DNA of 64,000 nucleotides. It comes from Takakia lepidozioides (Eukaryota; Plantae; Bryophyta). This document shows, one piece after another, positions 1-64,000 of the stretch. The stretch spans positions 35,526,001 through 35,590,000 of the forward strand of contig CM060733.1 of assembly GCA_030704615.1 (NCBI GenBank), in the 5' to 3' direction. Both the position numbers and the translations under genes were made by a program. Below the pieces are notes generated by a model, which had not been told where the DNA came from, did no database searches, and saw only the letters and a list, made by a program, of their open reading frames with translations. Position 1 is the first letter of the stretch, and every line of letters begins with the position of its first letter.

Positions 1-2249
1 CGATATTGTGAAGGAGTGGCATCTGAAACATTTGCGTGATTGCCCTTGGTATGTGGACCTTCCGCCCGGCTCGCTCGACCCATCCGAGTTTCAATTGAAG
101 CTGGATGCTGAATTCCGACGAAACCGGGCTCCGCTGCCTCCGTTGGGTGCAAAAGAGGCAAAAGCGCTTGCGAACTCCAGGAAAGCGGCAGAGCTTGCTC
201 AGACAGGAATTCAGGAGAAATTGCATGAGAAGAGTAAAGGTCAAAGGAAAAGGACAAGGAAACAGGTGACTGCAGTAACACCCAAAAAGAAGAAAACCAT
301 CGGGGCATGGAGGAGGCGCAGGAGGGGACCCAAGAGAGTGACTCCGACGCCGATTTTGTTCAAGGTCCTGCGACTGCTGTTGCTCCTACCCAGTCACCGG
401 TCGTCCGGGTTCCCAAGTCAGTTCGGAGTGGGACTGGCTCTGCCAAGAAGTTGGCATTTGAGGGCGAGCCTACACGGCGGTATTCGGCGGTGACGTTTAC
501 GCACAGGCCAAAGCTAGAACCTCCAACCATCATCCAATGCGTCAATGAGAGCTTCCTTGACGCTCTCGCTGCCAGGGCGAAGAAGGTGGCACACAACAAG
601 TCTCTGGCGGAGCAGAAGGGGAAAGCCAAGAAGAGGGCTGCCGGTACAGAGCCTAAAGACACCCCTGGTTTTGAAGCCATGATGGAATTCTTCACGGCTG
701 TGAGCACGAATTGCAAGAGCACTCGGGGGGGGTTGAGGTGGAGAGAGCTTGCGACATGATTCTCCTCGACATTCCAGATGGGGAGCTGCTGGAGGGCCTG
801 GATGGTGTGCCCACCTGGAACAGGTTTACTGAGGACTACTGGAAAGCCGGGTTTGGGCTGGCGGGGATGCTTCTGGATGACGGTGGATGTGTGGTTGTCC
901 TTGCCACGAGAGGGAAGACCACAGAGAATGCGGTGGCAAGGTGGACACCGAAAAGTGTCACCCCGGTCCTCCTCAGAAAATGGTTCTGCATCAGTACGCA
1001 GGGGTTGCGAACAGAGGGCCAAAGTGTAAGTTATCAATCTATTGCATTCACTTCATATTGTGGTGTATGTTAAGTAGACCCTGGAATTGATCCCTTCTTT
1101 GTTGGATGTGCAGACATTGGTGTTTGAGGCATATTGCTTTGTGAAGAGAGGGTCTACGTTCAAATTCCGCAACGACGGTCGTCTTGTTGATGCCGCTGTG
1201 GACCCTGTAACCTACGATGTCCTCTACAACTATGTGCCCCACTCTAGTATGCCGAAGGACACAAAGACAGGCAAACCGTGGCGGTACAGCCGGACCCGAA
1301 GCCCTGCTTTCATCCAAACCCTCATGGAGACGTGCTCGGATGTCCAAGGGCGGATTCTGGACCTCACATGCGGCACGGGTAAGCCTTCACGTCCTCAGTT
1401 TGTCCCCTGGCCCCATTGCAATTGCATGCCGCAAGCTATTAACCGCCCGCTTTGTTCCTCAGGTGCTTCAATGTGGGCAGGGACGTTGTCCGACAGGCAT
1501 GTGTTCGCCTTCGAGCCAGATACTGCCCTCCACAACTCGGAACTTGCAGCGGCTGAACGTCTGCCGAAAGAGGAAGAGGCATCCTCGGAGGATGAGGAAA
1601 AATCCGAGAAGGAGCAGGGGGAGGAAGTTGGGATCGAGGCCGAGGAGCCCCGGTTTACGAGTGAGTGGTGGCATTGTAAGTTGCCTCCAGATTTTGTGAG
1701 GCACCTCCCTCCGCTCTCTTATTTCATTGAAAACCCTTTCTGGTTGTGCTGGTATTGACATTCTTCAAGTGGATTTGTTCTTACTGTAGGATGCCAAGTA
1801 CTGCCGGAGGGACGTCTACACCGGAGTTCATGGGCAGGAGGAACGTGCCTTTTTTTGCCAGGGGAGATTTCATGCCTAGTCCAGAAAGGGAGTACATCCT
1901 GCCTACTTATGCTGCCCGGCTTGCTTCGGTGTCCATTAGGAGGTGTTCCGAACGTAGTCGTGTACAGCAGATTTTAGACGAGGCAAGCCTCAAGAAAATG
2001 AAGATGAGGGAGGAGGCAGCAGCTATTAGAGCCCGTCGGGCTCGTAGATTTGTGTTGGATTCTGCTGAGGAAAGTGGGGGAGAAGACGCAGAAGATTCCC
2101 AGGAGGTGAGGTGGACAGTCCCCCAAGGAGAGGACGGGATTTTTGAGAGGCATAGTGGAACTGATGCATCACAGAGCTCGGAGGATGAGGGGGATGAGGG
2201 GGATGAGGAAGAAGGTGGGGCAAGTTCCTCGGAGGGTGTAGGAGAGTAG
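1..2249 (+). CDS. 3' part of an intron-containing gene whose C-terminal region resembles a beta-class DNA amino-methyltransferase (N6_N4_Mtase fold); copy 1, 5' end outside the window
   Basis: Motif IV-like CDMILLDIPDG (~751-783). GT-AG introns at 1026-1113, 1379-1462 and ~1661-1789. Splicing gives PWRYSRTRSPAFIQTLMETCSDVQGRILDLTCGTGASMWAGTLSDRHVFAFEPD, matching the motif X / motif I (SAM-binding) / motif II order of beta-class MTases. Acidic tail to TAG at 2247-2249. Two 1-bp frameshifts (~309, ~730) are absent from the inverted copy. Confidence 0.7.
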
Positions 2250-2414
2250 TGCCCATTCCGGCTATGACAGTTAGAACACACTTGTATAGACGTGGCTTGC
2301 CACAAAATTTGCAATAAAATGTTGCATTTTAAGTCCACTGGTGCCACATTCCAACTTCACATGACCCTATTTCCGTGCCTCCTAACCCTATTTCCGTGGA
2401 CTCACAATGGTCTG

Positions 2415-2500
2415 CTCATGCTTTTTTTTTTTCCGCTCATGCTCATGCCGCTCATGCTCATGCCGCTCATGCTCATGCCGCTCATGAAATAGCAGCCCCC
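2415..2500 (+). repeat. Subterminal CCGCTCATGCTCATG repeats and terminus A
   Basis: Three 15-bp units plus a partial unit immediately inside the terminus. The copy at 26675-26731 has two fewer units. Confidence 0.8.
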
Positions 2501-4864
2501 TTAGAAAGGGGGGCACAAACAGTGTGAGTTGACGCACACTGTTTGGTGCTTCCAACTATGGGGTTTATTGACATGGCATTCTGGCTTGTGTAGCCCATTT
2601 GGACATCCTAAAACAAGCTGAGAGAGGGGCACAAACAATATGCGTTGACGCACACTATTTAATGCTTCCAACTACGGGTATTTTGAACTTGGCACACTGG
2701 CCTCGTGTGGCCCATTTAGACATGAAAAATAGCTAGAAAGGGGGGCACAAACAGTGTGCGTTGACGCACACTGTTTGGTGCTTCTAACTATGGGGTTTTT
2801 TGACATGGCATACTGGCCTTGTGTGGCCCATTTAGACATCAAAAATAGGCTGAGATGGGGGCACAAACAATGTACGTTGACGCACACTGTTTGGTGCTTC
2901 CAACTATGGGGTTTTTTGACATGGCATTCTGGCCCTGTGTGACCCATTTTGAAAACCAAAAACAGGCTAAGAGAGGGGCCGAAATAGTGTGCGTTGACGC
3001 ACACTGTTTGGTGCTTCCAACTATAGGGTTTTTTGACATGGCATACTGGCCTTGTGTGGCTTATTTAGGCATCAATAAACAAGCATAAAGGGGAGCAAAA
3101 AGAGTGTGCTTTGAAGCACACTGTTTGGTGCTCCCAATTAGGGGTTTTTTGAAATGGCATTCTGGCCCTGTGTGGCCCATTTTGAAATCCAAAAACAGGC
3201 TGAGAGAGGGGCACAAACAGTATGCGTTGACGCACACTGTTTGGTGCTTCCAACTATGGGGTTTTTTCACATGGCATACTGGCCCCGTGTGGCTCATTTA
3301 GACATCAATAAACAAGCATGAAGGGGAGCAAAAAGAGTGTGCTTTGAAGCACACTGTTTGGTGCTCCCAATTAGGGGTTTTTTGACATGGCATTCTGGCC
3401 CTGTGTGGCCGATTTTGAAAACCAAAAATAGGCTAAGAGAGGGGAAGAAATAGTGTGCGTTGAGGTACACTGTTTGGTGCTTCCAATTAGGAGTTTTTTG
3501 ACATGGCATTCTGGCCCTGTATGGCCCATTTTGAAATCCAAAAACAGACTGAGAGAGGGGCACTTACAGTATGCATTGACGCACACTGTTTTGTGCTTCC
3601 AACTATGGGTTTTTTTGACATGCCATACTGGCCCTGTGTGGCACATTTAGACATCAATAAACAAGCGTGAAGGGGAGAAAAAACAGTGTGCTTTGAAGCA
3701 CACCGTTTGATGCTCCCAATTAGGGGTTTTTTGACATGGCATTTTGGCCCTGTGTGGCCCATTTTGAAAACCAAAAACTGGCTGAGAGAGGGGCAGAAAC
3801 AGTGTGCATTGACGCACACTGTTTGGAGCATCCAACTATGGGGTTTTTTGACATGGCATACTGGCCCTGTGTGGCTCATTTAGACATCAATAAACAAGCA
3901 TGAAGGGGAGCAAAAACAGTGTGCTTTGAAGCACAATGTTTGGTGCTCCCAATTAGGGGTTTTTTGACATGGCATTTTGGCCATGTGTGGCCTATTTTGC
4001 AAACCAAAAATAGGCTTAAAGAGGGGCACAAACAGTGTGCATTGACGCACATTGTTTGGTGCTTCCAATTATGGGGTTTTTTGACATGGCATACTAGCCC
4101 TGTGTGACTCATCTAGACATCAATAAACAAGCATAAAGGGGAGCAAAAACCGTCTGCTTTGAAGCACATTGTTTGGTACTCCCAATTAGGGATTTTTTGA
4201 CATGGCATTTTGGCCCCGTGTGGCCCATTTTGAAATCAAGAAATAGGCTGAGAGATGGGCACAAACAGTGTGCGTTGACGCACAGTGTTTGGTGCTTCCA
4301 ACTACGGGTGTTTTGAACTTGGCACACTGGCCCTGTGTGGCCCATTTAGACATTAAAAAATAACTAGAAAGGGGGGCACGAACAATGTGCATTGACGCAC
4401 ACTGTTTGGTGCTTCCAACTGTGGGGTTTTTTTACATGGCTTTCATGCCTTGTGTGGCCCATTTGGACATCCTAAAACAGGCTGAGAGAGGGTCACAAAC
4501 AGTGTGCGTTGACGCACACTGTTTGGTGCTTCCAACTATGGGGTTTTTTTACATGACATACTAGCCCTATGTGGCCCATTTAGACATCTAAACAAGCATA
4601 ATGGGGAGCACAAAGAGTGTGCTTTGAAGCACACTGTTTGGTGCTTCCCATTTGGGGTTTTTTGACATGGCATACTGGCCCTGTGTGGCCCATTTGGACA
4701 TAAAAAAACAGGCTAAGAGAGGGGCACAATTTGTGCGCATTGCCGCTCACTCTTTGGTGCTTCCAACTACGAGTGTTTTGAACCTGCTACACTGGCCCTG
4801 TGTGGCACATTTAGACATCAAACATCGTCCATTTTTAAATCAAAAAACAGGCTGAGAGGGGGTG
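2501..4864. repeat. Tandem satellite, ~116-117 bp monomer, ~20 units, two subtypes often alternating (~233-bp higher order)
   Basis: Recurring CAAACAGTGTGCGTTGACGCACACTGTTTGGTGCTTCCAACTATGGGGTTTTTTGACATGGCA.. unit. Spurious ORFs recur at 233-bp spacing (3647/3880; 3453/3686/3919). Confidence 0.95.
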
Positions 4865-6370
4865 TGTAGTGTGAATGCAGGGGAGTGACATTACATTTTG
4901 TCTTACCGCTAAGACCCTGCATCACTACAACGGGAGTGCCCGTTGTACAACTGCAGGAGGGATATATCCCTGCATACAGGTAATTTCATAGGCATACTGT
5001 GCTTATGCTTTGCCAGGATAAAAATGGCTAAGTCATGACCATGCATATTTTCATCCGTAGGATGAACGTTTTCATCCCAGGCGTGTAACCTAGAAACGCG
5101 GGTTGAGGAAAACGAAGAGGAAGATGACGGGCAACTCTTAGCAGCTGCTGCGAGCAGTGGGGTTGGCAGGGCCGTCTGTTTTTGGGAGGTTGTACCTATG
5201 CTATGGGACTCTGCTTGGTTTAGAGAGCAGCATTAGGTGCTTCTGCTTGGTATTCTGTGTAAAGGGAAGCGGTGCCGCTTCTCTCATAGTGATGATCAAT
5301 TCCTGGAGTAGGAGCATGTAAGAAGAGCAGCGCACCACCGCTGTCGCCATTGCCTTGAAGAAAACAATTATGGGCAGATGAGCAAGCAAGGAAAACGGCC
5401 AGCTGCCGGAAGCACAAGGAAGTGAGTTGTGGGCACAATCAATGGAGGGGATGAGGCATGTGAAGTGCTGGCTGGATGGCAACTCAGGTTATCTGTAATC
5501 AAAGCTTATAGCTGCTTTTGTGTCTTCTTACTATAGGACCATGTCAATTCTTAGGGAAGAATTGCACGCATAGAAGGATAGAGTATTTAGTTGGCAAGCC
5601 ACAGGATGTTCCATAGGACGAAGAGGAGCCATCATGGCATGATAAATACTGGAATCAAGACAAGGAGAATAGGTTGAAGTGGCTGCTGACAGGCGATGGT
5701 GAGGTGCCATCTTGGCAGGCAGATCCACCGCTTCGCTGGAGGATAAAACAGATAAGTTCGTAGACTGTGGGCTTCGGTTTTTGGGAGTGGTGACTTAGAA
5801 ATCGTTTTGGTGTGGATTTAGGACTGGCTCTTGGTAGAGGAGAAGGAGGTAGAGATATGTGATGGAGGAAAAAGGTTTTGGAAATGGAATGGAGACTCTG
5901 GACTTCAAACCGGGATAGGGAAAGGATGGATGCACATGATGTTATAGTGTTAGTAGGAGAAATGAGTGGGGGGAGAGACTGCTTGTCACTGAATCAAAAT
6001 GGTCACTGTTTGTCTTCATTCTTGTTCTTTGTTTCAGTGTTATGAACCTGCACACAATGCTGCCGTGGGTATTGATACACTGGAACCAATGTAGACCTAG
6101 CTTGGCTGATTGAAAACACCAGTGAGGGTTAGATAGAACTGTTGAAAACAGAGAAAGGATAATGTGGATGGGGAAGCAACACCGACACTGATTTGGTTTT
6201 TTTTTTGGAACTAATTTCCAGCATGGTCTCAGGGTATGAACAACTGAGGTTCACAGTTGAAGGGAAAAGAGGGTTGTTGGGGTATTTGGTTGAAACCTGT
6301 AGAAAGGCTGAGAGCTGTTTGGGCAATGGCTTCTTTTGGAAAAAGGTAGTGTGAAGGGTTGGTCATTGGC

Positions 6371-6405
<35 letters not shown>

Positions 6406-7099
6406 ATGAATGGGATGGTTATGCCTTGTGTGACCGAGGATGATTTCAAGGCTGGGTGCACTGGATGCCTGGCTGAGTTGTGCATTGCATTGCATGGTAG
6501 ATATGCTGCTGTTGAAGAAGTGAGGAACCTGTAGACCTCAGATTAGAGAGAGAGAGAAAAGGATTTGGGAAGGGAGAGAGCTGCTTAGTATAAGGGGTTG
6601 ATGGGGGATGGCCAATTTGGGGAGATGAGATGAAGAAAACATGAACCCTGAAAGAGACCAGTGGCCCTGCAGTTCATGGCAGATCTGAGCTGCCTCCCTC
6701 TAAATCTGTGTCACCATTACAAAGGGGGCTTCCGACGTGTCACCGCTCAAGGGAGCTTCACATTAAGGGTCGTGTTCAGCGCTGTCATCGGGCTGGTTGC
6801 ATCACATAAAAGATCATGGCAGCACTGTTGGCGCTGTGATCATAGGGCAAGGCTGATGTATAAAAGTAGAACCAAGAGCAAGAACAATTCAAAACTCCCC
6901 ATCCATGTCTTCTCTTCCGCTGCGGCGTGGATGAGGATTGCATGAACTCTGATCACGAACGAACTAAGGGAAACCCACAGCCATGTGAAGATGGTTGGAT
7001 CACTAGAACGTTCCTTCCTTTTGCTTTGACTTCAACTAGGGAGGAGTACAGATTAGAATCACCCAGAAGGGGATTCACGCCCCTTCTTTTCACACTACA
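4865..7099. mobile_element. 2235-bp non-coding insertion with TG..CA termini: solo LTR or non-autonomous TGT-terminated element
   Basis: Begins TGTAGTGTGAA and ends TTCACACTACA (11-bp perfect IR, ~25-bp imperfect). 4-bp direct repeat GGTG at 4861-4864 and 7100-7103. The satellite monomer resumes in register on the other side. Confidence 0.8.
6373..6402. repeat. (GA)15 microsatellite
   Basis: Directly visible. Confidence 0.95.
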
Positions 7100-7512
7100 G
7101 GTGCACAAACAGTGTGCGTTGACGCACCTTGTTTGGTTCTTCCAACTTCGGGTGTTTTCAACTTGGCACACTGGCCTTGTGTGGCCCATTTAGACATCAA
7201 AAAACAACTGGAAAAGGGGGGCACAAAGAGTGTGCACTTACGCACATTGTTTGGTGCTTCCAACAACGGGTGTCTTGAACTTGGCACACTGGCCTTGTGT
7301 GGCACATTTAGACATCAAAAAACAATTAGAAAGGGCGCACAAAAAGTGTGCGTTGACGTACACTGTTTGTTGCTTTCAATTAGGGGTATTTTGAACATGG
7401 CATACTTGCCCTGTGTGGCCCATTTTGAAATCACAAGACGCACAGAGGGGGGCACAAACAGTATGCGTTGCCGCATACTGTTTTGTGCTTTCAACTGCGG
7501 GTGTTTTGAACA
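7100..7512. repeat. Continuation of the ~116-bp satellite (~3.5 more diverged units)
   Basis: Same monomer as 2501-4864; cut mid-monomer at ..GTGTTTTGAACA. Confidence 0.9.
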
Positions 7513-8698
7513 GAGGTTTACTATTTCATGAGCAGAAACCATGTGCCATGAGCCATGAGCCGCATGAGCGGTGAGCCGAAGTCTAAGACACGCGGATTTC
7601 ATGAGCGGACTCCTCCAAATTTGGAAATGCGGCAGATTAAACAAGTATTAAAATAATAGTTTTTTAGGGCACCTTGCCGTTTTTGGAAGTTCCACATCCT
7701 GTAATGCGGCGAAGATATGTCGTCAGTAACAAGATCGCTCATGGTTTTTTAGATCCGCGGTTTTACATGCCTTAACATTGGAATGAAGTTGACCCTTCTG
7801 CCGCGATTGAACCAATAGAGTCTGCAGTACTTCACAATTCTGTCATTTTCGGGTATTCGGCGGGAAAGATTTGCGACTCAACTGGGAAATGCGGTGCCGC
7901 ATTAGGGCTTGCACGTGCGAAATTTCTGGGGAGTTTGGTGTTGGCGACGGTCGGCTCCCTAAAGGCTGGGTGCGACTATCTTGCTATGACGAAGGTCGTA
8001 TCTACCAGTATCTACGACGTTACTTGGAAATGCGGCGCCGCATTTCCTTGCCGGGGGTCGAATGAGGAAAGCAAAGTTTGGGAGAGCAAAAAAATAGGAA
8101 CCCTCCAACAAACAAAAATACAAGCACGTAGAAACAGAAGTGAATGACATAGTATTATCTTAGTTCGAGCAAAACAGGTTATTGGTAGGCAAGACATAAG
8201 TCGGACCTTTCTGTGGCCAGAGTCAGAGCTACTTGCAGCAGTACAGTTCTACTACAACTGAAACTCCGAAAAGGATGGGCATACCATGGTTGGGGACCGC
8301 AAGCCAAGCTCATTGGTCCCCTGGATCCATATTCAGAAGAGTGTGCAGCTCTTGGGGGCTCAACCCTGGTGCATGTATGAAGTGATGAGTTGTGGAATTA
8401 CGCCGGAGTCTCTTTAGGTACACGTAGTACAGATGCTTGCAAGGGCTGTATGATGCCCCCTTGTTCGCCATGATCTGGAAGTCGGTGCAATTGCAGGTGG
8501 GTAATTCTGAAATGGTGATGGTGTACACCTCATTGCGAACAGCTGAGCCTGCCGTGGCCATCTGATACACACGCCCAAAGCCTGGTGGGGGCACTTCTGT
8601 CGAGGTGGAAACTCGAAGATGACATTGCCATCGACTTCGGGAGGCAGATACGTTACCTTCCTGACTGGAAATTTGGCATAGTCGAGAGCAGCCAGCCG
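7513..8698. mobile_element. Putative opposite arm (end B) of the same unclassified element family, truncated
   Basis: Starts GAGGTTTACTATTTCATGAGC, versus end A read inward GGGGGCTGCTATTTCATGAGC. Clustered CATGAGC subterminal motifs (7527-7606). Contains a GGCGCC-centred palindrome like the one in the MTase-gene intron repeats. Confidence 0.55.
8310..8698 (-). pseudogene. SWIM zinc-finger ORF fragment (possible transposase C-terminus)
   Basis: YTITISELPTCNCTDF..SPCKHLYYV fits the SWIM consensus CxCxnCxH. Its 5' part is replaced by gypsy RT sequence at 8699. No DDE core is visible. Confidence 0.65.
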
Positions 8699-9928
8699 GT
8701 ATTGGACACTGTGGCAGACCATGAGATGTACTCATTCATGGATGGCTTCAATGGTTATAATCCAGTGCAAGTGGCAGAAGAAGACCAGGGAAAGACAGCT
8801 TTCATCACAGACTGGGGTGCTTATGCATACAAAGTTATGCCCTTTGGACTTTGTAATGCACCAACAACCTTTCAGAGAGTGATAAGTGAATCTTTTCAGG
8901 AGTATCTGGATGATTTCATACAGATGTTCTTGGATGATTTCAGTGTGTACAGCTCTAAGAATGAGCACTTGCATAAATTGGAGTTATGTTTGGCCAGATG
9001 CAGGATGAGAGGTTTGGGCCTGAATCCAGAAAAGTGTACTTTCTGTGTGAACTCCGGGGTGCTTTTGGGACACATTGTGTGTAAGAGGGGACTTCTTGTG
9101 GATCCCAGAAAGACAGAGGCCATTAAAGCCTCTCCACCACCAGTAAATGTTAAGAGTTGAAGGAGATTCCTTGGACAAACCAGTTATTACAGAAGATTTG
9201 TCAGAAGGTATGCATAGATAGCAGCACCATTGAGCAAGCTTCTGAAGAAAGATGCAGTGTTTGCATGGACAGCTGAATGTCAACAGGCGTTTGAGGAACT
9301 TACATTGTCAGTAACAACTACACCGGTGCTGATTAACCCTCACTGGCATGTAGTATTTCATGTTCACTGTGATGCCTCAGGAGAAGCGTTGGGAGCAGTG
9401 TTAGCCCAAAATGTTACAGGAAATATAGATTCACCTGTGTACTATGCTAGCAGGTTGATGAACAGTGCTGAAAGGAACTAAAGCACAACTGAAAGAGAAG
9501 CACTGGCAATGATTTATGCAGTCAAGAAATTCAGGCATTACCTATTGGGAAGGAAGTTTATGTTTTATGTGGATCACCAAGCTCTGATATATCTGGTGAA
9601 CAAACCTTTGATAAGTGGAAGAATAGCAAGGTGGTTGATAATCTTGCACGAGTTTGAGTTCGAGGTTGTTTATAAGCCTGGACGTTTGCATCTTGTGGCA
9701 GATCACTTGTCACGCCTATCAACAGGAGAGCCAGCCATAGGAGTAGACGACCAATTACCTGATGCGAGTTTATTTGCAGTGGAGGTGCAGGGAAGTGCAG
9801 AAGACTGGTTAGATTGGCAGTGGCCAATCAGATACTACCTTACTCATGGTCAATGCCCACCTAGTTATGGGAAGGAGCAGAGGAAGAGAATTGCTATCAA
9901 GGCTTTACCTTATACTATGGTAGGGGGC
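8699..9928 (+). mobile_element. Older Ty3/gypsy copy, part 1 (RT-RNase H; 5'-truncated, nonsense codons)
   Basis: DGFNGYN, MPFGLCNAP, FLDDF, CDAS, DHQAL motifs. Collinear with the inner element's pol. Stops at 9158, 9207 and 9479. Interrupted at YTMVG by the nested insertion. Confidence 0.92.
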
Positions 9929-10855
9929 TGTCGCGCGGCTTTTACTCACCCATCCCTTCGCTATCCGAGGCGGAAACTCCAAGATAGAAGAGTTGGAAAT
10001 CTCTAAGTACTCAGCCCGCTCAGAACAATCAGTCATGACCTACAGCTAGTGTATCATGGGGGTGTTTCCTATTTGTTTTCCTTTCCGCATTCATGTTAGC
10101 TAGCTACCTTACTATTGATAATTGAGTATCAGTTTGCTCATCAACTCATCCATTCATTCCACAGCTTCACTCAGATCTCTCTACACAGTGTGATTGTATC
10201 GTATAAGTATCAGATTATGATTTATCAGGTATCAGGCCGAAGCCATTGTGTCTCTAATCTCCTCTACAATATCACTACAGCTTTGCATATAACAAGCATC
10301 TACTAATCATCTCTCCTCCCACCGTGCTCTCCATGCTGGCTTTCGTTCTTGCTCTCCGCCCGATCCCTTCTCCTCCATGACCAAGAATCCCCCCCCGGAG
10401 TGCTTCCAAGAATAATCCTCCTCATCTCAGTCCTTGCTTCTCCCTTTATCTTCCTCCCCGTGGCTCTAACCGTTTCCCTCACTAACCGTCGTCCGTGAAC
10501 TAACATGTTCTATTTGCAGGTGTTGTTCCCCACAGTCGTTCCCTGTCCTGCTCTCCGTTCCCTATGGTCGTGACAGCTGTGTCAAGCTGTGACTGGCTGT
10601 GTGAAACTGTGACGGGCTGTGTCGGCTGTGACGGCTGTGTCGACTGTGACGGGCTGTGTTGGCTGTGTCGGCTGTGATGGGCTGTGTTGGCTGTGTCGGC
10701 TGTGATGGGCTGTGTCGACTGTGACGACTGTGTCACCCCCCTCTACAGTGCGCTGCTGTCACCCCTAAAGCTCATGTTGGTCTCAGTCTGTGCAAAAATT
10801 AAGGGTACTCCTCAGATCCCGTAAAAATGTCTAAGTCCCTGGCAGTCCTCTAACA
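9929..10855 (-). repeat. 3' LTR (927 bp)
   Basis: Direct repeat of 22282-23247, preceded on the minus strand by the PPT. Confidence 0.97.
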
Positions 10856-10858
10856 TTA

Positions 10859-10872
10859 CCCCTTCCCCTCTC
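10859..10872 (-). other. Polypurine tract GAGAGGGGAAGGGG
   Basis: Purine run 3 nt upstream of the 3' LTR on the minus strand. Confidence 0.9.
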
Positions 10873-10893
10873 AAAAAGCCGTGTCCTCACGGT

Positions 10894-13137
10894 TTACTGT
10901 TTGGGATTAGCAAACCTTTGTGAGTGAGCACCCTTCTGACGTTGAGAGTCTCGTGAAGGACTTTGTGTGCGAGCCCGAGGTCTGCCACTGGTTGACGGAG
11001 ATGTTTGAACACTACCCGGATAAGTGATGCCTTCTGGAGGCTGATATCGAGGTAACCTTTCAGGCATAGGAGACCCCCGTCGCTTCTTCTCTGCCATCTG
11101 AATTGCATAGTCTTCTCCCATGTCAAAAGAATCCGCTGAAGAAACAGTTGTATCAGAATCCTCATCGCCTCTCAGGTGTTTTAATTGTCGAACTTTTTGT
11201 GGAATCCTCTGGGGCATACAATGTTGTCCTACCATGTCTGGAAGTTTATATTTTAAAACTTGGTATAAACGCTGAACTGCAAAATTGGTGAAGACACTGA
11301 ACTCCTTGTCTGTCCAGGTGAGTGGGGTACCAATGACTTGTGACTTGTTCAAGTATTTCCATGCCACATGTGCCTTATAGAAAATATCATCAATGCCGAA
11401 TTTCTGTGTTGACAAATTGTTCCAGGCTGCCTGAAACCATGAACGAATTTGAGAATCGTTTTGCATCATAACTTTTGCCTCATATAGGTACATATGAGGT
11501 GGCACTGAAGGTAAGACCCAATGATCCCCACTGGAATAACTCAGAAAGCGCGCTTGCATCTTTTGCTGCTCAATGTGATAACGTACCAGAAAACAAGCAG
11601 CGTAGTATAATCCACATCCCATGACAATACTCGCTACCTCCTTGGTCTTGGTATAAATGAATCCATGTACAACTTGGAAGGCAATTAATTCTCTCAACAT
11701 TGTACCTGCCTCATGCCAGTATTGTGCAAAGTGATGATTTTCAATTGGTCGATTGTTCGGAAGAACTTTAGTCCTCATTGCCATTGGCAGCCAAATGCGC
11801 ATGATTTGGTAGTAATGTGCAAATGACTGCGGAGGACTAAATTCTTTCCAAGCCAAATCCAACATGATGGGAATTTGGTTGAAGGGCAGAATCATAGCCC
11901 TACTGTACTCCCTTGCAGCTGGAGTTTTAGGTGGGTTAAAAGCAGCATTGCCCCATACCTCAGACTGTGGTGGCTGTGGTGTGGCTGTAGTAACAACAGG
12001 GTCAGCTACTGGCACAGTGACTTGTTGTGGTGTTGGTGGCAGTTGCTCTTGTATCATTGGCATCTCCTGCACCTCTTGTGAAGATGACTGGAAAGCTAAA
12101 GTTCTTGCTTTTAAATAAGAAGCCATTAGCTGTTCCTCAGGTACACAGACTCTTTTGTCGATATTTGAAGTGAGGTCCTCCACTTGAGTCTGCAGGCCGT
12201 CTACATCCTCCTGTAACTCCGCTATTCTACTATAGACATTGTCTATAGTAGTTGTAGCAATGTTCTGCACTTGCAGCCTGAGTTCATTCATCTCGTTTTG
12301 GGTGAGCTTTCGTGGTGCTTTGCCCTCCACTGGCCCTTGTGCTAACCAGACCTGCATAAGGTGGTTATCCACCAAGTTGCTTGTGGTTCCTCTGAGAGTG
12401 TGCTCTTCTCTTTGTTTGTACACATCTAACTGCTGTTGTAAAGCCTCCATGCGCTTCGCATGAGGTTCAACCAAATTCGCATAGGCAGCAGCCAGATTAT
12501 TGGCTTCCTTCCAAGCTTTATTAGCCACAGAGAGTTCATTTCTATTGGCCATGATTGTTTGTTGCAACTCCAAGATGTGCCTCTCTTGGTCAGCTTCAAC
12601 CTGCCTGTATTGCTTGAAAGTATCCTCATTGCGACAGATTGTATTCTTCGTATCGACGATGAGTTTCACTTGCTCAACATTCTCTGCCTCTGCCTTCATA
12701 CATCTTTCCGCTTGACTGTTTATTTCTATTGTAGATTGGTCCAGCATAGTTGTGAGTGTAGCACATTGAATGGCCATTCTGTCATGCACTGTCTGCAACT
12801 CCGTATGTAGTGCATTCACTTGTTGCAACTTGCTTTCATGCTTCACCTGCATTTGGTATAGCTGTTGCTTATGTGCTTCATGCAATTGGTCTTGCGTGAG
12901 ACCTGCCTCAATCAATTGTTCCTTGGCCAATTGCAAAGCTGCTTCTGTATTCTCCAAGTCTTGCTGCATCTTGAGAGTGACCTTCTCATCGACCTTGTTT
13001 GCACACTCAGTGGCTAGTCGAGCCTCAAACTCCTTCATGAGTTCCTCTCTCAAGGCTGTCAATTGGGTAATTGGAACATGGGATTTGACATAAGTCCCCA
13101 ACAAATTAAGTGTCCTGCCTATGGAACTCATAAGCAT
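10894..13137 (-). CDS. C-terminal part of the retrotransposon extra ORF (long coiled coil plus unknown globular region), 747 aa
   Basis: E/Q/L-rich heptad-like N-half. Homologous pieces at ~26635-26676 and 36955-37855. Same frame as pol. Confidence 0.8.
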   Translation of the reverse strand: MLMSSIGRTLNLLGTYVKSHVPITQLTALREELMKEFEARLATECANKVDEKVTLKMQQDLENTEAALQLAKEQLIEAGLTQDQLHEAHKQQLYQMQVKHESKLQQVNALHTELQTVHDRMAIQCATLTTMLDQSTIEINSQAERCMKAEAENVEQVKLIVDTKNTICRNEDTFKQYRQVEADQERHILELQQTIMANRNELSVANKAWKEANNLAAAYANLVEPHAKRMEALQQQLDVYKQREEHTLRGTTSNLVDNHLMQVWLAQGPVEGKAPRKLTQNEMNELRLQVQNIATTTIDNVYSRIAELQEDVDGLQTQVEDLTSNIDKRVCVPEEQLMASYLKARTLAFQSSSQEVQEMPMIQEQLPPTPQQVTVPVADPVVTTATPQPPQSEVWGNAAFNPPKTPAAREYSRAMILPFNQIPIMLDLAWKEFSPPQSFAHYYQIMRIWLPMAMRTKVLPNNRPIENHHFAQYWHEAGTMLRELIAFQVVHGFIYTKTKEVASIVMGCGLYYAACFLVRYHIEQQKMQARFLSYSSGDHWVLPSVPPHMYLYEAKVMMQNDSQIRSWFQAAWNNLSTQKFGIDDIFYKAHVAWKYLNKSQVIGTPLTWTDKEFSVFTNFAVQRLYQVLKYKLPDMVGQHCMPQRIPQKVRQLKHLRGDEDSDTTVSSADSFDMGEDYAIQMAEKKRRGSPMPERLPRYQPPEGITYPGSVQTSPSTSGRPRARTQSPSRDSQRQKGAHSQRFANPKQ

Positions 13138-13590
13138 TGCCTGTTGAGGGTCATCATGGTGAGCTTGCTACTGTTCTCCTTCTCCCTGATCCTCAACAGT
13201 GTGATGTCTCACGAACCACTCAGGCCATTGTCCCACCAGATTTTCTTCCTAAACCACTTCATCCATCACCGGTGCTGCAGTGTTTTGACATTCTACCTGT
13301 GGTACCTCCGGCACAGGTGTGTGTATTATATGTATCCCAGTATTTCCCGTGGGCAACTGTTGCACCTCTGGAATCTCCGTCTCCTTGACCAGACCAGAAT
13401 ATTCATAGAAAATGTCTCCCTTCTCAATTTCTGCCACTATCTGTTCTGTAGTTGGAATATCTAACCCTTCTTTTTCCAAATCAATTATTTCTGGTTGAGC
13501 TGCATGGACAACTTGTAACCTTGTGACAAGCCGATCAGCTGGCTGTGATGGTTGTGATACTGAAGTAACTTCCTCCTCCCTCTCTGAAGG

Positions 13591-16500
13591 TCATGCTTCC
13601 AGTAATAGCAGTTCTCTGTGCTGCTGTGCCCCTTCCTGCACATGAGCTTGGGAAACATTATCATGCGGAATCCGTGAAGCCAGTGGATCCGCCACTACAT
13701 TCTTTCCCCACCTCTGTCTCTTATTCTCGGGTTGCCCTGCCAGTCCACCCTCACTGTGTGAAGAGCCTTGCTCTTCCATTGCAGTGATTTCTGGCTCAAA
13801 CACTCCCATCTCCTTTCTTTCTCGCGCATCTAGGATGCGAGAATCAAGAATTATTTGTGCAATGATTGGGCCAGACACTATGATAGGAGACTTTGCGGTA
13901 GTACCCTGTAATCTTTTCATCTCCTCTACCAGTGCGTTGTACATTATGTCCGCCCATTCTACCTCTTCTCCTCTCAGGGCTTTGAGTATTTCCTCTGTAA
14001 AGGATCTGCTCAAGTACTGTTGGTTCTGTTTCATGGCAAACATAACGTTCAATACCTGGCCTACCTCCTTTAGCCCTGGGTACACAGCCTTGGTACAAGC
14101 GTAACCCTGAGTTTTAAAGAAACTCCCTTCTTGGAATAAGTCCCCTATTTGCAGTCTTGCCCTGTGTTCCTCCACATGCACTTGACCTGCTGGCAATTGA
14201 AACAATTGCTGTAGGTATAGGGGAGTAATTTCTAATTCCACTCCCTTCACTGTTGTTGCTCCTGTCTTAGGCTCCATGTTCTGCAAGAATTGTAACATGT
14301 ACTGTCGATGGTGCAATGTCCAATCTTTGTTTTGCAATCCTTGCAATCTCAGTTCCTTCAGTAACTGTACTGCCTGTGGAGTAGCAATCGTTTGTTTCTG
14401 CAGGATTGTGGTGCTCTTCACCCTGATTTCCTCCATTCCTCTCACTCTCTTCATTCTAGACCCACAGAAATGTTTTGGCTGTAACAACTGAAGAAATGCC
14501 TGTAGTGCACACAGCATAAACGTATGGTTGCCACAAAAAGCTATGGGTAATTTCTTGTAAGCCTGTGGGGCTTGCAAGCATCGTTCAAGAGAAAAGATCT
14601 GCTCTGTTCTTTCGTCCCTATGCCACTGTGTAAGTAGTATTGCGAGTGTATAGTCTGTTAGTTCCTCCATAGCTTCAAAGCTATAACATTGATGGTTTGT
14701 CCCGTCGAGACGCCCGTTACTCAGAACGACGCCGCCTCTTGCGCTTAATTTCTCTCCATTTTCTTGATCGTTTCTCTGGCTTTCTATTGGCTGTAACCGC
14801 GGTGACTGGATTTTAGATTTAATTTTATTTAGTGGACTTTCCCTGCTGGATTGTCCACTAGGATCACACATGTGACAAGAATTTCTCTTTTCTGTACTTG
14901 CTGTTCGTTCCGTTCCTCTTTTTCCGTATTCATTAATGGGCCCGCCATTCATCCGAATTGACGCGCTAAGTTGGTACTTTGACGGCCATTCTTGTCCTCT
15001 TTCTTGATGACACCTGTTCTTGCACTTCCTTCTCAGCTGTGTGTCACGCCCTGACTTCCACGTGTCTATTTTTAAACTGGTTTTTGTCCTTTCTTCAATC
15101 GGCCATTTTCCTGAAGTTAATGTGCGTCCACCTGTCACTGATTCTATGGATTGTATAACCCTAGTAGGCTGTGTTGAACTGTGATAGGATGTGTTATACT
15201 GTGGTGCGCTATGATAGGCTGTGATGCACTGTGGTAAGCTATGATAGGCTGTGACACGCTGTGGTAGGTTGTGATAGGCTGTGTTTCGCCTTGATGGGCT
15301 GTGATAGGCTGTGTCACGTCGTGATGGGCTGTGATAGTCTGTGTTTCGCCTTGATGGGCTGTGATAGGCTGTGTCACGTCGTGATGGGCTGTGATAGTCT
15401 GTGTTTCGCCTTGATGGGCTGTGATAGGCTGTGTTTCGCCTTGATGGGCTGTGATAGGCTGTGTCACGTTGTGATGGGCTGTGATAAGCTGTGTTACGCC
15501 TTGATGGGCTGTGATAGGCTGTGTCACGCTTGCTCTGCCCGCCCTGGTCATATATGCTCGGTCTAGCGACAAGTGCTCCATACTCTGTTGGTAACACTGG
15601 CGCAGCCCGTGACTGCTCTTGCGTTTCAACATGCAAATCATGCTGCAATGGTTTGTCATGGATACCACTGTACCCCTTCAACTTATTGGCATTGACTCTT
15701 CCCAGCATTTCTTTGTTAATGGTTTGTAACATGGCTGTGTTGTTATCATACATCTTTTGTATGACATAGGGTCCTTTCCATGGTGATTTAAGCTTAGAAG
15801 CTTTAATCTTTCCCTTTTTCTGCAACCATAAAACCAAATCTCCCGTCTTAAAAGTTTTTAACTTGCCTTCATCAAATTGTTCCTTCCTCTTCATCTGAGA
15901 TCTGGTCATATTATCAACTGCATCAGCACGTACTTCTTCCACATGGTATAATTCATGTTTCCTGACCTTAATGGAATCTTGCAATTCCATTCTCTTTCCC
16001 CATTCCGTTCTCATGGTAGGTAACAGGAATTCCACTGGAAGTAAGGCTTCCATACCATAAACTAATTGGAATGGTGTATACTTTGTGGTGACTTTATATG
16101 AAGTCCTGTATGACCACAAAGCTGTCAGCAGCTTTGTATCCCAATCCGTTCTGTTTGCATTGACTATCTTAGCCAAGATAGTACATAGTATTTTTTTGGT
16201 AGCCTCTGCCTGCCCATTACCCTGTGGGTAATATGTTGTACTCTTCCTATGCACAATCATGAACTCTTTAGTCAACAACTCAATGGTCTCATTAATGAAG
16301 TGACTTCCCTGATCACTGATAAACTCTAAGGGACAACCAAATCGTGTAAGTATGTTCTCATACAGGAACCTTGCTGTGGACTTGGCTGTGTTGTCCCTCA
16401 AAGCTTTAGCTTCCACCCACTTCGTAGTATAATCAGTGGCTGTAATTATGTACCTGTTCCGTGTATTCTTGGCTGGTGGGTTAATTGGTCCAACAAAGTC

Positions 16501-18228
16501 TAGTCCCCATTTCTGAAATGGTTCCGTAGGCATTGTAGGATGCAAAGACATTTTCCCAGATCTCTGCAAAGGTCCCAGCCTCTGACATTCATTACAACTT
16601 TGACAATACTTGTGTACATCTTTGAATAAAGTAGGCCACCAGTAACCTGCGAGTAGTATCTTTCTACTGGTAGTCTCTTCTCCAAAATGACCTCCAGCCA
16701 CTCCTTTATGAACTTCCTCCAAAACTTTATTTACTTCATGGTGGTACAAGCATCGTTTTAGTACTCCATCAGGTCCTAGCTTATACATTCTGCTCCCTAC
16801 CATAGTGTAAGGTAGAGCTTTGATAGCGATTCTCTTCCTCTGCTCCTTACCATAACTAGGTGGGCACTGACCATGAGTAAGGCAGTATCTGATTGGCCAC
16901 TGCCAATCTAACCATTCATCGGCACTTCCTTGCACCTCCATTACAAATAAACTCGCATCAGGTAACTGATCGTCCACTCCTGTGGCGGCCTCTCCTGTTG
17001 TTAGTCGTGACAAAGGATCTGCCACAAGATGCAAACGGCCAGGCTTGTAAATAACTTCAAACTCAAACTCATGCAGGATTATTAACCACCTCGCTATCCT
17101 TCCATTTATCAAAGGTTTGTTCACCAGATATATCAGAGCCTGGTGATCCACATAAAACATAAACTTTCTTCCCAATAGGTAATGCCTGAATTTCTTGACT
17201 GCATAAATCATTGCCAATGCTTCTCTTTCCGTTGTGCTATAGTTCCTTTCAGCACTGTTCATCAACCTGCTAGCATAGTACACAGGTGAATCTATATTTC
17301 CTGTAACATTCTGGGCTAACACCGCTCCCAACGCTTCTCCTGACGCATCACAATGAACATGAAATACTACATGCCAGTGAGGGTTAATCAGCACAGGTGT
17401 AGTTGTTACTGACAGTGTAAGTTCCTCAAACGCCTGTTGACATTCAGCTGTCCAGGCAAACACTGCATCTTTCTTCAGAAGCTTGCTCAATGGTGCTGCT
17501 ATTTGTGCATACCTTTTGACAAATCTTCTGTAATAACTGGTTTGCCCAAGGAATCTCCTTAGACTCTTAACATTCACTGGTGGTGGAGAGGCTTTAATGG
17601 CCTCTGTCTTCCTGGGATCCACAAGAAGTCCCCTCTTACACACAATATGTCCCAGAAGCACCCCTGAGTTCACACAGAAAGTACACTTCTCTGGATTCAG
17701 GCCCAGACCTCTCATCCTGCATCTGGCCAAGCATAACTCCAATTTATGCAAGTGCTCATTCTTAGAGCTGTACACACTGAAATCATCCAAGAACACCTGC
17801 ATGAAATCATCCAGATACTCATGAAAAGATTCACTTATCACTCTCTGAAAGGTCGCTGGTGCATTACAAAGTCCAAAGGGCATGACTTTGTATGCATAAG
17901 CACCCCAGTCTGTGATGAAAGCTGTTTTTCCTTGGTCTCCTTCTGCCACTTGTACTTGATTATAACCACTGAAGCCATCCATGAATGAGTACATCTCATG
18001 GCCTGCCACAGTGTCCAATACTGCTTCTGTGAATGGCAAAGGAAAAGGATCTTTCTTCGTACAAGCATTCAGCTTCTTGTAGTTCACACATACTCTTAGT
18101 TTACCATTCTTCTTGGGAACTATAACAATGGGTGACAACCAAGTTGTATACTCTATTGGGTATATAAACTTAGCCTCAGCCAACTTCTTGATCTCTTCTC
18201 CAACCTTCTGTGCGTAGTTGGGATTCAT
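13591..18228 (-). CDS. Pol (RT-RNase H-integrase) continuing in frame into a repeat linker and an extra-ORF domain
   Basis: RT FLDDF; RNase H CDAS/EREAL/DHQAL; integrase HHCC (H..GGH..CQSCNEC), WGLDF, SDQGSHF, PQGNGQAE, WKGPY. The ORF runs ~690 aa past the integrase end. Confidence 0.95.
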   Translation of the reverse strand: MNPNYAQKVGEEIKKLAEAKFIYPIEYTTWLSPIVIVPKKNGKLRVCVNYKKLNACTKKDPFPLPFTEAVLDTVAGHEMYSFMDGFSGYNQVQVAEGDQGKTAFITDWGAYAYKVMPFGLCNAPATFQRVISESFHEYLDDFMQVFLDDFSVYSSKNEHLHKLELCLARCRMRGLGLNPEKCTFCVNSGVLLGHIVCKRGLLVDPRKTEAIKASPPPVNVKSLRRFLGQTSYYRRFVKRYAQIAAPLSKLLKKDAVFAWTAECQQAFEELTLSVTTTPVLINPHWHVVFHVHCDASGEALGAVLAQNVTGNIDSPVYYASRLMNSAERNYSTTEREALAMIYAVKKFRHYLLGRKFMFYVDHQALIYLVNKPLINGRIARWLIILHEFEFEVIYKPGRLHLVADPLSRLTTGEAATGVDDQLPDASLFVMEVQGSADEWLDWQWPIRYCLTHGQCPPSYGKEQRKRIAIKALPYTMVGSRMYKLGPDGVLKRCLYHHEVNKVLEEVHKGVAGGHFGEETTSRKILLAGYWWPTLFKDVHKYCQSCNECQRLGPLQRSGKMSLHPTMPTEPFQKWGLDFVGPINPPAKNTRNRYIITATDYTTKWVEAKALRDNTAKSTARFLYENILTRFGCPLEFISDQGSHFINETIELLTKEFMIVHRKSTTYYPQGNGQAEATKKILCTILAKIVNANRTDWDTKLLTALWSYRTSYKVTTKYTPFQLVYGMEALLPVEFLLPTMRTEWGKRMELQDSIKVRKHELYHVEEVRADAVDNMTRSQMKRKEQFDEGKLKTFKTGDLVLWLQKKGKIKASKLKSPWKGPYVIQKMYDNNTAMLQTINKEMLGRVNANKLKGYSGIHDKPLQHDLHVETQEQSRAAPVLPTEYGALVARPSIYDQGGQSKRDTAYHSPSRRNTAYHSPSQRDTAYHSPSRRNTAYHSPSRRNTDYHSPSRRDTAYHSPSRRNTDYHSPSRRDTAYHSPSRRNTAYHNLPQRVTAYHSLPQCITAYHSAPQYNTSYHSSTQPTRVIQSIESVTGGRTLTSGKWPIEERTKTSLKIDTWKSGRDTQLRRKCKNRCHQERGQEWPSKYQLSASIRMNGGPINEYGKRGTERTASTEKRNSCHMCDPSGQSSRESPLNKIKSKIQSPRLQPIESQRNDQENGEKLSARGGVVLSNGRLDGTNHQCYSFEAMEELTDYTLAILLTQWHRDERTEQIFSLERCLQAPQAYKKLPIAFCGNHTFMLCALQAFLQLLQPKHFCGSRMKRVRGMEEIRVKSTTILQKQTIATPQAVQLLKELRLQGLQNKDWTLHHRQYMLQFLQNMEPKTGATTVKGVELEITPLYLQQLFQLPAGQVHVEEHRARLQIGDLFQEGSFFKTQGYACTKAVYPGLKEVGQVLNVMFAMKQNQQYLSRSFTEEILKALRGEEVEWADIMYNALVEEMKRLQGTTAKSPIIVSGPIIAQIILDSRILDARERKEMGVFEPEITAMEEQGSSHSEGGLAGQPENKRQRWGKNVVADPLASRIPHDNVSQAHVQEGAQQHRELLLLEA
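15175..15530 (-). repeat. 30-bp coding tandem repeat (TAYHSPSRR[N/D]) x ~12
   Basis: Unit CCTTGATGGGCTGTGATAGGCTGTGTTTCG and variants; the reading frame is preserved. Confidence 0.9.
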
Positions 18229-21200
18229 TTGTACCTCGCCTGCTTGATTGGTACTGACCCTGGTTCTAGTTCAATCTTATGCTGACAGACTTCAGGTGGT
18301 ATTCCTTTTAGATCTTCATAGCTCCAAGCAAATACATCTCTGTATTTGATGAACAAGCTCTTAGCTTCTTCAAAGAATTTTGGCTCCAAATCAGCTCCTA
18401 CTTTCACCATCCTCGGTTCCTCTTTAGTTCCCACATTCACTTCCCTCACCTGTTCATCAGCTGTGATTGTCCAACCAGTCACCACTTCATCCTGTAAGCT
18501 CACAGTGGCTGGTTCCTCTAGGATTTCCATTTCTCCTTCTCTTTCTTCATAGAAATGTGATGGGTAACTGCTGGTTTCCTCTTCAGTTGGTGTTGCTGTC
18601 ACTACACCACAGCAGATACCTCTTAAACAACTTAGGCTTTCCAGCCGCATCTCTGCAACTTGCTCCCACTCTGGGTGTGCAGCAAACAGGGTAGCTTCCT
18701 GCTCCTCATCCAGTCCTTCTCTCCAGTCATACTCTCTGACTCCTCGAGGTCTTCTCGTAGCAGGTAATCTACTAGATTTCTTTGTGGTAATTTGTATCTC
18801 GTGTATCCCATTATGCACGGTTAGTAACTGAGAATTCCAGTCATGGAATACCCTGGCCTGCTTCAGCCACGGACTTCCCAATAATAAGGAGTAAGCCTCC
18901 ATGACTTCATCCATTTTCAACACAGTTACTGTGATCATAAAGATCATCTTTTGTATCTGTATCTTAACTCCTCTTATTAATCCCAATGGCTGTACACTTC
19001 TTTGATCTGCCATTGTTACTGTAAATGGGGCTGGTTTCATGTTACTTAGACCAAGCTTCTTTCTCAATTGGTCTGTCATGATATTTACTCCATAACCTCC
19101 ATCTATCAGTACATCAGTTAGCTCTGTGCTTCCAATTTTCAATTGGATTACTGGCATAGAATCATCAAAGTCCATGACTGTTTCTCGCCCTTCCGGCTTC
19201 ACATTATAACTGGTAACCTTGCTGTTCAGGTCTGTGTTTCCTGTCTCCTGGGCAATTCGATTGATTGCTTGATACAGCTTGTGCCTACAATAAGGTGCCA
19301 CAGCCAATAGCTGTCCAATGGTAATCTCTGCTTTGGTCTGGCATATTACTTCAGCCAAAGTCTCTTCATTACTTTTCATGTCCGCATCTTCTTTCTTCCT
19401 TTCCTTCTCCCTCACTTCTTCTTCTCCATCAGAATCAGAGGAATCTGCCACAGGAATATCAATACTCTTCTGCATTTCCCTTATGGTATCTGCCACTTCC
19501 TTGTGCAGTTCCTTCTCCTCTCTCCAAGCTTCATCATCTTCAGGCATATCACTGCCACCTTCATTATCATCTTCTTCCTCTACTACTGGAGGTATTAGTT
19601 TGGCTTTACTTCTTGTTACTATCATTGTACTTACTTCTGGTACAACACATGGCCTAACCATGTGAGCTGCCACCACTGGGCCCTCATTCACAGGAGCTCT
19701 CATCTCATTCTGGTGTCTAATCCAGAATGAATAGGCTGCCTTGTGATGTCCGGGCTGATTACAATAGTAACACAGTTCTTCACCATTGGGTCCTCGCCCT
19801 TGGTCTACTCTTGGATTATTTCTGTAATCCTGATTCCCGGGCTGGTAATTCCCCCTTGGATTACCCTGATAGTTGCCTCTGGAATTCCCTTGGTAATTCC
19901 CTCTTGAATTACCTCTCCCTTCCATGCCATTGTTATAACCACCAGACCTACCATAGTGGTCCTGATCATTGTTTCTTCTTGGCTGGGGCTGCACCTGATG
20001 CACCCTTACTTGCCTAGGTTCTCTTGCAACTGTCCTTCTGTTGTAGTAACAATTCTCAGTAGAATGGTTATCCATTTTACAGATAGTACAGTGTTTCTCC
20101 TTCATGTGGCATTCTGTGGTGGTATGGCCTTCATTCTGGCACTTTGCACACCATACACCCTTCCTCCAATGTGTTGCAGCCTCTGTGGCATACTTCTTCA
20201 AGATTTCTTCCAATCTTTTCTCATAGTTATCCCTCTTCAATTTCTCCTTTCTCTTACTCTTCCTTTTTAGTTCTTGCTCTTCTTCTTCATCTGACTCATC
20301 CTCAGAGTCCTCATCATCCCTTTTCTCTCTCCTGAGCATTCCCAATTGCTCAATCCTGTTTGCAGTTTCAAATGCCTCCTCCACTGTATTATGGGGTAAC
20401 ATATCCACTTTCTTTTGCAACTCTGGTCTTAGTCCACTCACAAACCAAGTCTTCTGTAAACCGGGTGCTGGTACTGCAGCCAGCTTTTTCATCATCAATT
20501 CCATCTTTTCCATATACTCCTCAACAGTTTCATGCTTCTTTTGCTTTAACTGTTGTAAACTTCCATACACTTCATCCTCAGTTTTACTTGTCCTGAACCT
20601 ATTTCGAAATGCTGTATTCAAGCCATTCCAGGTTAGGAAATGATTATCAGGGAATCTTGCATACCATTCACTTGCTTTCTTTATAAGTGAACAAGGAAAC
20701 AATCTCATCTTGGCATCCTCGCCATTCTCATTGTTCACTATACACATGTGCTCAAATTGGCTAATGTGTACATCGGGATCCCCTTTTCCTGAATATATTG
20801 GAAAAGGTGGTTTTGCCCGTGTTGGTTGTAACGCCATTTGTGGCCCTACCTTCTGCCCACTGACAGGTGCCGGCACCCTTGCTGGTGCTGGTCCTTCTGG
20901 ACCTGTTGTTTTTGTGGTGGATCTTCCACCAAGTGGTGGCCCTTGAGCACTCCCTGCTTCCGGCCCCACGATATTCACAGTATTCCCAGCTTCAGTTGCA
21001 CTACTTTCCACACTCCCTGTCCCCCCAGAGCCAGATCCAGGCAACCCGCCTGATCCCCCTGAGCCGACACCTTCGTTGGCCTGTGATCCAAGTGCTCCAC
21101 TTGATCCAGGTCCAACGGGTTGGGATGTCCTGGTTGTAGTCTCAACCTCAGCTGTTGGGTCTACTTCTTCATACTCTTCCTCTTCCAATTTCTTCTCTCT

Positions 21201-21668
21201 GTTTTCATCCTCCAAGTTCTGCCCTTGGGTTTCTTCTTCACTCATGTAACTCAACTGCAATGGTGTTGGAGAGTCTGAACTCTCCGTTGGCTCTGCCACA
21301 TCTTCTCCTCCTTCTTCACCTTCCGCTTCAGAAACTGGAGTTCCTGCTTTTGGTGTTCCATGCCAACTCTTATCAAAGATTTCTGTCAAATCTTTTATCC
21401 AGGGATGTACCTCAGATCTTTCACCTCGTGATTGATCTTCTTCTCGTACCAATTCCCTTAATCTTTCTCGCAAAGAAACAGAAGGAGTGTCATCCAACTC
21501 TAGTTCTTCTGGTATGGGTGATGTACTCTTTGATCTTAATGGCGTGAGAGGTCCAGATGATTCCCCTATGTCTATTCCTCTCTCCCAAAGATATGGATAA
21601 TTAGCTTTCAGATAGCTTTCTCTTTTTGCTGAATATCTCTGGCGTCTAGCTTCTCTTTCATCACTCAT
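18225..21668 (-). CDS. Gag-protease, 1147 aa
   Basis: Retrotransposon capsid-like PPFPIYSGKGDPDVH..LFPCSL..ASEWY. Zinc knuckles CAKCQNEGHTTTEC, CTICKMDNHSTENC and degenerate CYYCNQPGHHKAAY. Protease LIDGGYGVN..LLLGSPWL. Confidence 0.93.
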   Translation of the reverse strand: MSDEREARRQRYSAKRESYLKANYPYLWERGIDIGESSGPLTPLRSKSTSPIPEELELDDTPSVSLRERLRELVREEDQSRGERSEVHPWIKDLTEIFDKSWHGTPKAGTPVSEAEGEEGGEDVAEPTESSDSPTPLQLSYMSEEETQGQNLEDENREKKLEEEEYEEVDPTAEVETTTRTSQPVGPGSSGALGSQANEGVGSGGSGGLPGSGSGGTGSVESSATEAGNTVNIVGPEAGSAQGPPLGGRSTTKTTGPEGPAPARVPAPVSGQKVGPQMALQPTRAKPPFPIYSGKGDPDVHISQFEHMCIVNNENGEDAKMRLFPCSLIKKASEWYARFPDNHFLTWNGLNTAFRNRFRTSKTEDEVYGSLQQLKQKKHETVEEYMEKMELMMKKLAAVPAPGLQKTWFVSGLRPELQKKVDMLPHNTVEEAFETANRIEQLGMLRREKRDDEDSEDESDEEEEQELKRKSKRKEKLKRDNYEKRLEEILKKYATEAATHWRKGVWCAKCQNEGHTTTECHMKEKHCTICKMDNHSTENCYYNRRTVAREPRQVRVHQVQPQPRRNNDQDHYGRSGGYNNGMEGRGNSRGNYQGNSRGNYQGNPRGNYQPGNQDYRNNPRVDQGRGPNGEELCYYCNQPGHHKAAYSFWIRHQNEMRAPVNEGPVVAAHMVRPCVVPEVSTMIVTRSKAKLIPPVVEEEDDNEGGSDMPEDDEAWREEKELHKEVADTIREMQKSIDIPVADSSDSDGEEEVREKERKKEDADMKSNEETLAEVICQTKAEITIGQLLAVAPYCRHKLYQAINRIAQETGNTDLNSKVTSYNVKPEGRETVMDFDDSMPVIQLKIGSTELTDVLIDGGYGVNIMTDQLRKKLGLSNMKPAPFTVTMADQRSVQPLGLIRGVKIQIQKMIFMITVTVLKMDEVMEAYSLLLGSPWLKQARVFHDWNSQLLTVHNGIHEIQITTKKSSRLPATRRPRGVREYDWREGLDEEQEATLFAAHPEWEQVAEMRLESLSCLRGICCGVVTATPTEEETSSYPSHFYEEREGEMEILEEPATVSLQDEVVTGWTITADEQVREVNVGTKEEPRMVKVGADLEPKFFEEAKSLFIKYRDVFAWSYEDLKGIPPEVCQHKIELEPGSVPIKQARYK

Positions 21669-21693
21669 GTCCCATGTCTTTCATTTCTTTTTT

Positions 21694-22389
21694 TTAATGT
21701 GGCAATAACCAAAACTCTCTTCTGTAATATCTCTCGTATATGCCTAGGTTTCTTTCAAGCTTCAATGCACCCTTGGCTATACTTGAAGTCTCCGTTACCA
21801 TATAACCATATGGCAAACAAGTCTGGAAAGCTGTTCTTGGTGTGAGTTTGATCCACAAAATATCCTTTGGAATCCAATTCCTTACCGATACAAGCTCTTC
21901 ATGCATATGAGTATAAACATTCACTTTTCTTTCCTCCCAGCCTTCAAACTCTACTCGCTTAATGGATAGCAATGCTATCACATATACCAATGTTGGTAAC
22001 CAACGTGCTCTTCCTCTACAGGCCACCTGATAAATCTTTATCACTCCTTTCTCCAGACCCCACTCTGGGTCAGCATCATGCACTCTCTTAAGAATGTTTT
22101 CTTTACAACCGTCCGGCAATTCCAAAAACCTCTGGAAGAATCGTTTGGACAATCTTTCCTTCTCAGTTTCACAAGGAATTTGATTCACATCAAATTCTTT
22201 AATTCTCCATCCACCATGATCCCACCAGATGCCTGTCACATCTGGTTGTTCATGACCCAGTTCCCCAGTATGGTCGCCAAATGTCGCGCGGCTTTTACTC
22301 ACCCATCCCTTCGCTATCCGAGGCGGAAACTCCAAGATAGAAGAGTTGGAAATCTCTAAGTACTCAGCCCGCTCAGAACAATCAGTCAT
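21694..22389 (-). CDS. 231-aa ORF upstream of gag, starting inside the 5' LTR; unknown product
   Basis: Sense-strand ATG ORF that crosses the LTR end and PBS, fills the leader, and stops 25 nt before the gag ATG. No recognised domain. Confidence 0.45.
   Translation of the reverse strand: MTDCSERAEYLEISNSSILEFPPRIAKGWVSKSRATFGDHTGELGHEQPDVTGIWWDHGGWRIKEFDVNQIPCETEKERLSKRFFQRFLELPDGCKENILKRVHDADPEWGLEKGVIKIYQVACRGRARWLPTLVYVIALLSIKRVEFEGWEERKVNVYTHMHEELVSVRNWIPKDILWIKLTPRTAFQTCLPYGYMVTETSSIAKGALKLERNLGIYERYYRREFWLLPH
22262..22279 (-). other. Primer binding site TGGCGACCATACTGGGGA (tRNA-Arg type)
   Basis: Starts TGG 2 nt after the 5' LTR. Resembles the TGGCGAC..CTGGGGA tRNA-Arg PBS of Ogre/Tat-type elements; the tRNA assignment is from memory. 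Confidence 0.8.
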
Positions 22390-23247
22390 GACCTACAGCT
22401 AGTGTATCATGGGGGTGTTTCCTATTTGTTTTCCTTTCCGCATTCATGTTAGCTAGCTACCTTACTATTGATAATTGAGTATCAGTTTGCTCATCAACTC
22501 ATCCATTCATTCCACAGCTTCACTCAGATCTCTCTACACAGTGTGATTGTATCGTATAAGTATCAGATTATGATTTATCAGGTATCAGGCCGAAGCCATT
22601 GTGTCTCTAATCTCCTCTACAATATCACTACAGCTTTGCATATAACAAGCATCTACTAATCATCTCTCCTCCCACCGTGCTCTCCATGCTGGCTTTCGTT
22701 CTTGCTCTCCGCCCGATCCCTTCTCCTCCATGACCAAGAATCCCCCCCCCGGAGTGCTTCCAAGAATAATCCTCCTCATCTCAGTCCTTGATTCTCCCTT
22801 TATCTTCCTCCCCGTGGCTCTAACCGTTTCCCTCACTAACCGTCGTCCGTGAACTAACATGTTCTATTTGCAGGTGTTGTTCCCCACAGTCGTTCCCTGT
22901 CCTGCTCTCCGTTCCCTATGGTCGTGACAGCTGTGTTAAGTTGTGACTGGCTGTGTGAAACTGTGACGGGCTGTGACTGGCTGTGCGACTGTGTTTGGCT
23001 GTGTCAGGCTGTGTCGGCTGTGACGACTGTGTCGACTGTGACGGGCTGTGTTGGCTGTGTCGACTGTGACGGGCTATGTTGGCTGTGTCGGCTGTGATGG
23101 GCTGTGTCGACTGTGACGACTGTGTCACCCCCCTCTACAGTGCGCTGCTGTCACCCCTAAAGCTCATGTTGGTCTCAGTCTGTGCAAAAATTAAGGGTAC
23201 TCCTCAGATCCCATAAAAATGTCTAAGTCCCTGGCAGTCCTCTAACA
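22282..23247 (-). repeat. 5' LTR (966 bp)
   Basis: Direct repeat of 9929-10855. The length difference lies almost entirely in the internal GGCTGTG repeat block; otherwise only a few substitutions. Confidence 0.97.
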
Positions 23248-23252
23248 GGGGC

Positions 23253-26200
23253 AAAATGTATAAGCTGGGACCTGGTGGAGTACTTAAACGGTGCTTGTAC
23301 CACCATGAAGTAAATAAAGTTTTGGAGGAAATCCATAAAGGAGTGGCTGGAGGTCATTTTGGAGAAGAGACTACCAGTAGAAAGATACTACTTGCAGGTT
23401 ATTGGTGGCCTACTTTGTTCAAGGATGTACACAAGTATTGTAAGAGTTGTGAGTGTCAGAGGCTAGGACCATTGCAGAGATATGGGAAGATGGCTTTGCA
23501 TCCTACGATGCCTACTGAACCATTTCAGAAATGGGGACTAGACTTTGTTGGACCAATAAACCCACCAGCCAAGAATACACAGAACAAGTATATAATCACA
23601 GTCACTGATTATACTACAAAGTGGGTGGAAGCTAAAGCTCTGAGGGACAACACAGCTAAGTCCACAGCAAGGTTCCTATATGAGAACATACTTACACGAT
23701 TTGGTTGTCCCCTGGAATTTATCAGTGACTAGGGAAGTCACTTCATTAATGAGACCATAGAACTATTGACTAAAGAGTTTATGATTGTGCATAGGAAGAG
23801 TACAACTTATTACCCATAGGGTAATGGGCAGGCAGAGGCTACCAACAAAATATTATGTACTATCTTGGCTAAGATAGTCAATGCAAACAGAACAGATTGG
23901 GATACAAAGCTGCTGACAGCTTTGTGGTCATACAAGACTTCATATAAAGTCACCACTAAGTATACACCATTCCAATTAGTTTATGGTATGGAAGCTTTAC
24001 TTCCTGGAATTCTTGTTACCTACCATGAGAACTGAATGGGGAAGGAGAATGGAATTGGAAGATTCAATTAAGGTCAGGAAACATGAATTATACCATGTGG
24101 AAGAAGTACGTGCTGATGCAGCTGATAACATGACCAGAATTCAGATGAAGAGGAAGGATGAATTTGATGAAGGGAAATTAAAGACTTTTAAAACGGGAGA
24201 TTTGGTTCTGTGGTTGCAAAAGAAGGGGAAGATTAAGGTTTCTAAGCTTAAATCACCATGGAAAGGACCTTATGTCATACAGAAGATGTATGATAACAAC
24301 ACCGCCATGTTACAAACCATTAACATAGAGATGCTGGGAAGAGTCAATGCCAATAAGTTGAAGGGATACAGTGGTATCCATGACAAACCATTGAGGCACG
24401 ACTTGCATATAGAAACTCAGAAACAGTCACGGGCTACACCGGTAATACCAACGGAGCATGAAGCACTTGTCGTAAAACCGATTGTGTATGGACTGAGTAG
24501 AGAACACAGGTGTTTGCATAGCTACCACAGCCCACGACAGCATCACACAGTTTATCACAGCCCACCACAGCTTGACACAGCCCACGCGCGTTACACAGTC
24601 CATAGGGTCAGTGACAGGTGGACGCGGGTTAACGTCCGAAAAGTGGCCGACGGAAGATAGGACGGGGGCAGGTTTAGAAACGGACACGTGGACGCCAGGG
24701 CAAGATACACAGTCGTGCATATATGGCAAAAGTGGGTGTCATCAAGAAAGAAGACAAATTCGGCTGTCAAAGTACCTATCCGGCACATCAACCCAAACTA
24801 ATTGTGGGCCCATTAATGCATTCAGGGCAAGGGTAACGGAACCCTTTACGAGTACAGAGAAGGGGAATCTTTGCCACATGTGCTATCCTAGTGGACATTC
24901 CAGGGGGGAAAGTCCACTGAAGGGAATTAAATTAAAAAGTTACTCAAAGAGGCAACAACCAATCATGAGCCAGAATTACCTGCAGAGGGTATCCTCCAAG
25001 AAACAAGATCAAGAATTTAGCAGGATTATGAGCGCAAGAGTCGGGGTGACTCCGAATAACGGGCGTCTCGACAGGAGAGGCAATCAAAGCTATAGCTTTG
25101 TAGTTATGGCGGAAATTACAGACTACACGCTCGCTTTACTTCTTACGCAGTGGCACAAGGACAGACGAACTAAGAGTACATTCTCTCTCAATCGATACTT
25201 GCAAGCCCCACAGGCTTACAAACACTTACCCATTTCATTCTGTGCCAACCATACTTTTATGCTCTGTGCTCTACAGGCGTTTCTTCAGTTGTTCCAACCA
25301 AAACCTTTTTGTTTGTCTAGAATGAAGAGAGTGAGAGGAATGGAGGATATCAGGGTGAAGAGCGCCACAATATTGCAGAGGCAAACGATTGCTACACCAC
25401 AGGCAGTGCAGCTGCTGAGGGAGCTGCGATTGGAGGGGCTGCTGCGCAAAGACTGGTCATTGCATCATCGGCAGTACATGCTGCAATTTCTGCAGAACTT
25501 TGAGCCTAAGACGGGAGTAACCCAGGTGAGGGGAGTAGAGATAGGAATTACTCCCCAGTACCTACAGCAACTATTCGAATTGCCATCGGGTCAGGTGGAT
25601 GTGGATGAGCACAGGGCAAGATTTCAGATAGGGAACATGTTCCAAGAAGGCAGTTTCTTTAAGACTCAAGGTTACGCTTGCACAAAAGCCGAGTACCCAG
25701 GGCTCAGAGAGGTTGGCCAATATTGAACGTTTTGTTTGCCATGAAACAGAATCAAAAGTATTTGAGCAAGTCATTCACAGAGGAGATATTAAAAGCCTTA
25801 CGAGGAGAGGATGTAGCTTGGGCAAAATTAATGTACAATGGTCTGGTGGAAGAGATGAAGAGGTTACAGGGCACTGCTGCTAAGTCTCCGATCATAGTGT
25901 CGGGCCCAGTCATTGCGCAGATCATTCTTGACTCTTGCATACTTGATGCGCGAGAACGGAAGGAGATGGGAGTGTTTGAGGCAGCAACCACTACAATAGA
26001 GGAGCAAGGTTCTTCACATGGTGAGGGGGGACTGGCAGAGCAACAACAGTCTAAGAGACAGAAGAGGGGTATCACAGTAGTGGCAGACCCATTGGCTTCA
26101 AGAGACCCGCAAGAAGATGTTTCCCAAACTCTTGTGCAGGAGGGGGCACAGCAGCACAAAGAGCTGTTGTTACAAAAAGCACAACCTTTGGAGAGGGAAG

Positions 26201-26676
26201 AAGAAGTTACTTCGGTATCATAGCAATCATAGCTAGTTGAACCGATTGTCTCAGGGGTACCTCAAGTAGTACATGCTGCTCCACCACAACCTGTTGCTTT
26301 GGAAAAAGAAGGGTTAGACATTCCCACTACAGAGCAAGTAGTGGCAAAAATTGAGAAGGGTGACCTTCTCTATGAAAACTCAGGTTTGGTCAGGGAATCA
26401 AGGATACCAGAGGTGCAGAGTCTGTCCAAGGAAATCCCTACTGTGCAGATAATACCCACACTTGTGACGGAGGTACCAGGGGTAGAACATGAGGACACTG
26501 CAGCACTTGTGGAGGATGAGGTGGAGCAGGAAGAGAATCTGGTGGGGCAATGGCCTGAATGGTTCGTGAAGCATCACACTGTGGAGGATCAGGGAGAATA
26601 GCAGCAAGTTCACCATGATGACCCCCAGCAGGCCATGCTTATGAGTTCCATAAGCAGGACACTCAATTTGTTGGGG
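23253..26676 (+). mobile_element. Older Ty3/gypsy copy, part 2 (integrase plus extra ORF), degenerate and 3'-truncated
   Basis: Resumes at KMYKLGP straight after the TSD. Collinear with the inner element up to MLMSSISRTLNLLG. Several TAG stops and frameshifts. Cut by terminus A at ~26675. Confidence 0.92.
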
Positions 26677-26895
26677 GGGCTGCTATTTCATGAGCGGCAT
26701 GAGCATGAGCGGAAAAAAAAAAAGCATGAGCAGACCATTGTGAGTCCACGGAAATAGGGTTAGGAGGCACGGAAATAGGGTCATGTGAAGTTGGAATGTG
26801 GCACCAGTGGACTTAAAATGCAACATTTTATTGCAAATTTTGTGGCAAGCCACGTCTATACAAGTGTGTTCTAACTGTCATAGCCGGAATGGGCA

Positions 26896-29800
26896 CTACT
26901 CTCCTACACCCTCCGAGGAACTTGCCCCACCTTCTTCCTCATCCCCCTCATCCCCCTCATCCTCCGAGCTCTGTGATGCATCAGTTCCACTATGCCTCTC
27001 AAAAATCCCGTCCTCTCCTTGGGGGACTGTCCACCTCACCTCCTGGGAATCTTCTGCGTCTTCTCCCCCACTTTCCTCAGCAGAATCCAACACAAATCTA
27101 CGAGCCCGACGGGCTCTAATAGCTGCTGCCTCCTCCCTCATCTTCATTTTCTTGAGGCTTGCCTCGTCTAAAATCTGCTGTACACGACTACGTTCGGAAC
27201 ACCTCCTAATGGACACCGAAGCAAGCCGGGCAGCATAAGTAGGCAGGATGTACTCCCTTTCTGGACTAGGCATGAAATCTCCCCTGGCAAAAAAAGGCAC
27301 GTTCCTCCTGCCCATGAACTCCGGTGTAGACGTCCCTCCGGCAGTACTTGGCATCCTACAGTAAGAACAAATCCACTTGAAGAATGTCAATACCAGCACA
27401 ACCAGAAAGGGTTTCAATGAAATAAGAGAGCGGAGGGAGGTGCCTCACAAAATCTGGAGGCAACTTACAATGCCACCACTCACTCGTAAACCGGGGGCTC
27501 CTCGGCCTCGATCCCAACTTCCTCCCCCTGCTCCTTCTCGGATTTTCCTCATCCTCCGAGGATGCCTCTTCCTCTTTCGGCAGACGTTCAGCCGCTGCAA
27601 GTTCCGAGTTGTGGAGGGCAGTACCTGGCTCGAAGGCGAACACATGCCTGTCGGACAACGTCCCTGCCCACATTGAAGCACCTGAGGAACAAAGCGGGCG
27701 GTTAATAGCTTGCGGCATGCAATTGCAATGGGGCCAGGGGACAAACTGAGGACGTGAAGGCTTACCCGTGCCGCATGTGAGGTCCAGAATCCGCCCTTGG
27801 ACATCCGAGCACGTCTCCATGAGGGTTTGGATGAAAGCAGGGCTTCGGGTCCGGCTGTACCGCCACGGTTTGCCTGTCTTTGTGTCCTTCGGCATACTAG
27901 AGTGGGGCACATAGTTGTAGAGGACATCGTAGGTTACAGGGTCCACAGCGGCATCAACAAGACGACCGTCGTTGCGGAATTTGAACGTAGACCCTCTCTT
28001 CACAAAGCAATATGCCTCAAACACCAATGTCTGCACATCCAACAAAGAAGGGATCAATTCCAGGGTCTACTTAACATACACCACAATATGAAGTGAATGC
28101 AATAGATTGATAACTTACACTTTGGCCCTCTGTTCGCAACCCCTGCGTACTGATGCAGAACCATTTTCTGAGGAGGACCGGGGTGACACTTTTCGGTGTC
28201 CACCTTGCCACCGCATTCTCTGTGGTCTTCCCTCTCGTGGCAAGGACAACCACACATCCACCGTCATCCAGAAGCATCCCCGCCAGCCCAAACCCGGCTT
28301 TCCAGTAGTCCTCAGTAAACCTGTTCCAGGTGGGCACACCATCCAGGCCCTCCAGCAGCTCCCCATCTGGAATGTCGAGGAGAATCATGTCGCAAGCTCT
28401 CTCCACCTCAACCCCCCCCCGAGTGCTCTTGCAATTCGTGCTCACAGCCGTGAAGAATTCCATCATGGCTTCAAAACCAGGGGTGTCTTTAGGCTCTGTA
28501 CCGGCAGCCCTCTTCTTGGCTTTCCCCTTCTGCTCCGCCAGAGATTGTTGTGTGCCACCTTCTTCGCCCTGGCAGCGAGAGCGTCAAGGAAGCTCTCATT
28601 GACGCATTGGATGATGGTTGGAGGTTCTAGCTTTGGCCTGTGCGTAAACGTCACCGCCGAATACCGCCGTGTAGGCTCGCCCTCAAATGCCAACTTCTTG
28701 GCAGAGCCAGTCCCACTCCGAACTGACTTGGGAACCCGGACGACCGGTGACTGGGTAGGAGCAACAGCAGTCGCAGGACCTTGAACAAAATCGGCGTCGG
28801 AGTCACTCTCTTGGGTCCCCTCCTGCGCCTCCTCCGATGCCCCGATGGTTTTCTTCTTTTTGGGTGTTACTGCAGTCACCTGTTTCCTTGTCCTTTTCCT
28901 TTGACCTTTACTCTTCTCATGCAATTTCTCCTGAATTCCTGTCTGAGCAAGCTCTGCCGCTTTCCTGGAGTTCGCAAGCGCTTTTGCCTCTTTTGCACCC
29001 AACGGAGGCAGCGGAGCCCGGTTTCGTCGGAATTCAGCATCCAGCTTCAATTGAAACTCGGATGGGTCGAGCGAGCCGGGCGGAAGGTCCACATACCAAG
29101 GGCAATCACGCAAATGTTCCAGATGCCACTCCTTCACAATATCGTCAGTGTACATGGAGTCAGCCCCGGGGTTCCTCCATGCCAGGAAGAATGGTGGCTC
29201 GAAAGACAGATGACCTTTCTCCAAAAGCGAGAACTTACAGTACCTGCATTCATGAAAAAACCCAATGAGGTCCGAAAATGGCTAAGTCCCTGAACGGCAA
29301 TAGGGCCTACAACTGGAATATGGCGCCGAATTTCCACTTCAGGGCCACCCAGTCTAGGGACTTAGCCCGAAAATGGCTAAGTCCCTGGACGGCAATAGGG
29401 CCTGGAACTGGAAAACGGCGCCGAATTTCCACTTCCGGGCCAGCCACCCTAGGGACTTAGACCAAAAATGGCTAAGTCCCTGGACGGCAATAGGGCCTAG
29501 AACTGGAAAACGGCGCCGAATTTCCAGTTCCGGGCCAGCCACCCTAGGGACTTAGACCGAAAATGGCTAAGTCCCTGGACGGCAATAGGGCCTGGAACTG
29601 GAATATGGCGCCGAATTTCCACTTCAGGGCCAGCCAGTCTAGGGACTTAGCCCGAAAATGGCTAAGTCCCTGGACGGCAATAGGGCCTAGAACTGGAAAA
29701 CGGCGCCGAATTTCCAGTTCCGGGCCAGCCACCCTAGGGACTTAGACCGAAAATGGCTAAGTCCCTGGACGGCAATAGGGCTGGAACTGGAATATGGCGC

Positions 29801-32613
29801 CGAATTTCCACTTCAGGGCCAGCCAGTCTAGGGACTTAGCCCGAAAATGGCTTAAGTCCCTGGACGGCAATAGGGCTAGAACTGGAAAACGGCGCCGAAA
29901 TTTCCAGTTCCGGGCCAGCCACACTAGGGACTTAGCCCGGAAAATGGCTAAGTCCCTGAACGGCAATAGGGCCTGGAACTGGAAAATGGCGCCGAATTTC
30001 CAGTTCCGGGCCAGCCAGTCTAGGGACTTTGCCATTTTCGGAGCCCTGACTGGAAATCGGCGCCATTTTCCCTAACACCACTTAGGCCTCTAACATCCTG
30101 AAATGCCAGGACTTGAAGAAAGGCAGCGCGTATGTACCTGTACGAAGGCGCATTGCTGCTTTGTCCGCGTTCGGCTGGTCGGTGAACTCGTGGCTCCGGC
30201 GAGCATCTGCTATCGTCCCGAAAGAATAGGTTGGTTTTTAGAGCAGAAAGTACCTCGTCACATAGTCACGTAGGCTCTCTGCTGCAGGAGATATCTCCAT
30301 CTTGAACTGATGTGCTTGTGTGTGTCCAGCTGCTCTTGCGCATTAGTCGTCACCTGTGGAGATTGTCCATCAGATCGCTTTCCTCAAAAAATACAATGAA
30401 TCCACCCCCTACTGAGTAGAAGCCCCAAACGAAGCCGTGGGGAAGGTACCTGAACCACCATGTCATGCGGTTCATCCACATGTCGAATGTGGGTCAGAGA
30501 GTTTGTCCGGTTTGGGGAAGCTCCACATGTCCCTGGTACTTTGGGAACCATTCCAGATTGGAGCCACCGGGTCTGTTCAACCACCCAGCATATTCGTAAG
30601 AGCCAAAACACCACAAAAAGGAGTTGTTGCCACCACAATTTGGTTAAGAATGTATCACCGTTCTGTTGCATCCACACAGGATGTGGCTAGACGATGGAGC
30701 TTCTCCAATGTCATCGTGGGCTTCAGAGCGCGAGAGTGTGCTTTCCCACCTCCACCGAAAGTCGGCACCAAGGGCGGGATAAGCTATGGCCACGTGGTAT
30801 TACCATCCGCTGACTGTATTATGCGGGCCTCACCTCCGCAGCTTTGACATACGATTCGAGTTCCGGGAGGGTTGATTCTTCTCCTCTGACTCCATGTAGA
30901 ACCTCGCGCATGTGCCAAATCCTGCTGTATTTTCGTCTGTCGAAAAGGCGCACATAAGATTAGAGATCCTGCTCAACACAATTCTTCTATTGGGGGAGGA
31001 GAGACAATTAGCTCAACAAAACTGCAGGAGGCTTTACCCGAATTATGTAGTCCACCATGGCGTCGACGCTCAGCCTATACCAGGTTTGTCTGCTTTGCCT
31101 CCGACTTGGCAGGAGGTCGCGCACTGAGGGAATGGCCCAACTCTTGCACCCCCTGCTTCCCGACATCCTCACTCGGAAGAGCATAGGGACAAGTTGGTGG
31201 CAATGAAGGCATCTCAGTCACCCTGCAAGTGCACTTCCATCAAAACAATTACTGAAATGGGAATTTTCATCATTAGAGGAGGATTCGCAAATGAAATGAC
31301 TTCCAAATTCAAAGTTCCAAAATCGAGGGGGTTGTAGCTTACGAGTTGATGTCGGCCATTGCAGCTTTGAGAAGACTGCGATCTTTGGGCCCAGCCACAT
31401 TCAGCACAACACAATCGACGGCGAAATGCAAATCGAGATCGTTGGGGTGGGCTTGGGCAATGTGCTCCATACATGCCAGGAGGCAGGCGATGATTGACGT
31501 CCCACACGTAGAACATCTTACCGACATGTGTGGGAAAAGAGGATCACTAGCCAATCGATCTCTCGAAATCCTCATTTCGCGTTTGCCAATGGGGACCCCA
31601 TTGGTCCACCTCATCGGAAGAGTGTGGGCACGGAGCTCCGTGGTCGTTCTCAATGGGAAAGTAAAAGGCGGCAGACCCCATCGATAATCATCCGAAAGAG
31701 GAATTTCAGCTTGTCGTATAGCCTGGGAGGGCAGGTTCACCACTGCAAATGACACCAAGCGGCAAAGGGGAATTCGAAGCTTGGCCGGGGTACACCATGC
31801 CCAACAGGCACCCTGCCACTGTTATGTGGGTTGCCTCCAACATCTTGGCAGCGGCCAACTTCATATCCGCCTCAGACATGACGTCTGCTGCAGAGGGGTT
31901 TTCCGGCAGCCCACCAGGACCGCCAATCCAGCCTGTATGCTCCGGGTTTGGGGCCTGGGGATGTCCGGGAGAATGTCATCCTGGTCAGAAAGCTCCCTGT
32001 CGTCCTCCTCAACAGGGTCAGCCACCTGCGAAACCACCTCCAGCACTCTCGTCGTCTCTTACTGCCCTCTCCCTGGCTTCACCTCGAACTTGCACAATCG
32101 GTGCTCTTTCAGGTGTTCTTTCCTCTCCTCCACTCTCCACCGTATGGGTAATTGCGGGGGCTGCTCTTGCCCGCGATGGTCTAACCGGTGTGCTACTGCC
32201 TCTCTGTGGTGTCTTGTAGGGATCCACCGTCTCTGTGTGTCCCTCGCTTACATTGCATCTGTCATTTGGGCACCCCTGGCCTCTTCAGCTGCCTTTTTGT
32301 CTTTCCTCCTGCTAGCATTCTGTCTCGTCTGTTCTTTTGCCCTCTCTTTTGCCCTCTCACGGGCTTTCTGTTTCTTACTAGGGCTAGCAGCAGGGGAGCC
32401 CTCCAGGACGACCACCTTTGATTGAGGCGAACTGACACCCTCGCGCGCACTGCTCACTCCCCCCTCCGCAGCCCGTGACTGCTCTCTCGCCGGGGATTGC
32501 ATGTGCTTAGCTTTCTTCTTTTTCTTTGCGTGGGCGGGCCCTACTGCATGTGCATGAACAACCTCCATTGCCGGATCTGCTGTCCTCATGTCCTCACGCC
32601 CTTCACCTGCCAT
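26896..32613 (-). pseudogene. Multi-exon gene: basic/disordered N-terminus, ParB/Srx-like region, linker, DNA amino-MTase-like domain, acidic tail; frameshifted as assembled
   Basis: Candidate ATG at 32613 (MAGEGRED..KKKKKAK). Across frameshifts, 31340-31680 reads AAFYFPIENDHG..QWGPHWQTRNEDFE..DPLF..KMFYVWDVNHRL..MEHIAQAHPNDLDLHFAVDCVVLNV..AAMADIN, then a GTAAGC donor. Exon YCKFSLLEKG.. starts at ~29243. MTase motifs as in copy 1. The middle exons are only approximately resolved. Confidence 0.55.
29271..30072. repeat. 95-bp tandem array (~8 units, two subtypes) of imperfect palindromes inside an intron
   Basis: AAAATGGCTAAGTCCCT recurs at 29275, 29370, 29465, 29560, 29655, 29750, ~29844 and ~29941. 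It lies between a minus-strand donor (~30137) and acceptor (~29244). Confidence 0.92.
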
Positions 32614-32858
32614 GCCGCCTGCACCAACCTCCCCAATGCCTACTCTCGTAATCTCGTTGCAAAGTCCTCCCGTCCACCAACAAAAGGATTTAAGTTTGCC
32701 CTCTCGCCCCAAGTTGGGCGATTCAAACATGCGATGAGTTGGAGCTGTCGATGATACCACCAGCGTTGCGGGCTCGTCGTCACTCTGTGATTGACAAAAA
32801 TCGTGTGAACACCAACAGCGGTGCAAAAGCAGCAGCGCAACCACCATAGCAGCAATCA

Positions 32859-33358
32859 NNNNNNNNNNNNNNNNNNNNNNNNNNNNNNNNNNNNNNNNNN
32901 NNNNNNNNNNNNNNNNNNNNNNNNNNNNNNNNNNNNNNNNNNNNNNNNNNNNNNNNNNNNNNNNNNNNNNNNNNNNNNNNNNNNNNNNNNNNNNNNNNNN
33001 NNNNNNNNNNNNNNNNNNNNNNNNNNNNNNNNNNNNNNNNNNNNNNNNNNNNNNNNNNNNNNNNNNNNNNNNNNNNNNNNNNNNNNNNNNNNNNNNNNNN
33101 NNNNNNNNNNNNNNNNNNNNNNNNNNNNNNNNNNNNNNNNNNNNNNNNNNNNNNNNNNNNNNNNNNNNNNNNNNNNNNNNNNNNNNNNNNNNNNNNNNNN
33201 NNNNNNNNNNNNNNNNNNNNNNNNNNNNNNNNNNNNNNNNNNNNNNNNNNNNNNNNNNNNNNNNNNNNNNNNNNNNNNNNNNNNNNNNNNNNNNNNNNNN
33301 NNNNNNNNNNNNNNNNNNNNNNNNNNNNNNNNNNNNNNNNNNNNNNNNNNNNNNNNNN
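32859..33358. other. Assembly gap (500 N)
   Basis: A run of exactly 500 N; the round size suggests a scaffolding join of unknown true length. Confidence 0.99.
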
Positions 33359-36300
33359 AACAAGGACTGTCAGCATGGCCCTAAAATATCCACAAGACAA
33401 TCAGATTACTAACATTTATATGCAAAGCCACTGCAAGTCTGTGCCGACTTCCCGAACTGCATATACACGTGGTGATGAACTAGTACCTGCCACCACCAAG
33501 TGGCATTGTTCACCAAATCACCTAAATTCCTTGTCCGTTGGGCACACCGGGAAGATTCTTCTGCTGGCCGGCGGCAAATTCCATAGTTTCAACACCCAAT
33601 CTCGCCTCCGCAGAATCGAGGCTGGTGGCAACCATCTTGAAGTTTCTCAAGTTGCGCGCTCTATCCAGGCGCGCGCAACTTGTTTGTAGTATGTTGTTAT
33701 CTCTAAAAGGACCCTGTCGCCAGAGGTTTGGATCACAGATAAAACTATACTTGGCAATCCTTGAGTGCCATTTAGTCTTACAAACTACCATATTTGCATC
33801 AAGAGCTGATTCCACAATCTCTGCATTCTTCGGGGTGTTGGAAGGTGGGAATACTCTGCCAGTGTATCATCCTTTATCTACCGGAATGACTTTTGTGCTA
33901 TGAACTCGACAAGGCCCTCTGTCAACCATTAATGCACCCCATTAACAGTTGTATACTTAATTTAGGGTTCGTGTTAGACAGAGCTAGGTTAGGTCCCGAA
34001 GGCGCCGCCTAGCCCAAGGGTGCTGCTAGTGTGGATTATAATTTTCTATGTTATAAGTATTTGCGTTTGTAATTTGTAACCAAATTAGTTATAACTCATT
34101 GACGTATTTATGAAAACAATAGTCCAAAAATAAGTAATGTGAATGTATAATTACTCTCAGTATAAAGGGTTATGGTTATTTTAGAGGAGAGATATTATAG
34201 TGTAATATTAAATTATTCAGTAAACAACAACAAATTAATTTTAATTAACCGACTTTATTATTTCTTTTCTTTTTGAATAACTTTATATGTTCAAAAGATA
34301 GAGAGTTATTTACTTTTTACTAGTACACATTAACTTAGGTGAGTCAAGAAGATATGATTAATTAGATCATTATGAGGAAAAGATCAGCCCAACAAACAAT
34401 ATTATTATAACCAAATTAAAGAAGAGAATATAAAACTACTATAGAAAAGCAGTGTGGCGGCGGTGACTAATGGGATTTGAAAACCCAACCTCACATGTGC
34501 GAGCGAAATCTCCAACTGATAAGTCCCTCAAGTTATATTCAAAACCAACTTGTCTATCTAAGTACTTATAGGGCTATTACAAAGGTTCTGAACATATGAG
34601 CAAAATTAAATAAGTGCAACCAGCAAGAGTTGAACCCCCAACCCTAGAAGTCTGAACAAACAAAGTAACCATCAAACTAACCTAGAGATGTTATTATAAG
34701 AAGGTTTCTTTTAGTTATTTAAACACAATAGTCAAATCTCACTCTTGGCAGTTAGAATTCTCTGTTTTCAAAAATTCATAAGTCCCTGCTACATTCTTCG
34801 ATTCACTTGCTGTAAAGCAGAAGCTCTAACCTAAGCTTTACTCAACAAGATTTTGGAATTAGTTTGTGAATCAAGGTTCATAAAAAAGTTTTTAACTCAA
34901 ATCGTAGCTACTCATAATAATAACAAAACTATTTGCAGTCAAGAATTGGCCCTGGTAAAAAAATTCATAATTTTGCACTCACCACTTGTTTTCCTTAAAT
35001 TTGACTCAGATTCCCATTAACATTCTTCCTTCTATGAGATTCAATCAGCACCTCTCTAGATCATCCAAACACTAATTAAGGTCTCAGCTTGAAGTTAGTA
35101 ATTTAAGCAATAAGACTGGATGTGCTGGGCCAACAAAGAAAACAACTAAGTCACATCCTAGTATGACTTCCCAGTTGAAAATCGATAGGGTGGTATTCTG
35201 ATGACTAGCCGCCTTCAACTCAAGTACCCAGGCTCGTTACATGGAAAAGATAGAAGAGAACAGAGCAGGGAAAAAAGAAGAAAAAGAAAACAACCAACCA
35301 AAACGAGACACTTCTTTACAACGATTTGGCGGTAGCTTAGGAGTGCTAGATTTCCAAGGTCGTTTCCCCTAGCTCGGCGTAAATCTAGGACTGTCTAGGA
35401 TACCTGAAATTCAGACTCAAGTGTGTCTCTATAGAACTCCAAGTAGGTATAGAGGGTAATCTTATACAAAATAATCAACTACTCGAGGTAGATTTTCTTC
35501 ACACGGTGCTCACCCGAGCACTAGTCCCAAATTGATGTCGCTGATGGTGCAGGTTTGATGAATTATGCTCACGGACTGATCTGAATTGCTATGGTACGGA
35601 CGACCTATCAGATTATAAGAGGGTATGTACACGAATACTCAAAGAAATCATAGACAATAACAAGCTTCTCTACTTCAATCATGCAAGTCTTGCTGTACCA
35701 CACAATTCACGTGACACCTTGATCCCAACGGCTTGCGGCTGTGAGTATTAATCCAACCAGTTCACTATACACCGTTCTTCTTCACTACAACATCTAGCCT
35801 ACACTAAAACGATGAGGGAGAGAGCGAAGATGAAGAGAGGGAGCGAGAAAAATAAGAACTTGATTGTCTGTTCTCTCTTTTGGCGGCTGATTTATATCAG
35901 TCTGTCGTCCTACATCCGTCACTTGTTTTGACCACTTTCATCCATCCCTTTCTTCAAAAAAAATAAATTACTACTGGTGCATTTAACCACCAACACCTAG
36001 TTAGAGTTTTTAATTAATTTTTCCTAGAGTGTTCATTAATATAAGATATAATCTTTTTTGTTTTAATCCTTCAGATCTGCGCCCTCCACCTGAACGGACC
36101 AAATCGTACCACGTGTTTTTCCTCCATCCATTGACATCCGTCCAGAAATCCAGCCCGTAATTTATCCATCCATGGTTTTATCCACTGATTTCATCCATTT
36201 CATTCTTCCTCATAATTTTCATCCATCTGTAACTTTCACCCATCCAAGGACATGACCAACTTACATAGATACATGAGCCGTTTTAAACCCTCATGATGTT

Positions 36301-36954
36301 GCTCCTCATCTATGACATTCATCCGTTCTGGAAGTGGGGATCGCTACCCTTGATCAACCAATATCCAGCGGTTCACATTTATCCTTGTTTTCCCATTAGC
36401 TCCCTTTCCCGTGCTATGTTGAGATCGGGGAGAGGTTCCCATGCTTGAAGTAGCGAGTTGTAGCGTTGTTCTAAGAGTCGTCTGCTGGTGAGATCCTCTA
36501 GCAAGATAAGCATATTTTCCTGCATTTGCTAACTTACAAAGAAATCGATCTTGAATCATTTTTGGCGCTGAAGACTATTCATTGATTTCTAGATCATACC
36601 TCCATACCATGTAACCTCTAGAAACTTCAAACTTCAATTTGTCAGAAAGTCAAAGGTATAATCCACAGGGCAGTCTAGCAGACATCGCCACCGCGTACTA
36701 ACGGAATCAAACGCCTACCACTTCCGTGCACTTATGAGAGGCTGTACATTGTGTGCAAGACCAGCCAACATGTAAACCCATTCCTCCTTGATCTCTACCT
36801 GTTTGCGAATCTCAATGACATCGTTGCGGCCTTCGTCATCAACCACCGCTAGCGCATTCTGCCATTTCTTACAACCACCTGTCAACGGTACATAATAAGA
36901 GCGAGACACCCATTCAACGCATTCTAGTGTCACATGGTCTGTCAATCCCGGAAT

Positions 36955-37855
36955 CAAGGAGTTGTCCTTCCATGTGCAGAACATTGCCACAACCATTATA
37001 GACAATGTCTATAATCGGATAGCTGAGTTGCAGGATGATGTGGAAGGGCTGCAGACTCAAGTGGATGACGTGAGCTCCAACATTGACAAAAGAGCCTTTG
37101 TTCTTGAGGAACAGCTCATGGCTACTTATCTGCACGCCATGACTTTGATTTTCCAATCTTCATCACAGGAGGTGCAGGACTTACTAATAACATGGGGTAC
37201 GGTGGTGTCAATATCACAACAACCACAACAGGTTGACACTGTTGATACCATGGCACTGCAGCGACTTGAGGTTTGGGGGGATGTTGCTTTTAACCCACCT
37301 AAGACTCCTGCTGCACTTGAGTACAATCGGGCTATGATTATGCTCAAATTCCTATTGTTATGGATTTGGCTTGGAAGGAATTCAGTCCTCCAGAGTCTTT
37401 GACACATTATTACCAGATCATGCGCATTTGGTTGTCAGTGGCAACTCGGACTAAGGTTCTTCCGAATAATCGGCCCATTGAGGATCACCATTTTGCAAGG
37501 TACTGGTCTGAGGTAGACACCATGCTGAAGAAATTAATTGCCTTCCGTATTGTTCATGGGAACATCTACACCAAGACAAAGGAGGTACCTAGTTTGGTCA
37601 TGGTTGTGGATTATACTATGCTGCTTGTTTCATTGCACGTTATCACATTGAGCAGTAGAAGATGCAGACGAGATTTCCACGCAGGATTCCCGAGAAGGTC
37701 AGAGCACCGAAAGCCCATAGGGGGGAAGATGATTTTGATACAATTGGTTCTATGGGGGAACCTTTTGACATGGCTGAGGACTATGCACTAAACATGGCAG
37801 AGAAGAAACGACGGGGATCTCCTATGCCTGAGAAGTTATCGCCTTATCAACCAAA
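36955..37855 (+). pseudogene. Decayed fragment of the gypsy extra ORF (third, older copy)
   Basis: VQNIATTIIDNVYNRIAELQDDV.., AFNPPKTPAA, DLAWKEFSPP and MAEKKRRGSPMPE match 10894-13137, with frameshifts and an internal deletion. Confidence 0.88.
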
Positions 37856-39371
37856 GGAAGAAAAGCTAAATGGATTCTAAAGTTTTGGCATGGTTGGAGC
37901 TCGAGTCGTCATCCCATATGACAGATGCATATAGTCAGGTAGGCCTAACAACATTGCTAAACATGGTCCTTTTGACTTCAGTTTTCTAATCCCTTTATAG
38001 TGGATTAATTTTGTTTCTCTAACTATTTGTGGGTGAAACACATGTAGCTGTTGTGAGAGCAGAGTTTGGTTATAGTTCGAAGTCCATATACGCTATGGAG
38101 TTCCAGGCAGGGACACAACAGGTTGATACAGTTAATTCCCATGTCACAAACGGTGATTTCTTTCTCAAAATGTAGCAAGAAGCATGTCATCTGAAGGAGA
38201 CTTCTCTTTTTTATGTGCGGAGGTTTGTATGGAAGTTCTGAATCATGCAAAAAATGTAGGGTTGAATCATAGTTTTGTTGGACTTCAGACTGGTGGAAGG
38301 GGGTATCATCTTTAACATTAAACATGTATGCCAAATGTGGGAGCATAACATATGCTCATATGTTGACCTACAGCATGCCTAAATAGATGTGGTCTCAGAG
38401 TAAAATGAACACTGATATATCCACTGTAGATGTATGTAGAAGTATGTTGAGGCCAAATATCGGAAGGGTGATTCTGAACAGGTTTTCGTCATATGTCTTT
38501 TGAATGCAGCTTGTGCTAGCCTAGAAAAGAGGTGAAGACATCATGCAAGCTAGGGTTGTATCATGTATAATTTTGAGAATAGCAAGTTAGATGCAGAACC
38601 ATATGCGACAGTTTTTTTAAAAAGTTCCAAGCATGGTCGTTACGGACTCGTGAGTTTGTGCAAAGTATGGGACGGTTTTAGAATATTGTCTTAATACAAT
38701 GTCACGTGTTCTTCATCATGTTTATTGCTTTTCGTGCTTTGATGGGATGCCTTATATGTTCCCCAGTCTCAATCACATCCGCAATGGGATGATCAATGGT
38801 TGCTGGGGATTGTGTTGTGTTGTTATTCGGAGACAGTATAAATAGTATTGCACATGAATGAACCACAAGCTGCAGCCCCCAAGTCACTACAACCACTACG
38901 AGTGCATGGTTCCCAACCCACAGTCGATGTATATCACTACTGAAGTAGTGCATTTTGAACCTCCAGTTGCATCTATCACTTCAACACTCTAGTTGTCGAC
39001 TCCACTTGTAAGTCTTAAAGACAACCAACAGATAACTTATTGCGCCACGCGGTGTGGCCTCAGGCATGCACGTGGCCACATCCACGATAGAGATCACGTG
39101 GCGTTTCGCCACATAGCCACGCGGTGGTATTTTCAGCGTCGGGGAAATTTGGTCCACATAGCCACGCGACGTGGGGAAGTCGCACCCCTCGTGATATCAC
39201 CTTGTTTGTGGGGGATTAACAACCAATCCAATAACGGATGGCTCTTGTCCCCATTAGATAAGGGCGAATGCTATCTTGGGATCCAGAACGCTCAGGGGTG
39301 AAGATACCATCATAGGTCGCATTTTGATAGAGGTGTGAAGATACCATCATAGGTCGCCTTTTGATAGAGGG

Positions 39372-40538
39372 TGGACAGCCGCAATATTCTAGAATCGGTC
39401 ATACAACCCGACATGCCTACAAATACATCACGGAAGCGTCTCTCATGGTCAACAACTGCTTGGAGTTGTAAGTTGTGTCCTTTGGATTTATAGGAAAAGT
39501 AATCAGCAACAAATGGCCCCTAAGTTTCTGGATATGAATTTGAGTACAGTCGATCACACCAGGAACAGAAGGAAGGCCACAATAGTCCTTGAACCCTGTT
39601 ATTACCCGTTCCAAATTATCCCCCTGAGGCCATCAAATTTGGCTCTTGAAGACTATGTTAACAGCACAAACAAATTCGTGGATGACCAAATTGACTGTAG
39701 ATTTCCCTCTAGCGAAAAGTTCACTACATTAGAGATAATCTGCACCATGAGAGAGTTTAAACATAGAGCACGCTACCCTAATTCCCATAGGAACGGCCAC
39801 CCTATACTTGGTGTTTTTTTTCTCAAGTAAAGGTGCAAACGCTCTGTCAATTGCACCACAACCTCCCTGGTTACTCGAAAGTGCTCGATCCATCGTTGAT
39901 TATCGTACTCCGTCATAAGAAAGTTTGAGTACCACGCAATGCTCCTTGCTTTCACCTAGTTGCCTATTTCCTTACTCATGAGCAGTTCAAAATTGGAAGA
40001 CAACCTAAAGTGATGTAGGATGAGAGAATTTCGAATCGCTTCAAAAGTTAATCTGTTCTCAGGCTCCTAGAAATCTCTTATAAAATCATCATGTTTCTCA
40101 GCGTCATGGCACAACATGATTGATCATGTGCTTGCAAAAGTATAGTGATAAATTGGACAAGAAGGATCACCTTTTTTTGGCCTCATGGAAACTGACTGAG
40201 CACACAGAAAAGAGCACAAAAACACCAAGGTTGCAGATCCAAATGAGCAAAATCACACAAGAATGAGCACATAAAACACCAAGAACCGAGCTCCAAATGA
40301 GCAGAAACCACAAGTGAACTCACAAGAATGAGCACGAAAAACACTGGGGCTTCGAACGTCACGAAAAGTAGTTAACGATATGCAATATTTATCTTCAGGT
40401 GTGAACGAAGTTACCTTGGAAGTCGATAGATAAAAAATAATTACGATAAGTAGTTATGATGACCGCTATCAGTCCCGATGAATCCTTTCGCAAAGCCCTT
40501 ATGGATGGTAGCCAAACGACAAGTGTGAACGTACTCTC
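39372..40538 (-). mobile_element. PIF/Harbinger transposon remnant (DDE_Tnp_4-type transposase pseudogene plus a possible terminus)
   Basis: WIEHFRVTRE, GKSTV, GLPSVPGVIDCTQIHI, LQAVVDHERRFRDVFVG..DSRIL across stops and frameshifts (39372-39955). Candidate end GAGAGTACGTTCACAC flanked by TAA at 40539-40541. Confidence 0.8.
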
Positions 40539-40650
40539 TAAGTGTGTTAACGCACGTACAAGGCTCTCTACATAGCTACAAGATAGGCCTATATACTCCG
40601 GGCTTCATCAGCAGTTCAAATGCACTACTCCAATAGTAAGTGCTTAGTAA

Positions 40651-42355
40651 CTAAAGGGGAGCTGTAACTCCAGTACGTATTGCCTCTTTAAACTTCTCCA
40701 TAGCTCTCGGAGGCAGTCCAATCACCATTGTCAAATTCTTCTTTTCCCCCTCACTTCCATCTGGCAATGCAAGGTAAACTGCCTTGCGCTCTCGCATGAC
40801 AGGTGCAAAGTAAATTGGCTTTCCCCACCCAAAGTCTATCTCATACGCAGCCAACCGGGACCAGTCGGTAATCGTAAAGGAGAAATTGATCTTTGAAGTT
40901 GGCATCTTCTTTAACTCCTGAATGTAATCAACTCCGGATCTCAAGTAATTGTCTGTGATCAAAGCAACCCCTTCTTGTATAAGCCCCACCGCATAAGACA
41001 GAGGCTTGGATAGGAGCTCTTCAGCTGTGGTGATAGCGAAAGCTACATAAGTTGCGTTACCAACATAGTCGGACGGAACGGGCGGAAAAAACTTTGAACG
41101 CACATCAACTGCCAGGAGTAGTCTAGTTTTCTGGGATGGCTCCATTTCAAGTGCTTTCGTGCGTGCTCGCCAAACGTGGGCTGCGAGCGTCTCAAAAGTG
41201 GAGCACTTGCTCACATAACCCGGCTTTCCCAATATTTGTTGTCTTAACTCTGTGAGGGTTTCACGGGTGAAATAGAAAGAGTTGTACACAAAATCATCAC
41301 CCAAGAGATTTTCTGACAGATCCATGTTGTCATATTCATGGTGTGGGAAGTCAATCCGAAGTGGAGATCTTGGGCGAAAGACTGTACGGTCCAAGAATGG
41401 AGCAAGTCTCAAAGTGGTACTGTCTCCACGCGCTATAGCAGCCCAAGCATTTAGGAACTGAATGACTGCGATGCCGTCCAGAAACAAATGATTAAGGCCT
41501 AAGCCGCATGCGAACCCACCACACCTGAACCTTGTCACCTGCTACCATAGGGGGGGGATTCTTGAAACCAAAACTTAGCTGTTCCTGATTCGACTTGAGG
41601 ACTCGGACATGCAGAGCATGTCCGACATACAATATTGTGACATATGATATCGAATCTGTAAAACTAGTTGGGTCGTCGTCTATCTACAGAGCAAAACCAC
41701 CATTGGACCTCCTTAAGAGTGCAAGCATTTGAAGAAAGATGCATTCACATCAGTATCCGTTAATCAAAATTTCCTCTAATCTGGAAGGTTTTTAAGCACT
41801 TACAGTGAGCAGGAAGTTTTCACTATATGCCATGCACACATGGCAACCATGAAGCAAAATTTTGACTTCAGTTATGAGTTACCGATGAGTTACCTGAAAA
41901 ACCAACGCAGGGGTTACAAGTTGCTGATGCAATGCCTCCTGATTCATTGCCTCTGGAAGTGAGTAGACCAGCTGCATCAATCTCGGGTCGGGCTTGCCAG
42001 ACTTGGTATATTTCTCCAAGTCAGATATGGCGGCATCTGCCTCAGCTTCCACAAACACGATCCCTTCGCCATTACAGTTGACTTCGAGTTCCCCCTCCAA
42101 ACTGATCTGAAGTCTTCCTGCTAGAGGGTAATAGGGGACAAGTATCTTGGAAAGTGCCTCCCTTATCGCTTTTGCTGGATTGTCATTGTCTTTGGTAGAA
42201 TTGGCATGATACAAGTTAACAGCCTGTACTGTTGTAAGAAGGGGCTGATCCAGGTTGGAAAGATACATCACATGATTTTTGGTAGGAACAGCTGGAACAA
42301 CCATAGTTCGGTATTTCAAGATCACTTGCAGCTTTGGCTCAGCTACGATTCCCAT
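40651..42355 (-). CDS. BAHD acyltransferase (omega-hydroxyacid feruloyl/hydroxycinnamoyl transferase-like), 2 exons, ~449 aa
   Basis: Exons 42355-41894 and 41538-40651, with a GT-AG intron at the conserved Q/VTRFRCGG position. LSNLDQ, YYPLAGRL, HXXXD (HLFLD) and DFGWG motifs are intact. Confidence 0.95.
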
Positions 42356-43069
42356 GCTTTCTGGAAGTCTATTTCGTCCAGAATGGAAGCGAGAACGTCA
42401 ATGGGTCACTTCAAACCGATGTCTAAGATGTCTCGGAAGCTGAGAGCATTCAAATAACCTCAAAACGGAAGTTACGAGGTAGATACTTGGGACCTTCCTC
42501 CTTCCTCGACCCAGTTGCAGATCTTCGGACTTGAGCTTTCAGCGATACAACTTTCTGTCTGTGCCTATCCTCGATATCGTTCTTCCTTGTGTCTCTTGGC
42601 AAGAAGCAAGCTACAACGCCCATGAAAACGTGATGAGCTATTGATCTTGCTTCGCCGGCACCTCTTTGTGAACTTTCAAGTCGCATTTCTCTGTTACTGC
42701 GCGTCCCTGCTATGGTTGTTTCAGTCTGGCACTGTACTAATTTCTAGCACATGTGCTAATTTACTGTAGTAATTGGGCATTATGACACCCAGTCCATTAG
42801 CTCAGTCTGGTGAAATAGTGACTGTCACTCGGTGATTCATTTGTTCAAATCCTGCTACCTTGAGGCTTGATGTATGTGTTGTGTCTACTTCTCCCTTCCC
42901 TTTGGCTTCCGAAATCATGAAGGATTTTTGAGGCAGATTATGCGCTTTAGAGACAAATTAAGAAGCAGAATATGCAGTGCTGCGCATTATTATGCTTTTG
43001 CATAATGCCCAGCTTGACTTTCCAAAACGATGTACAGCCGATCCAAGGCTGCAGAGCCGCCCATAATGT

Positions 43070-43286
43070 GTTTTTTTCTTCACTTTTTCCAAAATCGCCA
43101 CAAAGGCTACAAGTAAATTCTACGCAGTGCCCATGTGGCGAGAATAACGAGGTGGCAGGGCTAGAAAACTGGCTATATAACAGGTGTCACATTTAACAAG
43201 TCCACGTAGGAAATTCTGGCTCCTTTCTGGCGATTTTTTCGATGTTTACTCCCATAATTCCTTTATAAAAGTAGCCGTCCCATTTT
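43070..43286 (+). repeat. Dispersed non-coding repeat, copy 1 (MITE-like fragment)
   Basis: Similar to 47340-47627 (CAAAATCGCCACAA..ATGTGGCGAGAA..AACGAGGTGGC..GTCCACGTAGGAAA..CCATAATTCC..CCCATTTT). Confidence 0.75.
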
Positions 43287-43287
43287 T

Positions 43288-46060
43288 ATTAATAATAATA
43301 ATAATAATAATATTTTTGGGTTAACAGGGTTAACTTTATTCTGAAATATTTTTGGTAGGCGAGGCCCTTACATAGATGGTTAGGAGGGAAAAAATTAAAC
43401 CCTCTGATTACGCCATAAGGCACATACACCGTAGTCAGTGAATCGGAGCCTAACCACTCATGATGAGTAATAACCAACTATCCAGCCCGAGGCCTTAGGC
43501 CTTTTTGCGTAATGCGGCTAAGTGGTGGCGATCCCACCGGATTCGATAATGTATGTTCCTCAAAACCATAGCTGCTAGAGTCAAAAACTAGCTACGACTA
43601 GGCCTGCTTCAGCGGATTGCTTGCCCGACGGACCTAGCGGAAAGTGAGCCTGGAGGCTTTTGATGATTGCTTAACGTGCTTCCAGTTGATATTTCTATCA
43701 AACTCCGGCGAGGCTGTGGACGGTACCCATGGCGTCTCTCCAAGCCCTCGGGGGCAGTTTGTTCCAGTCGCAACGATCCGGATTGGGGCTGTTGCAGATA
43801 ATCCCATTCCGCCCCCAGGTCGCAATGAAGGTAGAGTGTAGCTGGGTAGCTTGTTGGTCCGATCGTGCTCTCTCGATATCTGCACATAGTTTTTTCCACG
43901 CTTTCCTGGCTTCAATTTGCATGTCCATGTAGATTTTTGCAAGGAGTGAGAAAGTTCTAGTTGTTTTTGCATTGAAAGTTTTTTCGCATCTTATTTTCCA
44001 GAGGTGCCAGAGTGTAGCACTTCTAAGAATATCGTAAACTGGGCAGTGATTGGTTTTTGTTTTTGTTGTTGGGTCATAATTCAGCAGAATGGCCGCCGGG
44101 GTGAGGTTTATGTTCCCCTGGTTCTGTAGAAGCTTGCGACAAGGGGCCAGACTGCTGCTGATCCGTGACAGTGGAGCAGGCAGTGCTCTACTGTTTCCAT
44201 TAGGGCAGCTGAACAGCATTTGCAGAGGAGGGCAGCATCAAATCCCAACCATTCCCCCACTTTTATTTCCCTGTTTGCTATTTGCCAAAGAAACGGTGCT
44301 ACCTTGGCTGGTCTTGTTTTGTTCCAAATTGTCCCCCAGATGGAGTTCCAGTTTTCAATCTGGAAGTTCAGGTGACTCCATCTCTCGTTCCATTTACCCA
44401 ATAGGGGCTGGGGGTTCAACATTGCTGAGTATGTTTTTTTGGTTGTGTACTCAAAGAATGGCTTGGGGGATGGCCTGAAATTCCAATGCCACTCTTTGGG
44501 ATCCATGTCCAGATCTTGTAGGGGTCTCCCACCAATCCAAACAAATGTTTGATTAGCCAACCAGCTTATCAGGGAAGTGGTGAGCGGTGGGAGAGGGTTC
44601 ATCTCCTTAGCTGGGGATGACCACCAACAGATCCTTATGGGGGTGTGGGTGAAGTGAGGGGTGGGTAGGGGTTGACGGTTTTGAAGGGTAAGCCTCATGG
44701 AGTTCACTTCGCAGTGAAAGCGATATCCGGAGAATTAATATTCGGTTTTTTCGGTGACAAACAGAATGGTAATAGTGTTGTTGATTATTCCCAATGTCCA
44801 GAAAGTGTCATTGGGCATTACTGGGCCTTTAATAAGGTTAGGTAGCCATAGTGCTGACGCTGATCGGAGAATGGTATCATATGACTTGGTGGCTCTGGCT
44901 GCAGCTACGGAGATTGCAATTTGATCTTTTGACCGGAAGCTGGCATTCGACCATATGTGTTTGACCTTATGAATGCCATTTACCTCCCAGGCAGACCATT
45001 TGGGAGCCTGATTTTTGTGATTTGGATATGGGATATTGGTATTGAGAAACAGGGATTTGCGGAGGGTTTCTTCGTACGATTCCGGGTCTGATTTTGTAAG
45101 ATAGGGCCTGAGCTTGGCCCATGCTTGCCAGATTGCCGTCCACAGGGGGGATCCGACTTGTTTATGTTTGAAGCCATTTACCATCCATCTATAAGAAGGG
45201 TTCCAGACAACCGTCCGCAGCGGAGAGGCCAAGGCAATGTTGTCGCATACCAGGTGTTTCCAGGCCCCTCTTTCTGGTCCCATAAATCTGGGGATCCATT
45301 TCGCTAGAAGTGCAGTAACCAGTCCCCCTTTCTTCTTTGGTAGACATATCTGCTTCCACGACACCTGTGGCCTTTTTTTCTCCGAGGGGTGCTTTGCCCC
45401 CCATACAAAGTTGCGCAAGAGCTTTTTCATTTCATTCACTTGCATTTCGTTGGGCCTCCATGCTGAGGCGAAATATGATTGGCTACCAGCACCCTACTGT
45501 TAAAGACAAATGGTAGCTGCCCCAATGAGCCAGCTTGGTTCTAGATTTGACTTGCATTGCCTCAAAAATCTGTTGATCCGATAGATCTATGCCATACATA
45601 TAACCTAGCAAGGTTGTTGATTGCCCTGGTTTCAGCCATCTAAGACCTTTATCTTGTCCCCAAATTGGGTCAACTCCCAGAGTTGAGGCCGAGGTTTCTC
45701 CCACCAGAACACTTGAGCAGTAGGCTCAAGTGGTAGCCTAGTGGTTAGGTGTTTGTGCCTTGCCTGTGCATAACCTAGGTGATCCTGGGTTCAATCCTTC
45801 AACATGTGCCTTCAGACCGTCCATTGGGCCCTCGATGGCCTCTGTGTTGAGCAGTAGGCTCTGTAAATTCACTGGACGTTAAAGAAACTTCTCTTCTTTA
45901 TCCCACCAGAAAGGCACACGTTTTGCCCCAGTTAATCTTGAATCCAGAGGCCTGGCAGAATGCTTGCAGTAAACTGCTGGCATTATCTAGATTGGAGTGT
46001 GTGGCCTGTAAAGCTAGGAACCTATCGTCTCAGAACATGGATTCTTTAATTTGTTGCAGC
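43288..46060 (-). mobile_element. 5'-truncated, decayed L1-clade LINE (RT C-terminus plus zf-RVT)
   Basis: MF*DD (~46024-46038), ASGFKINWGKT, VSWKQICLPKKKGGL, PAKVAPFLW..CKCC..ETVEHCLLHC, LWHLWKIR. (TTA)n at 43288-43310 is a possible tail. Confidence 0.88.
45710..45900 (+). mobile_element. tRNA-derived SINE-like insertion (191 bp) in the LINE RT
   Basis: 11-bp TSD TCCCACCAGAA (45699-45709; 45901-45911). A-box TAGCCTAGTGG and B-box GGTTCAATCC. Removing it restores KTCAFLVGETSAST. Confidence 0.8.
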
Positions 46061-47339
46061 TGTCTAGTGAAGTGATTTGTAATATATGAAGACAGGTGAT
46101 GTGGTGGCTTGCCTCCATCATATGGGCCCACGTGTCCACCCCTTTGCCCTCTCCTTTCCTGCATTTCCACTTGGCCCTTCACTACCGTACGTCATGCCAT
46201 CCAATGGTGCACGTTTTTAAAATTTGGATTATAATTTTATTGTATTACTATCACACACTCCAAGTATTTACAGTGTAATCGGTCACAAGGTCCACATGCC
46301 TGCTCTTAACCCTTAATGGACGCTAAAAAAGGGTGCATACCCTTATGGACGAGGGTGTAACTTCTTACCCCCAATCATCCATGTGGATGAACCTTATACT
46401 TATGTGCATATCTACTAGATCCATGTCCTGTCAAAAATATACGCAAATTGACCGTTGCATTCGGGAAATTATAACAAACTAATATGCCCCAATTTATAAA
46501 TATATTCAAAAATTGCATGGAAAAAATTGTTTGACCACAAAATAGAAGTATCGAGTTGAATCGTGACCATACATATGGCGTCCACCCATGCCTGCAGATA
46601 CCTTAGTGGCCTGCTCAGGCCTTCACCCCTCCAGAGGTTATTTTTTCCTCTTGTATCGCTAATCCCGTTCTTAAAAAAAAACAAAAAACAAAAGTGGCCA
46701 AATTGGTAGCTCGTTGGTGGATCTATTGTGGGGAGTGATTTTGACATGTTACTGCCAATGTGGTTGACAGGAAAGTATCAAAAAATAGATAACTACTAGG
46801 CGTTTAGGGGTTAGTAGTTAGTATAGTTGTGTTGTCAACCATCCAGCCTGCCCGCCCGTGCAGGTTGTGGGACCCAGACAGGGAAATTTAGCAGGCTGAG
46901 GAAGGCCAGGCCGCAAGGCGTAGAGAGGTGGGGGAAAAGCTTGCCGGGCTCCAAGAGCAGTAGGCAGCACTGGAGGGGGACGTTTTTGAACTGTCGAAAA
47001 TGGAGACTGAGCGTGGGGCCTACCCGTGTCACGGTGACCGCGCGGACGTGAGGCGCCACACTTGGGGCCGTGGCAGCGGGTAGCGGCGGGCCGGCCGGGG
47101 CGCGTTCAACTCGTGGCCTTTTCTGTGAGTAGCGATGATTATCGCTTTAACGGTGTCCGCAGAGAGTTTGCTGGGAGGAGCAACTCCTGATTCCTGATAC
47201 GGAGAGTGTGTCAGTGCTGCAGCCTGCTATACTTCAAACTTGAAATACTCAATCATTTGATTTGCTGTAGAATGTCTTGGGGTGGCCTGCCGCCCACCAC
47301 CTCATTAAAGATACAAGTTGCTCTATCTGGAGGATCTCC

Positions 47340-47627
47340 ATTTGTTTTTTCACAAAATCGCCACAAGCGCCACATGTAGATTCTACCCAGCGCCAATGTG
47401 GCGAGAACAACGAGGTGGCTATATAGCAGGTCTCACATTCTAACAGGTCCACGTAGGAAAAATCTGGCTCCTAACATTAACGAGGTGGCAGGGTTAGAAA
47501 AGTGACTATATAACAGGTGTCAAATTATAACAAGTCCAGGTACGAAAAATCTGCCTCCATTGGCGCTTTTTAGCGATTTTTTTTCTTCTTCCATAATTCC
47601 CTTAAAAAAGTAGCTGGCCCATTTTCC
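47340..47627 (+). repeat. Dispersed non-coding repeat, copy 2 (with an internal duplication)
   Basis: Homologous to 43070-43286; the AACGAGGTGGC..GTCCA segment is present twice. Confidence 0.75.
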
Positions 47628-50600
47628 AGGTCAAAATCTGGCTATCATTTGCCAGATTTAGAAACATTAACTGGGGAAGGACAGAATTTTCTTGAGTTAG
47701 AAAACTTATAACTACCTCCATGCAAGTAGTTTCCTTCACTAAGGTATTTGCAAAAACAAGTTAGACTGTCTCAATGGGGATAGTCATAATCAAACAACCA
47801 CTTACTAGTGCTGATACAGGCCAATGACCGGATCAGGTCGTCTGCAATTGGTGGAAATTGTCTTTGCAGACCAGTGTTGCGCGGACATTTTATTTCGCCT
47901 TAGACCCCTGGAGGGTCCCAACTCGGATATATATATATATATGTGGATATGCTGGTGGTCAAAACATTAAATATCCGCCTCCGTTAGGAACAGCCAGATA
48001 TGAAGCGATGGGATAACCAGATCCGGTTGAGAACCGGGTTGCCTTTTTTTGGTATTTGTTAGTGGCCCAAAAGATGCAGGTTATGAGATCCGACATTTAG
48101 AACCAGAGGGTATAATCCGGTTAATAGTTTATTATCATAATCCAGATAACAACCTATAATAACCTTTACTATATTTTTAATACATTATATTTCTAAATTT
48201 GGGATATTTTTTATTTAATTAAAATATACTTGTACTTGTTTGATAACCGGATACTGAAGCGTCGCAGGCCATCGACATTTAAACTCCATTTGTCCATAAC
48301 CGCATAGGCTTTATTTGTTGTCAACCGGCAGGACATTAGAAACAAAAAAGCTCCAAAACTCCTGAACCCGAGGATGTGAACACAAAGTTGAAGTTAAACA
48401 TCCAGCGTAACCGGCTGATATCTGAAAAATCAAGTAATCATGCAACACTGGACCAGACACACGAGACTCGCTAGTAGTTCAGGAGCATAGCTCTGGATTT
48501 GGGATGAACCAATCTTGTCCAACGTAGGGTTGGACGCCAACCTACCTTCTGCATCCAACGCAAATACAAAAAACAGGAAACCACGGTTGGACTCCCAGAT
48601 TATAAAGTTTGATCTTGGGCCAATGGTGAAATCAACATAGACTGTCTCTCTCAAATGTTGAAATAAACCGTGCAAATGTTTTCCAAACAGCGTGGGAAAT
48701 TGGGCATGGATTCCCTAACCTTGTGAACAATATTGCTCGCTCTTCTTCTTTGCCATCCAATAGCCATGACCAACTATGGCAAGAGTGCCAAATTTGCATA
48801 CCATCCAGCTATAAACTTTTCTAAACCAGAAATAGCAAAAACAGAGAATTTTGGTTAAACCCCACTTCATCTCTCTAACCAAATAGAGCCAGTGGCCACA
48901 TTTGGGGAACACACCAAATTTGTGATTGAAGTGCAACAGAACAAATGTGTAAGTCCTAAAAAGTTGGTCAAAGTTGTGTGTATTGTTTGCAAGGGCATAT
49001 AAATTTGCCGATTCTTAGAGATACAAAAACGGGAAGGCTTATAAGGAAAGTGAATACAAGGTGAGTGCAAGACCCAAGTGGGAGCAGTGTTTTTTTTTTT
49101 TGGCAAAAACTCGCCAAATGGCGACCTCAAAACATTAAAATGGAATATTCTGTCGCAAATTCCCTGTTTTTTCATGGATGAAATCGCCAAACTTCCACAA
49201 GGAAAAAAAAAAGATGGATGAATTCGCCAAATGTGGATGATATAAATGAATGAAAGTACATATGAGGATGATTCTATCCAAATTTTCAATGGATGAACAG
49301 AATATATAGCTATTTCTTGTAGCCACTCGTGCTATTTTTCAAATTTAAGAAAAAAATCACTGAGTGGGAGTTGAACCCATCAGCATGCCTAGCAACATGC
49401 AAAATCATGAGGGTGATCAATCTGTCAAATGGGACAGCTACATACATTCGGCATATATGAATATGAGGGTACATCTCATACAAGTCCAGCTTTGAGGATA
49501 TCACCACAAACCTCTTTGTTTTTGCACTGACGTCTTTATCTATGAAGCCTTATAATCCAATGCATGCACTTGAAGATCTTGTGTTGGAGTAAGTACTACT
49601 GATCCTCTAACACTACATCTTCAGGCCCATTTGAATTTAGGCCACCCCAAACTGCTTAGCTAGTCATGTTTATTACTTCCATGCTACTGTATTTTCGATT
49701 AACAAAATCTCCCTGCTCACCTCGCATACGCCAAAGCCTCGTCAATCCTTGGGGCCTGGGATCCTTTCTGCAGCAGAGATATAAAATCACAACAACCAGA
49801 CAGCACGCAGCATGGAATGGAATAGAAGTCAGACACACACACACACCCTCTGTCGAATCACAGGGCTCAAACAACCATTTGTCTCCCTGCCTAAAGAGAC
49901 TCATTTCTAGTGGGCATGGAGACCTAACTACAGCAGGTTCCCAATGAAGTTGGCGCCTATATCAATGAGCCCCAGTGTATCAATATCCAGTTTAAACCGA
50001 GCTCAGTACAGCTATTCACATCCCCTTGAATAAAAGACAAATAATTTCGAATAGAGTTTCCACAGTGCAGAATTATATTATATAAGTCTCACAAGCATTT
50101 GAGCTAGACATCTGACATATCCCCCAAGAGGAGTGCCCAGTGCTGGGAAGCTGCAAAATAAGTTAATGAATTCACAGGCCAAATAGAACCACACAAGTTG
50201 CCAACAACAGGACTTGTGAGTCCCTTTAACTGTAATCATCTTGAAAAGAGATTTTGTCAAATACGGAGAGTGAAGCCAACATACCCTACCCCACCTAACT
50301 TGCCAGAGAAACTATACTGCATGCTGGTTGTGAGACCCATAATGTTCGACTCTTCTTTAATCACCAAGTTGTTGAGGAATGGCCGTTATGGTACATCAAG
50401 AATACAATGTCCCAACAAGGAGCTGCAACATAAGGGCTTCATTGTTAGCTGCTAAGAATTATCCCCAGATGGATGGCCCTCCATACGGAAATGTCCTTCA
50501 ACACAATCTGCGCATGTGTAGCCCAATGGTTAGGCTACTTGAGGTGGGTCTGATTCCATGCCCTTGCTGACCACATCAGAGGTTCACATGAGTCCAGCCT

Positions 50601-50719
50601 GCAACAGCAAATCGTGAAACCCTAGCTTTTCAGTTTGTTGGCTTCAAAAGCCAAATGCTTCCACCATACTGTCAAACAATTAGAGAATGTCTACCTCCAA
50701 ATGGAAGTATGTGTCCTCA

Positions 50720-53700
50720 TCATTCACAATTGTTACATGTACTGGATGGCCCAAATCCAAAGCAATCCTCCAACTTGTGGTCGACAATCTCCTGTGCTTG
50801 CCAACATCGTTTCAGCAAGTCATCCAGATGATGCATGCTCTCATTTGACGTCCACGAGGGCAAATCACCCATACTACTACCTGTTCTGTGTGCATGGATG
50901 GGGCTCAGCTCCCCAAACCCACCTTGTGGGGTTTTACCATCTTGACAAGCAGTGGCCCCAGGGTCTTTCAACGCACCACTGAACTGAGTGTCAGCAAAAC
51001 ACATATCTGAGCTTGCCCGCCGTTTCATCCAATCCACAGTCGAGCTCAAATTAGCCACCATTTTCTCGAGTTTTATTTCTTCAACTGTGACTGGCAGCTC
51101 AAATCTTTGACACAATTGGTCAAATTCCTCTCTGCTCTTCCATGGTGCAAAACTTTTGAAACTAGTCCCTTGCAATGCCCCGTTTGTAAGTGAATGGTTT
51201 GCATGGTCCAAAAAAGGGGTTCCAGGAAAGGATGAGGGTTTTTGTTGCTTTCTAGAGGAGGTTGGCACAGAATCTTCCAGCAATCCATCCACCGAGAAAG
51301 ACCAAGAATGGCTTGGCATGTTGTTCCTCACTTCCACACCTTCCTTGCCACTCGTGATATCCTTTTCCTTCATACCTACTGAGATAATCTTCTCCGCGTG
51401 ATCTTGGAGCCCAACTTGTTTACAGTTGCTATGTTGGGCATTGGTCCCCACTTCCTGCCCCTCAAACATATCCTCAAACATTAACTTCACCTGGTGTGGA
51501 ACACCAAACAGGCTGCCTGCCACAATCTCATTACAAAACGGAATGCCTTGCTCAATCTCGTCCAACTCAAACTGCTGCTCTAGCTCCTCATCCGCGATTA
51601 ACACATACACAATCGGAGGAGGCTCGCTGTTGAGAAGTAGCAACCGGGCTTGATAGATCGCCTGGAAGATAACAGCCCAATGAGGGACAAGCACACGACC
51701 TGATTCTGTCCACTCCAGCATGCATGCTCTCTGTACCATGAGTTGTGCTTGCCGAATAGTGGCTGCACTGTCCTGTCTTGTTCCATCAAGTAGGGCCAAA
51801 TACTGCTGCAATGCCCGCTCAACCACCCCCTATATACAAAGTCGACAGTGATGGATGTGTTAGAGGAGAGAAAATCTATCAAGGATTAATCCAGACAAGC
51901 CCTGACACAGGCCTTCAGTGACCACTCTTTAGCTACAGATACTTCGATCTAGAGGCGGAATCTAACTAGATCTGCACACACCCAGGCTAGCACCTCTGCT
52001 TTCATGAGAGACACTGTAAGAACAGGATTTGGGAGCAGCCAAGGGAACAAAAAACCTGCTGTCCTAGACTTGGAACTTGCCTTCTGGTGCCGCACGTTCT
52101 CCCAGCTGCTTGTTGGTGAACCCTGCCTCAGCTGCTCCAAGGCAGGAAATGGAGGTAACTCGGCTAAGCGTATAGCAGTGAACATGGGATCCAAATTCAC
52201 TGACTCGTTCCACCCTAGCTGTGGCAAGCCTTCATGGAGCAACTGATACACATCGGACTCCACTTCTGGCGGAGGCCAATGGGGAGGTGCACTATCAACT
52301 GCCCTCTGCATTGCATCTGCAGTTGACTTCAATGCACGGTTGAAGACAGCCACACATCTCTCAGGAGTCACTTTGGAAGGAGCACTTGCCAACAGAAGCT
52401 TAGAATGCCCATTAAGCTTGTCCAAAACTAGAGTGCGGACGTGCATGGAGCATAAGTTGGGTTGCAACGGTGAGTTGCTAGCTAACCAAACAAGGCCCTG
52501 TTTTAGAAAATCATCACTGTAGAGGCTCGCTTGGGAATTTGACGTCACAGGTGACACACACCAACACCTGATCTTGCTACCATCCAAGTCCTGTAGACCT
52601 AAAGATGTTTCCAAATCCTTTCCTTCTTTCCCAATTTGGTCTGCCTGTTGTGTGGAAAACAATAGCAGAGGCACACCCGGGCCAGCTGGCAGGGATTGCA
52701 CGATTGCATGAAGTCGGACCCTTTCTTCACTGATTGGTTGGCCCTCCTGGATCAGAAACACAAGCCCACTGACTCCATAGCCAGAGATGTCTTCACTGGC
52801 AGTCTTGCTGACATTCTCCCACCTCTCAGCATTGATATCCAGATCCTTGGCCAGGAACCAGAGGCCTTGGGCATGGCCTTTCTCAATTCCCGCAGGGAGA
52901 AGAAGATGGCTGCCTGCAAGCTTGGCATGTAGCCACTGACCAGCCAGGTTGGATGCCTTCGGGTCACCAACTGACAACAGTAGCTTAAAGGTTATCATTT
53001 TTGACATCACGTTCCTTTCTGCAAGTGTTGGGGCCACTAGGGAGGCAACGTCTATTGGTGCCCACATTTCCTGAAGCTTCTTTGCACGCTCCTTCACAAC
53101 TTGATCAAATGCAGTAGTTGTATGTTCAGAACCTGCTCTCAAAACCTGCCAGCAGAATCAGGAGGCAAATTTCAAAGATTTTCTTCCCGCCAATTTGTTC
53201 AATATTATTCTCAGGCCTAAGAGGAGGATGTCATGAGATGTTCAGTGGATGGCAGTAGGATCAAGGTTCTCCATCCGAGAAAATTGTTCTGCAAAATCAT
53301 GGATGAGTTTGAGAGTCCAACAACAAGCAACTTCTGGAGAGGTAAAATGGTGTATAGCAGAAGTTATTAATGGCTCACCACATCTTTGCTAAGAGGGGGG
53401 CCAGCTGACAGAGAGCTCAATGCTGCCTCTGCCCTCTTCCGCCGTCGTCGCTTGTCCTCTGCCCTGATTAAAGCTTTGCGTTTCCATCGCCTGCAACAAC
53501 AGTAACACATATCACCACTTACTTACCAAACAATCTGGGATAGAAAGAAGAAATTGTGGGTGGTCCCAAAAACTTGATCAAGACAAGCAATCGATCCACC
53601 AACCACTCTTCCCTTCACTCTTTACAAACTTTTACCCTTTTGCTAAATGTTTCCCACTGGTTAAAGGTCCACATTGAATCCTATCAAATTGAACCATAAA

Positions 53701-56700
53701 GTCAATTTGCTCCAAGCAGCATGGTAAAGATGCTGGAAGCACACTGGAAGCACCTTGCAATTAACGGTGTGAAGATGTGAAGGTGCAAACTGCACTTTAG
53801 ACAGGCTTACTAGGCCACCAGAGGTGCCTTGCCATGAACAACTTGGAAGGACTAAAGTCAGCGTCTAGTTCTCAGGAAACAGAATAGGCAGGAACCCTGA
53901 GGCCAAGGAATGGAAAGTCAGGTGGAAGGTTGTCACACCTTGTCAGGGTGACAATCTGCTGTTCCTCAATTCATTGGAACAAACACTGTGACGTGTCATT
54001 CCTTGAGGTTTGGGGGCAGCCACCTCAACAGCATCAGCCTCTCCCAGGCCAGGAATGGGCTTGGCCATCCATTGCCTGACACCCAACCTGAAAAGCTTGA
54101 CTGGGCTTGAACTTGCAGGCCCAGTAAGGCTCCATGGAATTGCAGGGCCCAACCACCTCTCTGACGCCTGGTGAACTATCCAATTGAACAGGGAGGACAC
54201 CCTCTAAAGGAACCCCACTTTCATGCTGTTATTGCCTGGCCTCACCTACAATGAGGGATTGTGACACAACCCAGCTATTACTTGCACTGGCCTCCCCATG
54301 TGCCTCCATCAATGCACTAGGAAATGAACGACGACATCCGTCACTACAGCCGGATACAGCATAAGGCATCTGCAGAGACACCTAATCAATTGCTCCTGCC
54401 ATAAAACCGATCCCCAGATCAGAGATCTGGGGCAAAGATCATGACACATATGTACAAAACAGAAATAAAACCTCCTGTCAGATGGTTGTGTGGATAGATT
54501 CCCCTCTTAGTGATATAGTTTGATTTTAAGAAAATCGTTTAGCATGAACTGGCCGCAAAAAAAAGTCAATCAGTTGATCATGTCACAAGTACAGACATAG
54601 ATTTGACAAAGACCTTAGCCATTGTCGTCTTTTGCCAGCATTCGCCTCTGCTTTGTGGAAGGCCAGAGTCTGTTTCTCCAGTTCCAGTCTCTTGGCTTCC
54701 GCAGCTGCAGCTTGCTTCGCAGCCCAGAGTGCTGCGGCAGCTTCGGCTTCCTCTCTCTGGCGTCGCCTTCTCTCTCTCTCCCTCTCCTTCTCCCGTTCAG
54801 TCTCCTTCTCGACCTCCCATTCTAATGCCCTCTTAGCCCGCACCTCCTCCATCGTTGGGCTGACCTCTGGCAAGTCATCCTCTTCTTCTTCCACCTCAGC
54901 ACCTAACTTGGCTACAAGTTTTCTGTCACCTTCTGTGATAGGGACTTCTTTCGAGATGTGCCCTGGAAAAGAGTCATGCATCCACCTTGGTTTTTCAGGG
55001 GAAATTACCCCCAAATAGCCTTGATGTGCTGTGTGCCATGGGGGGTTATTTCCTGTGGAAGAATGCCCTGATGAAAAAACCTCTTGCATCCCCTTCAATG
55101 GAGCAGAGGCTGCTGTCGAAACCTGCACTTCTTCATTTGACTGCATGCGCCAAGGCAACCCAGGCATCCCACTTCCTGGAGTGTTACCCCAATTATTCTT
55201 CACAGCTGGTTCCACAGGGGATTGCATCTCTTCTTCCTCATAGTCTGGCATTTCCTCTTCATGAACAATGGGAGTCAGGGGAGCAGACACCCAGCTGTCT
55301 GCTGTGGCCTGCTGCTGCCCTTGGCCTTCAACATCCAACACCACCTTGAGTGAGTGTTTGCCTTCCACCAGCCGAGAACGACGCGTGCGGAAGTCTGCAT
55401 TTCGGTTGAGGAATGGTCCTTCCTTCACAGCGTAAAGTTTCTCAAAGTGCTTTAGAGAGAAACCATGGTACTTCACAAAAGCCTCGATGTCCTCCCCCTA
55501 GGAGTCAAACAGACGAGCAACCACCCAACTTCAGACCAAAAGACACAAGACAACTCAGAGGTGTGCTCAAAGAGGCATGCATTGTCTGTTTAATTCAGCC
55601 TACATGAATGATCAAAAGGTGGAGGAACATGGGAGAATGAAGGGAAAAGGGAGATCAAGATTTGAAACATCCGCTGACAAAATATTCTGCACGTTCTCTA
55701 ACAGGGGCTTATGTCCCATACCTCCATCGCCAGCCATGTCACAACCAGCATAAGGGGGACGCCTTGATTCTTTTGCAGGCCACTATGGAGCGATGCCAAT
55801 GCTTCCGTTCGAAGCTAAACATCACAGCACATGGCAATAATGAATCGCACTGAATGGCTATGTTCATGACAGTTGCATTTGATGCCACCCTTACTTAGCT
55901 AAGATCAAAGCAGATCATATGACAGGACCAAAGCATGAAGTATATTGAATCAAAGCCAACCTAAGAAAATTACAGTTAGGCCAATGCACAGAAAAAGCAG
56001 TCCCCAAAGATTCCTGGTCATACTTAACATTGTTCACAATGGCAAAGAGCTTGGCTGATCTATGGGCTGGATGCATTGGGTAACTCTCGAACAGTGACAT
56101 TGAACCAGATTGCAAATTCCACAGCAAAATCGCTAAAACAAGTACCTTGGAAAAGTGTGCATGCATGAGGCATGCTTGAAGGTAAGTGGCCTTCCTGGCA
56201 AGGCGAAAGAAAGCTATATAATTGCCTCCTCGGCACGCCCTAAAACACGAGTTGGACACACCCGCCAAAAGTGAACATGCCCCCCAGTCAAATCTCCAAC
56301 TTTGAATTGTGCAAGCCCAGTAAGGAAAAGCCTGCTGCAAGCCTTCTGCTCCATCTTCAAGGCTTCTAGTTAAGCCTATGCCAATTTGCAGACAGTGACC
56401 ATACTAGCTGGAGTACAATATTCTATCATCCCAGAAGCACCTCGCCTTGCCCTTCATCTGAACTCCCAATGATTGTCCAAGGTGCAGTGTTTGGGGATGT
56501 CAAACACTGGCATAGTCAAGTGAATTTTGATTAAATCTAAGTGCTTTCCTTCCTGCAAGATTTGGTCATAACCGCCCATGGGCTTGAGCAAGTGCCACAC
56601 TTTTGATAGCTTCTCACAAATTGGAATACCAGCTGCTGCAACCACATGGAGTGCTCAATAGATCACCAAAGTCCACCCAAAAGTGCGTGCAGATCAGCAG

Positions 56701-59700
56701 CACATGTCAATGCCACAGAACTGCACTTTGCAGCGCTACCAAAAACATAAATCTAGACCTGTGTGCATCAAGTTGAAGGTCCTTATTGTTGGTAAAATTG
56801 CTGAAGTGAGTGAATTGACTTCAGAAGCAAAAGCCAGGTTTGATACTTCCAGAAATACCTTCACCCAGGCAACCCCCATAAAACCTACATATGTATGTGA
56901 TCCAGTTGGATGGTTGGATAGCTATATTTAAATCAACAGTCTACAGTTTACATCTCTGATTTGATCATGAACTCTGCTGATTGAGTATCTATCTTGAGAG
57001 CCGAGGATTGTTCTAACATGAGTAAAAGTTGATGATAAGAGTAACCTACCTTGCAACTTCTCGAGCAAACAGAACTTGTGCGGTGTTCCTCATTTCTGGT
57101 GTCATTTTTGCCAGATCCAAAGACAGCTCTGCCGGCTCCACCTATATCAATTGCATGCCTCCAACACTAGTTAATACTTGGGAGGTGGGGGACCCAGTTG
57201 CTGATTATCTAACTACAACACACCGAGATCACCTTGAGAGGTGCCACAAGCAAGCCAGGTGTCAAGGAGAAAGAGTAGAGGTAGTCCCCCTTATAGATCG
57301 AGGGCAATCAGCTCCACAACATAGCCTCTTCTGTGGAACTGAACATACGTTTATGTGTTATCAACAGGATTTCCCAAAGCTAACCTCCTGTACAATGAGT
57401 AACTATCAAAAGACTTTTAACCCATATTTTCAAATCAGCAACGACACATCTGTCTATTTACAAATACTCTTCTTCCATTCTCATGTACTTTGATCACTGA
57501 ACACTTTGCTTTTCCACTCACCACGTATCCAGGGTGCTTGTCCAGTTTTAAAAGGGCATAATACCCCCTGAACTCTGCCTCTGTTGAAACCGGCATGCCT
57601 CTCTTTCGATGGTCATCATACATCTCAAACAGGTCAACTGATGCTTTGTTCATCTGCTCGATGTTCAAATGCGCATCAAAGCCTTCATTCAGGCCCTCTC
57701 CTTTGGAGAACTCACAGAGTTCGTGCATGGCAAGGATGTGGAACCGTATCTGGAAAGATTTTAAAAATCCCACCACAAGTCTACAGAGATCAGTGTTTTG
57801 GAAACTCCAACATGAACAACTACAACTACTGGTAGAGAGAATTGCCACTTACCGATGATACACAAAATCTAGAAATACATGAGTAATAACCCATGAGAGC
57901 AGAGAAAAGTAGAATTGCCAGAGGTGACTCACCATCTGCTCATGCATGGTAATGGCCTCACGGTTGAAGATGTGCTGCATCCGCAAATCCATGCGCACCG
58001 CCCTCATTCGGTCCCACAAGAAGTTGTGGATTGTAAGTAGTCCTTCACCATACTCTCGATCAATTAAAGTCAACAAATGGTCAACACTCAACTGCAAGAC
58101 AGGGAGGGGCCGAATCAATGCAGCCTCTCTTGATGCAGTCCTTGTATACTGCAAAGAACAACAACGGATGCAGCTCTGTAAGTCACTCAGAATTCAAACT
58201 CTAAAGACTCTGCAAATTTCTGCCTATTATTCCCAGGATGGGGCCTCTGTGATTCAGCACAGATGTACTGCCGATTGCCTCCTACAACACTATATACTGA
58301 CTTGAATGTGGTCATAGTGCAGTGGAATCTTGATCTGATCCCTTATTATTGACCAATCAAGCCCAAAGGGCATGGGGGACACAAGAAGAGAGAAAGAGGA
58401 AATCCTAGCAACAAAACCCCAAATCAGATAACTCCCAAGAAAGTGTATTGAAACAGTGTGATACCTTCTTAACAGCCAAGTCAATACGGGTTAAGTTGCG
58501 GTCACCATCCACTCTCTCAAACCTATCCAAATCACCCTTCCTCTCCCGTTCTTGGCGCTCCGACTCTGGAATGACACAAAACTCAGTAATCAGAATCAGC
58601 TTCAAGATCATTTAGTTGTAGGCTGGCTTCCCAAGACTAGCAAATGTTGCATTGTCCAAGCTATTTCCTTCTGATTAGATGATAAGTTCCAGACATAGTG
58701 TTCAAAATGTGCTCTTTATCTCCTTCCCCTCTCGTCTCCTCCTTTGTGCTTTGGCGAAACAGAGAGCAGGGCCTGTGTCTACAGCAGGAACAATGGCATC
58801 AGTGGACCAACAAGGCGTACCTGCTGGGACCCCCTCCCCCTTCTTTATCTCTCTTCAGTGTCCTTCCTTCATCCCACAGACCCTGGAATTTTATATCACG
58901 GGAAGAACAGTAATGCATCAACAGCATACAACAGAAGACTATGTGGCTGGGTGTGCAAATGACGTTGAGATCCACCAGTAAAGAGCGGTGCACCTGCCTG
59001 GAAACATCCTGCCTTCAGAAGTAGCCAAAGGAAAGGGTAAGTTAGGATCCTGACCTGGACACATGTCATTGCAGGTTCCAACAATGGCCTCCACGTCAAG
59101 GCAATCATCAGCAACAGTCTCAGCCACCTCCATTTCCACCACCTCATCTGGAACATTGTCTATTGGCTTTGCTTGAAGCCTCCTTAAAGGAGGCTCCGGT
59201 CTTGGCAGCCTAGATGCTTCAAATCTGGATTGCCTTGCCGTGTCAGCTTTTGGTAGTCCTAGTTCCTGCCGGTCATCACCTCTGCGCTCTCCTTTAAATC
59301 GTTCCAGACGACGGGCTTTAGCTTGCTCTTCTCTGCATCAGAATCATTATGGCAATGCCACTCAATCATGCATTAACAGGTTTGATGGAAAGTTCAGGGA
59401 ATTTATCTTTCCAAAGAGAGTACGATTATTCAGCTACAGCCACAAATCAGACTGTCCCTTTCTGTGCAGTTCTTCCATACAGCTACTCTGTATGTATGAT
59501 GGATTTTCAATCTTGTATTGGCCAATCTCCCAATGTTAGTTTACTCTGACCGGAATTGAATGGAGACCTAGGTTTCACTGCACATTTTACACTACACCTG
59601 TAAAGACCATCTTTGAAGCACTGCTTGTAGTATGCAACTTTCAATGACTTAAAGTTGTCTGTTGTACACGCTCCTTAGGCTGGTACCCCTGCCCTGTAGT

Positions 59701-60163
59701 CTGAACAAAATTCTTCCAATTATGCATCAAACGAGCCCAAACCAGGAGGTAGGCCATCTGCTGTCTTGCATTTAACCTGTGGCACGTACTTGACTACCTA
59801 CCTCTTCATCTGGCTCGCTTTTGCGTGGTTCTTGACCTCTTCCACTGATTCCAACAGTTTACACTATTCCCATCGACCCTCACCCCAGTATGCGTTTTAA
59901 TGTACTAACCTTTGCAGGTCAGAACCTTGCGATGATGATGCCTTCGAAACCTGCTTGTGCACAGCTTGGTGCAACGGAGGAGCCAACTTACGAGGACGCG
60001 AGGGACTGGACTTTTTGTTTACTCCTATTCGTGCAGTGTTTCCAGCGCCAGCTATGGCTGCCGCAGCAGCCCGCCCAAACAAAATGCCCTGCGGAGGCGG
60101 CACAATGGGGCCGGCCGCTGCCCCTCCCACAGGGAAAGGAGCAGGCCGGCCAGGCGCATCCAT
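50720..60163 (-). CDS. SAC3B: SAC3/GANP family protein B (TREX-2 mRNA export scaffold), multi-exon
   Basis: Exons encode IVGTCNDMCP/ESERQERERKGDLDRFERVDGDRN..LAVKK/YTRTASREAALIRPLPVL..NFLWDRMRAVRMDLRMQHIFN..EQM/IRFHILAMHELCE..FDAHLNIEQMNK..EAEFRGYYALLKLDKHPGY, GNYIAFFRLARKATYLQACLMHAHFSK and YAVKEGPF. Likely ATG at 60163; the stop at 50720 is less certain. Confidence 0.92.
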
Positions 60164-60407
60164 AACGCTCACAATCTCTCTATTTCCTGCCAAGATTACT
60201 CTGCTGTTGCTCCGACTCTTCAATCCACGACGAGAGATCTGAGAACAAAGAGACGATAGAGTCTAGGGTTAGGGTTTAGACCTCCACTATATTTAATCCA
60301 ATTAAATATGTTATATAGAGTATGAGAATATCCGCGTATGCGAAACCCTAATTAATGGTTCAGAGTTCCGAGGCTTAAGAGAAAGAGAAGCTTTTCAACT
60401 TTTGGCT
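60164..60407. promoter_or_regulatory. Compact bidirectional promoter with telo-boxes
   Basis: 244 bp between divergent ATGs. AAACCCTA on the minus strand at 60270-60277 and on the plus strand at 60343-60350, with AT-rich TATA-like sequence between them. Confidence 0.65.
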
Positions 60408-63400
60408 ATGGCGCCTCGCTTTGGATTCAAAGACGCACCAAGAAGCCAGAGCCGCAGTAATGGTGCGTCTGCTAGCTCAGCGTCCTCCATATTGGCAGGT
60501 TTTCTTCTTTCTCTTATTGCTGCCTTTCATGCATTTTCCCTGCAGCCATACGGGTAGAGGAAACTATTTTGAAGAAGATCCAAAGTGGCCCTCCCCCCAA
60601 CCCTTGCCCCCCTCCTCAGTCGGCAGATTGTGAAGAGCCCAGAGAATTAAGTTTTGTTTGTGTCTTTTTTTTCCCTTGTCATTTCTGTTTTGGGTCACAT
60701 GCGAGGACCATCTCATCTGCAATTTTGCTCTCGCATGCCTAGAGGCAATTTATGCGTGGGAACGAAGGAACAATCACATTCACTAATCACATGTATAGTA
60801 GTTGAATGGTTGTGGGTTCCGTGAGAGTCGCAGAGGCGAGAAGGCTGAAGCAGTATGCAGAGAGAAAAGCGGAGGGGGAGGCTAAGCTGGGAGCACTCGA
60901 GCAGAGTGCCCACCAGTTCCAGAATGCTCTCACCTTGTCCCTTTCTCTCCCCAGCCAGGAAGAGGCTCTCTTTGACCTTGTGAGTAATCCCTCCCGTCTG
61001 CAACACCTTTATCACTCTGGTATTGTGTGGTGTGTGCTGCAACACGCAAATTAGTTATATTTCACAGGGTCCATGGTTGCTCGTTATGGTCGCTGTTGTG
61101 ACTGCAGAGTGTTACACACTGTGCATCTCTCTGTCTCTGTCTCTGTCTCTTTCTCTCTCTGCACGAGCCCGATAGCTTAGGGCATCTGGGGAGTACCTCT
61201 CCATCCTCTCTCTCTCCTCCTCACTTGGTGCTTGACATTCTGTAATTGGGGATGTCAGGGCGAAGTCTACCTGCTATGGTCAGGCGTATTGCAGACTAGG
61301 GTGGGCAGTCCTTTTAAAGGAAAGTTTAGCAAGCCTCAAGCACTCGAAGCACAATATCAGGCCTCTATTGCGGCAGCAAATCTCAGCCGGTGGGCAACTT
61401 TCCCAAGTTCTTTATGTTCAGACTTAGCTCTCGGAGGAGAAGTTGTTCAATTGAAGGGAGAAATGAATTGAAGTCTTGAATGTCAGGGATCAGTTTAGGT
61501 TTGATATTGAAGGTTATAAGTGTGCAGGCAGAGCTTTGAGATGTATGAGAGGGTCTGCGTACTGCAAGGTGGTGGAGAGCTGAAGGAGGAAGCCCGTGTA
61601 AACTCTGGGAATGCTCTCTGTGACTGGGCCTCACTTGCAAGAGGTATTCCAGAAGATAAAGGAGGTGGTATAGCTGTTGCTGCTGAGCTTTACAAACAGG
61701 CTGATGAGAGGTAGTTTATTCTCCTTGGAGGGCATGCAGATAAGTGAGAGTAGGCTCAACACATTGATTGTGGTTTCATACACAACAGAAATATTGTTTT
61801 GGGTTTGTGTGTGAGAGCTTTAGTAGTACTAGCTACAGTTGCAGGACAGAAGCTACTCTGGGGTGCAGGCTTCCTTTGCACAGTTTACTGCAAAACTGTG
61901 CAGGTACATGTCCCAAACTAGGGCATGTGTAGGATGGGATTACAGCGCCTCTCCTTTTCTCTTTGGACCTACTGAAGTTTAATGGGTTTCATCCTGAAAC
62001 AGTGACAACGATGTGAGGGAAAACAGGAGGACATTTATACCTGAACATAATGTAGTAGGCATGAATGTTAAGGAACAGATCATGGACAATGACATGGTAA
62101 AAAATGTCCAAAAAGCAATGGCCCCTCCAAGGGCCACCGTACTGACAATGGTGAACAATAGAAGGTGACCAGTGTGTTGTCTAGACTGCAAGCATTGCTC
62201 TCTTTGACTGCAGCATTTGAGATGTTCCTAACTAATATATCCAGGGGGGACAAAATTTCAACTCCCACTGTCCCCCACAACACCACAATAGTCACGAAGT
62301 TATTGACTGGGACAAACAGTGTTATGTATGAATGGCAGAAGTCCACATGCTAGCATGGCTTCAATGGCAAGCCCCAATTGTTGCATGTGACAGTGTCACA
62401 ACCTTGTCCTTGCAAAAATCCTGTGGATAATCATTGCCTTTTCATTACTACAATCAGACATAAATTTAGACTTTGGCCTATGAAGTCTGGCCAAGGTGGT
62501 CATGTCTACCAGAACATGCACACATAGACCTAGTTGATTTTGTTTGTCATACGCATGTATTTGCCACACTTTCTGATCCATGGGAGATGAAATGCAGAGC
62601 AGATATGTGGGAGCCCTTGCCAGTACTCCTGATGATGTGGAGATTCTCACTGACATGGGCGACTGCTGTGTCCAACGTGCTGAGCTGGCCACCATCTTGG
62701 TGCAGCAAAGTGGTGAACCCAGTTGTCCTCATGAATCTTGGGGGCGGGCCAAAGTCCTGTTTGAACAAGGGCTGAGTGCCTATGCTGCAGCTTGTGCTAA
62801 TGCTGATGCACGAATTGGGGATGATGTGGCTGGCCTCCTTCAAAACTGGGGTGCTGGTTTGTCCTCACTGGCAGAGGTGAGAGTTCAAACCAGGAATGTT
62901 TGAGATTGCCATTAGTACATATTTAAGTGGTTCAATTGTGTATAGCTCGGATGCAGGTCCATTTTTCAAAAGACTCCTGAGAAAGTATGAGTTGAGCAGG
63001 CAACAGTGTGGTTTGCTGATCCTGAACACATGGCACTAACTACAATCCTCCTTTTCTTTCAGCACAAATTTTCATAGAGCTCTTTTGGAAGTTCTCCCAG
63101 CATTACCTTCAAGGAGATGAAAATGTGAAAGGCAACATCTCTGTCTTCTTGCACAACTTAGACAATATTCAACATGTTAAGTTTTGGAGTGTGTTTGCAG
63201 CGAACTCCGGATGTGGAGGAAGCGAAGGAGTTGTTTAGGGGAGCACAAGAGAAACTAAGGTCAGCTATCAAGTTCCGGCCAACAGATGCCAGCCTCGCCA
63301 TTGCACTTGGAGAATCTCTCAGTAGTCAGGTCGAACGTTTTTTGAGTGAGCCAATGTTCCAACAGCAGGTTTGCTCTTACAAGGGAGTTCCCTATGCCAA

Positions 63401-63806
63401 TGTTTTCTGCTTGGCGGATATTTTATATCTGGACCTTTATGTCTCTTAAGACTTCCTCTTCTTGATCAGGGCAGTGTTATATGACAGAAGCTTTTCGTGG
63501 ACCTCAATCAACTTTATTCTGTTGTCTGATGACACAGAATTTCTTTATCTAATATGACACTTCCTTAAACTGAAAACTCAATCTTGGCATGGTAGGCACT
63601 GAAGCTTTTGGAGACGGCAGTTAATGAAGGGTTTGATGCTGCAATGAAAATTGACTCGACAAATGTGGAGGCCCTCTTGGGCTTGGGTGATACCCATCTC
63701 ACAGCTGGTAAAATTCTGTTCCGTTCAGGAAACCCTTCAAATGCAAGGGCTCACTGGGTGCGCAGTGCCGATGCGTACTTACGGGCGGTGAAGTTGCTAG
63801 CAGAAG
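60408..63806 (+). CDS. TPR-like helical repeat protein, multi-exon, continues beyond the window
   Basis: GT-AG-bounded exons encoding EEARVNSGNALCDWA, STPDDVEILTDMGDC, LLQNWGAGLSSLAE, AIKFRPTDASLAIALGE and IDSTNVEALLGLGDTH (TPR-type spacing). The ATG at 60408 is inferred. Confidence 0.75.
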
Positions 63807-64000
63807 GTGAATGGCATCAACTACTGTTGTTCTATTTACGATAATCTGGTGGTGATGTTGTCATCTTGGCTGGTTTATTCAATTACAAATATATAAGCTC
63901 ATATAATTGTTCTGTGTCATTAATTTAAGTCTGAAGCTAAACAAAGTTGCACTATCTTTGTGCAACTTTGTGCCTAAACATATTTACTAGCTTACTAGTT

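Follow-up and report, generated by a model that had tools for sequence, protein, structure and literature searches.

A mobile-element accessory gene of Takakia lepidozioides with a methyltransferase-like domain and a putative ParB-like front

The closest described systems

Transposon-borne genes that combine ParB-like and methyltransferase domains have so far, within the literature searched, been described only in algae. The accessory protein of Sola1-1_Ec32 in the brown alga Ectocarpus carries a ParB-like and an N4C/N6A methyltransferase domain and, in the part of the paper available, is proposed to bind and to modify its own element (PMC12477816). Plavaka elements of the red alga Bostrychia are described in the available text as carrying two genes, PAG2, which pairs PF01555 with SET, and PAG3, which pairs a ParB-like domain with a 2OG oxygenase (bioRxiv 10.1101/2025.02.11.637652). 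An earlier note on the DNA considered here named bdelloid N4CMT and Marchantia DN4MT1 as the rare eukaryotic examples of beta-class enzymes, and the accessible portion of PMC12344493 likewise names only these two for 4mC; the transposon-borne PF01555 and ParB-plus-methyltransferase genes published from brown and red algae take the list further. No land-plant report of such genes was found in the literature searched; plant members may be named in texts outside it, namely the Bostrychia supplements, a 2011 review cited for green algae and the Cell 2025 paper on DN4MT1. A different kind of accessory protein, VANC of the VANDAL Mutator-like elements, has been shown to counter silencing, according to the sections consulted (PMC6446971).

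The locus reported here lies in the window of 64,000 nucleotides from Takakia lepidozioides, the whole stretch of DNA that was analysed (Table 1). Likened by its published description, Sola1-1_Ec32 also presents a large DNA-transposon accessory gene with an amino-methyltransferase-like back and a ParB-like front, the latter putative in the window. It differs in belonging to a brown alga and to Sola1, with AACCG..CGGTT termini and a 4-bp duplication, whereas the window element is that of a plant, has a G-rich end, is linked to a SWIM gene, carries a DIPD motif and holds its palindrome array in an intron. PAG2 and PAG3, as far as described in the source, share the transposon-borne amino-methyltransferase and (putative in the window) ParB-like domains, and tandem inverted-repeat arrays adjoin the ParB-like gene. 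There, each domain has a gene of its own and different partner domains, and PF01555 is recognised directly; in the window the two are apparently fused and the array is intronic.

Prokaryotic and phage beta-class enzymes (PF01555; CcrM, PRK13699, phrog_3008) resemble the window protein in having motifs X-I-II C-terminal and, plausibly, in having the motif IV strand upstream. Unlike them the window gene lacks [DNSH]PP[YFW], has spliceosomal introns and encodes long charged N- and C-terminal extensions. DN4MT1 and N4CMT, compared by description from partial sources, are likewise eukaryotic beta-class descendants and N4CMT is intron-bearing, but they are low-copy host genes with SPPY and demonstrated 4mC activity, whereas the window gene is a high-copy element gene without SPPY. 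With VANC, again as its source describes it in part, the likeness is a functional analogy only: VANC is the accessory protein of a DNA transposon of the SWIM type, and its action is on that element's own copies. The two proteins are unrelated, and anti-silencing, shown for VANC, is only inferred for the window protein.

Table 1. Positions of the gene, element and repeat features in the window
Feature	Position	Strand	Remarks
Copy 1, accessory gene, 3' part	1..2249	+	starts left of the window; extends past 745-1530
Copy 1 exons	1-1025, 1114-1378, 1463-1660, 1790-2249	+	from sequence, read contigs and intron predictions
Motif IV position, DMILLDIPDG	753..782	+	D-I-P-D at 768-779; aligns, marginally, on the DxvvTdPPY strand of the phage beta-class profile
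Intron 1	1026-1113	+	88 nt, phase 0, GTAAGT..GCAG
Motifs X, I and II; intron 2 splits motif I, the SAM loop	1279..1530	+	beta-class amino-methyltransferase-like domain
Intron 2	1379-1462	+	84 nt, phase 1, GTAAGC..CTCAG, inside the glycine loop
Intron 3, predicted	1661-1789	+	donor 1661 the only one of 6 tried that keeps the frame open
Element end	2414..2500	+	CTCATG repeats, then terminus at 2500
Second element end	7513..7610	+	inverted relative to the end at 2500; shares CTATTTCATGAGC and CATGAG repeats
Array palindrome core, dispersed copies	7885..8047	.	adjoin the SWIM gene piece
SWIM-finger gene piece	8310..8698	-	Pfam SWIM E 7e-4, 19.5 bits against a cut-off of 19.6; cut by Ty3 sequence
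Copy 2 of the element	26675..32858	-	99.7% identity with 1-2456 where both are present; runs into assembly gap 32859-33358
95-bp unit x8, two palindromes per unit	29272..30033	.	candidate binding sites
Array-holding intron, predicted	about 30137 to 29244	-	match of X8 contig 17 stops at the acceptor, 29246
ParB/Srx-like motif region (our assignment), WDVNHRL	31484..31525	-	weak co-linear matches to relative L004 (CDGNHRL)

Gene structure, splicing and relatives

The bounds first given for the gene, 745-1530, were too narrow, the gene reaching far beyond them. The earlier note does not have the second copy, the array of palindromes or the putative ParB-like portion of the gene further upstream. 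Copy 1 reads as a single 649-codon open frame once three single-base indels, also present in read contigs, are honoured, a count that also presupposes predicted intron 3. The depth of read runs X8 and X10 falls at 1681-1764, inside that intron, and RNA-like contigs continue to 1667-1668, past its predicted donor.

The accessory gene is spliced at introns 1 and 2. Removal of two short GT-AG introns joins the DMILLDIPDG frame to that of the SAM loop, as the earlier note had described, and it was right that one of them, intron 2, divides the SAM-binding glycine loop. Frame restoration alone is weak proof, because 15 of the 79 GT..AG pairs of 60-150 nt achieve it at intron 1. The check that had been proposed, a search for the junctions in RNA data, yielded a contig joined exactly at both introns: X8 contig 25 (770 nt, depth 20.9) maps to 727-1025, 1114-1377 and 1462-1667 with no letters between. 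The splice joint is that of one contig of one run, and X8 is RNA by guess, none among the runs listed being recorded as such. The run is RNA-like in covering the exons of a host transferase gene and in having zero depth at intergenic 38813-40405. Of the joints between matching segments, 15 of 23 were listed, and none of these is a joint at introns 1 and 2 in the DNA runs X1 and X2.

Both intron positions recur in distant relatives, which settles in favour of the introns the question of whether they are conserved. Motif I was found by script in 16 of the 24 relative fragments examined. Likeness to the window ends at the intron-2 position in 15 of those 16; the other, P0010, lacks the intron and runs straight through. 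A start at a Q|T boundary matching the intron-1 acceptor is seen in 7/16, and GT/AG are found at the corresponding places in loci L001 and L002. Intron 2 contains no stop codon and preserves the frame, so that raw ORF 1078-1758 continues across it; because the intron splits the SAM loop, the family is missed by standard annotation.

The relatives are exon pieces called by prokaryotic gene finders. A HMMER search of 1.84 billion representatives gave 14 matches, 12 of them real fragments and two dropped as low-complexity, and a profile search gave 29, mostly further fragments. Among 6101 candidate proteins of 388-2000 residues the profile search found none (weak evidence), and therefore no full-length relative was obtained. 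A first metagenome scan produced 183 pattern matches, 0 of which were confirmed. Decayed relatives are present at seven loci, three of them distinct, from a more AT-rich plant genome. Locus L004 preserves the order of a DGNHR motif, weak co-linear matches, the exon that follows the array intron (E 2e-4) and exons A, B and C. Although the subfamilies are only 25-50% identical, they conserve the exon plan and residues such as N, W-R-G, E-x-C and D-L. Two observations were made beside these remnants. In L002 at 7073-7424, and also in L003 and L004, a tandem array of about 52 bp stands just before a SWIM-like piece, echoing the window arrays, and L003 has at 6895-8076 an intronless sterol methyltransferase ORF (PF08498), 2.5 kb past the decayed element.

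Domains of the protein and the element that carries it

The prokaryotic (bacterial-type) amino-methyltransferase ancestry suggested in the earlier note is borne out for the SAM half, as is the beta-class motif order, with the motif IV position upstream and motifs X-I-II at the C-terminal end of the domain. The reference was a profile of 57 phage beta-class enzymes, of which 51 were chosen for a motif-I pattern with motif IV ahead of it and the other 6 belong to a single phage family. Aligned with hhalign, the family profile matched it with P 96.5 and a score of 66.9 over 67 columns covering motifs X, I and II; no column shuffle of 30 reached this score, the best giving 17.3. The spliced window protein alone scored 27.0 (0/50 shuffles equal, best 21.0) and the unspliced protein 17.3. 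Against an HMM of these 57 sequences the spliced protein fell within the range of its shuffles, 3 of 500 scoring higher.

The intact relative P0010 matches Pfam PF01555 with E 7.6e-6 (26.5 bits on a half domain, below the gathering cut-off of 26.7), phrog_3008 (DNA methyltransferase) with 1.8e-7 and PRK13699 with 1.2e-5. PF01555 matches of three further fragments reach only E 0.07-0.15, and tblastn of P0010 against phages gave four DNA methyltransferase records at E 0.8-0.9 only. Scanned unspliced, the window ORFs matched no methyltransferase of Pfam, PHROGs or PDB, and word searches that started from the raw ORF found nothing. Against PDB sequences the profile gave only DpnA at E 1.1 and the unrelated NalD at 0.047, and A4 gave nothing. 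Structures predicted for the P0010 half domain only had pLDDT values of 33.5 and 51.7, and fold searches listed no methyltransferase, an outcome that says nothing about the fold because both models are too poor. Descent of the SAM half from beta-class amino-methyltransferases is well supported by the profile comparisons.

Further upstream, copy 2 supplies the array-bearing predicted intron and additional exons up to the N gap. Its D[GV]NHR motif at 31484..31525, which we take to be ParB/Srx-like, has V where L004 has G. Pfam, NCBIfam and PHROGs named no ParB domain in the upstream pieces, which were scanned short and broken. The string ILCGCNR at 30690 was rejected as the ParB motif, co-linear comparison placing the motif at 31484-31525. 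The array palindrome core has 10 matches in the window, all in the array or at 7885..8047, with 0.00 expected; the array palindromes were not found in L003, L004 or L007.

Carriage on a mobile element, also put forward in the earlier note, is established by a sharp end at 2500, varied flanks, very high depth and two copies 99.7% identical. Contigs of X2, X8 and X10 leave the window at 2500 (20 X2 contigs, agreement 0.39), and the two window copies diverge at this terminus. The ends at 2500 and 7513, which belong to different insertions, compare with a score of 80, the best of 300 shuffles being 55. Summed X2 depth is 1.7e5-6.4e5 over 26600-32971 as against 200-218 at 39344-40405, in plain host DNA. 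The element is present on the order of thousands of copies, to be read as an order of magnitude only because summed depth is no copy number. A host-gene reading was rejected on DNA depth and terminus.

The counterpart of copy 1 in copy 2 is inverted (29144-26689) and its host site is a Ty3 remnant. Its six single-base indels complement those of copy 1 and resemble long-read errors. An assembly artefact was rejected as the origin of the two copies, which have different end flanks, the reads showing many more flanks; local duplication or cross-polishing may have occurred, because the copies share alleles rare in X1/X2 (e.g. at 203). Neither window copy shows both ends, one meeting the window edge and the other the N gap, and no target-site duplication, which in Mutator-like elements measures 8-11 bp, was observed.

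Ends and palindromes that both have in common tie the accessory-gene element to the SWIM-finger piece, and so does their linkage in another plant, where in L002-L004 a SWIM-homologous piece follows the methyltransferase remnant at a distance of 3.6 kb. The piece is likely what remains of the element's transposase gene; no DDE domain was found in the pieces scanned with Pfam. We infer that these are one family of cut-and-paste DNA transposons, most likely Mutator-like, with the SWIM gene as transposase.

CpG observed/expected is 0.66-0.68 in the element (1-2250, 30100-32858) against 0.31 in Ty3 and 0.33 in a GANP-like gene, as would be expected if the element is young or under-methylated. At 26922-28208 and 31456-32646, X9 (organism B) and X11 (plant or other DNA) have short pieces of low depth that are almost identical to the window; they represent close relatives or cross-contamination. 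Between the two element ends, at 2502-4822 and 7103-7511, stand arrays of a 116-bp unit that has a palindrome of its own. A third, related element may have its binding sites there, or the arrays may form a satellite targeted by the elements. One arm of the 95-bp array palindrome recurs at 10824-10840 and 23216-23232, where it caps a duplicated LTR-like block (9929-10855 = 22282-23247), an unexplained link between Ty3 and the transposon array. The Ty3 retroelement itself occupies 10897-21680 on the minus strand, with gag, pol, a long C-terminal pol extension and an extra 757-codon ORF that has no Pfam match; related pieces are at 22282-26676 and 36971-37852. Host genes on the minus strand encode a BAHD-type transferase (PF02458, 40654-42397) and a GANP/SAC3-like protein (50720-55497), and a zf-RVT remnant lies at 44111-44734. 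The BAHD transferase, the Ty3 elements and the short GT-AG introns point to a plant as host.

Function of the accessory protein

Motif IV had been assigned to DMILLDIPDG. The register stands, marginally; the canonical motif does not, the residues being D-I-P-D and not [DNSH]PP[YFW]. Exon A alone has its best local match to the phage profile in the motif IV register, with 56/100 shuffles scoring equally. Together with the L002 remnant it gives a 52-column match over motifs IV-VI, matched by 2/100 shuffles, and the two score 59 against each other (0/1000 shuffles). On these comparisons descent of the catalytic half, too, from beta-class amino-methyltransferases is plausible. Both window copies lack the aromatic residue of motif IV, which according to PMC4738411 stacks on or holds the target base, and so does X10 contig 11, a contig with 0 differences from the window over 756-980. 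The decayed L002 reads DCLR there, and a SPPY motif of the N4CMT/DN4MT1 type is not present in the window protein, which reads DIPD. By its catalytic motif the accessory protein is not a member of the active beta-class family, and it is probably catalytically dead or altered. The working DNA-modifying enzyme of the earlier note is, with the aromatic residue absent, unsupported as stated. Since the usual catalytic signature is lacking, the protein likely serves the element in recognising and shielding its DNA rather than in methylating it.

We favour, with a probability of about one half, an accessory protein of self-recognition, with a ParB-like front and a methyltransferase-derived back whose chemistry is probably lost or changed. 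The ParB-like domain would load on the element's palindromes, both those of the 95-bp array within the intron and those next to the SWIM gene. The methyltransferase-like domain would dimerise and grip DNA as beta-class enzymes do, and so positioned may occupy or remodel element chromatin. The element would thereby stay transcribed and mobile, as VANC achieves for VANDAL, and no 4mC or 6mA would be written by the accessory protein itself. A DNA-binding protein that counters silencing was the alternative offered in the earlier note, and in our assessment it is the better-supported branch when set against an active enzyme.

That the protein is instead an active 4mC/6mA writer with a non-standard motif IV, targeted by its ParB-like part and marking element DNA against 5mC silencing or flagging copies for transposition, we consider doubtful. 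The frame is intact and spliced, and in the window protein motif IV retains its Asp and Pro, as motifs I and II do their acidic residues. Among eukaryotes there are permuted clades whose strand-4 motifs are unusual (PMC4738411), and the Ectocarpus protein is predicted to methylate (PMC12477816). Position 4, however, is without an aromatic residue in either sequence seen (window and L002), the first SAM-loop glycine is missing from many relatives, and N4CMT is reported to lose its activity when the S and Y in SPPY are replaced (PMC8885841). As doubtful is the fuller picture of a live land-plant transposon in thousands of copies with a phage-derived ParB/parS-plus-methyltransferase module, clamped on palindromes and using 4mC/6mA to counter 5mC silencing, which would provide plants with a base mark that a transposon encodes.

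The gene may also be a passenger, captured long ago by a non-autonomous element in the manner of a Pack-MULE, transcribed by read-through and now without function. Every relative fetched as DNA is decayed, the X8 transcript has several amino-acid changes relative to the DNA majority, and motif IV is eroded. This reading is nevertheless distinctly unlikely, given the exon plan and key residues kept across divergent subfamilies, a 649-codon frame that is open in a family of very high depth, and common exon B variants that are both silent (n=2).

A move of the domain to another substrate, in an RNA, protein or cofactor-sensing role, would accord with the repeated DNA-to-RNA shifts in the superfamily, as set out in the part of PMC4738411 consulted, and with a DIPD that matches no DNA consensus. 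It is very improbable, the library matches of the intact relative all being DNA methyltransferases and no RNA-binding domain having been found in a Pfam scan. Least probable is a structural transposase partner that joins the element ends, like MURB, and has no chromatin role: ParB proteins bridge DNA, repeats are present at both ends and palindromes lie near both genes, but retention of the methyltransferase-like domain is then unexplained.

To our knowledge, VANDAL with its VANC is the only case in which transposon proteins that recognise and protect the element's copies have been characterised in detail. The class of accessory protein that joins ParB to a methyltransferase has so far been a proposal from algae. 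It now appears to have a counterpart in a land plant, and one that is apparently live, judging by the open frame, the spliced contig, the near-identical copies, the depth and the candidate sites. Because the copy family looks alive, the idea of self-recognition is directly testable here, through palindrome binding and the methylation state of the copies. An active enzyme would add a third way in which multicellular eukaryotes arrive at 4mC/6mA, whereas a dead one would show plainly how an enzyme of phage origin can be reused as a scaffold that binds DNA.

Follow-up and report, generated by a model that had tools for sequence, protein, structure and literature searches.

The window, that is, the whole stretch of 64,000 nucleotides of Takakia lepidozioides DNA considered here, contains three 21-base ends together with the arms that follow them. 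End A of copy 1 (A1; 2480-2500, minus strand) points leftward into an arm (1-2500) which runs off the left edge of the window and holds the 3' exons of a methyltransferase-like gene (plus strand, stop at 2247-2249). End A of copy 2 (A2; 26675-26695, plus strand) lies within an older Gypsy element and opens an arm of 26675-32858 which stops at an assembly gap (32859-33358); its part 26675-29144 is backed by copy 1, and the remainder presumably belongs to the same arm, as the gene continues through it. On this second arm lies a spliced ParB-like plus N6/N4 methyltransferase-like gene (26896-31900, minus strand), whose 5' limit is uncertain. End B (7513-7533, plus strand) points rightward into the arm of an older, diverged copy (7513-8698), which is cut at 8698/8699, where it runs into the interior of a Gypsy RT gene, and carries the 3' portion of a gene with a SWIM zinc finger (8310-8698, minus strand). 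Outside the element, between A1 and B, lies a 116-bp satellite of about 24 units (2501-7512), interrupted by a solo-LTR-like insert at 4865-7099.

Ends, heptamer clusters and flanks

Read inward, both 21-mers are as the earlier note wrote them. End A is identical at 2500 and 26675, and 17 of its 21 bases recur in end B, agreement of 17/21 or better having a binomial P of about 2e-7 at p=0.26; the first bases are GGG in A and GAG in B. No further site in the window comes within 5 mismatches of either 21-mer. A window scan located CTATTTCATGAGC at 2480-2492 (minus strand), 7521-7533 (plus) and 26683-26695 (plus), that is, 3 matches against a shuffle mean of 0.10, with 0 of 100 shuffles reaching 3. 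The clustering of CATGAGC motifs behind the ends, which had also been claimed, holds at all three when exact copies are counted: 8 within 90 bp at A1 (cluster at 2414-2486, minus strand), 4 within 60 bp at A2, and 5 within 95 bp at B, there accompanied by two variants with 1-2 mismatches (cluster at 7527-7606, plus strand) and one reversed copy. Scanning JGI metagenomes with a degenerate form of the 21-mer brought up 7 loci; all of them lack the window's interior sequence and its heptamer clusters, and we therefore regard them as chance matches and not as relatives of the ends.

The interior of the A side is duplicated, 1-2456 corresponding to 29144-26689 with 99.7% identity over 2.46 kb (BLAST), and the outer flanks of the two copies are unrelated, with satellite from 2501 at A1 and Gypsy at 26674 at A2. 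On the B side, satellite alignments end at 7507-7512, against end B (BLAST), and the summed contig depth of run X3 rises from 5,072 (7495-7504) to 314,156 (7515-7524), with the step at 7513. Contig placement covered the B region (7488-8760) and, with X3, satellite plus B; the contigs placed on 7488-8760 number 6,056 (X1), 3,870 (X3), 2,859 (X2) and 82 (X6), where X1-X3 are one sample and their counts are not to be taken as separate samples. The sharp cut into unrelated sequence is thus borne out for A by two different flanks and for B by the satellite stop and the depth step. One and the same terminus set against unrelated flanks, in multiple copies, is one mark of a TIR cut-and-paste transposon, and this is what was found. 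The three 21-base ends are confirmed as true repeat boundaries in the plant genome, and the view that they are the termini of a high-copy repeat, short, imperfect and TIR-like, with heptamer subterminal repeats, is supported.

An origin of the ends, or of the A duplication, in misassembly is very improbable. The differences between A1 and A2 are mostly single-base indels in runs, and copy 2 has frameshifts near the N gap, as an artefact might have; but the heptamer block in A1 is 30 bp longer than in A2, which separates the two copies, the flanks are clean and different, and a 94-nt X3 contig equals 7447-7540 without difference across the B junction, although only 28 of its letters lie in B, below the 31-letter bridging rule. 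The interval 2480-7533, which the earlier note had given as the element, must be abandoned as such, being the spacer between two outward-facing ends. A 5-kb non-autonomous element with a satellite interior, suggested by the two 13-mers that stand inverted around this interval at 2480 and 7533, has next to no likelihood: it is refuted by copy 2, in which the A 21-mer at 26675 retains the gene side and a Gypsy flank replaces the satellite, and furthermore the heptamer clusters fall outside 2480-7533 and the X3 depth goes up, not down, beyond 7513.

Genes and palindromes of the two arms

In the methyltransferase-like gene of copy 2, the motif IV position DIPDG (28362-28376) comes before motif I, LDLTCGTG (27764-27787), in reading order, that is, the motifs stand in beta order, and the SAM-binding motif I is present, as in the beta class. 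N6_N4_Mtase gives the top Atlas matches (0.91-0.92), the best family matches being concordant in 10 of 10. The methyltransferase-like part has 15 relatives at E<=1e-3, including proteins of a fern (Adiantum nelumboides) and a moss (Ceratodon purpureus), and the homolog P0016 spans both motif exons (tblastn E 1e-30). Another homolog, P0011, matches PF01555 weakly (E 0.084); the methyltransferase exons of the window gave no significant HMM match in Pfam, PHROGs or NCBIfam (best E 0.066), and PDB sequence searches gave no match with an exon and a best E of 0.72 with a profile, DpnA coming in at E 1.1. A search of Rfam gave no match. The structure model of P0016 is of low confidence (pLDDT 52) and had no Foldseek match at E<=1e-3, its best VIA match, Z 7.2, lying under noise level. 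A word-based protein search, which covers longer proteins only and is weak evidence, returned no match for the motif-I exons, the ParB-like frame or the SWIM frame. By its motifs and relatives, the 3' part of the gene is a beta-order N6/N4 DNA-methyltransferase-like domain of bacterial type. The catalytic motif of N6A/N4C methyltransferases has the consensus (D/N/S)PP(Y/F/W); with this consensus as reference, the canonical motif is found in 0 of 16 aligned rows, the window having DIPD, and the aromatic fourth residue (DLPF) is kept in 3 of the 16. Judged from sequence, the protein is probably inactive.

A ParB-like domain is marked by a DG(x)HR-type motif. The candidate in this gene, WDVNHRL (31484-31504), lies inside a stretch with several frameshifts, and no ParB match was obtained in the gene with Pfam, PHROGs or NCBIfam. 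Of the ParB-methyltransferase gene named in the earlier note, the methyltransferase-like part directed toward A therefore stands, while the ParB part is supported at the level of a motif. Probably intronic in the same gene is an array (29272-30033; z -5.45) of 8 units of 95 bp, every one of them imperfectly palindromic around a central GGCGCC. The B-arm contains a perfect 22-bp palindrome (8026-8047) with an imperfect copy at 7885-7903, and matches to its 14-mer, with 1 mismatch, are confined to B and the A-side array. In an unbiased test of B against the A2 interior, 11 14-mers were shared at 5 places, compared with 0-6 14-mers in 9 control stretches; as this is little above the controls, the palindrome link between the arms is marginal.

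The SWIM finger of the B-arm gene consists of CxC (8478-8495) and CxH (8433-8441). Its match is E 7e-4 in Pfam (19.5 bits against a cut-off of 19.6) and 0.94 in the Atlas, and the structure prediction for the fragment is of low confidence. The frame is broken near 8603, 3 of the 4 runs have loose contig ends at 8603/8604, and one X6 contig runs on past 8696 differently from the window. A SWIM finger gene toward B is thus present as had been proposed, but only the 3' portion of its ORF survives, with a broken frame and joined to a piece of Gypsy, the upstream part of the gene being deleted in this copy. The B copy is older than A1 and A2; it differs from the bulk of the placed contigs at many near-fixed sites, so it could be the end of a sister family. 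If A and B bound one element, the SWIM ORF might be the C-terminus of a MULE-type transposase, in a short-TIR Mutator-like element whose second, divergent ORF would be the methyltransferase-like gene. The finger does lie close to the C-terminus of its ORF, and in plants a SWIM finger, TIRs down to 14 bp and accessory ORFs in antisense are features of many MULE groups (PMC6446971, available part). However, the 130 codons in view hold no MULE or DDE domain (Pfam), and the nearest Atlas clusters are stand-alone SWIM proteins of 96-109 aa, a result biased by query length, and we consider this version unlikely.

Pairing of the ends and superfamily

It is likely that A and B bound the same copy, and our preferred reading, that they are the two imperfect 21-bp TIRs of one large multi-gene cut-and-paste family of a land plant, is considered fairly probable. 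The methyltransferase-like gene is directed toward A and the SWIM fragment toward B, as in a two-armed element, which agrees with the orientations drawn before, and it is also true that no copy within the window has both ends. The portions of the element in the window show no TSD and no transposase. The X3 contigs on satellite plus B have satellite-to-satellite joints only and no partner junction among the 7 + 11 rows listed, and the flank letters at 7513 occur in none of the 24 loose-end rows listed for the X1, X2, X3 and X6 contigs on B. B-like sequence is absent from copy 2, both up to the gap and beyond it (BLAST). Sequence of the old Gypsy returns near 36953, at a point that in the homologous sequence lies some 800 bp past the A2 site, so the far flank of copy 2 lies in or beyond the gap.

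Alternatively, A and B could be the ends of two sister families of a shared transposase lineage, the SWIM and methyltransferase-like genes then belonging to separate elements that would each have a second end of their own. In line with this, B is diverged and A1 and A2 are near-identical, the arms fail to align past base 21, no physical A-B link was found in the window or the contigs, and two X3 contigs link 7533 to more interior sites, a hint of other subfamilies, although joints whose short side has 21 letters, as here, count as unreliable. Nevertheless, this is rather unlikely: a single element commonly has ends that are imperfect and asymmetric and yet share subterminal motifs, as the available part of PMC3627910 describes for Sola2 ends, each gene is directed to its own end, and both arms have a similar GGCGCC palindrome, albeit weak by the unbiased 14-mer test.

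If A and B do belong to one family, the element would run from B through the SWIM gene, the unseen middle and the methyltransferase-like gene to A. A DDE transposase, encoded in the middle or acting in trans, would bind the CATGAGC heptamers and cut at the terminal G, leaving a short TSD. The target of the ParB-like part would be the GGCGCC-centred palindromes within the element itself; the methyltransferase-like part would probably serve as a module that binds a base or SAM without catalysis. The chances are about even that the ParB-methyltransferase-like protein is a self-recognising, anti-silencing accessory and not the transposase.

GRG termini are typical of Sola2 and occur also in MULEs. 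The earlier note had linked these termini with Sola2 and the SWIM finger with MULE or Zisupton-type transposases; both features are present, but since each is common to several superfamilies, neither classifies the element. A Sola-type element with a 4-bp TSD is the leading, though tentative, assignment, a little short of an even chance; another or unclassified superfamily is a considerable possibility, and a MULE-type element with a TSD of 8-11 bp is doubtful. The short imperfect TIR of Sola2 type (12-26 bp) starting with G is found here at 21 bp and 17/21 if A and B pair, which is not diagnostic. The 4-base flanks at the three ends are CTAA, TTGG and AACA, of which 0 of 3 have the AWWT form that Sola2 elements of amoebozoans target, and the DDD transposase motifs of Sola2 type matched nothing in the element, the middle of which lies outside the window. 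Several other candidates were rejected: Kolobok (TTAA target, RR..YY termini), where RR is present and TTAA is found in 0 of 3 flanks; PIF/Harbinger (3-bp TNA or ANT), where the flanks end in TAA, TGG and ACA, giving TNA in 1 of 3 and ANT in 0 of 3; and CMCT (EnSpm/CACTA, Plavaka, Transib), which has 5'-CA..TG-3' termini, the termini here beginning with GG or GA. The Kyakuja pattern, also with CA..TG termini, is excluded, and this excludes Kyakuja only, not Zisupton with its TIRs and 8-bp TSD.

Significance and comparison with known systems

Our verdict is that this is a real, undescribed land-plant family, resolved here in part, whose cargo type has already been published for algal transposons. 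The literature searched holds no report of such elements in land plants, though Repbase or Iyer et al. 2011 may already contain them, and PMC4738411, in the part available, has no land-plant clade of this kind. Two near-identical copies place the ParB-methyltransferase-like gene beside a defined terminus, so that the 21-mer offers a handle for whole elements, the TSD and the transposase. If the pairing of A and B is true, the algal class of "self-modifying accessory protein" reaches land plants with a member that seems to lack catalysis, and whether the protein binds the palindrome array of its element becomes directly testable. It is improbable, on present evidence, that seed-free land plants harbour a giant transposon, abundant and recently active, whose transposase lineage is undescribed and which carries a prokaryote-derived ParB-pseudomethyltransferase reading parS-like palindromes in its own two arms; if they do, bacterial partition-style self-recognition would have been reused against plant silencing, and the element would be a possible vehicle spreading N4/N6 methyltransferase genes in fern and bryophyte genomes.

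Among known systems, as described in the available parts of the papers cited, Sola1-1_Ec32 of the brown alga Ectocarpus is likewise a large TIR DNA transposon with a ParB-like plus N4C/N6A methyltransferase accessory gene, which lies opposite the transposase and whose protein is proposed to bind and modify its own element's sequence (PMC12477816). It has AACCG..CGGTT termini, a 282-bp TIR, a 4-bp TSD and a known transposase, whereas the land-plant sequence here has 21-bp GRG ends, heptamer clusters, a SWIM gene and a degenerate catalytic motif, the proteins being compared by description only. The Plavaka giant elements of the red alga Bostrychia have inverted-repeat arrays beside ParB genes (PAG2/PAG3), resembling the ParB-like accessory gene and tandem palindrome array in Takakia, and their cargo includes a PF01555 methylase; however, ParB there forms a fusion with a 2OG oxygenase, and the methylase one with SET. 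In addition, cargo in Bostrychia moves between superfamilies, namely Mutator, Zisupton and Plavaka (10.1101/2025.02.11.637652). CMCT termini are CA..TG (PMC12730594), unlike the G here. Sola2 elements share short imperfect TIRs of 12-26 bp with an initial G, asymmetric arms and large cargo genes (PMC3627910; Sola2-1_Ec32), but those of amoebozoans have AT-rich AWWT targets (PMC3627910), which the three flanks here are not. MULE/MuDR elements, including VANDAL, have in common with the present sequence a SWIM finger, short or degenerate TIRs and an accessory gene (the anti-silencing VANC in VANDAL), and differ in their 8-11-bp TSD and DDE domain (PMC6446971), the cargo here being a methyltransferase-like gene of prokaryote type and not VANC or PMD. 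Finally, Marchantia MpDN4MT1a/b are also prokaryote-type beta-class amino-methyltransferases in a seed-free plant, but they are host genes with an intact TSPPY and shown 4mC activity (10.1101/2021.02.12.428880), while the gene described here, compared with them by description, has DIPD and lies in a repeat.

Repeat boundaries A and B

The 13-mer CTATTTCATGAGC occurs at three sites in the window, namely 2480-2492 (-), 7521-7533 (+) and 26683-26695 (+), where 0.10 is expected. These sites belong to 21-bp termini of two kinds, end A in two copies (A1, 2480-2500 (-), and A2, 26675-26695 (+)) and end B (7513-7533 (+)). Read inward from 2500 or 26675 and from 7513, the A and B 21-mers are identical at 17 positions, no further site in the window lies within 5 mismatches of either, and beyond base 21 the A arms cannot be aligned with the B arm. 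After each end come similarly oriented CATGAGC copies, 8 at A1, 4 at A2 and 5 exact ones at B. The matching-ends feature is real, as the earlier note had described it, and the interpretation given there is supported in part.

End A is a true boundary. Window positions 1-2456 match 26689-29144 in reverse complement with 99.7% identity; apart from a 30-bp heptamer block, the two arms differ by 2 substitutions and 6 single-base indels. Outside A1 (from 2501) lies a 116-bp satellite and outside A2 (at 26674) an old Gypsy element, of which a homolog elsewhere in the window continues without a break at the point corresponding to the A2 insertion. Because the interior is shared and the outside differs, the element lies to the left of 2500 and to the right of 26675, so the interval 2480-7533, to which it had been assigned, is mostly flank. 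The near-identity of A1 and A2 suggests recent movement, and polishing of collapsed repeats could contribute to this likeness.

End B is the boundary of an abundant repeat, and the satellite alignments break off at 7507-7512, adjoining it; the claim that each end cuts unrelated sequence sharply is borne out. Public contigs aligned to its arm (7513-8698) number 6,056, 3,870 and 2,859 in three runs, which are one sample and may be the assembly's own source, and 82 in a run from another study; the aligned stretch also took in 62 bases of Gypsy. In one run of that sample (X3) the summed depth, which is no copy number, is 5,072 at 7495-7504 versus 314,156 at 7515-7524, and satellite bins elsewhere in the aligned stretch reach 208,623. 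One 94-nt X3 contig, with 28 letters within B, spans the junction with zero differences. The B copy of the window shows near-fixed differences from the bulk of the contigs at no fewer than 40 sites and is hence an older copy; it is broken off at 8698/8699 and fused to the interior of a Gypsy RT gene, where one contig of run X6 diverges. In addition, many X3 contigs join palindromes at 7885-7903 and 8021-8047 through varying intervening letters, which suggests that the palindrome also occurs in other repeats of this genome; one contig connects 8046 with 7512, perhaps because a B end had inserted at a palindrome of this kind.

Genes of the two arms

A SWIM-finger gene is represented by its 3' end, which reads towards end B (Pfam E 7e-4, marginally below the cut-off; 0.94 in Atlas, a protein cluster resource). 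The finger and orientation of the SWIM ORF proposed earlier are supported, but it is a 3' remnant only, with its frame disrupted near 8603. No transposase was found in the window by Pfam and a search with transposase motifs.

Towards end A reads a spliced gene, whose 3' exons encode DIPDG (28362-28376), then LDLTCGTG (27764-27787) and VFAFE. This order is that of beta-class amino-methyltransferases, and the motif-I part groups with N6_N4_Mtase clusters (Atlas, 0.91-0.92), which supports the methyltransferase-like half of the suggested ParB-methyltransferase gene, although HMM libraries gave no significant match to these exons. The ParB half is less secure: a frameshifted stretch upstream in the gene (31900-31340) contains WDVNHRL, which resembles a ParB-type motif, and the HMM libraries found no ParB domain there. 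With the motif-IV exon as query, phmmer gave 15 relatives at E<=1e-3, and one relative (P0016) covers both motif exons; among the 10 relative clusters inspected, the named members belong to a fern, Adiantum nelumboides, and a moss, Ceratodon purpureus. The canonical catalytic motif is present in none of 16 aligned rows, and DLPF in 3. Since motif IV is degenerate, the cargo protein is more likely to act as a binding module than to be catalytically active. The ParB-like and methyltransferase-like parts are separated by an array of eight 95-bp units, all of them imperfectly palindromic (z -5.45). AAAATG(G/T)CTAAGTC is found in three unrelated repeats, this array (29275-29941), a solo-LTR-like insert (5021) and Gypsy LTR ends (10824, 23216); it may be a common host-factor site, or the array may have descended from an LTR end.

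Probable pairing of the ends, and their surroundings

Ends A and B are probably paired in one element, a reading favoured by the 17/21 identity, the common heptamer and the direction of each gene to its own end. Also in favour, a GGCGCC-centred palindrome of B has a one-mismatch match only in the A-side array. Against the pairing, no physical link is seen, the ages are unlike, and an unbiased 14-mer comparison of the arms (11 shared versus 0-6 in controls) is barely above its controls; among the X3 contig joints listed, the partner junction is absent. No TSD is readable because copy 1 leaves the window, copy 2 meets a gap and copy 3, the B copy, is truncated.

The satellite (2501-7512) has a two-unit higher-order period of 233 bp and a strong palindrome per unit (14-bp arms, z -5.0), and termini of the transposon family (A1, B) cut into it on both visible sides. 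Within it, a 2.2-kb TG..CA insert (4865-7099) has inverted ends, comes with a 4-bp duplication (GGTG) and resembles a solo LTR. A young Gypsy element (9929-23247 (-)) has LTRs 95% alike, a 5-bp duplication (GGGGC), gag and pol, besides a third ORF of 747 aa with no Pfam family; it sits inside an older relative (8699-9928, 23248-26674 and about 36953-37852). The window also contains a BAHD acyltransferase host gene (40651-42360 (-), PF02458 E 1e-57), a GANP/SAC3-like host gene (50720-60200 (-), PF16769 E 6e-6), the 3' fragment of a LINE, carrying a zf-RVT domain (44108-45445), and a short dispersed repeat in two to three copies of 77-92% (43084-43286, 47346-47625), possibly a MITE remnant. Taken with the fern and moss relatives of the methyltransferase-like gene, the two host genes suggest a land plant, probably one without seeds.

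Superfamily and comparison with known systems

The 4-base flanks are CTAA, TTGG and AACA, with no target word in common. Kolobok is ruled out by the missing TTAA target, Harbinger by flanks which do not fit TNA/ANT, and the CA..TG group by termini starting with G. Sola is the leading, though tentative, candidate: its short imperfect G-starting TIRs are alike (PMC3627910, PMC12477816) and a ParB-methyltransferase precedent exists (PMC12477816), but its AWWT target is not matched by the three flanks. Some other superfamily is a possibility of lesser weight, and MULE, which shares the SWIM finger (PMC6446971), is rather unlikely. By analogy with TIR elements, a DDE transposase would bind the 21-bp ends and heptamer clusters, excision would occur at the terminal G, and insertion would leave a short duplication. 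The cargo protein would bind the element's own palindromes, as 10.1101/2025.02.11.637652 proposes for PAG3, an accessory gene of giant Plavaka elements in the red alga Bostrychia.

Literature searches gave no description of such elements in land plants. A giant TIR transposon with a ParB-methyltransferase accessory gene has been published for Ectocarpus, with green and red algae also cited in that paper (PMC12477816); new here are the termini, the SWIM arm, the degenerate catalytic motif and the sign that a land plant probably harbours a recently active family.

Follow-up and report, generated by a model that had tools for sequence, protein, structure and literature searches.

A palindrome and an intron array as candidate binding sites in a putative transposon family of Takakia lepidozioides

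A perfect 22-bp palindrome near one end of a putative DNA transposon of Takakia lepidozioides, and the related core of a tandem array in an intron of a ParB/methyltransferase (MTase)-like gene, might be element-specific binding sites for a protein that the element itself makes, most likely its ParB-like/methylase-like accessory product. This reading is given a probability of about 40%. The motif is a real, family-wide feature and a fair candidate for a cis site of a kind that has already been proposed. Papers on algae propose that ParB-like transposon proteins bind their own elements, and the accessible text of these papers reports no test. With a defined candidate site, an array that is present throughout the family and spliced probable transcripts in two studies, the idea is directly testable here. 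If true, it would represent a second, unrelated self-recognition system beside VANC, and possibly a sequence-specific tool to lift silencing in plants.

The features of the window, i.e. the whole 64-kb stretch of DNA that was analysed, are listed in Table 1. Public contigs used for comparison include those of X1, which may be the source sample, and of X5, which is another study. X8 and X9 are guessed to be RNA; no listed run is recorded as RNA.

Table 1. Features of the two arms, the palindromes and the array (window coordinates)
Feature	Position	Strand	Evidence or detail
3' part of ParB/MTase-like gene, copy 1	1..2249	+	DIPD 768-779; SAM-binding end ~1357-1520, intron-split
Copy 1 of the MTase-side element end; GGGG comes first when read inward; CATGAG present eight times	2380..2500	-	
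Lower-copy piece between the two ends	2501..7512	.	116-bp satellite 2501-4862, 7091-7512
SWIM-side element end; begins GAGG; five CATGAG repeats	7513..7608	+	80% like inverted MTase-side end, 64 columns, E 6e-7
Half-site	7623..7633	+	
Second half-site, 8 nt, absent from the earlier list	7703..7710	+	
Degenerate palindrome copy, 18/22 matching, centre GGTGCC	7885..7906	.	sequence comparison
Perfect 22-bp palindrome	8026..8047	.	palindrome scan and simulations
3' piece of SWIM zinc-finger gene, likely transposase end	8310..8698	-	PF04434, E 7e-4, 19.5 bits against a cut-off of 19.6
Copy 2 of end and gene, inverted, indel-rich, running into N gap	26672..32860	-	GxxR-position word at 31487-31516
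GT-AG intron containing the array	29244..30137	-	joint 29246 to 30144 in X8 contig, depth 32.5
Eight imperfect 95-bp hairpins with GGCGCC at the centre, and ninth core at 30052	29272..30072 (units 29272-30033)	.	

The palindrome and the element ends

The palindrome, claimed in an earlier note on this DNA, is present as described and is the longest in the window. None of 100 order-3 Markov simulations of 64 kb contained a palindrome of 22 bp or more (the simulated maximum was 20 bp, in 4 of 100). Its core is GCG-N4-CGC, with three CpG, and it is situated 513 bp inward of the SWIM-side end and 263 bp beyond the stop of the SWIM open reading frame. Two degenerate versions had been listed with it: the one at 7885 stands as a copy with 18 of 22 letters matching, but the one near 7623 is merely a half-site. 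Palindrome, copy and the half-sites at 7623 and 7703 all fall 110-535 bp inside the transposon-like SWIM-side end. The motif is also found in pairs: at least two X1 contigs (12 of 86 rows), each single and short, carry the palindrome twice, separated by 31 or 35 letters of differing spacer sequence. One of these spacers opens with a 15-nt word that in the window is confined to both MTase-side subterminal regions (0 of 100 shuffles).

In prokaryote genomes there was no match to the full palindrome and four matches to a 20-nt version. Twenty metagenome loci that fit a 19-nt pattern were taken as chance, as their flanks have no similarity to the window, and an Rfam scan of 2200-8800 gave a single match, far under its threshold. 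The hairpin of a Helitron 3' end is found about a dozen bases before a terminal CTRR. This origin of the palindrome was rejected: on the plus side 43 nt contain no CTRR, the first on the minus side is at 17 nt, and high contig depth continues on both sides.

What are the stretches that begin at 7513 and at 2500? A contig joins position 2499 to other DNA, and a contig of X10, which carries a second organism label, ceases to align at 7513; both stretches are read as mobile element ends. Terminal inverted repeats and short subterminal repeats, the latter a feature of Mutator-like elements (PMC5225508), are present, in that the ends are 80% alike and carry CATGAG; the pairing of the ends is inferred. 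Both gene copies terminate at the same end (2500 and 26672) and then continue into different flanks. Summed contig depth is 411-644k in X1 and 183-493 in X5 over the MTase gene, 243-481k and 175-273 over the SWIM arm, and 11-43k and 18-77 over the piece between the arms, in a survey of 4 of 11 listed runs in which depth is not equal to copy number. The arms are likely to represent opposite ends of a single family of high-copy cut-and-paste transposons.

The earlier note went further and had the palindrome link the SWIM arm to the ParB/MTase gene. As a physical link, this is not borne out by the window: the SWIM piece is cut at 8699, its end and that of the gene copy with the array point in one direction, and no element with both ends is present in the window, so that the SWIM-MTase link is one that we infer. 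Mutator-like elements are flanked by target site duplications of 8-10 bp; here the three outer flanks of the ends differ. No contig spanning both arms was found. At 8699 the SWIM piece is interrupted by a Gypsy fragment, which is itself split by a younger Gypsy. Mutator-like elements encode a DDE transposase with a SWIM domain; here a putative SWIM part is present, the core being absent from the window, and protein searches with the SWIM piece returned no homologs. SWIM is also found in Zisupton transposases. At about 8591 an X5 contig departs from the window, a sign that an internal part of the SWIM gene may have been lost from this copy.

The methylase-like gene is present twice, in inverted orientation, at 1-2249 and 26896-32860. 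Over the 2.5 kb that both copies share there are only two substitutions, six single-base indels and one 30-bp repeat difference, hence a recent local duplicate or an assembly double. The segments 1-2500 and 26672-29144, inverted, near-identical and 24 kb apart, also share letters that are private to this window. Where the window departs from public contigs between 30100 and 32000, indels and transversions are frequent, whereas over 1-10000 transitions abound; the former is possibly low-quality assembly beside the N gap.

The intron array

The array was said in the earlier note to carry one 21-mer in every unit and again near 30052, but the exact 21-mer is found in three of the eight units (29410, 29505 and 29695); the remaining five differ by one or two letters, and the ninth core, at 30052, has five ungapped differences. 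What is constant is GGCGCC, which is intact in all nine cores (the eight units and 30059) while adjacent letters vary. Array and flanks are comparable in summed contig depth: in X1 it is 90k-569k for the array and 56k-511k for the flanks, and in X5 the corresponding values are 52-741 and 162-538. Among ten joints listed from four runs, the sole one that crosses the whole array is that of an X8 contig, which skips 29246-30144, nearly coincident with the GT-AG intron; in X9 another segment, 30318-30453, is skipped. Public contigs thus place the array throughout the family, and a probable RNA contig passes over it as an intron. The lack of cover by X8 and X9 on the array and on the SWIM-side subterminal region was given no weight. 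All palindrome and array copies found are in non-coding DNA, either near an end or in an intron. This placement, in a non-coding terminal region and in a tandem array within an intron, matches that of VANC motifs.

How closely is the array core related to the palindrome? The two align at 19 of 22 columns with a local score of 31. None of 100 simulated windows reached this score, and of 200 palindromes with shuffled arms that were run against the real window one did (a chance of about 1 in 100). Such scores are rare in simulations and shuffles, yet BLAST of palindrome against core gives E 0.68, and the likeness is therefore judged to be probably real but modest. The two sequences also differ at letters that a protein would read, ACG/ATG..CGA in the array core and GCG..CGC in the palindrome. 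In the window the motif was not found in the gene's other introns or at the MTase-side end of that copy. The array also shares 19 of 20 letters (29464-29483) with a Gypsy LTR end (10823-10842), a match equalled in 3 of 100 simulations, which indicates that such likenesses can be incidental. Derivation of the array from a solo LTR was rejected, given these simulations and the family-wide presence of the array. A search of viral contigs with the array 21-mer gave no match, and a weak viral locus had no likeness at the DNA level.

The array and palindromes might instead be neutral repeat DNA, a hairpin unit expanded by slippage within an intron, with palindromes that are internal duplications or chance look-alikes and are not read by any protein. 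The modest likeness just described is in keeping with this, as are the equally good word in an unrelated LTR end, the other introns that are devoid of the motif, and the fact that whole 95-bp units fold back on themselves. But neutral repeats would not readily account for an array that is family-wide, for a palindrome that recurs in two contigs with unrelated spacers, or for a GGCGCC that is kept in nine of nine cores while its neighbouring letters vary. Neutrality is the strongest of the rival explanations, and still a doubtful one.

The accessory gene and candidate readers of the sites

The ParB-like and methylase-like parts appear to form one gene, for which probable RNA contigs from two studies show splicing. 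Judged by its sequence, the C-terminal SAM-binding motif of a beta-class N4C/N6A methyltransferase (PF01555) is retained. PF01555 was assigned in 22 of 30 atlas matches (score 0.91), and with our own profile of 25 bacterial beta-class methylases the spliced reading ranked first of 2057 targets, 500 shuffles included, with E 0.017; the alignment covers the C-terminal 45 residues, i.e. the SAM-binding end only. Pfam, PDB, PHROGs and phage searches, run on unspliced frames, missed the methylase domain, and a protein homolog search with the MTase exon gave no matches. The catalytic word of beta-class enzymes is (D/S)PP(Y/F/W), e.g. DPPY or SPPY. At the corresponding position, placed by eye and outside the profile alignment, the gene reads DIPD, with no aromatic residue, and a 329-nt X5 contig (725-1052, depth 162) reads the same, with no differences from the window.

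The ParB identity is weaker than that of the methylase. At the GxxR position the reading is YVWDGN(H) in contigs from three runs (G-N-H in X5, G-N in X8 and X9), and the window copy reads DVNH, with V for G, followed by R. This would fit the GxxR word that is a feature of ParB proteins (PMC12409273), and it is the sole support for that identity. An N-terminal ParB domain was not matched in Pfam, PDB, PHROGs, a search of 1.8 billion proteins, the atlas or two ParB profiles of our own, the queried copy being frameshifted. No helix-turn-helix, ENxxR word, CTP-binding feature or ParA was found here, and a single-sequence fold prediction (pLDDT 32) was too low for use.

How might such a protein act? 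According to the preferred reading, a dimer of the accessory protein would read the two-fold sites, both those of the intron and those close to the end, and would bind them instead of methylating them. Binding could shield the ends and the accessory gene from CpG silencing by the host, in the way that VANC acts for VANDAL, and the bound protein would thereby protect the element, or it may regulate it. In the 797 bp behind the SWIM-side end (7513-8309) the observed/expected ratio of CpG is 0.98, which is higher than in all 156 intervals of 800 bp (median 0.43); with the motifs masked it is 0.90, and in the internal regions of Gypsy elements it is 0.18-0.39. This CpG retention is a hint of protection from silencing, although the high value may instead stem from youth or from a CpG-rich end.

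The reader of the sites could also be the SWIM transposase, with the palindromes as subterminal sites that help to pair or activate the ends. Four sites fall no more than 535 bp from an end, short subterminal repeats are a known feature of Mutator-like elements (PMC5225508), one Mutator transposase reportedly activates copies of its own element (10.64898/2026.08.24.746577), and one contig sets palindromes beside the MTase-side subterminal word. Yet the CATGAG repeats at both ends are more obvious transposase sites, the array is some 2.6 kb further in, within an intron that belongs to the other gene, and the transposase core is absent from the window. The transposase is an unlikely reader.

Far less probable is that GGCGCC is the substrate of an active, element-encoded N4-cytosine/N6-adenine methyltransferase that marks the element as self. 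The earlier note had offered the motif as a candidate parS-like or target site. The retained SAM-binding end and the spliced gene would suit this function, and an active beta-class 4mC enzyme is found in Marchantia (10.1101/2021.02.12.428880). But DIPD at the catalytic position, identical in the X5 contig, makes methylase activity doubtful and a methylation target unlikely; in addition, our own profile aligned with the C-terminal 45 residues only, and a 6-bp target has no need of symmetrical 8-bp flanks.

Least probable of all is a host transcription factor site (E2F-like) amplified by the transposon, as MITEs amplified E2F sites in Brassica (PMC5950925): one TTTSSCGS match (7860-7867) adjoins the 7885 copy, but this word occurs seven times in the window, five of them outside the element, and TTSSCGSSAA, the E2F word given in PMC5950925, fits neither the palindromes nor the array and has one site in the window, at 53184-53193.

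Comparable systems and the neighbouring satellite

Genes of comparable type have been described in algal transposons. In the red alga Bostrychia, inverted repeats in tandem arrays accompany a ParB-like gene in Plavaka elements (EnSpm/CACTA; genes PAG2 and PAG3). Self-binding is the authors' proposal, made with reference to VANDAL, and they identified ParB from an HHpred match with E 0.29 (10.1101/2025.02.11.637652). Plavaka resembles the putative Takakia family in being an abundant DNA transposon with a ParB-like accessory gene and inverted-repeat arrays, and its ParB call is likewise weak. It differs, as far as described in the accessible text, in that its ParB forms a fusion with a 2OG oxygenase, the methylase is encoded separately and the arrays adjoin the gene. 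Here, ParB-like and methylase-like parts are apparently in one gene, the array is in an intron with similar sites near the other end, the ends begin with GAGG or GGGG, and a SWIM gene is present. In Sola1-1_Ec32 of Ectocarpus, an accessory gene fuses a ParB-like to an N4C/N6A methyltransferase domain, and its product is proposed to bind and modify its own element (PMC12477816). This is a brown alga, however; the available portion of its description has no palindrome or array, and the Takakia catalytic word looks eroded.

The VANC motifs of Arabidopsis VANDAL elements are found in introns and terminal non-coding regions, in tandem repeats, and both VANC binding and demethylation have been demonstrated (PMC5735166). 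The Takakia family has intron and terminal motifs in tandem repeats as well, and its host element may likewise be Mu-like. But VANC motifs are 8-9 nt long, neither 'palindrom' nor 'inverted' appears in PMC5735166, and for Takakia binding is a prediction. ParB with parS, and the ParB-like BisD of ICEclc, provide a further parallel, i.e. two-fold symmetric sites in a mobile element that encodes a ParB-like protein with a GxxR-like word (PMC12409273). The parS site, as given there, is 16 bp with the consensus TGTTCCACGTGGAACN; the Takakia site is 22 bp and, though palindromic, differs from that consensus when compared by eye. A literature search, with most subscription journals outside its coverage, found no land-plant case of such a gene or site.

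Is the motif specific to this family? The 116-bp satellite in the lower-copy piece between the ends has at least 24 units, each with an inverted repeat of about 30 bp and a GCG-N4-CGC centre that resembles the palindrome at 8026, and a look-alike palindrome is present at 5263-5284. The whole window has 14 occurrences of GCG-N4-CGC, where 2.2 would be expected. Eleven of the occurrences are between 2642 and 8041, although eight of the eleven are repeats of a single satellite unit. At 7464 the unit agrees with the 7885 copy in 13 of 14 central letters, and a shuffled satellite arm yields this centre in 0.12% of cases, by a test chosen after the fact. Since GCG-N4-CGC recurs in a lower-copy satellite, the motif may not be family-specific; the pattern would equally fit sister repeats whose sites are related.

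Sister repeats would be expected by an extended form of the binding-site reading. In it, the accessory protein is a bacterial-type ParB clamp with a dead methylase that serves self-recognition; it would load at its own palindromes, spread and shield the element from CpG silencing, while sister repeats such as the 116-bp satellite would have their own GCG-N4-CGC variants, sites and readers having co-diverged. So complete a scheme is quite unlikely.

The satellite flanks a lower-copy stretch of 2.2 kb (4863-7090) with several short palindromes. This stretch is covered by contigs of X8 (guessed RNA) at a summed depth of up to 1363, and three frames tested gave no Pfam match. By its GT-AG introns, its Gypsy elements and the genes named below, the window is recognisably eukaryotic and likely of land-plant origin. 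A full Gypsy is present on the minus strand at 9930-23249, with LTRs 95-98% alike, a target duplication of 5 bp, gag and pol in long frames, and one additional frame of 757 aa (10894-13167) that has no Pfam match. A Transferase-family gene is present at 40651-42397, a LINE-type zf-RVT piece at 44111-44734 and a SAC3/GANP exon at 57852-58193.
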